32,000 bases of DNA from Acaryochloris marina S15 (GCF_018336915.1 NZ_CP064927.1:90001-122000); one strand, 5' to 3'. Shown: positions 1 through 32,000, counted from the first letter of the stretch. The notes: generated from the letters alone by a model not told the origin. Made by a program: numbers and translations.

Positions 1-1506
1 GGCATACAGTTCTAACACTAGGGTCTCAGCACTAGTAAGGGGTTGACCCGTCACGATCACGTCTAGATTGGGTAGAACTCGGAGGGTCGATTCCACGGCC
101 ACTGCAGTAGGAGTGTATTGAGTAACTGATCCCAAACAGTAAGCCCCTAAGGCGTTTACCCGAAAACAGACTAAACCGTCATATCGACTCACAAACGCCA
201 AGTTGTCTGCTCCCCAGTAATCATTCACCTCCTCCACTTCTCCGTCATAGGGAGAAACATAACCGACATCAATGAGGCCAAGGGTAGCAGCATATTCCAA
301 CAAGAAGCACCGCAAATAGCATGACTGCAAAATGCTCCAGTCCGACCCAGCATCGTATAAGTCACCATAACCAGATTCAAGAAAGTAGAGGTTTTCTGGA
401 TTTCGACTCACAACAAAGGTCTGATGGGTCGCAATCATATACCGTCTAAAGTCTGATACATCGATCCATTCCATGACTGGACAACCCTGAAGGGCGGCCA
501 AGATAACTGACCGGCGATTGGGTGGAGATGTCAATCCTCGTTTCCCTTTTCCGGTTTGGCCTTTAATTTGATCAATACGACGCAATTCATCAAACTGTCG
601 AGTCTTGAGCCATTTTTTCCAGGCGATCTGAAGCGTTTTAGCCGGGTCTGTGCCTAATGCTTTTTGACCGGCAGGGGTGAGTTCTAATTTCTTGCCAGAT
701 AGAGAAGCAAGTCCAGTGGCTTGGACAATGAGGGGCCAAGCGAGAGATTTGATGGGGCCAATCGGGTGATTTTCCTGCCAGTCCTCAGTCGGGACAAATT
801 CGTCATAATAGTCCCCACCTTGAAGGTGGGGTGATATTGTTTTGATCGTTGCAGCAGAGGGGAGGTAGGTCTTGTCACTCACGGCAACTTTGCCCAGGTT
901 GATCAGACGAAGGATGGCCAGAAGATCCTGATGGGCGACTCGTTCTGTTTCAACATGAGTAATCGGTAAATGCTCGGTGATAATTTGTTCGGTTCTAGAT
1001 TGATAGTCATACAAGATTCGCTCCATCGCCCAAAGGGTGGGCTTTTCCTTTGATGTCTTTAGGGTTAACTTCTTAGGTTGAGGAACGAATTGTTGGAGTT
1101 CCAGATGGAGATCACCAGGGAGAGTTATACCCGGTTCAGAAGAATACCGATTGCTGGTATAGAAGAACAATCCTAAAGCGGAGGGAGTATGAAAGTACCC
1201 ATATTTTCGCTCTCCCCAATGTGGATGGCTACCATACTTGGCCTCGAACGGAAGGGCTTGAAACTGACCATCTATTGAATAAGTCGCTTCTGCTACGGCA
1301 GCTTGCTGAACCGGGTCAAGTGTGTTCCAAATGGCTCTTAGCTTCTTCCCTTGCAGATGAGTTGCAATTTCTTTAACGAGGTCATTCTTCCGAGTCAATT
1401 TGTGACTTATAGGTAACAAATTGAGCAACTTTTTCAAATAGTCAACGTTACGCTGACTGAGTGCTTCGGTGACGGTTGAAAATTGCTCGTAGGAAGAATA
1501 GGCCAT
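1..1506 (-). CDS. hypothetical protein, partial (C-terminus lies beyond the window edge)
   Basis: Minus-strand frame is open from the ATG at 1506-1504 (MAYSSYEQFSTVTEALSQRNVDYLKKLL...) down to base 1, hand-translated as 502 codons without a stop. It is absent from the ORF track because it has no stop inside the window. I cannot name any motif with confidence. Confidence 0.6.
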   Translation of the reverse strand, partial: MAYSSYEQFSTVTEALSQRNVDYLKKLLNLLPISHKLTRKNDLVKEIATHLQGKKLRAIWNTLDPVQQAAVAEATYSIDGQFQALPFEAKYGSHPHWGERKYGYFHTPSALGLFFYTSNRYSSEPGITLPGDLHLELQQFVPQPKKLTLKTSKEKPTLWAMERILYDYQSRTEQIITEHLPITHVETERVAHQDLLAILRLINLGKVAVSDKTYLPSAATIKTISPHLQGGDYYDEFVPTEDWQENHPIGPIKSLAWPLIVQATGLASLSGKKLELTPAGQKALGTDPAKTLQIAWKKWLKTRQFDELRRIDQIKGQTGKGKRGLTSPPNRRSVILAALQGCPVMEWIDVSDFRRYMIATHQTFVVSRNPENLYFLESGYGDLYDAGSDWSILQSCYLRCFLLEYAATLGLIDVGYVSPYDGEVEEVNDYWGADNLAFVSRYDGLVCFRVNALGAYCLGSVTQYTPTAVAVESTLRVLPNLDVIVTGQPLTSAETLVLELYA

Positions 1507-2037
1507 CGCTGTTAGTGCTTGGTCAAAGTGATAAGGGTAGGCTTGGTGTCTCTAGACTCCTCCATAGTTTGACAGTCAAACACCTAATACTACAAGAGAA
1601 TTAAAGGCATGTTAGCTCAATAATCTGTAACGCTTCCAGATCAGGCAAACAGAACCACCAACAAACAGCAGATTTCTCAACGTCATTCCTGGAAAGAATT
1701 TCAGCGTCGAGTCTGAAATGGATCATTTTTCGTGTAATACAGATAATGATTTGTTGAATCTCAATTAATCGTGCCGCCCCAAAAATTGGCAAAGTCTTGC
1801 CGCCGACATTTCCGAGTAAGCGATCGCCCACGCCCACGCTCTCGCAAAGTTTGCCTTGGACAAGCAACTTATTGCAGATGTTGATCTTCAATGGAAGCGG
1901 AACAGATTATTATGTTGTCGATAAGAGTATATTAATTGGGCATATTTGTACGAATTCACAGGCTTGTAGCACTTTAGCTTTGAGGCTAGCACAATGATCT
2001 GTTCCTCTTCCACCCTGGCTTTGAACCTGGCCGACTT

Positions 2038-2373
2038 CTAAAACAAACGAATGATATTAGATACAAATGTGCTAATTGATGAGATTGGTATTAATCCTCC
2101 TATAGTTATAGAAACGCGCCTCGCTCCATAAGATGCATCTTTTGTAGAACTCGCTCTAGTAAAAGGACTTCCTGAATTTGGAGATGAGTTTTCAACCTCT
2201 GAAAATGAAGATGCCGTAGTATAAATTTCCTCAATATCTATATTGAAGTAGGTGAGTCCAAATCCTCCAGAGATAACTTCTTGATCCCGCTCGAGGATGT
2301 CCACAATCACATCCTCGTCAAATAGTTTAGTTGAAATGACTTTAGATGGTTGAGTGTGAGAAAAGTGAGACAT
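2038..2373 (-). CDS. double-glycine leader peptide precursor F (111 aa)
   Basis: AGGAGG lies 6 nt upstream of the ATG. The 37-aa leader ends ...ILERDQEVISGG. The 74-aa Cys-free core has an EVENSSPNS motif shared with ORF 6547-6795 and a hydrophobic tail ITIGGLIPISSISTFVSNIIRLF. The gene starts 20 nt downstream of the C39-ABC transporter stop. Confidence 0.7.
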   Translation of the reverse strand: MSHFSHTQPSKVISTKLFDEDVIVDILERDQEVISGGFGLTYFNIDIEEIYTTASSFSEVENSSPNSGSPFTRASSTKDASYGARRVSITIGGLIPISSISTFVSNIIRLF

Positions 2374-2393
2374 AATATTCCTCCTTATAGGAG

Positions 2394-4577
2394 CTAATGA
2401 ATTAAAAATTTCAGATGTTCCCCAGGCAATTTAGACAAAGTCTTAAAATCACCTTCTAATTTGACTTGACCTTTATCTATGAGAACAAGCCACTCAGCTC
2501 GCTGAATGGTACTAGGTCGATGGGAAATCATGATTGTGGTTTTTCCTTTTCGATGTTGCAAGAGTTTATCCAATAATTCTGCTTCACTAACTGGATCTAA
2601 ACCTGCTGTAGCTTCATCTAGGATAAGAATGGGAGGATTATTGACAATGGCACGAGCGATAGCCAAGCGTTGTCGCTGTCCACCCGATAAATTAGCGCCA
2701 AACTCTCCCAATACGGTTTGATAGGTATTGGGTAATTCACTAATAAAGCTATCTGCATCAGCGATCTGGCAAGCCTTGATAATATCTTCAAAGGAAAGCT
2801 GTGGATTACCCAGGTGAAAGTTTTCAATAATTGAACGGCTCCAAAAATGAGGTTCCTGGGGAACAAACGATACTTGCTGTCTGAGTGATTCCAGCGATAG
2901 ATCTTTCAAGTTAAATGGACCAATGCGCACAGTGCCTGATTGAGGCTGATACAGTCCTGAGATTACCTTGGCTAGAGTACTTTTACCACAGCCTGACTTC
3001 CCAATGACCACAGTTACTTTTCCTCCAGGTAACTTCAAAGAAAAATCATCCAGTAAGGTGACTCGACCCGTATGATGAAAATTCAACTGTTTGCAAGTAA
3101 TATCGTACTCGCTAGAGAGTTGGACGAGGGGCTTCTTGGCTTCGCCAATAGATTCCGGTGTTGCATCAATGACTTCTAAGATACGTCCAATTGCAGTCTG
3201 GGCACGAAAATATTCATCTGTTAAGCTAATCACGACTGACATAAGTGCCAGAAGATTGCCTTGCATAGTGTTGAAAGCCAGCAGTTGCCCAATGCTAATT
3301 TCTTCCTTGATCACCAACAAGCTGCCCGTTGTTAAGAGGGCAACACTGCCGATACCTGATATAAACTGAGTGAAGGTGCCATTTAGAATACTGATTTGAA
3401 TCGTACTAAAGGTTAAATTTGTGAGACGACCAAATCTTGACTGAAACTCTTCCCAAAATTGGGGAGCAGAGTTTGTTGTTTTTAGCACTAGTGCACCTTT
3501 AAAGGTTTCCACTAAGATTCCTTGGTTTTCTGAAGATAAAATCAATAAATCACGGGTCTTCTGCCGCAAAGTGGGTAAAAAAGGTAATGTTGACAAAGCC
3601 ATAATTAATGCGACAACAGCAGCTACTAGGGTCAAGCTGGCACTGTAAAATAGCATAAATCCTAGAGAAATAATGGCGACAAATACTTGGCTAGGAACTT
3701 GAACAACAATTTGCGAAACGAGCTGATTAATTTCATTGATATCGCGCAAACGGCTGACAATTTCGCCACTACGTCGGGCTTCATAGTAACCCAAAGGTAA
3801 AGATAGAATCTTACGACCAAATTCTAGGACGAGTCCTAACTGCAACCTTTGACTGAAGTGGGCAATTAGATTCGACTGCATGAGCCGAAGGCTACTACTG
3901 AAAACTTGCGAAATAACCACACCCACAACAACTACCGTTAGAAGTTCCAAGTCCTGACGAACCAAGACATCATCTGTCAGAATCTGAATAAGGAATGGAC
4001 TGGATAATGCTAATAAACCTAAGACAATATTAATGAGAAGTGCTTGGCTTAAAATATTTCGATAAGGCCAAATTCGTTTCAGAAATCTAGAAAAGCCGTC
4101 GGCCTGTACTTCATCTACATCATTAAGTCTCTCAAAATCAGGCTCTAGTAAGAGCATGATTCCATTCCAAGACTCCAAAAGCTCTCGTTTGGTGAGATAG
4201 CGAATTCCGATTCCTGGATCAGCGACGATATACTTATGACCACGTTTTCCATATAGAATAATCCAGTGATAGCCTTTCCAGTGGATAATGGCTGGCAGCA
4301 AGATTTCCTGCAACTGATCAACTAAGGCTTCTGATGCTTTAACAGATCGGGCATTAAAGCCTAACGACTCTGCTCCTCGTTTCAATCCCAAGAGAGTTGT
4401 TCCTAACTGTCCAGTGCCGACAACTTCTCGACTACGAGTGATGCTGAGTAAACGACCGTAATACTTACATATGGATGCTAAACAAGCTGCTCCACAGTCT
4501 TCTTCACTCCATTGTTTGATACATTGGTAGCTCTTGCGTGAGTTGAATATTGGATTATGAAGCATTAAAGCAGCCAT
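2394..4577 (-). CDS. peptidase C39 domain-containing ABC transporter (PCAT-type GG-leader processing and export ATPase)
   Basis: 727 aa. N-terminal C39 motifs: catalytic Cys in EEDCGAACLASICKYYG, His in HWKGYHWIILYG, Asp in VADPG. A hydrophobic multi-TM core follows. The NBD has Walker A GKSGCGKST, ABC signature LSGGQRQR, Walker B ILILDEAT and H-loop ISHR. Confidence 0.93.
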   Translation of the reverse strand: MAALMLHNPIFNSRKSYQCIKQWSEEDCGAACLASICKYYGRLLSITRSREVVGTGQLGTTLLGLKRGAESLGFNARSVKASEALVDQLQEILLPAIIHWKGYHWIILYGKRGHKYIVADPGIGIRYLTKRELLESWNGIMLLLEPDFERLNDVDEVQADGFSRFLKRIWPYRNILSQALLINIVLGLLALSSPFLIQILTDDVLVRQDLELLTVVVVGVVISQVFSSSLRLMQSNLIAHFSQRLQLGLVLEFGRKILSLPLGYYEARRSGEIVSRLRDINEINQLVSQIVVQVPSQVFVAIISLGFMLFYSASLTLVAAVVALIMALSTLPFLPTLRQKTRDLLILSSENQGILVETFKGALVLKTTNSAPQFWEEFQSRFGRLTNLTFSTIQISILNGTFTQFISGIGSVALLTTGSLLVIKEEISIGQLLAFNTMQGNLLALMSVVISLTDEYFRAQTAIGRILEVIDATPESIGEAKKPLVQLSSEYDITCKQLNFHHTGRVTLLDDFSLKLPGGKVTVVIGKSGCGKSTLAKVISGLYQPQSGTVRIGPFNLKDLSLESLRQQVSFVPQEPHFWSRSIIENFHLGNPQLSFEDIIKACQIADADSFISELPNTYQTVLGEFGANLSGGQRQRLAIARAIVNNPPILILDEATAGLDPVSEAELLDKLLQHRKGKTTIMISHRPSTIQRAEWLVLIDKGQVKLEGDFKTLSKLPGEHLKFLIH

Positions 4578-4722
4578 AGATAGTGTGCCTTACTCCCTTC
4601 ATGCCATAAGATCACTTATCTAAATATTGCTGAAATTCTTGTATATCAAGAATCTGCTCTCCAATCTTATGCATGGAAGGGAATAATTGTTTGCTAAAGC
4701 CTGATGATCATTCGTGAATAAG

Positions 4723-6066
4723 TTAGAAATTAGATATTAATCGTGCTTTTTTGAGGACAAACTGGAGGACGGTTTCTTGGCGAGAGATAATATCAGCTCG
4801 TCCTTCCATCCCGAATTGCAAACGACACCAGCGCTGTTGATTTCCCATATATAGAGACCGTGGCAGAACTATGACCTCATAAAAGGTTGGGCTAGCAGCA
4901 GGAGCCACAGTTTCACCTACTGAAATTGCATCAGGGGATACAGCCTTAACGGTTCCATGCAAGATTCCGTAGTCAGTATAGGGGCAGGCTGAGACTCGCA
5001 TTTGCACAGCTTGTCCCTTTTTAACCTGATTAATATCCTGGGCACTCACTTTTACTTTGATAATTACTGGAGCTTTTCGGGGGGCAATTTGAGTGATCGC
5101 TGCCCCTTGTTGTACCACTTGTCCAGGATTACGAAGATTCAGTTGTAAAACGGTGCCATCGATAGGAGCTTGAATATGAGTTCCTCGTAGTTCACTATTA
5201 ATTTGCTCTAGCTCCTTTTGAGTACGCTGCAACTGATTCTGAGATTCTATACGAGTTCGCATTAGCTGCTCTCTCTGTTGATTTAAGCCTGCGATAGTAA
5301 CATTTCCTCTAGCTTTTTCTTGAGAGATTTGCTCTAACGCTTTGTTAATCGTGGCATTAGTAGGATTTAAGGCTACTTTGACTCGCTTTAATCTAGCAGC
5401 TGCAGCTTTTAAAGAAGCTCTTTTCTCTTGAACTTGCAGTTTAGCGATTGCACCCGATTTTTCCAGCTCTTTGAAGCGTTGATATGCTTCATCGGCTAAA
5501 TCATAGCCTGCTTGAGTTTCTTCTAAGTCAGCTTCAGTACTAATCTGTAAATCCTTATAGCGACGCCAATTCTCAGCCAAATTAGCTTCAGCCGCCGCAA
5601 TAGAACGTGTAACCAACCATGACTCAGCAATAATCTGATTATCTAAAGCTCTTAATTGAGCATTGATCTGATACCGTTGAAGGGTTATGGAGCGAATGTC
5701 ACCTTGGAGCTGGCTTTTTCGATTTTGTAAGCTAGTGTCATCCAATCGTGCGATTATATCTCCCTTTTTGACGGCCTTGTTTTCCTCTACATTTATATTC
5801 GTAACCGTACCTTCAATACTACTTTGAACTATACTCAAGCCACCCGCAGGACGGATTTTTGCAGGTGCCTTAACGGTAATGCTGAATTTGATAACAGAGG
5901 ATAGTGCTACAGCAATACCAAATACAAGAATAAGAATCATTCCACCCAGTGAGACCCATGGACTAATAGAGGGTAAAAATTCATCTTCCTGAACAAAATG
6001 TAGCTGCTCTGGCTGCAAAATACTCATGTGAATACAAAATTCCAGAAAAGTGTATTTATAAAACAT
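4723..6066 (-). CDS. HlyD-family secretion adaptor (membrane fusion protein) for the ABC exporter
   Basis: 447 aa. It has an N-terminal TM helix (WVSLGGMILILVFGIAVALSSVI) and a long Q/E/L/A-rich coiled-coil centre, and lies immediately upstream of the PCAT gene. Its ATG overlaps the stop of the upstream peptide gene (TAATG at 6068-6064). Met14 (6027) is an alternative start. Confidence 0.85.
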   Translation of the reverse strand: MFYKYTFLEFCIHMSILQPEQLHFVQEDEFLPSISPWVSLGGMILILVFGIAVALSSVIKFSITVKAPAKIRPAGGLSIVQSSIEGTVTNINVEENKAVKKGDIIARLDDTSLQNRKSQLQGDIRSITLQRYQINAQLRALDNQIIAESWLVTRSIAAAEANLAENWRRYKDLQISTEADLEETQAGYDLADEAYQRFKELEKSGAIAKLQVQEKRASLKAAAARLKRVKVALNPTNATINKALEQISQEKARGNVTIAGLNQQREQLMRTRIESQNQLQRTQKELEQINSELRGTHIQAPIDGTVLQLNLRNPGQVVQQGAAITQIAPRKAPVIIKVKVSAQDINQVKKGQAVQMRVSACPYTDYGILHGTVKAVSPDAISVGETVAPAASPTFYEVIVLPRSLYMGNQQRWCRLQFGMEGRADIISRQETVLQFVLKKARLISNF

Positions 6067-6344
6067 TAAATTAGAGTAGCTATACTTTGCTGAGCAATTG
6101 CTGAAGCTGAATTATTTTCTCCAATCGCAAAAGCTAAATTTACTTGAACAGCATTATTGATAACAACATCAGTCGAGAAATCTTGTGTAGTAATATTTTC
6201 ATTAAATGGTTTCTGGTTGATAAAAGGTTTAAAAAGATAGCTAAAATATGAGTTAATACTAGTATTAAATCCGCCAATTATACATTCTTGTTTTGTTTCA
6301 TCTAAATCAGAAAACAGCTGAGATTTATGATTTCGAGACATCAT
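6066..6344 (-). CDS. double-glycine leader peptide precursor E (92 aa from ATG 6344)
   Basis: The ORF track extends this to 6419 (117 aa). However, GAGGT sits 7 nt upstream of the internal ATG at 6344, and from there the sequence MMSRNHKSQLFSDLDETKQECIIGG is a canonical 25-aa GG leader. The 67-aa core shares the QDFSTD and IGENNSASAIAQQ motifs with the triplicated genes. Confidence 0.7.
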   Translation of the reverse strand: MMSRNHKSQLFSDLDETKQECIIGGFNTSINSYFSYLFKPFINQKPFNENITTQDFSTDVVINNAVQVNLAFAIGENNSASAIAQQSIATLI

Positions 6345-6546
6345 CGAACTGACCTCATAACAGAACCTAAAAATAGATAATGGTATAAATATGATCATGG
6401 CAATAGTATTTGAACTCATTTATAGCTAAAGAAAAATGAATAGCTCTAGCTATGTCTACTTTTAATGCAGATGAGTTCTCGCTGATATAAGACAATTTTA
6501 AAATAAAAGTACATCCAAATATAGCGAGAACTAATATATAAACAAG

Positions 6547-6795
6547 TTATGTAATGATTGTTCTTGATTGACTTACTGATGAATTCGCTGAGCTATTTTC
6601 ACCTACTTCTTTAACTTCATTTTTTTGAACATAAGTACTACCACCATTTCCAAATAATGAAGAGAGCACAGAATTTTTGGGAAATAGGTTGTCAAGATCT
6701 AAGTCATCGATCTGGATACTTCCCCCAGATATATATTCTTGCTGCTTCTCTCCTAAACTTATAAAAAGTTTTTCTTGTATAGGGTTATGAAACAT
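6547..6795 (-). CDS. double-glycine leader peptide precursor D (82 aa)
   Basis: GAGGTG lies 8 nt upstream of the ATG. The leader is MFHNPIQEKLFISLGEKQQEYISGG. The 57-aa Cys-free core contains EVGENSSANSS, related to the motif in precursor F. Confidence 0.75.
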   Translation of the reverse strand: MFHNPIQEKLFISLGEKQQEYISGGSIQIDDLDLDNLFPKNSVLSSLFGNGGSTYVQKNEVKEVGENSSANSSVSQSRTIIT

Positions 6796-6809
6796 GATGA
6801 GTTCACCTC

Positions 6810-6853
6810 AAAAAAATCTAAAGAGAGTTTGAAACACTTAAACTCTCTTTAGA
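6810..6853 (-). terminator. intrinsic terminator or attenuator between the triplicated precursor genes and precursor D
   Basis: A perfect 14-bp stem (6817-6830 pairs with 6840-6853) encloses a 9-nt loop. On the minus strand it is followed directly by T7 (A-run 6810-6816 on plus), then the GAGGTG RBS of precursor D. The stem is AT-rich, so it is probably leaky. Confidence 0.55.
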
Positions 6854-7051
6854 AAAACTACCTTATTAGATCTCTTACAAAATTCTTTTTTTATGATCAT
6901 AGGCTTGCCAAAATAAGTCTTTGCTGCTTTTCAGCATTTATATCTATGGACAAACCATTGATGATATAGATTTCAGAAAATTCTCCTAATATCTTGTGAG
7001 ATGAATTTTGCAAGAGATCTATTAAGTATCTCTAGAAATTGCTCAACATTA

Positions 7052-7273
7052 CTAGGAAAAAGATAAAACGGTAAGAGCTTGCTTCGCTGCAGCCCCTGAT
7101 GAATTATTTTTACCAATTGATAGAGCTGCATTAGTTTGATAGGTATCATCAACATCAATATCTGTTGAGAAATCCTGCTCTAAATAATTACGACTAAATA
7201 GTTCAGGGCCAAAGGAACCCCCAGAAATTAACTCTTGTTGGTCATCATTCAGCTCTACAAATAAATTAGACAT
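7052..7273 (-). CDS. double-glycine leader peptide precursor C (73 aa)
   Basis: The ORF track starts at a GTG (MRHIT...), but that GTGAGG is the likely RBS, 9 nt upstream of the ATG at 7273. The leader is MSNLFVELNDDQQELISGG. The 54-aa acidic Cys-free core ends ...IGKNNSSGAAAKQALTVLSFS. Confidence 0.8.
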   Translation of the reverse strand: MSNLFVELNDDQQELISGGSFGPELFSRNYLEQDFSTDIDVDDTYQTNAALSIGKNNSSGAAAKQALTVLSFS

Positions 7274-7402
7274 AGTTATGTGCCTCACTTGTATATATCA
7301 TAGAAAAAACTTAAAGCTTAGGCTGAAAACTAGATAACGATTCATCTCTTCCTTGATGCCTATTACTAGGAAGAAAATGTCAGTCTATCTCTCACAGCTA
7401 TC

Positions 7403-7624
7403 TTAGGAAAAAGATAAAACAGTAAGATCTTGCATAGCAAATGCATCTGACCTATTATTTTTACCAATTGATAGAGCTGCATTAGTTTGATAGGTATCAT
7501 CAACATCAATATCTGTTGAGAAATCCTGCTCTAAATAATTACGACTAAATAGTTCAGGGCCAAAGGAACCCCCAGAAATTAACTCTTGTTGGTCATCATT
7601 CAGCTCTACAAATAAATTAGACAT
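7403..7624 (-). CDS. double-glycine leader peptide precursor B (73 aa)
   Basis: Same leader and RBS as copy C. The core differs only in a clustered patch (...IGKNNRSDAFAMQDLTVLSFS). Confidence 0.8.
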   Translation of the reverse strand: MSNLFVELNDDQQELISGGSFGPELFSRNYLEQDFSTDIDVDDTYQTNAALSIGKNNRSDAFAMQDLTVLSFS

Positions 7625-7753
7625 AGTTATGTGCCTCACTTGTATATATCATAGAAAAAACTTAAAGCTTAGGCTGAAAACTAGATAACGATTCATCTCT
7701 TCCTTGATGCCTATTACTAGGAAGAAAATGTCAGTCTATCTCTCACAGCTATC

Positions 7754-7975
7754 TTAGGAAAAAGATAAAACAGTAAGATCTTGCTTCGCTGCAGCCCCTG
7801 ATGAATTATTTTTACCAATTGATAGAGCTGCATTAGTTTGATAGGTATCATCAACATCAATATCTGTTGAGAAGTCCTGCTCTAAATAATTATAACTAAA
7901 TAGTTCAGGACCAAAGAAACCACCAGAAACTAGCTCTTGTTGGTTATCACTCAGTTCTACAAATAAATTAGACAT
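7754..7975 (-). CDS. double-glycine leader peptide precursor A (73 aa)
   Basis: GAGGT lies 8 nt upstream of the ATG. The leader is MSNLFVELSDNQQELVSGG. The core is FFGPELFSYNYLEQDFSTDIDVDDTYQTNAALSIGKNNSSGAAAKQDLTVLSFS (8 D/E versus 2 K, no Cys). Confidence 0.8.
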   Translation of the reverse strand: MSNLFVELSDNQQELVSGGFFGPELFSYNYLEQDFSTDIDVDDTYQTNAALSIGKNNSSGAAAKQDLTVLSFS

Positions 7976-9951
7976 AGTTATGTACCTCTAGAAAATGATA
8001 GCGAAACTAGTTTTATCTGAAATAAATCTAGCTTCTAAAACAGTTGATATCGAAAATATTTTAATTTGATGAACACTTGTAATCTGCTTTTTTGTTTATA
8101 TCTCTACTAATAGTATCAAAACAAAATTATTGCAAGCATTATGTAAATATATTAATTTTAATAATCCAAGAAGTAAATAATTCATTTTCTATTTTTGGTC
8201 AACTATCAAATTTATTTATTTAATAAAATGCACTAAAAAATTAATAAGAATATCAAGTTATCCTGAACATGATAAGTTCCTTATTCTTAAGAGATAATAT
8301 GGTTATAAGTTGACTTTATAGACCATATCTCTAGTAGATATTTTGCATGTCTGCTTAATTTAAATTTGAATCATAATAGAATATTTTGAATCTAAACTAC
8401 AAGGATTAGAGTTTTCTGAATCTTTGTCTCAATCTACCAAAACTTAAGATTTTTCACAGCTAAAATTTTCTTAATCAAATCTATTAATACTCCAAAGAAG
8501 CATAAATACTTCGTACCATAGCGATATTTAGTTCTCTTGATAGGTGATAACAACTTCGGTACATAAATTTATCATCTACTAAGTTTTCTCATGATTTATT
8601 GATTCATATTTTCAATATCTAATCAAGTTCTCTAGAAGATATTGCCTTGTGGTATTTTTTTTCAGAAAAGATGAAATTCTCGTGGATTTTATCGTGGAGA
8701 GCAATCTGAACTCGCAGTCTTTCCTTAAGTAAGATGTTCTTGGTATTGAGCATCTTGAATTCTGTTCTTCAGTCGCTCGAATTTCTTAGCTCACAAAGTC
8801 ATAGGCACGCATATTCAAGGAAATGCTAGCTAAACTAATTGTTGATACCCACGAACCAATCACCAGAACAAATAGCATAAAAAAGTGCAGTCACCTCTTA
8901 TTTTAGAAAGCAATTTCAAGAAATATGTGACTAGGGATGTTGGTAGCAAAGGAACAATAATTTACGCTTAGAATCTAATCTAAATCTTCTGTTTCCATTA
9001 AATCTTTTTGGTAGAAGAAGTCTGAAACTCTTGCTATTCTATTCTTTTTTGTAGCAGTTAATCTTAAGTCTAATCAGTACAGTTGTTGAAGTGAAAAAGA
9101 TGGCTTCTGTAACCTATTATATATCGAGCTTTTAGGCTTAGTATACGTTACTGCTCTATTGCTACTCAACTCCTAAATCATTTTCCAATAGAGAAAAATA
9201 TATAAGGGAATAAAAGTAGAGCTGACAAACTAATGAAAACAAAGCGATCGCATTTCAGCCAATCGTCGAAGATATCGAACTAGATCTTCTCTTGGGAATG
9301 TCCAAGTGCAATTTTCATAGTAAATCTCCATATGAATTCAAAACTACATATAAACTATGAGAATTTTTAAGTTCCTCTGTGGTCTTTATTCTGCTAGTTG
9401 AGTGTTTTCTTGAATTCATCCAAACAAAAGCGAATTATCAAAGGTTTAGTTATTTTCAGTAACAACTGTATTAGCTCAAAAAATAAGCTTTACTGCAAGA
9501 ACTAGAATGCTTAAAAACTAACCTCAGAAAAGTTCTAATTTATCTAACTAATTAGACAATGATTCATTCATAACAAGTGAGAAAAGTATGTTCTTTTGAT
9601 AGCAGCACCCTTAGACTTGACAGTAACTTTAGTTCGGCAAAACTCGTTTTTTTAGCACTGAGAAGGCTTGCTTTTTTAACTTAGAGCAATGATGAAAAAT
9701 TTAATACTGTGAGCGAGATTTAGTAAATATCAGCCTCCGATTTTATGCAAGATATAACTGCTCAACAATGTGGGCAAAATAGGTTGCTGTTGCCAAAGTC
9801 AACTTGTCTTCATAATGTATTTGAATAACAATGACAGTTAGCTATAAATACATTAAGGATGCTTATTAGACTAACTCTCATTCACTATGTATTTCTGCCA
9901 TCATAGGTTTAAATATTGAGGAACTCGTGATGAGTGGTGGAACTCTGTTAG

Positions 9952-11263
9952 CTGACTGCCTGACAGATCTTCGCCTTCCCCTGCTCATAAAGCCTTGCAC
10001 TGTAAAGAGCGGATGCGAGAGAACCAGATTTTGTTGTAGTGTTTCTTTTGAGCTTTTTTAGACGCAAAACACGGTTGTGGATCATGGCAGAGCAAGGGGA
10101 CTGGCATCAACAACTCCCGTCCTTTATGGACGACTCCCTTGAGCCATCGCAATCCAATTTTGAGATAACTAATGCCTCGTCGCCAATGTGGGTCAACCTG
10201 TTGGCGCAGCCCTTTAATGTGAACAGCCATCCCATGAGTCGTGCTGAATAGCAGTGCCACAGCAGCAACCAGATAAAGTCTCTCCAATCCATCAGCACAA
10301 CGAATTTTCGACTCTTCTAGCTCAAACACTCCAGACTTACTATCGAGAAATAATTCTTCGACCCGAAACCTCAAAGCGTATTGCCACAAGGTCTGTAGCG
10401 TGGGTGATTCATCTGTAATCACCGCCCATGGTTCTTTCACTCCTCGGATATTAGCCAACACCAGATTGCACCGATAGATGCCATCTTCCCAAAGCCCTAC
10501 ATTGCGGTAGAGGACTGCTGCTCCTTTGGATGGCCACAATTGTCGGACTTCTCTTGGACATTGACGTGGACCATGGAGAAGGACATCACAAGGGACACGC
10601 AGACAGTAATGCCAATGGCTCTGTTGTAACCAGCTCATCAGTTGATGGTTCGCAAACCCACGATCTGCTAACACCATGACATCTGGATGCTGCCGCAATA
10701 ACCAACGGGCCTGGCGCAATAGCGGTTGATATTCCTCAAAAGCGACAGCTGCACTCTTGTGCTCTAATACTTTCCACAACAACGGTACTGCTCTGCCACA
10801 GCAGACGACGGATAGATGAATCATGCAATATTCATTCCATAACACCGTTGTATCCATTGCCAGGTATAGACGATGAGAGTGCCAGTTCTTAAGGGCTAGC
10901 AGGACTAGAGGTACATATAGCTTGTTAATATCAATGCGTTGATTGGCTATAAATCGTTGCCACCGACGCTCGACACTTTGGGCTTTTCTGGCTCGGCAGG
11001 GAACATAGGATTCCCAGGCAGATAAGCTTAAGCGTTCACTACAGATTAACGCGCTTACCATCCAGCCCAGAGCAATGAGATGGCGCAAATCTCGATAATG
11101 GCTGTGTTGACGTAAAAAGGAAAACAGTTGACGATAAATTTGGGTGGGGCCTGACATTTGAATAACGCTGATTTGTGATTAAATCTAGCCTCACATGTCT
11201 CTCCACTCTTTTCTCATAAACTATGTAAATAAAGGCTTTGACCTACTTCTGTCAGGCAATCAG
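9952..11263 (-). mobile_element. IS4-family insertion sequence, 1312 bp, with intact target-site duplication
   Basis: Terminal IRs are CTGACTGCCTGACAGA (9952-9967) and TCTGTCAGGCAATCAG (11248-11263), matching at 15 of 16 positions. They are flanked by a perfect 9-bp direct repeat CTCTGTTAG at 9943-9951 and 11264-11272. The element contains one 390-aa transposase ORF. Confidence 0.85.
9985..11157 (-). CDS. IS4-family DDE transposase
   Basis: 390 aa. It carries DDE-type motifs (LAMDTT, VLADRGF) and the Y-x2-R-x3-E-x6-K signature typical of IS4-family enzymes (YALRFRVEELFLDSKSG). Confidence 0.9.
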   Translation of the reverse strand: MSGPTQIYRQLFSFLRQHSHYRDLRHLIALGWMVSALICSERLSLSAWESYVPCRARKAQSVERRWQRFIANQRIDINKLYVPLVLLALKNWHSHRLYLAMDTTVLWNEYCMIHLSVVCCGRAVPLLWKVLEHKSAAVAFEEYQPLLRQARWLLRQHPDVMVLADRGFANHQLMSWLQQSHWHYCLRVPCDVLLHGPRQCPREVRQLWPSKGAAVLYRNVGLWEDGIYRCNLVLANIRGVKEPWAVITDESPTLQTLWQYALRFRVEELFLDSKSGVFELEESKIRCADGLERLYLVAAVALLFSTTHGMAVHIKGLRQQVDPHWRRGISYLKIGLRWLKGVVHKGRELLMPVPLLCHDPQPCFASKKAQKKHYNKIWFSRIRSLQCKAL

Positions 11264-11331
11264 CTCTGTTAGTTTTATAAAGGTATGGAGACGATTTCTA
11301 AAATTGAGCAACATGATATATTAAATCTCTC

Positions 11332-12081
11332 CTAAATAAGCGTTGTAGCATAGCGTTCCCAAAGTCTCTTGGGTTCTTGAATTAATCGAAAAAACCATTC
11401 AAGACCTATTTGCCTTATCCATCTCGGTGCCCGACGATGTAATCCGGCATAGACTGGAAAAGCCCCCCCTAATCCAATCATTACAGCTTCAATCTGATTT
11501 TTGTGGGCTGCCATCCAGTATTCTTGCTTAGGACAGCCCAGAGCAATCATCACCAATCCTGCTTCACTCGCATTTATCCGCTGAATCAAGGCCTGATCTT
11601 CTTCTGGAGTTAAAGGTTGAAAATGTAAAGGTTCCATTGCAGCAATGACTAAATCAGGAAACTCTTTCTCCAATCGAATTCTCATATTCTGGAGAATTGC
11701 AGATATCGAACCTAAGAAAAATACACTAATATTCTCCTCAGAAGCCTTCTGACAAAGGGTATACATCAGATCTAAGCCGGCTACACTATCTTGAGATTTT
11801 ACTCCTATTAACTTCAGCATCAACGCCAGTAGCATTCCGTCTGGTGTCACCACATCTGCATTCTGCAACACTTCACAAAAGCTAGGTTTTTGATAGGCTT
11901 CCACCAGCATGTGGGTATTAGCAACACAGACAACCTTACTTTTACGTTCTCTAGACCAGCCTAAGATGACATTGATTAGGGCATCAAGCGGCGCAGCCGT
12001 GATTTGAGAACCAATAATATTCAAGCGAGGAGATTCATTTGCAACGGTGAATAACCTTAGAATAGATTTTCTAGTTAGCAT
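11332..12081 (-). CDS. WecB/TagA/CpsF-family glycosyltransferase (N-acetylmannosaminyl-type transferase family)
   Basis: 249 aa. Family-typical segments are VTPDGM, FFLGS, GCPKQEYW, GLGGAF and the C-terminal GLEWFFRLIQEPKRLWERY. Confidence 0.85.
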   Translation of the reverse strand: MLTRKSILRLFTVANESPRLNIIGSQITAAPLDALINVILGWSRERKSKVVCVANTHMLVEAYQKPSFCEVLQNADVVTPDGMLLALMLKLIGVKSQDSVAGLDLMYTLCQKASEENISVFFLGSISAILQNMRIRLEKEFPDLVIAAMEPLHFQPLTPEEDQALIQRINASEAGLVMIALGCPKQEYWMAAHKNQIEAVMIGLGGAFPVYAGLHRRAPRWIRQIGLEWFFRLIQEPKRLWERYATTLI

Positions 12082-12502
12082 TTGTATCGACTCCAGCCAT
12101 ACATAACTTGATAGCTTTCAAATGAGTTGATCACAAGATTTACCTTTAAATAAATAGGAATAAATTTGATTCAGAATTAACTTAAAGATACTTGTCCAGC
12201 CAGCAAAATAAGCTTTTTTATAAAATAGTGATTTAGCCAAAAAGTGTCTAGTAAGTCATGCTATTGAATCATTAAGGCATTGTTGTGTTGAGGCGTGATA
12301 GGAACTTCAAACCTAAACCTTGAAATTTTTTTAAGTATTTATGCTTAAAAATAGCTGGAGCATTCCAGTAAAGAGTCTCACAGATTTATCACTCCTTAAG
12401 AGAATAGTGCCAATCAATGATGATAAGTATTAAGAGCTAAATTAGTGATTTTAGTGTTACTAGTTATCGTTAAATTATAGACCTCAACGTCTTTTAAGTA
12501 AG

Positions 12503-12529
12503 TTGAGAGGCTTTTATTAAGCCTCTCAA
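12503..12529 (-). terminator. candidate stem-loop downstream of the RNA-binding protein gene
   Basis: A perfect 11-bp stem TTGAGAGGCTT / AAGCCTCTCAA has a 5-nt loop and lies about 90 nt after the rbp stop. No T-run follows on either strand, so terminator function is uncertain. Confidence 0.35.
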
Positions 12530-12615
12530 TACTCAACTCTACCTACTGAGCATTTCACAATTTTGCTAAGTTAATACTCGAAGTGTTACCAAGTAGACAT
12601 ACTGCCACGATTCGT

Positions 12616-12867
12616 CTAACGAGTTCCCTTGGGTTTTGCTTTATTCACTTTGAGATTACGTTTCATCACCTCGGTTCCATCCAGCGCTGTAATGGCAGCC
12701 TCTTCCTCGCTATTAGCTTTCATTTCCACAAAAGCGAAACCTCTGGGACGACTTGTTTCACGGTCTGTGGGAATATTGACCCTTGTTACCGTTCCATATT
12801 CTGAAAAGACAGTATTGACGTCTGCTTCAGTCATGTTAAAGGATAGGTTGCCCACATAAATTGACAT
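12616..12867 (-). CDS. RRM-type RNA-binding protein (short cyanobacterial Rbp type, no Gly-rich tail)
   Basis: RNP2 is IYVGNL and RNP1 is RGFAFVEM. The ORF track starts at a TTG at 12882. The ATG at 12867 (MSIYVGNLSF...) gives the canonical N-terminus of 83 aa. Confidence 0.9.
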   Translation of the reverse strand: MSIYVGNLSFNMTEADVNTVFSEYGTVTRVNIPTDRETSRPRGFAFVEMKANSEEEAAITALDGTEVMKRNLKVNKAKPKGTR

Positions 12868-13337
12868 AATTAATTTTCCCAAGATAAAAAGTGATTTTGT
12901 AAAGCATTGCTATATCTAGTCTTGAAGAATTTTACTCGTTCATCATTACTCACCTATCTAGGATGTTGAACTATGGTTAATTTCTTCTTCTGAAGATATA
13001 ACTAAGTTGTGAGGAAATTGTGAGAATCAGTAGCTAATTTATCTATCTCTTAGGAAGGAGATCTTAGTTGAATGAACTTGTATCTAACCAGCCTTAATGC
13101 TCTGTATTGTGAATATTTCGTTCAAAACACTTTAATACATTAGCAAGGCTATACAATCCTTATTAAAAGATGCAAAGGAGTATCTACTGAAATCTATGAG
13201 GATTAATCAATAAACTCTTCGATCGTATTTATATACTTGGCTCTTAGATACACTCGAAAAATCTAATTTCTAACTTGAACTTCTTTCTAAGGCTTATATC
13301 TGCTTTCATTAAGATGTCCACTTAGCTATTCATAGTT

Positions 13338-16300
13338 ATGCGGCAAGTCTCAGCATTTGCGTTAGATCAGGCGCTCGATCTCCTTTCACTTAGTGTTGCG
13401 CCACATACGCCTTTGCCTGAAGCGATTTGCCAAATGGGTCAGACCTCGATTTGTGGTCATCTCCCTGCAACAGAGGAGGCAGAGCTTCAGCATCCATTAT
13501 TGGCTGAGCAGCATACTAGTTGTGTTCTCGTGTTGGACGATTCTCAGCTAGTCGGCATCCTGACTCAGCGGGATATCGTCAGATTGATCGCAGAACATCA
13601 ATCTCTAGCTGAACTAGCCGTTGAGGATGTTATGTCTCAGCCAGTCATCACCTTGAAAGCAGAGGACAACCTGGATATCTTCTCGGTGTTAAATCTGATG
13701 CGCCATCATCAAATTCGCCATTTACCCATGGTGGATAATCAGGGGGAGATTCTAGGAGTACTGACACCGAGACGACTACGTAGTCTTCTAGAACCTGCTG
13801 ATTTGATGAAAATGCGTCAAGTTCATGAAGTCATGACCTCGACTGTTATTCACGCTGTATCCACAGATCCTGTGCAGCAAATTATCCAGATGATGGTGGA
13901 GCATCAAGCCAGTTGTTTGGTGATTGTTGAAACCATCGCAGGACCGACTAAACCTCTCTGCCCATTGGGATTCTTACTGAGCGAGATATTATCAAGTGCC
14001 AGCAACAGGAGCTGAATTTGGAGCGTACTCAAGCCCAGGATGTGATGAGTACCCCCTCTTTCTTGTGAGCCGGAAGACTCACTGTGGACGGCACATATAC
14101 GGATGGAGCACCATAAGGTACGACATCTCGTTGTGGCCGATCTTCAAGGGGAATTAAAGGGGATTGTTACACAGAGCCACCTCCTGCCGAGGGATCAAGA
14201 GGAGATTAGTGAGGTGCTGGAACTGCTGCAGCAACAGGTTCAAGATTTGCAAACAGAGTATGCCAAACTGCAGCAAAAGCGAACAGATGATTTAGTCCGG
14301 GAAGCCAATGTCCAAAAGGGCGTTAGAAAGCATCTTGACTCAAAACTTCGGGATGCCAATCAGCGCTTGACCTTTCACGTAGATAACTCTCCCCTTGCTG
14401 TCGTTGAGTGGGATTCTCAATTCCGAGTGCAGCGCTGGTCACAGCAGTCAGAGAATATCTTTGGTTGGAGTGCCTCAGAAGTCTTGGGTAAACACTGGAC
14501 GGACTGGCATTTTGTGCTTGAAGCGGACTTAGAGGCGGTCATGGAAGTCACGGGTGAGCTATTGACAGGTCATGCGCCACGAAATATTAGCCAGAGCCGT
14601 AACTATACCAAAGAGGGCTTGGTCATTGATTGTGAATGGTATCACTCTGCTCTCCTAGACGACTCAGATAATCTCATCAGTATTTTATCGCTCGCTCAAG
14701 ATGTGACTACTCGCAAGCAGCTGAAGAAAGCACAGCAGGTTAGCAAAGAACGCTTGCAGTTAGCACTTGAAGGCTCTGGGGATGGGCTGTGGGATTGGGA
14801 TATCACCTCAGATGAGGTTTATTTAAGTCCCCAATGGTTAGCAATGCTGGGTTATGAAGTGAATGAACTCCCCGGACATGTCAGCACCTGGGAGAACCTG
14901 ATCCATCCAAAAGATAAACCTTGGGTGATGGAACTTTTGGAGGCGCACCTTCAGGATGGAGAGGTTCCTTATACCTTTGACTATCGAATGCGGACCCAGT
15001 CAGGCGAATGGAAATGGATTGCCAATTATGGCAAAGTCGTGGTCCGCGATCCCGATGGCACACCACTAAGGATGTCAGGAACCCACAAAGATATTAGCGA
15101 GCGCAAAAAAATCGAGGAGACTTTATGGGAAAGTGAAGAACGTTATGCTTTGGCTGTCAGAGGGTCTCAAGATGGTTTGTGGGATTGGGATATCCACACA
15201 AACGCCGTCTACTTATCCCCTCGGTTCAAGGAAATCATGGGATATCAGGATCATGAGTTGGCTAGCGAGTTTAAAGCCTGGGAGTCACAGATACATCCAG
15301 AAGACCACGATCTGGTTCTAGCCAAGATTGAGGACCATCTTAAGTCTCATCTTCCTTACGATATTGAGTACCGTTTACGTACCAAACAAGGCGACTATCT
15401 CTGGGTTCATGCCCGAGGTCAAGCCATTTGGAACAAAGATGGAGTTCCTCTGCGCATGGCAGGATCCATCAGCGATATCAGCGAGCGCAAGCACACTGAA
15501 GTTGCTTTGCGGCGACAGGCATTAATCTTCCAGAGCATTAAGGATGGTGTGATTCTAACTGATTCAGCAGGTTGCATCATTGATTGGAATCCGGCAGCAG
15601 AAACGATATTCGGCTATACCAAAGCCGAGGTATTAGGCCAGACACCAGATATACTCCATCAACCTGGAGAATCTGTAACTCTAACTCAACAAATTATTGA
15701 TGACATGAAACGTGAGGGGCAGTGGTCGGGTGAGATCGCCTTTGTTCGCAAAAATGGCACAATAGGCTTGTGCGAAACGGTTGTTGTCCCCCTCTTGGAT
15801 CAGAACGGTCAGTTCGTGGCAACCATCGGACTCAACCATGACATCACTGAACGACAGAAGGCAGAAAAGCAAATTCATGAGCAGGCTGCTCTGCTGAATA
15901 TCACTACAGATGCGACGATGGTCCGCAGTTTAGATCACAAAATCTTATTCTGGAATCAAGGGGCTGAAAGACTCTATGGATGGCAGGCAAAAGACGTCTT
16001 AGGGCGAAATGTCAATGACCTTTTGTACCCGGAATCTTTGACACAGCTTGAGGACATTCAGAATGCACTACGTGAGAACGGTACATGGCAGGGAGAGTTG
16101 CAGCAAGTAACCCATAGTGGCCAGGAGATAGTTGTGGATAGTCGCTGGACCTTAATGCAAGATGACAATAGACAGCCATCCTCAATCCTGGTTGTGAACA
16201 CCGATATTACTGAGAAAAAACAATTGGAAGCGCAATATCTGCGTGCTCAGCGACTAGAGAGCATTGGCACTCTTGCTGGAGGTATTGCCCACGACCTTAA

Positions 16301-17375
16301 CAATATTTTGACTCCAATTGTCGGTATTGCTGGACTGTTGCCGCTCAAAATCCCCCATCTTGATGAACAGAGCCAGCATCTCATTGAGATGATGCAGATC
16401 AGTGCCCATCGAGGAGCTGATTTAGTCCAGCAAGTCTTGTCCTTCTCGCGTGGAATCGAAAATAAACGCATAACATTGCAAGTCGGGCATCTGCTCTCAG
16501 AAGTCAAAGACTTTGCCGAAAAAACCTTTCCTAAGAACATCAAGCTGCACATCAATCTCCCTAGTGACCTAGGCATGGTCAGCGGTGATGCGACTCAATT
16601 ACATCAGATGCTTATGAATCTCTGCGTCAATGCCCATGATTCTATGCCTCATGGAGGAACCCTAAGCTTCTCTGCTGAAAACTTTCTCATTGATGAGAAC
16701 TACGCCCAAATGCTTCTAGAGGCCCAGGTCGGTCCTTATATAATTCTCTCAGTTGCAGATACTGGTGTTGGCATGGCAGCAGAAACATTGGAACGCATTT
16801 TCGATCCCTTTTTCACGACGAAAGAGGTGGGCTCAGGCACGGGACTGGGACTATCTACGCTTATGGGTATTGTCAAGAGCCATGGAGGGTTTGTAAAGGT
16901 AGATAGCCAGTTGGGGAGTGGGACTCAATTTTCGGTGTATTTGCCCGTAGTAGAGGACAATAACACCGCTCAAACGGAAGCTCTTGAGCACGTCAATGGC
17001 CTGGGAGAATTGATTTTGGTTGTAGATGACGAAGCCCCGATTCGTGAAATTGCGAAGGCGACATTGGAAGCCTACAACTATAAGGTGATTACAGCTCAAA
17101 CTGGCATTGAGGCGATTGCTCAATACGTCCAGCATCAAGATGATATCGATGCAGTCTTGATGGATATGATGATGCCTGAGATGGATGGTACCACTGCAAT
17201 TCAGACACTGAAAGCTTTGGACCCACAGGTCAAGATTATTGTTGCTACTGGCTTAGTGAGTAAGGAACAAAACCCTACTGATATTGATCTAAAAAGTGAT
17301 GCCTTGCTATCAAAGCCCTATACGGCTGAGACATTGTTGAACACTTTGAAAGGGGTGTTTAATCACACTCCATGA
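13338..17375 (+). pseudogene. CBS-PAS/PAC hybrid sensor histidine kinase with C-terminal receiver, reading frame disrupted
   Basis: ORFs 13338-14015 and 14103-17375 are in the same frame. Between them the CBS-domain sequence continues in another frame (GILTERDIIKCQQQELNLERTQAQDVMSTP, open 13952-14065). Domains: CBS pairs; repeated PAS/PAC (GLWDWD..., HKDISERK, DISERK, DITERQ, DITEKK); H-box GGIAHDLNNILTPI; N/G boxes (NLCVNAHDSM, DTGVGM, GSGTGLGLS); receiver (LVVDDEAPIRE, VLMDMMMPEMDG, LSKPY). Confidence 0.8.
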
Positions 17376-17396
17376 CAATGCATTCCCCTACAGCTT

Positions 17397-17786
17397 TCAG
17401 TCAGCCCAATCCAAAGCGGCTGAGATTTGATGGGCTAGTGTCAAAACATCAAACGGTTTTGTAATGATTGCCTGAACACCTAAACCAGCATATTGGTGTT
17501 GTTTAGCGAGGTCGGGTCTCCCAGTGAGAAAAACAATAGGAATATTTTGGGTGGTGGGGATTTTTTTCAGCTCAAGTAAGGTCTCCATGCCCGTCATTAA
17601 GGGCATTTTCAGGTCTAGGAGAATCGCATCAGGCGGTTGAGCTATCGCCATAGTTAGCCCTTCAGAACCACTTAGAGCACCCAAGACTTGCCAACCCGCT
17701 GTCGTTTCTAGAGCAACTCGGATGACATATACTGTACAAACATCATCATCAATGCAAAGTAGCGTCTTGGGTTGGATGATAGACAT
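17397..17786 (-). CDS. single-domain response regulator (CheY-like receiver)
   Basis: 129 aa. Motifs are the acidic pocket CIDDD, phospho-acceptor context ILLDLKMPLMTG, conserved T (FLTG) and K (ITKPF). It is convergent with the hybrid kinase. Confidence 0.9.
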   Translation of the reverse strand: MSIIQPKTLLCIDDDVCTVYVIRVALETTAGWQVLGALSGSEGLTMAIAQPPDAILLDLKMPLMTGMETLLELKKIPTTQNIPIVFLTGRPDLAKQHQYAGLGVQAIITKPFDVLTLAHQISAALDWAD

Positions 17787-17806
17787 GGATTCAGTTCGTC
17801 TTGCAT

Positions 17807-17855
17807 CAATATACAGAGCAGTTGTCTGCTAGCGAAACATCTGCTCTGTATATTG
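17807..17855. promoter_or_regulatory. 15-bp perfect inverted repeat upstream of the receiver gene
   Basis: CAATATACAGAGCAG (17807-17821) and CTGCTCTGTATATTG (17841-17855) are separated by 19 nt, and the near arm begins 21 nt upstream of the receiver start codon at 17786. It is a candidate operator or 5'-UTR hairpin. Function is not shown. Confidence 0.3.
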
Positions 17856-18111
17856 GTAAACTCACCATACAGATGCATTCAGTGTTTTAGTCAATTTCGG
17901 TGATAACAACTCTAACCAAAAGTGATGTGGAACTTGTGAGCCACCAAATATTTGATCAATATTAGGTCGAGATCTCCGATCCACCAGTGAACATTGCCAT
18001 CACAGCTCAAGCGCTGGTAATGCTCTAGCAAAGTGTGGGATTGGTAATCCGTCCCTATAGCTTTATCTAGGTTTTCTCTATGCCATGTCTGTTATGTGGT
18101 CATCCCTGGTG

Positions 18112-19490
18112 CTAACGGATTCTGGGGTCTCCCAAAAATCACCTTATCTGCGCCCATTCATGGACATGCTCATGGACAAGTTGTGTAGCCAGTTTTCGTG
18201 ATAGCTGACCCCATTAAAGTCATGAAAAGGGGAGAATCGCCCCGTCTCCTCGTCTCTCGTCTTGGTGCCATAGGGATGGAAATTCCAAACTAAGGCCATT
18301 GATCGCATCGATTGACAGGCTGAATCCATTGTCCCGTGGAAGTTCTGCATTGAGTAAAGTACTCAATTTTGATGATTCATCAGCCGATCTACTGCGTTAC
18401 TGGTGCGATAGGATTCCGGGAAGGCATAGGCCACCTTAAATTTAGGAGCATTGCGACAGACCTTAAATACCTTCTGGCGTAACTCTGGTGAAGTAACATT
18501 CTTTTTGGTCCATTTGCGTAGCTTCCGTAAACTCTTCTGAAAGCGGGTCTTATTCGGTTGCTTGTAAGCAGCCCAAAGCATTCCTGTGAGGGTTCTCAAG
18601 ATCTCTGAAGTACGACGACAGCTTTTCTGAATCTTCAGGACAGCATGCAAAAAGCACAGAATTAAAGTGACGGTGGGAAATAGAGCTTTCATCGCTATCT
18701 GTGTTGCTAGCCAGCCATCATGATTGGCGGTAATTGGCGCATAGTTGGGATCGAGCTGTAGAGCTCCTTGTTGAAAGACTTGGTAGCCTACTTTTAGGGC
18801 TTCTGGACTTGCTGAGTCTGTGACATTGACACCCAGAATACAGCCATTGGCTGCTGTGGTAGGAAGGTAGACTCGCTTACCCTGCAACCAACTATGTTTT
18901 TCATCTACTATCAGGTGTTTGGGCAACAGTTGAGGATCTTTGATAGTCGTTCCGACAATAGAAGCTTGACTTAGTGAGGCATAGGCCTGATACCAGTACA
19001 TTGCATTTCGACCAAATACATAGGCGATGGCATCGAAGGGAACAGCAAAACGGCATAGGTAAAGGGCTTTCTCCATGTCATGAGTCTTGCCCACCATATA
19101 CGGCATCATGAAGTCGGGACGAATTTGATAGATGTCGCCGCCATTGTCAGTCAGTTTGATCCGTCGCAGCGTCAGATCTAGCTTGATAGAATGGACAAAA
19201 TCATGGAAGTGAAACCCTTCTAGCATTTGGGGTGGGAACAGTTCAGGGTGAGCAATCAAAGCTTTATCAAGAAAGAGTCTGAAGGCTTGATGATCAAGGA
19301 CTATCTGTCGATATTGGGTTTCACTTTTGACGGGTAAACAGATGGTCTGATCGTCACGAGTTGAAGCTGCCATTTATGGGATATTTCCCTTTGCTGCTAG
19401 AGAGTTCTCAATAAATCTACAGTGAAAGGGTTAGTAGATTCTCATAACTCCCAGTAGGCTTAGGTTCTAATAGACCCCAGAATCCGTTAG
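18112..19490 (-). mobile_element. insertion sequence, 1379 bp, 19-bp perfect terminal inverted repeats, family unassigned
   Basis: CTAACGGATTCTGGGGTCT at 18112-18130 and its exact reverse complement at 19472-19490 bracket the transposase reading frame. No flanking direct repeat is visible. Confidence 0.75.
18144..19373 (-). pseudogene. transposase interrupted by an in-frame TGA
   Basis: ORFs 18363-19373 (336 aa) and 18144-18350 (68 aa) are in the same frame. They are separated only by a TGA at 18365-18363 and four sense codons (...DRLMNHQN*VLYSMQNFHGT...). The family cannot be assigned by eye. Confidence 0.75.
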
Positions 19491-19588
19491 AACGAGCCCC
19501 AATCGTACTCGCTGATATTAGCTAGTGGCTTAGCCAGCAACTTACATCCTTTCAGAAAAACCAGGATCGACAGCTAATAGGTGTATAG

Positions 19589-19729
19589 TCAGCCTTTTGA
19601 GGTTTCTTCCAGAGAGCGAATGAACTCACGAATGATATCGGTCTTGGTCCGTTGTGTTTTTTTTGCATAACGATCCAATATTTTTAGCTCATGCGCTGGA
19701 ATTCTTATACAAAGTTGATCTTGAGCCAT
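19589..19729 (-). CDS. ribbon-helix-helix (CopG/Arc-like) small DNA-binding protein, 46 aa
   Basis: Hand-translated and below the ORF-track size cutoff: MAQDQLCIRIPAHELKILDRYAKKTQRTKTDIIREFIRSLEETSKG. The pattern is a beta-strand (LCIRIP) followed by two helices, as in RHH antitoxins and repressors. A GTATAG-N7-CTATAC inverted repeat lies just upstream (19732-19750). There is no obvious RBS. Confidence 0.5.
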   Translation of the reverse strand: MAQDQLCIRIPAHELKILDRYAKKTQRTKTDIIREFIRSLEETSKG

Positions 19730-20009
19730 ATGTATAGATATATGCTATACTTATATAGTACCTTAAAAATTGTCATTCAACGCCACTGAGTATATTTAAG
19801 GTCCAAGTTCGAGGAACGCGCTGCATTGATGCCATCTAACATTATTAAAGCAGTGCTTCAACTTAGCTTACGCTTCTTGTTGCTGCAGGAGTAACCTTAA
19901 TATCGCGTAGCTTTGTTAGAAGCTATCTCACATCAATTAAGCGCGTAATGGTTGAGGAGAACCAGCGCCGTTTGTGGGAGAGAGCCGCTCAATGCAGCTC
20001 TAGCTGATC

Positions 20010-22052
20010 ATGTTTACACCAACTCAGATCTACTGCGCACCATCACAGTCTGAGCAGGAGTGCTTGGGGCGAACCCTACTATCACTGCTTGATGAAGCCT
20101 GCGAGAGGCATCCAAATGCCCAAGCCTTTAATCACTGGACCCGAGAGGGTTGGGAACCTATCTCAATAAAGGCATTTCGAACAGCCGTAGAGGAAATTGC
20201 CCTAGGTATACAGGGACTTGGGCTCAAGGCAGGCGATCGCATTGCCTTACTGATGCACAGTGATGTCAACTTCTGCCTAGCCGATATGGGCAGCTTGCTG
20301 GCACGCCTGATCAACGTCCCTGTTTATATGGGTGAAACACCCGAAAACATGGTGTTTATTTTGCAGCACAGTGGTGCAACAGCCCTGATGTTGTCTGATC
20401 TGCAGGTGTTGAAGCAAGTTGCCCCTTGCCTACATGAAGTATCTACTCTGAAATTTGTTTTTATTGCTAATGGCCTTAACTCTTCGACTACTGAGGATGC
20501 TTTAACAAAACTTCGCGTCGATATTCCAGAGAGTATCCAGCTAATTTCTTTGTCTACCGTGCGGGCGTGGGGGATAGAGCAATGGTCAGATCAATCCCGG
20601 AAGAATTTAAGGGCCGAGATTTCACCTGAAGATGTGGCCACGATTGTCTATGTTGCTGGTGCGACGGGACGTTGTCAGGCATTTAGAAGCCAGGTATTGC
20701 CTATCTTTCAGGCAGTGACGGCCCTTAGACAGCGACTACAGCACGGTGCCCCCTACCTGTGTGAACTTCCAAAAGGGGTCATGCTTACCCATGAAAATCT
20801 GGCAGGGAATGCGCTGGCAGCGTTTAGCATTATGCCGGGTCTTCGAACCGGTCCCCAGGAAACGGTCCTTTCTTTTCTGCCGCTCACCCACGTTTTTGCT
20901 CGAGTAATGCTGTACGGGCATCTGAGTTATGGTCATACGATTTATTTCACGACGCCCCAGCGGATCGTTAAACATTTACGGGAAATCCAGCCTACCATTT
21001 TATCCACAGTGCCGCGTCTTTTAGAAAAGGTCTATCAAAAGATTCAGGAGCGAGGCCAACCATTGCCCCGTTTCAAACAGATAATCCTCAAGTGGGCGAT
21101 CGATCTAGCTCAGCGATACCAGCTGGGACGTCAGTCTCACGGGCTCTATACCTTGCAGCTAAAACTAGCCGATCAGTTCGTGTATCGCCAATGGCGTCAA
21201 GGATTTGGGGGGCGTCTCAGGTTCCTCCTTTGTGGCGGTGCTGCCCTCAAACCAGAGTTAGCCACGGTCTTCTCTGCTGCCGGAATTCCAGTCCTTCAAG
21301 GGTATGGTCTCACTCAAACGAGTGCTGTGCTGTGCGTGAATCGAGGGGAACTGAATCGAGCTGGAACAGTAGGGGTGCCTATCCCTGGTGTTGAAATTGA
21401 GATCGCACCCGATGACGAAATCTTGGCCAAAGCCCCCTACGTGATGAAAGGCTATTACAATAATCCAGTTGCAACCCAAGAAGCCATTGACGCGAAGGGC
21501 TGGTTCCATACTGGCGACTATGGAGAGATAACTGATGATGGATTCTTGACCATTACCGGCCAGAAAAAAAGTCTCTTTAAACTATCAACCGGTAAGTATG
21601 TAGCCCCTGAGCGCATTGAGCATCATCTTGTTCAATCCCCGTTAGTGGATTGGGCTTTGGCTGTGGGTAATCAGCGCCCTTACTGTGGTCTGCTCATTTT
21701 TCCCAATCGACGGAGACTGCAAAGATTGGCCAAGAAGCTGGGGTTACATCTTCCCCTTAACGAGATCGTAGACCATCCGCAGATTGTTGCTGAATATCAG
21801 TTACTGATCGATGCGGCTAATCAGAAACTCCCGGCGTGGTCAAGGATAAAACGCATTCGCCTAATACTTGAAACACTCACCGTTACCCATGGATTACTGA
21901 CACCCTCCCGACGACTCGATCGGGAATCAACCTACACAGCCTTCGCTGAAGAGATTGAGGATCTGTATAGCACGGTTGTGCCTTCTAGGATCCAGTCAGT
22001 TACTTCCCCTATCCTACCAGCATCTGCATCGCTGACGTTGGAAGCTTCTTAG
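20010..22052 (+). CDS. AMP-dependent long-chain acyl-CoA synthetase/ligase with an insertion in the P-loop motif
   Basis: 680 aa. Adenylate-forming enzyme motifs: LPKGVMLTHENL, LPLTHVF, GYGLTQTS, GTVG, HTGDYGEITDDGFLTITGQKKSLFKLSTGKYVAPE. The N-terminal half of the AMP-binding signature is degenerate (IVYVAGATG) and is separated from PKG by 32 residues. Confidence 0.85.
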   Translation: MFTPTQIYCAPSQSEQECLGRTLLSLLDEACERHPNAQAFNHWTREGWEPISIKAFRTAVEEIALGIQGLGLKAGDRIALLMHSDVNFCLADMGSLLARLINVPVYMGETPENMVFILQHSGATALMLSDLQVLKQVAPCLHEVSTLKFVFIANGLNSSTTEDALTKLRVDIPESIQLISLSTVRAWGIEQWSDQSRKNLRAEISPEDVATIVYVAGATGRCQAFRSQVLPIFQAVTALRQRLQHGAPYLCELPKGVMLTHENLAGNALAAFSIMPGLRTGPQETVLSFLPLTHVFARVMLYGHLSYGHTIYFTTPQRIVKHLREIQPTILSTVPRLLEKVYQKIQERGQPLPRFKQIILKWAIDLAQRYQLGRQSHGLYTLQLKLADQFVYRQWRQGFGGRLRFLLCGGAALKPELATVFSAAGIPVLQGYGLTQTSAVLCVNRGELNRAGTVGVPIPGVEIEIAPDDEILAKAPYVMKGYYNNPVATQEAIDAKGWFHTGDYGEITDDGFLTITGQKKSLFKLSTGKYVAPERIEHHLVQSPLVDWALAVGNQRPYCGLLIFPNRRRLQRLAKKLGLHLPLNEIVDHPQIVAEYQLLIDAANQKLPAWSRIKRIRLILETLTVTHGLLTPSRRLDRESTYTAFAEEIEDLYSTVVPSRIQSVTSPILPASASLTLEAS

Positions 22053-22089
22053 GGCTTCATTCCTGCTGAATTTATTGAGGTTTGTTGTT

Positions 22090-24471
22090 ATGTTGAAACC
22101 ATTTCGGACCGCTGCTATTCTCGGTGCAGGTGTGATGGGCACTCAAATTGCGGCCCACCTCGCTAATGCAGGCTTGGTGGTTTATCTCTTAGATCTGCCT
22201 GCACCTGGAGTCCATAAAAACGCGATTGTTGAAGCTGCTTTCCAGAGAGGGCTCCAGCAAAAGCCTCCGATTTTCTTTACTGAAAAAACAGCCCGCCGCA
22301 TTATTCTGGGTAATTTTGACGATGACTGGCATCGCTTAACCCATGTGGATTGGGTGATTGAGGCTGTAGTCGAGAAGCTAGAGGTTAAGCAACAGCTGAT
22401 GGCTCGTTTAGAGGGTCACATTCGCGATGATGCAGTGGTGTCAACGAATACGAGTGGGTTGTCTATTCAAGCGATCACTGCAGATTGCTCTGATGCTTTC
22501 CGGCAGCGATTTCTGGGAACACACTTCTTCAATCCCCCGCGCTACCTGAAGCTGTTGGAACTGATTCCTACTGCTGAAACGGATCCACAAATTGTGGATC
22601 AACTAAAGTGGTTTGGACATCTCTATCTAGGTAAAGGGGTGGTAGTCGCGAAGGACACCCCCAACTTTATCGGCAATCGAATTGGCGTTTTTATCAGTAT
22701 GCTCGGTATCCAAGCCTTTACAGAACAGGGATACACCATTGAAGAGATTGATACTCTCACGGGGACGTTGACGGGGCGTCCCAAATCTGCAACTTTCCGC
22801 ACGGCAGATATTGTGGGTCTCGATACGTTACTGTATGTGGCTGAAAATCTATATCCTGCCATCCCTGACGATGAAAGTCGTGATGTTTTTCAGGTGCCAG
22901 GGATTCTGAGACGCTTAGTAGAGGCAGGACAACTAGGGGCCAAAATGGGTCGGGGCTTTTATCAAAAAGTGGGTAAAAATATTCTCTCCGTCAACCCGCA
23001 GACACTAGCATACGAAAAGGCTCAGTCCATGCATCTAGGGAACTGGAAAGCCATTGCTAAAATTAAATCTCTTCCTGAACGTTTGCGAAAACTCTATCAA
23101 GATGACGGTCGAGCGGGAACATTGTTTCGGCAAACGATACTGAGAATCTTAAGTTACAGTGCCCATCGGATTCCTGAAATTGCCGATAGCCCCCTCAACA
23201 TTGATCAAGCCATGCGTTGGGGCTTTGGCTGGCAGCTCGGCCCTTTTGAAATTTGGCAGGAACTTGGCTTTGCTAGAGTCCTGAAAGATATGCAAGAGTC
23301 TGGGATGACGGTGCCCAGCTGGATTGAGTCCATGCAGCTTGCAGGCATTGACCACTTCTATCAAAGGGCTAGCGAACATAGAGCAGCGTTTGTCTACCAA
23401 CCCCTACATGGCTACCATCCAACAGAAACACCACGGGATGAACTGACTGTTGCTCAGATTAAGACTGATCCGAGGCACACGCTGTGGTCAAGTGCTGAAG
23501 CCGCGCTGATTGATATGGGGGATCGCGTTGCCCTATTTGAGTTTCGTTCGAAGGGGAATACCCTTGGACAGGTTGTGGTGGATGGTTTCTCAGAAGCATT
23601 GGACATCGTCGAAGTTGGGGACTATCGCGGTCTAGTCATTGGAAATGATGGAGAGCATTTTTCTGCCGGGGCTAACCTGGCAGACATGATCAAGTTCTCA
23701 CACCAAGACAAGGTCAATGTCTTCACAGATTGTGAGCATGGTGCAATTGCCCATCTCCTCGATCAGTTTCAGGCTCTGATGCTGCGAATTCACTACTTCC
23801 CCAAGCCAATTGTGGCAGCTATTCGGGGCGAATCTTAGGGGTGGCTGCGAATTGGTGATGGCCTCTCCCCACGTGGTGGCAGCGGCTGAAACCTACATTG
23901 GTTTGGTGGAACTGAGTGTGGGGCTCATTCCTGGTGCAGGCGGCATTATGACCATGGCTAACTGGGCTGCTGAGCATGCTGCCAGTGATTCCCCCAGCGA
24001 TATTCAGCCGTTTTTAAAACAGGCTTTTGAGCATATAGGGATGGCGAAGGTAGCTGGCAGCGCCTATGAAGCTCAAGAGTGGGGATATTTACCGCCTACT
24101 GCCCAGATTGTCATGAATAGCAATCGTCGTCTCTTCGTAGCCAAGGAAGAAGTGCTTCGCCTAGCTGGTGAGGGCTATGTTCCGCCACCCAAACGCAATG
24201 CGATCAAGGTGTTGGGCCAACCGGCCCGTGCCATGTTTGAAGCAGCGGCCTATCTGATGGAACAGGGAGGCTATATCTCTGAATATGATCGCTTTCTTGC
24301 AAACCGATTGGCCTTTGTCATCACAGGGGGGATCTGTCAGCACCAACGTTAGTCTCCGATGATTACCTACTGGGACTAGAACGCGACATGTTTTTACCCC
24401 TGTTTACAAAGCAGAAAACTCAGGAACGGATTATGCATACGTTGAGAACTAAAAAGCCTCTACGAAATTAG
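22090..24471 (+). pseudogene. bifunctional 3-hydroxyacyl-CoA dehydrogenase / enoyl-CoA hydratase (dehydrogenase N-terminal, FadN-like order), frameshifted twice
   Basis: The Rossmann motif AILGAGVMGTQIAAHLANAG is at the N-terminus. Crotonase motifs (HFSAGANL, KPIVAAIRG / GGCELVMA, GLIPGAGG) are C-terminal. Three frame segments: 22075/22090-23838, 23810-24352, and an unlisted 46-codon tail 24331-24471 (DLSAPTLVSDDYLLGLERDMFLPLFTKQKTQERIMHTLRTKKPLRN*). They total about 794 codons. The likely start is ATG 22090, preceded by TGAGG. Confidence 0.8.
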
Positions 24472-24512
24472 TAGGCTCCACCTTAACCCTCACAAAAGAC
24501 GAGGTCAATGAC

Positions 24513-25693
24513 ATGAATAACGCATATATCGTCAGTAGCGTTCGCACTGCTGTTGGAAAATCCCCCCGAGGTACTTTGCGGAATAGTCGACCCGATGATT
24601 TGGGTGCCGCTGCTGTTAAGGGCGCACTCGATAATGTTCCCAAACTTGAGTTCGATCAAGTCGAGGATCTGATATTCGGTTGTTCCTTCCCTGAAGCCGA
24701 GCAGGGGTTCAACTTGGGGCGCGTGATTGCCCTGCGGGCGGGTCTTCCTCACTCCACTGCTGGTTGTACAGTGAACCGTTTTGTTCATCGGGTTTACAAA
24801 CCATTGCCATGGCAACCCAAGCAATCATGACAGGTCAGGCAGAGGTGATCGTGGCTGGGGGGGCCGAATCTATGAGTCTGATTCCGATGGGGGGACATTA
24901 CCTAACGCCTAATCTAGTCTTACTGTCTAAAGTTCCTGAAGCTTATCTTTCGATGGGACTAACAGCAGAAAATGTGGCAGAAGAATTCCAAATTTCTAGG
25001 CATGATCAGGATGTTTTTGCGTTGCAATCGCATCTCAAAGCCCTGGCTGCCCTTGAGAAGGGACGGTTCAAAGACGAGGTTATTCCCTTTATGGTCAAGG
25101 AAACCACTTTAGTAGAGGGACAATCTCAAACCACTCAAACCAGGTTCGACGTAGATGAAGGCCCTCGTGCTGACACCAGCCTTGAAGCCTTAGCTCAGCT
25201 CAAACCTGTCTTTAAGGTCGAGGGTACCGTTACGGCAGGCACGTCTTCCCAAATGTCGGATGGGGCAGCAGCAACGGTTGTGATGAGTGAGCGTAAGCTC
25301 AGAGAGCTTGCCCTTGCACCACTAGGCCGAATGCTGGGCTACTCCGTGGTGGGGGTACCACCGGAACTGATGGGTATGGGTCCAGTGGAAGCAGTGCCCA
25401 AGGTGCTGAAGCAGGTGGGATTATCTCTCAGCGATATCGGTTTGATTGAGTTGAATGAAGCCTTTGCGGCCCAGGCTTTAGCAGTTATGCGAAAGCTGGG
25501 TTTGGATGAAGGCATTGTCAATGTGAATGGTGGTGCGATCGCCCTTGGTCACCCATTGGGCTGCACAGGAGCAAAATTGACTGCCACCCTACTGCACGAG
25601 ATGAAGCGTCGGGGCATTCGCTATGGACTGGTGACCATGTGTGTTGGGGGTGGCATGGGTGCTGCAGGTGTCTTTGAAAACTTGATGCTTTAA
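24513..25693 (+). pseudogene. fadA: acetyl-CoA C-acyltransferase (3-ketoacyl-CoA thiolase), frameshifted at a T-run just before the catalytic Cys
   Basis: ORF 24513-24830 ends its homologous part at ...GCTVNRF. ORF 24764-25693 continues [18 protein letters not shown]..., then [23 protein letters not shown] and [18 protein letters not shown]. Adding one T to the T4 run at 24779-24782 restores NRFCSSG. Confidence 0.85.
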
Positions 25694-25733
25694 CGTCTCT
25701 CCCTTTTTTGTACCTCACATAGGAGAACAGCCC

Positions 25734-28187
25734 ATGACACTCCTCATCTCCCCCATAACAACTCTGGTTCTGCTGTTTGTCTTCATTCTCCTGGGATACC
25801 TTGGTGTTCCCCTATGGATTTGGACTCTTTACGTTGCAGTAGGCATTGGCACACTCCAACCGTCTATTTGGATTTGGAGCCCCCTGATCGGTCTGGCAGT
25901 GGTGATCAACTGGCCCCTTTTACGCCGCTTGTTGCTCACTTCTGCTGTCGTCAAACTCCTTCAATCACTGCAGCTGTTTCCAAAAATTTCTTCAACAGAG
26001 CAGGCTGCGATCGAAGCGGGAAACGTCTGGGTTGATGGTGAATTTTTCACCGGAAAACCCAATTTTGAACTCATCCTTAACGAACCTTATCCCCAGCTCA
26101 CCCCTGATATCCAAGCTTTTCTAGATGGCCCTGTTGAACAAGTCTGCCGGATGGCCAGTGACTGGGAAATTTATCAGCGCCAGGACCTCCCCCCCGAAGT
26201 CTGGACCTATCTTAAACAGGAGCGGTTCTTTGGCATGATGATTCCTGAAGAATACGGGGGGCTGGGTTTCTCAAATCTGGCCTATAGCGCCGTGATGGTC
26301 AAACTTGCCTCCCGTTCATTTACCCATGTGGCGACAGTGGGGGTTACCAACTCCCTTGGTCCGGCTAAACTTCTACTCCGCTATGGCACCAAGGAACAGA
26401 AAAATCAATATTTACCTCGCTTAGCCAGTGGTGAAGATATCCCCTGCTTTGCCCTCACGGAACCCAAAGCCGGATCAGATGCCGCCAGCATTACATCTAG
26501 TGGGGTGGTATTTAAGGGGGATGATGGCCAGCTCTACCTCAAGCTCAATTGGAACAAGCGCTATATTACCCTGGGTGCGATCGCTACCCTCCTAGGTCTA
26601 GCGTTCCAACTCCATGACCCCGATAATCTCCTGGGTAAAGGCGAACACCCCGGCATAACCTGTGCTCTAATTCCCACTGAAACACCTGGGGTCATTCAGA
26701 ATCGTCGCCACGATCCAATGGGTGTCCCCTTCTATAACTCACCATTGGAAGGTCATGATGTAATCGTTCCAATTGAACAGATTATTGGTGGCCTTGAGCA
26801 AGCTGGTCAGGGTTGGAAAATGTTAATGCAGACCCTGGCAGCGGGACGCGGAATTAGCTTCCCGGCGACTTGTACGGGGGTTTCTAAGCTTGTAGCTCGT
26901 GTAGTTGGAGCCCATGCTGTAGTCCGTAAGCAGTTTGGTTTATCCATTGGCCGCTTTGAAGGGGTTGAAGAACCGCTAGCACGGATTGGTGGACTCACTT
27001 ACATGATTGATGCTGCCCGGCTCTATACCTGTGGAGCAGTAGATCAAGGCGAACAACCTGGGGTGGTCTCTGCAATCGCAAAATCCCAAACCACAGATCT
27101 GGCTCGTCGCGTCGTCCTGGATGGTATGGATATTCTGGGGGGAGCCGGGATTTGTCGCGGGCCTCGGAACCTACTAGCCAATATCTACACGGCCATGCCG
27201 ATTGCCATTACCGTGGAAGGAGCAAATATTCTGACGCGATCGCTGATGATATTTGGTCAGGGTGCAATTCGCAGTCATCCCTATATTTACGATGAGATTG
27301 TAGCCTTAGAGCAGTTGGATGTGGTTGCCTTTGATCAGTCTTTTTGGCCTCACCTTGGCCTCATCTTTCGTAACGGCGTTCGGGCTGGTCTGTTAAGCCT
27401 AACGCGGGGGCGGCTAGTTCGCTCTCCAGTTCAAGGCGAAACGGCAATTTACTATCACAAGTTAGCCTGGGCTTCAGCCACGTTTGCCAACCTCAGTGAT
27501 TTAGCGATGCTGTCCTTGGGGAGTGCTCTGAAGCGTCGAGAAAAGCTAACTGGACGTTTTGCAGACATTCTGGCCTGGCTGTATATGGGGTCAGCAACCC
27601 TTCGACGATTTGAAGCTGAAGGGCGACAGGTGCAAGATTTGCCTTTGGTTCACTGGGCCATGCAGTATACCTTTGCTCAAATTCAACGGGCAGTGGAAGG
27701 CATTATTGAAAATCTCCCGATCCTGAGTACTGGCTTGCAGAAACTTATATTAGGAATGTGGAGACTCAATCTCATTGGAACCATGCCCTCTGATGACCTA
27801 GGTCACCAGGTTGCCCAGGTTCTACAACAACCGGGGGTAGAGCGAGATCGGCTAACCTGTGATATTTATCTTCCCACTCACACGGAGGAGACTTTGGGGC
27901 GACTGGAAGAGGCTTTATGCTTAACGGTACAGACAACCCCTATCCTGAAACAAATTAAGGTTGCCATCGCAGCAGGGAAACTTCCCCCATCCAAACCAAT
28001 GGAGCTTGTTGATGCCGCCCTTGAGGAAGGAATCATCAATGCTGATGAAGCCCTATTACTTGGAAAAGCAGAAATGTTACGCAGCAATACAATTCAAGTG
28101 GACTCATTCACCGTGGCAGAATATCAGCAGAGACAGCCCATATCGCACGGTTCGTTAACAACTCATTTCGGGTTTTTATCCAGTTGA
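25734..28187 (+). CDS. fadE: large FadE-type acyl-CoA dehydrogenase with N-terminal membrane segment
   Basis: 817 aa, with AGGAG 8 nt upstream. It is collinear with the roughly 814-aa enterobacterial FadE as I recall it: N-terminal TM helices, FLDGPVEQVCRMASDW, NSLGPAKLL, IPCFALTEPKAGSDA, WNKRYITLGAIATLLGLAF, GITCALIP, AITVEGANILTRSLMIFGQGAIRSHPY. Confidence 0.9.
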   Translation: MTLLISPITTLVLLFVFILLGYLGVPLWIWTLYVAVGIGTLQPSIWIWSPLIGLAVVINWPLLRRLLLTSAVVKLLQSLQLFPKISSTEQAAIEAGNVWVDGEFFTGKPNFELILNEPYPQLTPDIQAFLDGPVEQVCRMASDWEIYQRQDLPPEVWTYLKQERFFGMMIPEEYGGLGFSNLAYSAVMVKLASRSFTHVATVGVTNSLGPAKLLLRYGTKEQKNQYLPRLASGEDIPCFALTEPKAGSDAASITSSGVVFKGDDGQLYLKLNWNKRYITLGAIATLLGLAFQLHDPDNLLGKGEHPGITCALIPTETPGVIQNRRHDPMGVPFYNSPLEGHDVIVPIEQIIGGLEQAGQGWKMLMQTLAAGRGISFPATCTGVSKLVARVVGAHAVVRKQFGLSIGRFEGVEEPLARIGGLTYMIDAARLYTCGAVDQGEQPGVVSAIAKSQTTDLARRVVLDGMDILGGAGICRGPRNLLANIYTAMPIAITVEGANILTRSLMIFGQGAIRSHPYIYDEIVALEQLDVVAFDQSFWPHLGLIFRNGVRAGLLSLTRGRLVRSPVQGETAIYYHKLAWASATFANLSDLAMLSLGSALKRREKLTGRFADILAWLYMGSATLRRFEAEGRQVQDLPLVHWAMQYTFAQIQRAVEGIIENLPILSTGLQKLILGMWRLNLIGTMPSDDLGHQVAQVLQQPGVERDRLTCDIYLPTHTEETLGRLEEALCLTVQTTPILKQIKVAIAAGKLPPSKPMELVDAALEEGIINADEALLLGKAEMLRSNTIQVDSFTVAEYQQRQPISHGSLTTHFGFLSS

Positions 28188-28226
28188 CCTGAAATATTGA
28201 CTCAACTCATTTCGGGTTTTATTCCA
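28159..28226 (+). repeat. 24-nt direct repeat pair spanning the fadE stop codon
   Basis: CAACTCATTTCGGGTTTTTATCCA (28159-28182) and CAACTCATTTCGGGTTTTATTCCA (28203-28226) match at 22 of 24 positions. The first copy encodes the last 8 codons of fadE. Confidence 0.6.
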
Positions 28227-28530
28227 TGGGTCAAATTACCTAAAACCCTTTCCCTGCATAGCCTTACATCGACACAGACTAAAATGGCTCTAGCCTTTAG
28301 TTTGACGTTCGATTAGGTGTGTGTCCCCGACTCGCGCAGTTTTCCCCCATATACCTAAAAACACTTACCCATAGAACTTCTAAGCGACAAGAATTAATAT
28401 CTAGTCAATTTTGACATCTATTTTAGGTGTATTCCAAGGGAGAAATCGAGTTTAAGGCCGTGACTTCAGTCTCATAAATGGAATATTCCTTAAATTGAAG
28501 CGCAGGATTGTACTGAAAACAGATACAACC

Positions 28531-30189
28531 CTAGTGGTCATAAGTCGGTGTAAAGATCGGCCTATCTCAAGCAGCTTCTTCGAACGGTTCAAGCTTCCAG
28601 TCGGGAAGAGTTCTGGTCTTTCTCCAGACCTCAAGCTCTCCATTCCGACTCAGAGCCTCCAAAGAAGCTAAGGCAGCCACCCCTTGAGCGGTCCACTTCA
28701 TACCTTTGTGTTTGCATCGGGCAGCAACACTCCAATCATTAAACTTCTCGACTCGATTACTGGCAATCCATAACCCGGCTCTGGAGCGCTTACTGTAGTT
28801 GGGTAAGTAAGGTCGTCTATTCTCCAAATAATTGATCAAGGTATCCAATGCATCCTCATTGCGCATTTGCCCCCGTAGAGCAGACAAACTATCGACAGCT
28901 TCTTGGATTTTCCCAGTCCACAACTGGGTTAGTAACTTCCCTTGAATCGACAAGCGATGGGCTTTATCGTGACACGCAGAACCGAGTTCTTGTTTGCACC
29001 GCTTAGCCAGATGATACCAGCACAGAATCATGGCCTTATTGTCGATTGGCAATGCTTCAAACCAGTTACGGATCCACTTGGCCCCATCCCCTAGCACCAT
29101 CAACTGGAGCTCACCGCGATGGACCCCTAGGAGTGCTAATAAACCCCCAACCTGAAACCATAATTTGGCTGAAGTTTCCGCACTAAAGTACCAGCTTTTT
29201 ACTGAGGTCATTACCACTGCAGTATAGTGCCAGATTTCCTTGCGCCCTGTTGTGGCCTGGGCTTTAACCTTGACTTCATCCGGCTGCACCATCACCCATC
29301 CTGCATCCACTTGGCGAGGTTGGTCACGCTGGATCGCCTCCACGATGGTCGGTGACCCAGCAAAGCCTACCGGGAAATCTAACTCTTCCAACTCTTCCAA
29401 CTCTTCATCTGGATCACCCTCTGCAATCTCTTCCAGGTCAGGGACAATGGACAAATGAGGGGCCTTTACTTGAAAAATTGAAGCGGCTGCTGGATCTTTT
29501 TCCCAGATCTCTGTTGCCCGTGCTTCCGTTGCCTGTTGAAGAGCAGCACCTTCTTGGCGGACGATTTTGAGGATGCTACTGCGAGCAATTAAATCTGTCT
29601 CCCCTGCTCGCTCCTCAATGCTCTCAAGGGTTTGAGTAGTGGTTTGATTGAGCAGTCCATCACAGACTGCATCTCGTAATCCTTGGGTGAGAAAAACCTG
29701 TTGAGGCGTCTGCCATGCATCAGCAGAGGGGAGCAACGATTTGCCATTTACCGATTGTCGTAACCGAATGCGGGGTACTGCAACGGTGCCAAAAATGGTC
29801 TTGAAAGTATAGACTTTGGACCCATTCCGGTGCAGTCTGCCTGCTTGTTTCCGGAATCGTTGCTCGAGCACCAGTTCGAGATCGGCACGTTGGATGGATT
29901 CTCGAAACAACTCTCGCTTAATTTGCTGGCCAGCAGTCTCAATGTGAGCTTCCAGATGCTGGGGGAGATCAGCATCCTGTTGAGGCATTTTGTAGCGGAC
30001 CTCTATCGTTGCTGTCACCGTGAGTACGTCATCATGAATCTCAACCGCTTGGGTATCGAACTGAGTCTCGACGTTTTCACTTCCCATTACCTGTATCCTG
30101 CTGCCAGTGTAGGGTAACGCTAACACGAAGTTCCTGATTTATCGTCCGCTTGGGATAGGCCGATCTTTACACCGACTTATGACCACTAG
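28531..30189 (-). mobile_element. insertion sequence, 1659 bp, 36-bp perfect terminal inverted repeats
   Basis: CTAGTGGTCATAAGTCGGTGTAAAGATCGGCCTATC at 28531-28566 has its exact reverse complement at 30154-30189, extendable inward to about 44 bp with 2 mismatches. A single transposase ORF fills the element. No target-site duplication is visible. Confidence 0.85.
28567..30126 (-). CDS. transposase (family not assignable by eye; possibly ISKra4-like)
   Basis: The 519-aa ORF occupies nearly the whole IR-bounded element and its stop abuts the left IR. The ORF track starts at a GTG. The ATG at 30087 (MGSENVETQF...) is an alternative start. Confidence 0.8.
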   Translation of the reverse strand: MLALPYTGSRIQVMGSENVETQFDTQAVEIHDDVLTVTATIEVRYKMPQQDADLPQHLEAHIETAGQQIKRELFRESIQRADLELVLEQRFRKQAGRLHRNGSKVYTFKTIFGTVAVPRIRLRQSVNGKSLLPSADAWQTPQQVFLTQGLRDAVCDGLLNQTTTQTLESIEERAGETDLIARSSILKIVRQEGAALQQATEARATEIWEKDPAAASIFQVKAPHLSIVPDLEEIAEGDPDEELEELEELDFPVGFAGSPTIVEAIQRDQPRQVDAGWVMVQPDEVKVKAQATTGRKEIWHYTAVVMTSVKSWYFSAETSAKLWFQVGGLLALLGVHRGELQLMVLGDGAKWIRNWFEALPIDNKAMILCWYHLAKRCKQELGSACHDKAHRLSIQGKLLTQLWTGKIQEAVDSLSALRGQMRNEDALDTLINYLENRRPYLPNYSKRSRAGLWIASNRVEKFNDWSVAARCKHKGMKWTAQGVAALASLEALSRNGELEVWRKTRTLPDWKLEPFEEAA

Positions 30190-32000
30190 GGACGGGCCGA
30201 TTATTACGAGTACTCCCGTCACCCAGTTTGGCCTGGCGGACGAAGTCTATCGCTATCAGCTCACGGCCAATGACCCTGAGGGGGATCCGTTGGTCTACAA
30301 ACTGCTGGATGCCCCCCTCGGTGCCGTGATTGATCAGGAGACGGGAGAGCTACTTTGGTATCCCAATACCAGCGTAACGGCGGGCAGCACCACGCAATTC
30401 TCCGTGCAGGTCGATGATCGGTTTGGCAATTCAGATCAGCAAACCTTTGAGGTCGATGTCGTCGGACAGCTGGGCAAGATTCAAGGGGTTGTTTTCTCTG
30501 ATCTCAATAACAATGGCTATCGCGATACCAGTCTGGTACAAGGGGACTCCCCCGATGTCGTCTTTGCCATTGATGTCTCGGGGAGTACAGGTTTCCGCCT
30601 CGTTGACTTAACAACGCAGGATATCAGCAGCTTGGATGAAACCACCGCGTCTATCCTCGATTTAGAACTGGCAACGACGATTGCTTTAAGTGAACAACTG
30701 ATTGACCAGGGGCTGGGAGATACCGCCAAGATTGGGGTGGTGTTATGGAATACCAGCGGTCAGATTTTGGATATGGATCTGGCCCAACCCGGTATCCAGC
30801 TGTATACCACTCCCCTAGCCGATACCAATAACAATGGCATCGCCGATCTGCGGGAAGCACTGGAAACAGTTAGTTCAGGTGGCTTTACGGACTTCACCCC
30901 CGGACTGACCACAGCGAAAGGGGTGTTGGATAGCCTAGGTGGTGATCCAAACTTGATCTTCCTCTCTGATGGTCGAGGGGACCTGGATGAATCCATTGTC
31001 ACTGAGATTAATGAAGCAGGGATTAACCTAACCGCCTTTGGGATTGGGGCCGGGTCCAGTCTGGACCAAATCCAGAAGGTGGACCCCAATGCGATTCAAA
31101 TCTCCAATGTTGATGAGCTAGTCAATATCTTTAGTGGCTGGGATCCTCGATATTCCGTGGAACCCCTGTTAGAGAACATCACGGTCTACCTGGACCACAA
31201 CAACAATGGCGTTCTAGATCCCGATGAGCCCTACCAACTGACTCAGCCCGATAGCGGTAACTCCCGGTTAGGTGAAACTCGCTACTATTACTCCTTCGAG
31301 AATCTATTGCCTGGAACCTATACCGTCCGTCAGGTGGTACCCAATGGCTATGAAGAGACGAATCCCAGTAGTGGATCCTTTGTAGATGAAGTGACGGTCT
31401 CTGGAGGAGAAGTCTATGAGCATCTCTTTGGTCTCCATCCCATTAGTGGGCCTGCCAATTCCAATCCGGTGTTTATCACGGAGGCTCCCACTACCCCGCT
31501 CCAGGTGGGTGAGGAATTTATCTATCGAGCCCTTGCCCAAGATCCTGATGCAGATCCGATTCGCTATGACCTGCCGTTGGCCCCAGATGGGGTAACGATT
31601 GATGAGTCAGGCAATATCACCTGGATTCCCCAAGCAGATCAGGTGGGTCGCTTTGATGTGATTCTGCGGGTGCGAGATGACCAGGGGGGCACAACGCTAC
31701 AGACCTTTGCATTAGAAGTTGAGTCCAATAATCAAGCCCCCACCTTCACGTCTGGCTTGGATCATGCTCAACCCCAGGTGGGTAAAGCCTTCCAATACCA
31801 AGCCAAAGCCATAGATGCCGATGGGGATGTGCTCACCTATGAACTGGTGTCGGGTCCAAGTGGCGTCACCTTAGATAGCCAGACGGGTCTACTGAACTGG
31901 ACCCCTGTGAGTTCACAGTTAGGGAATCGCACGGTTCAACTGCGAGCGTTGGATGGCCAAGGAGGAGAGGCGATTCAGACCTTGGATCTAAGGGTGATCA
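30179..32000 (+). CDS. cadherin-like repeat / VWA / SdrD-B-like surface protein fragment (5' part missing, 3' end beyond window)
   Basis: The frame is open from 30113 to the window end, and the first ATG (30179) lies inside the IS inverted repeat. Repeated units follow the pattern P.F.S.P....G..Y.YQ..A.DPDGD.L.Y.L...P.G..ID..TG...W.P. The VWA MIDAS motif is VVFAIDVSGSTG and ...LIFLSDGRGD. SdrD-B-like segments are FSDLNNNGYRD and YLDHNNNGVLDPDEP...LPGTYTVRQVVPNGYEETNP. Confidence 0.75.
   Translation, partial: MTTRDGPIITSTPVTQFGLADEVYRYQLTANDPEGDPLVYKLLDAPLGAVIDQETGELLWYPNTSVTAGSTTQFSVQVDDRFGNSDQQTFEVDVVGQLGKIQGVVFSDLNNNGYRDTSLVQGDSPDVVFAIDVSGSTGFRLVDLTTQDISSLDETTASILDLELATTIALSEQLIDQGLGDTAKIGVVLWNTSGQILDMDLAQPGIQLYTTPLADTNNNGIADLREALETVSSGGFTDFTPGLTTAKGVLDSLGGDPNLIFLSDGRGDLDESIVTEINEAGINLTAFGIGAGSSLDQIQKVDPNAIQISNVDELVNIFSGWDPRYSVEPLLENITVYLDHNNNGVLDPDEPYQLTQPDSGNSRLGETRYYYSFENLLPGTYTVRQVVPNGYEETNPSSGSFVDEVTVSGGEVYEHLFGLHPISGPANSNPVFITEAPTTPLQVGEEFIYRALAQDPDADPIRYDLPLAPDGVTIDESGNITWIPQADQVGRFDVILRVRDDQGGTTLQTFALEVESNNQAPTFTSGLDHAQPQVGKAFQYQAKAIDADGDVLTYELVSGPSGVTLDSQTGLLNWTPVSSQLGNRTVQLRALDGQGGEAIQTLDLRVI

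Follow-up and report, generated by a model that had tools for sequence, protein, structure and literature searches.

The window analysed here, a 32,000-nt stretch of DNA from Acaryochloris marina S15, carries a cyanobacterial "group III" double-glycine peptide export cluster, a kind of system that has already been catalogued; six small genes encoding precursors with GG-type leaders flank the genes for a HlyD-family protein and for an ABC transporter with a C39 peptidase domain (PCAT). All genes lie on the minus strand in an operon-like arrangement, in the order A-B-C-D-E-HlyD-PCAT-F (Table 1). New are the cores of precursors A–E, which form an orphan family, and gene F, which belongs to a separate, conserved family. 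The best explanation overall, that this is a group III export cluster whose peptides work on the cell surface or within the extracellular matrix, is held with a confidence of 0.45, just short of an even chance.

Table 1. Features of the peptide export cluster and its flank (positions counted from the first nucleotide of the window)
Feature	Position	Strand	Basis
Precursor A, 73 aa, 19-aa leader + 54-aa acidic core, repeat copy 1	7754..7975	-	ORF, translation
Precursor B, 73 aa, repeat copy 2, variant patch NNRSDAFAMQ	7403..7624	-	ORF, translation
Precursor C, 73 aa, repeat copy 3	7052..7273	-	ORF, translation
Precursor D, 82 aa, 25-aa leader + 57-aa core	6547..6795	-	ORF, translation
Precursor E, 92 aa, 25-aa leader + 67-aa core	6066..6344	-	ORF, translation
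HlyD-family membrane-fusion (periplasmic adaptor) protein, 447 aa	4723..6066	-	Pfam HlyD_3 E 1.4e-19, Biotin_lipoyl_2
PCAT, short-type, 727 aa: C39 peptidase + transmembrane domain + ATPase	2394..4577	-	Pfam, PCAT1 alignment
Precursor F, 111 aa, 37-aa leader + 74-aa core	2038..2373	-	ORF; start 20 nt after PCAT stop
Tandem DNA repeat, 351-bp period, 2.7 copies	7053..7988	.	Tandem Repeats Finder score 1697, 93% matches
AT-rich stretch upstream of A, 31% GC, no convincing gene	7976..9984	.	GC, ORF scan
IS-type DDE transposase bordering the island	9985..11157	-	Pfam DDE_Tnp_1 E 6e-8

The six small minus-strand open reading frames of the preliminary description are all present, and a six-frame HMM scan found exactly six such precursor genes within the window. 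All eight genes of the cluster are intact and possess ribosome-binding sites; GAGG or AGGAGG precedes each ATG, as had been reported, but the spacing is 6–10 nt rather than 6–9 nt. Translation bears out the leader ends QQELVSGG, QQELISGG (twice), QQEYISGG, KQECIIGG and DQEVISGG; the consensus, derived from 152 precursors of orthologous loci, is the CTB-type ELFVxLSxEQQELxSGG. The cores (54, 54, 54, 57, 67 and 74 aa for A–F) are hydrophilic and rich in N/S/T/Q/A/G; Cys is indeed lacking from all six, as is His. The numbers of D/E versus K/R residues are 8/2 in A, 9/3 in B, 7/3 in C, 7/4 in D, 4/2 in E and 6/5 in F, which leaves E and F weakly acidic; the "8 D/E versus 2 K" previously given for the triplicated cores is exact for A only. 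Cores A–D are of low hydropathy (GRAVY -0.30 to -0.42) and devoid of any hydrophobic or amphipathic segment, the 19-aa hydropathy maximum being at most 0.16. QDFSTD together with Q-x-N-x-A-x-x-I-G-[KE]-N-N-S, proposed as common to A, B, C and E, is carried by A, C and E, while B has a variant differing at one position (NNR for NNS). As had been inferred, the cores are neither lanthipeptides nor bacteriocins of the classical cationic type with Cys, and a modification enzyme is absent. Pfam scans of the window ORFs revealed no tailoring gene, and neither LanM, a second ABC transporter, SurA, nor an S8 or M16 peptidase is encoded by the 12 largest of them; with Cys-free cores, no such enzymes in the window and no match to the NHLP and N11P models at E <= 1, the precursors also do not qualify as lanthipeptide, NHLP or N11P RiPPs.

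The small genes do bracket a HlyD-family gene and an ABC transporter with an intact C39 Cys/His/Asp triad, as Pfam and alignment to PCAT1 demonstrate. In the transporter, Peptidase_C39 spans residues 17–147 (E 2.3e-32), accompanied by ABC_membrane (E 1.5e-30) and ABC_tran (E 1.1e-34). Alignment to PCAT1 (4ry2; E 1e-112) identifies the conserved catalytic residues as C28, the His of "GYHWIILYG" and the Asp of "VADPG", in addition to the oxyanion Gln (Q22); GKSGCGKST, LSGGQRQR and ILILDE represent Walker A, signature and Walker B motifs, respectively. The HlyD protein is matched by TIGR01843 with E 6e-50, a score below the cutoff of that model. Its start codon abuts or overlaps the stop codon of E (TAATG), but the real start may be an internal Met at approximately 6027, where the orthologue in a diverged syntenic locus (L088) begins. 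By analogy to PCAT1, ComA, CvaAB and PteB, the six precursors would be synthesised with CTB-type leaders, the C39 domain of the transporter would cleave after the GG, and the unmodified cores of 54–74 aa would leave the cell via transporter, HlyD protein and an outer-membrane channel of the TolC type, whose gene would lie elsewhere. It is very likely that the locus serves the cleavage and export of unmodified peptides. The whole mechanism is considered highly probable as well; sequence analysis established the domains, the catalytic residues, the leaders and the synteny, and for cleavage, export and the outer-membrane partner the four systems named provide the precedent.

Group III was defined by a HlyD protein and a short-type C39 ABC transporter without an N-terminal cNMP-binding (CAP_ED) domain, and it lists AM1_1754–AM1_1760 of A. 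marina MBIC11017, asr5139–alr5148 of Nostoc PCC 7120, and the EbfG/PteB cluster (Wang, Fewer & Sivonen 2011, PLoS One 6:e22384). The cluster in the window is built alike: the C39 domain begins at residue 17 of 727 with no other N-terminal domain (no CAP_ED), HlyD adjoins, several GG-leader precursors are arranged in tandem, a tailoring enzyme is lacking, and the peptides are acidic. The MBIC11017 transporter is 86% identical, and in both strains one longer precursor is placed after the transporter; the MBIC11017 peptides (AM1_1754–1757, AM1_1760) have charges of -6 to -7 and pI values of 3.1–4.0 (Wang et al. 2011). Unlike the group III clusters of that survey, cores A–E are not detectably related to CTB cores, the flanking DNA is different, and this copy is richer in AT. 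Among 80 loci with orthologous cyanobacterial transporters (61–89% identical), the PCAT gene is found in 80, HlyD in 69, and an F-type gene in 32; the upstream cores are net acidic in 78% and Cys-free in 97% of cases, and across these loci neither a tailoring gene nor a family of small membrane or hydrophobic ORFs is conserved. Thus, what had appeared unusual about the locus, namely acidic, Cys-free cores without tailoring or immunity genes, is typical of the class, as judged from the 80 related loci and the MBIC11017 cluster.

Checking the precursors against profiles of GG-leader peptides, as had been suggested, gave a match to the CTB leader model and none of the cores to the CTB family. NF038167, a curated and independent model, matches five of the six genes with E values of 7e-8 to 0.04; against its cutoff of 32 bits, A scores 32.5, C 28.1, B 25.9 (leader only), D 21.9 and E 14.2, and F is not matched. 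The upstream precursors of orthologous loci score 52–89 bits over the full model. As a leader alone can yield approximately 33 bits, it is the leader and not the core that is recognised here. When a core-only HMM was built from 66 CTB cores, the window cores scored no better than their own shuffles, and the best pairwise z-scores against CTB cores (4–5 among 330 comparisons) are marginal; homology to CTB cores of the SGPxGS...NTAAQD type is therefore not supported. Cores A–E are confined to a few Acaryochloris-like assemblies, and among Acaryochloris strains, whose transporters are 85–89% identical, the cores encoded upstream come from unrelated families.

Genes A, B and C, including their intergenic regions, are products of the 351-bp repeat. 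Units B and C are 96% identical; the two genes are the same from position -60 to nt 171 of the coding sequence, after which 11 substitutions fall within nt 172–191. Such tandem amplification would fit a demand for high dosage. Short-read contigs (L001–L006) stop at window position 7107, the edge of the stretch identical in B and C. The protein encoded by D recurs identically on 10 other contigs. In L088, all small ORFs covered remain open and are 59–87% identical to those of the window, among them homologues of D (P0005, 61%) and E (P0006, 59%); the A-type reaches about 87%, compared to 68% for HlyD, and the conservation of the cores implies that the peptide sequences are under selection. Together with the NF038167 matches, the intact genes of L088 show the small ORFs of the window not to be products of chance.

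Precursor F had been paired with D, and the two do share EV(G)ENSS[AP]NS; however, F is a member of a distinct conserved family encoded downstream of the transporter. F-type cores directly follow the PCAT gene in 32 distinct loci, window F scores 24.7 bits against an F-type HMM built without it (shuffle maximum 8.7), and the family comprises 43 database clusters, none of which is named. AlphaFold predicts for F (pLDDT 68.8) a long beta-hairpin (41–62 and 72–93) and a C-terminal helix (97–110); for E (pLDDT 44.8) only a leader helix (16–23) is predicted, the rest being disordered. Group III clusters could conceivably be two-tier systems, in which the F-type peptide, with its long beta-hairpin and amphipathic C-terminal helix and its gene right after that of the transporter, would serve as an unvarying anchor, as a nucleator or as a pore-like partner, with which a swappable, strain-specific, amplified "cargo" (A–E) would assemble on the cell surface. 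This is a long shot; if true, it would mean that the logic of major and minor subunits known from curli is realised via a type I, PCAT-type exporter, and such a system might double as a means of strain recognition. The likeness to curli consists in that subunit idea and in a Q/N/S/A/G-rich composition; motif spacing and export route differ from those of CsgA/CsgB, and the low-confidence model of E lends no structural support. The resemblance to curlin repeats raised earlier does not hold up, as a search of all six precursors against Pfam gave no family, that of the curlin repeat included, at E <= 1.

What the secreted peptides might do is a more tentative matter. They are most readily, if with less than even confidence, seen as extracellular material not toxic to the producer, acting on the cell surface or within the matrix in the manner of EbfG, where the A-type, present in three copies, would make up the abundant component, with the conserved beta-hairpin F-type as its fixed partner. 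This reading is derived from the lack of a conserved immunity-like gene, from hydrophilic, acidic cores that as monomers are predicted to lack a structure, and from the fact that the sole group III cluster tested makes matrix and surface proteins. An EbfG-like matrix role, as such, is plausible and already published (Parnasa 2016; Frenkel 2023; 2025 Anabaena study). The comparison with EbfG/PteB of Synechococcus elongatus PCC 7942, drawn before, was an apt one, both clusters falling into group III (Wang et al. 2011). There, too, tandem GG-motif proteins (four) are encoded beside a C39 ABC transporter and HlyD; they are secreted unmodified, an immunity gene is not described, and they are orphans for which no homologues have been reported in the literature (Parnasa 2016; 2025 Anabaena study). 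EbfG1–3 are amyloid formers, and EbfG4 occurs on the cell surface as well as in the matrix (Frenkel 2023); the EbfG hotspot motif A-[FI]-N-I-[GS] (Frenkel 2023) bears only a loose likeness to LAFAIG in E and ALSIG in A–C. The gene order, however, is ebfG1–4, pteB, hlyD, a separate peptidase (EbfE) is involved, a role in biofilm formation has been shown there, and EbfG1–3 are basic (pI 8.9–9.4; Wang et al. 2011), unlike the cores here. Also against a matrix role, that strongly acidic peptides should self-assemble is not obvious, and structural proteins show such a replacement of core cassettes between strains less typically than do systems of antagonism or recognition.

The latter point bears on an alternative that is unlikely, though less so than the others, namely that the peptides are microcin-like bacteriocins, exported unmodified via PCAT, HlyD and TolC, which inhibit or kill competing cyanobacteria or other bacteria; the strain-specific cassettes would then reflect an arms race, and immunity would be conferred by an unrecognised gene, the F-type peptide or a missing target receptor. 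Class II microcins (ColV/CvaAB, MccE492, MccAB1) likewise have a GG leader, a PCAT with membrane-fusion protein, a TolC-type route, and unmodified peptides of 50–90 aa; most of those from enterobacteria are anionic, with a high content of Gly, Ser and Ala. Some self-assemble as amyloid and support biofilm; MccAB1 of Acinetobacter, whose type I export system has an MFP and a PCAT of this kind, acts against bacteria and also forms an amyloid scaffold; an unannotated ORF of 56 aa turned out to be its immunity gene. By this precedent, acidic, Cys-free cores would be compatible with antibacterial activity, a similarly hidden immunity function is conceivable, and a dual role as toxin and scaffold is possible. 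The swapping of core families among strains with closely related transporters, the location on an AT-rich island beside an IS element, the discussion of the Nodularia CTB genes, induced by phosphate starvation, as allelopathic, and the name under which NCBI lists a protein 100% identical to precursor A, "CTB family bacteriocin [Acaryochloris marina]", point in the same direction. Yet the similarity of the precursors to curated Pfam and NCBIfam models, in searches not specific to microcins, is limited to the CTB leader model, and no report of antimicrobial activity of group III or CTB peptides was found in the literature searched. The cores here, F excepted, differ from microcins in lacking hydrophobic segments, and a microcin locus includes an immunity gene for a small membrane protein. 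Neither the window cluster nor the 80 related loci showed one: the absence noted earlier was confirmed among ORFs of 25–200 aa outside the known genes, where two ORFs of 26–30 aa with a possible but unsupported TM segment turned up, and small ORFs with a pair of transmembrane segments are lacking from the island.

That the peptides are quorum or kin signals, cleaved and exported like the GG-leader pheromones of Gram-positive bacteria and perceived by a receptor encoded elsewhere, is improbable. PCATs do export quorum-sensing peptides (for instance the substrate of ComA), and the ebfG operon is under control of a density-dependent secreted factor (Frenkel 2023). But cores of 54–74 aa far exceed known GG-leader pheromones, and six paralogues, three of them nearly identical, are more than a signal needs. 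The window also encodes, 6–10 kb away, a histidine kinase rich in PAS domains and a response regulator; an IS element and other genes separate the kinase from the cluster, and no kinase or regulator is conserved beside the 80 orthologous clusters.

The AT-rich stretch upstream of A contains no ORF of at least 60 aa and no Rfam match, and a promoter scan of it remained below shuffle expectation; it is presumed to be a promoter or regulatory region and the edge of the island. At 41.6% GC, the PCAT gene lies below both the remainder of the window (47.8%) and the MBIC11017 orthologue (49.0%). Beside the 12 largest ORFs scanned with Pfam for tailoring and related enzymes, three smaller ones were judged by translation alone, the PAS histidine kinase (14103-17375) and two beta-oxidation fragments (23810-24352 and 24513-24830). 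Other genes of the window seem to be split by frameshifts. The last observation and the AT-rich DNA bordering an IS element would fit a horizontally acquired island that is decaying or silent, its small ORFs no longer used, but such a scenario is very improbable in view of the small ORFs kept open in L088, eight intact genes with ribosome-binding sites, conserved catalytic residues, and near-identical copies of the cluster in at least six other assemblies.

The six small minus-strand ORFs were confirmed in their positions and in their leader ends (QQELVSGG, QQELISGG in two cases, QQEYISGG, KQECIIGG and DQEVISGG), and a six-frame HMM scan of the 32-kb window found exactly six precursor genes (A to F, arranged A-B-C-D-E-HlyD-PCAT-F); the spacing of the ribosome-binding site is slightly wider than described, GAGG or AGGAGG being located 6–10 nt, not 6–9 nt, before the ATG. 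The cores, that is, the parts following the first GG, are indeed free of Cys and comprise 54, 54, 54, 57, 67, and 74 aa from A to F. Their ratios of D/E to K/R are 8/2, 9/3, 7/3, 7/4, 4/2, and 6/5, respectively; A–D are clearly acidic, E and F slightly so. The common core motifs of the preliminary description are present, except that B carries NNR for NNS. The layout is operon-like: the stop codon of E abuts the start of the HlyD-family adaptor gene, and F starts 20 nt past the stop of the gene encoding the peptidase-containing ABC transporter (PCAT). End-to-end alignment with the solved PCAT1 (4ry2, E 1e-112) bears out that the C39 motifs are intact, the Cys/His/Asp catalytic triad being conserved together with the oxyanion Gln; the ABC motifs are intact in sequence as well. 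The annotated ATG of HlyD at 6066 overlaps the E stop (TAATG), and the orthologue in L088, a diverged syntenic locus, begins at the position of an internal Met 13 codons downstream; the annotated start may thus lie too far upstream.

Features of the window and of related loci (positions refer to the window unless a locus is named)
Feature	Position	Strand	Remarks
622-aa gene	1-1506	-	weak Helicase_C_3 match; 3' of F, via L001 5602-9144
ABC transporter (PCAT), 727 aa	2394-4577	-	Peptidase_C39, ABC_membrane, ABC_tran domains
HlyD-family adaptor	4723-6066	-	between precursors
Precursor E	6066-6344	-	LAFAIG before the G-[KE]-N-N turn
Precursor B repeat unit	7403-7624	-	compared with precursor C unit, 7052-7273
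Precursor A	7754-7975	-	ALSIG before the G-[KE]-N-N turn
AT-rich stretch, 2 kb	7976-9984		31% GC; borders island; no ORF of at least 60 aa
Hydrophobic ORF, 30 aa	8786-8878	-	cluster strand; within 7976-9984
Hydrophobic ORF, 26 aa	9162-9242	-	cluster strand; within 7976-9984
DDE transposase (DDE_Tnp_1)	9985-11157	-	island border
Transposase-like gene	18363-19373	-	one of three in 32 kb
Transposase-like gene	28567-30126	-	one of three in 32 kb
Fatty-acid beta-oxidation-like set	20010-28187	+	four gene types
Nostocales repeat-core peptide	L019 14129-14335
Nostocales repeat-core peptide	L027 14205-14525
Nostocales repeat-core peptide	L036 13050-13235
Nostocales repeat-core peptide	L038 13892-14092

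Double-glycine peptide clusters are among the commonest small-peptide loci of cyanobacterial genomes; 145 of them, from 43 of 58 genomes, were divided into seven groups by Wang, Fewer & Sivonen (2011, PLoS One 6:e22384). Their group III combines HlyD, a short-type C39 ABC transporter, and a mean of 3.9 precursors without a tailoring enzyme, and the present locus is a member of both this group and the PCAT family. Table S3 of that work lists in group III, besides ebfG1–4 of Synechococcus elongatus, a cluster of A. marina MBIC11017 with AM1_1754–1757 (77–81 aa, charge −6 to −7, pI 3.1–3.9), AM1_1760 (105 aa, charge −6), and one unannotated ORF, so that a sister cluster of the same species with this architecture, this acidity, and no tailoring genes was on record by 2011.

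EbfG/PteB is the only unmodified-peptide group III cluster with a demonstrated function; the others are named “bacteriocin” by default. The NCBI entry “CTB family bacteriocin [Acaryochloris marina]” is 100% identical to the product of gene A. NF038167, the model behind the CTB name, matches five of the six precursors, A alone passing its cutoff (32.5 versus 32 bits), and a leader alone reaches ~33 bits in one protein. A core-only CTB model scores the window cores no better than shuffled versions of them; since they are unlike CTB cores in this test, the matches to NF038167 rest on the leader, and the locus appears to carry CTB-type leaders without CTB-type cores. The best pairwise match of an A–E core to a CTB core, an ungapped 44-aa alignment with one from Nostoc, is marginal (z = 4.3), and kinship of the two is treated here as unproven. 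The precomputed label PF28158.1, found on A (protein P0001) and on most F-type proteins, probably models a leader common to both.

With the transporter as query and one genome per species, 80 loci were retrieved, all of them cyanobacterial (61–89% identity; MBIC11017 chromosome, 86%). A leader model detected 152 precursors in these, with the consensus E-L-F-V-[DE]-L-S-[DE]-E-Q-Q-E-L-[LVI]-[AS]-G-G; the 77 located upstream have a median core of 61 aa, and 78% are net acidic and 97% free of Cys. Neither a tailoring enzyme nor a small hydrophobic ORF family is conserved across the 80 loci; the largest such ORF family, confined to five closely related loci, resembles an alternative frame. Acidic, Cys-free cores and the absence of tailoring and immunity genes, regarded as unusual in the preliminary description, are therefore the norm of the class. 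Three families recur broadly: PCAT (80/80), HlyD (69), and a ~105-aa GG-leader protein encoded directly 3′ of the transporter. No further accessory gene is conserved in the survey, where the other conserved neighbours are lineage-specific housekeeping genes.

The product of F belongs to this third family. It had been grouped with D on the basis of a common core motif; F is no sibling of D, its own family being encoded next to the transporter gene, on the 3′ side, in 32 distinct loci. Window F scores 24.7 bits against a family HMM built without it (shuffle maximum 8.7), a link which runs via the F-types of other Acaryochloris, as their removal lowers the score to 1.3 bits. The family comprises 43 database clusters of 75–115 aa (42 of them 98–115 aa), nearly all unnamed or hypothetical. 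Based on the 43-sequence alignment, AlphaFold predicts for F a hairpin of two 22-residue strands (41–62, 72–93) and a C-terminal helix (97–110) at a pLDDT of 68.8; Foldseek against the PDB returned nothing at E ≤ 0.001 for this model, and weaker matches to pore-forming hairpins reflect hairpin geometry only. The F-type precursor is a conserved, fixed element of these clusters, which is recognized here for the first time. A weak 22-aa similarity of the window's own F to A and C (~7 bits, equalled by 1 of 300 shuffles) is lacking in the F-type family as a whole, and a link of that family with the A–E cores was not accepted.

Two further kinds of genes were noticed downstream of F-type genes. Eight loci (L008, L009, L010, L012, L014, L026, L031, and L042), which include other Acaryochloris and to which the window does not belong, encode ~1 kb after it a ~450-aa protein with a P-loop-like N-terminus, a membrane segment, and C-terminal TPR repeats. 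Nostocales loci encode additional GG-leader peptides 3′ of the F-type gene whose cores are nearly pure Gly/Tyr/Arg/His/Trp repeats (for example, GYGRGFGPYGRGFG and HHRRGWWGGG); these make up a separate, cationic class of cargo for this type of export cluster.

Cores A–E, by alignment, form one paralogue family, which is nearly orphan and new. When 1.84 billion representative proteins were searched exhaustively by profile for distant homologues, only the locus's own proteins and one E-like protein (P0006, 91 aa) emerged, two further matches being spurious low-complexity proteins; one D-like protein (P0005) came in addition from 5.8 billion clusters searched by word index, and a DNA pattern for QDFSTD...IG[KE]NN had no match in JGI metagenomes. 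P0005 and P0006 are both encoded on Logan contig L088, where the gene order of the window (A-type, D-type, E-type, HlyD) recurs. Identity to the window is 68% for HlyD and ~87% (partial), 61%, and 59% for the A-type, D, and E cores, which indicates that the peptides are under selection within the sub-lineage. Other Acaryochloris loci have only PCAT and HlyD in common with the window at the DNA level (73–77%), and the precursors encoded upstream in them are genuine members of the CTB family (54.6 bits). The picture is one of cassette replacement beside a conserved exporter; the most novel, though improbable, reading would be a two-tier system of a conserved F partner and swappable cargo. The locus overturns nothing known. 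It contributes a core family restricted to its lineage and the observation that many genera keep both the sequence and the position of the F-type and swap the upstream cargo, a contrast providing a handle for experiments on function, be it matrix, antagonism, or recognition.

Tandem repetition of a 351-bp unit (2.7 copies) gave rise to genes A, B, and C. Between position −60 relative to the ATG and nt 171 of the coding sequence, the units of B and C do not differ; in the following nt 172–191, 11 of 20 nt differ, resulting in RSDAFAMQ (B) and SSGAAAKQ (C). Gene A has the C version, and the patch is variable in L088 as well. The pattern is suggestive of a short tract of gene conversion or of hypervariability and, as the changes are not adenine-specific, not of a DGR. 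Six independent short-read assemblies (Logan contigs L001–L006) contain D-E-HlyD-PCAT-F at 99.6% identity, and all break ~312 nt upstream of D (window 7107), at the edge of the sequence identical in B and C, which suggests that the tandem repeat is present in those strains, too.

By analogy to PCAT1, ComA, CvaAB, and PteB, the C39 domain would dock the leader and cut after the GG, and the core would pass an ABC-HlyD-TolC conduit, with an outer-membrane partner encoded elsewhere, to exit the cell unmodified; this route is very probable. As to the role outside the cell, we lean slightly (probability roughly 0.35–0.4) toward non-self-toxic surface or matrix material, because immunity genes are absent family-wide, cores A–D are devoid of hydrophobic or amphipathic segments, the major gene is amplified, and EbfG/PteB, the sole tested group III system, produces proteins of the matrix and the cell surface, of which three form amyloid. 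The comparison with EbfG/PteB made previously stands for gene layout; a back-translated EbfG4 peptide had no match in metagenomes. The same matrix idea was already proposed, from prediction alone, for group III clusters of Anabaena. Close behind, at a slightly lower probability, ranks a microcin-like role: core cassettes are swapped among strains and the island looks mobile, and class II microcins may be toxin and amyloid scaffold at once; the immunity gene expected of classical microcin loci was not found at this one, but such a gene can hide as a small unannotated ORF. Compared with surface material or a microcin-like agent, signalling is improbable, and decay of the locus highly so. A literature search for the Acaryochloris cluster genes found no report, its matches being coincidences of accession numbers.

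The cores, whose composition was likened earlier to that of curlin repeats, failed a curlin test. AlphaFold models E as unstructured save for a short leader helix (pLDDT 44.8), which is uninformative. Directly before the G-[KE]-N-N turn, E contains LAFAIG and A–C contain ALSIG, resembling the published amyloid hotspot of EbfG (A-[FI]-N-I-[GS]; LAFNIG in EbfG2); GAA, a motif tied to the amyloid of MccE492, is also present in A and C. All of these motifs are short and may occur by chance.

The island is AT-rich: the GC content is 41.6% in the PCAT gene and 32% in the precursor region, versus 47.8% in the remainder of the window and 49.0% in the MBIC11017 PCAT orthologue. Within the AT-rich stretch bordering the island, Rfam gave no match, and a promoter/terminator scan stayed below random expectation. 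The two ORFs of 26 and 30 aa are the only small hydrophobic ones in the window outside known genes; lacking other support, either one is a weak candidate for encoding a hidden membrane peptide. The three transposase-like genes (one with DDE_Tnp_1, one without Pfam match, one UPF0236) make the region look rich in mobile elements. Plasmid origin was considered and rejected, as PLSDB holds no near match, the sole one being a lanthipeptide-cluster PCAT of Dolichospermum (73% identity). The 622-aa gene 3′ of F crosses the window start, hence no large ORF is listed there; on L001 it is followed by a gene for a 556-aa ResIII/Helicase_C protein. The β-oxidation-like set encodes acyl-CoA synthetase, a 3-hydroxyacyl-CoA dehydrogenase fusion, thiolase, and a FadE-type acyl-CoA dehydrogenase; to our knowledge, this pathway is generally absent from cyanobacteria. 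Two of its genes are split by apparent frameshifts (22075–23838 and 23810–24352; 24513–24830 and 24764–25693).
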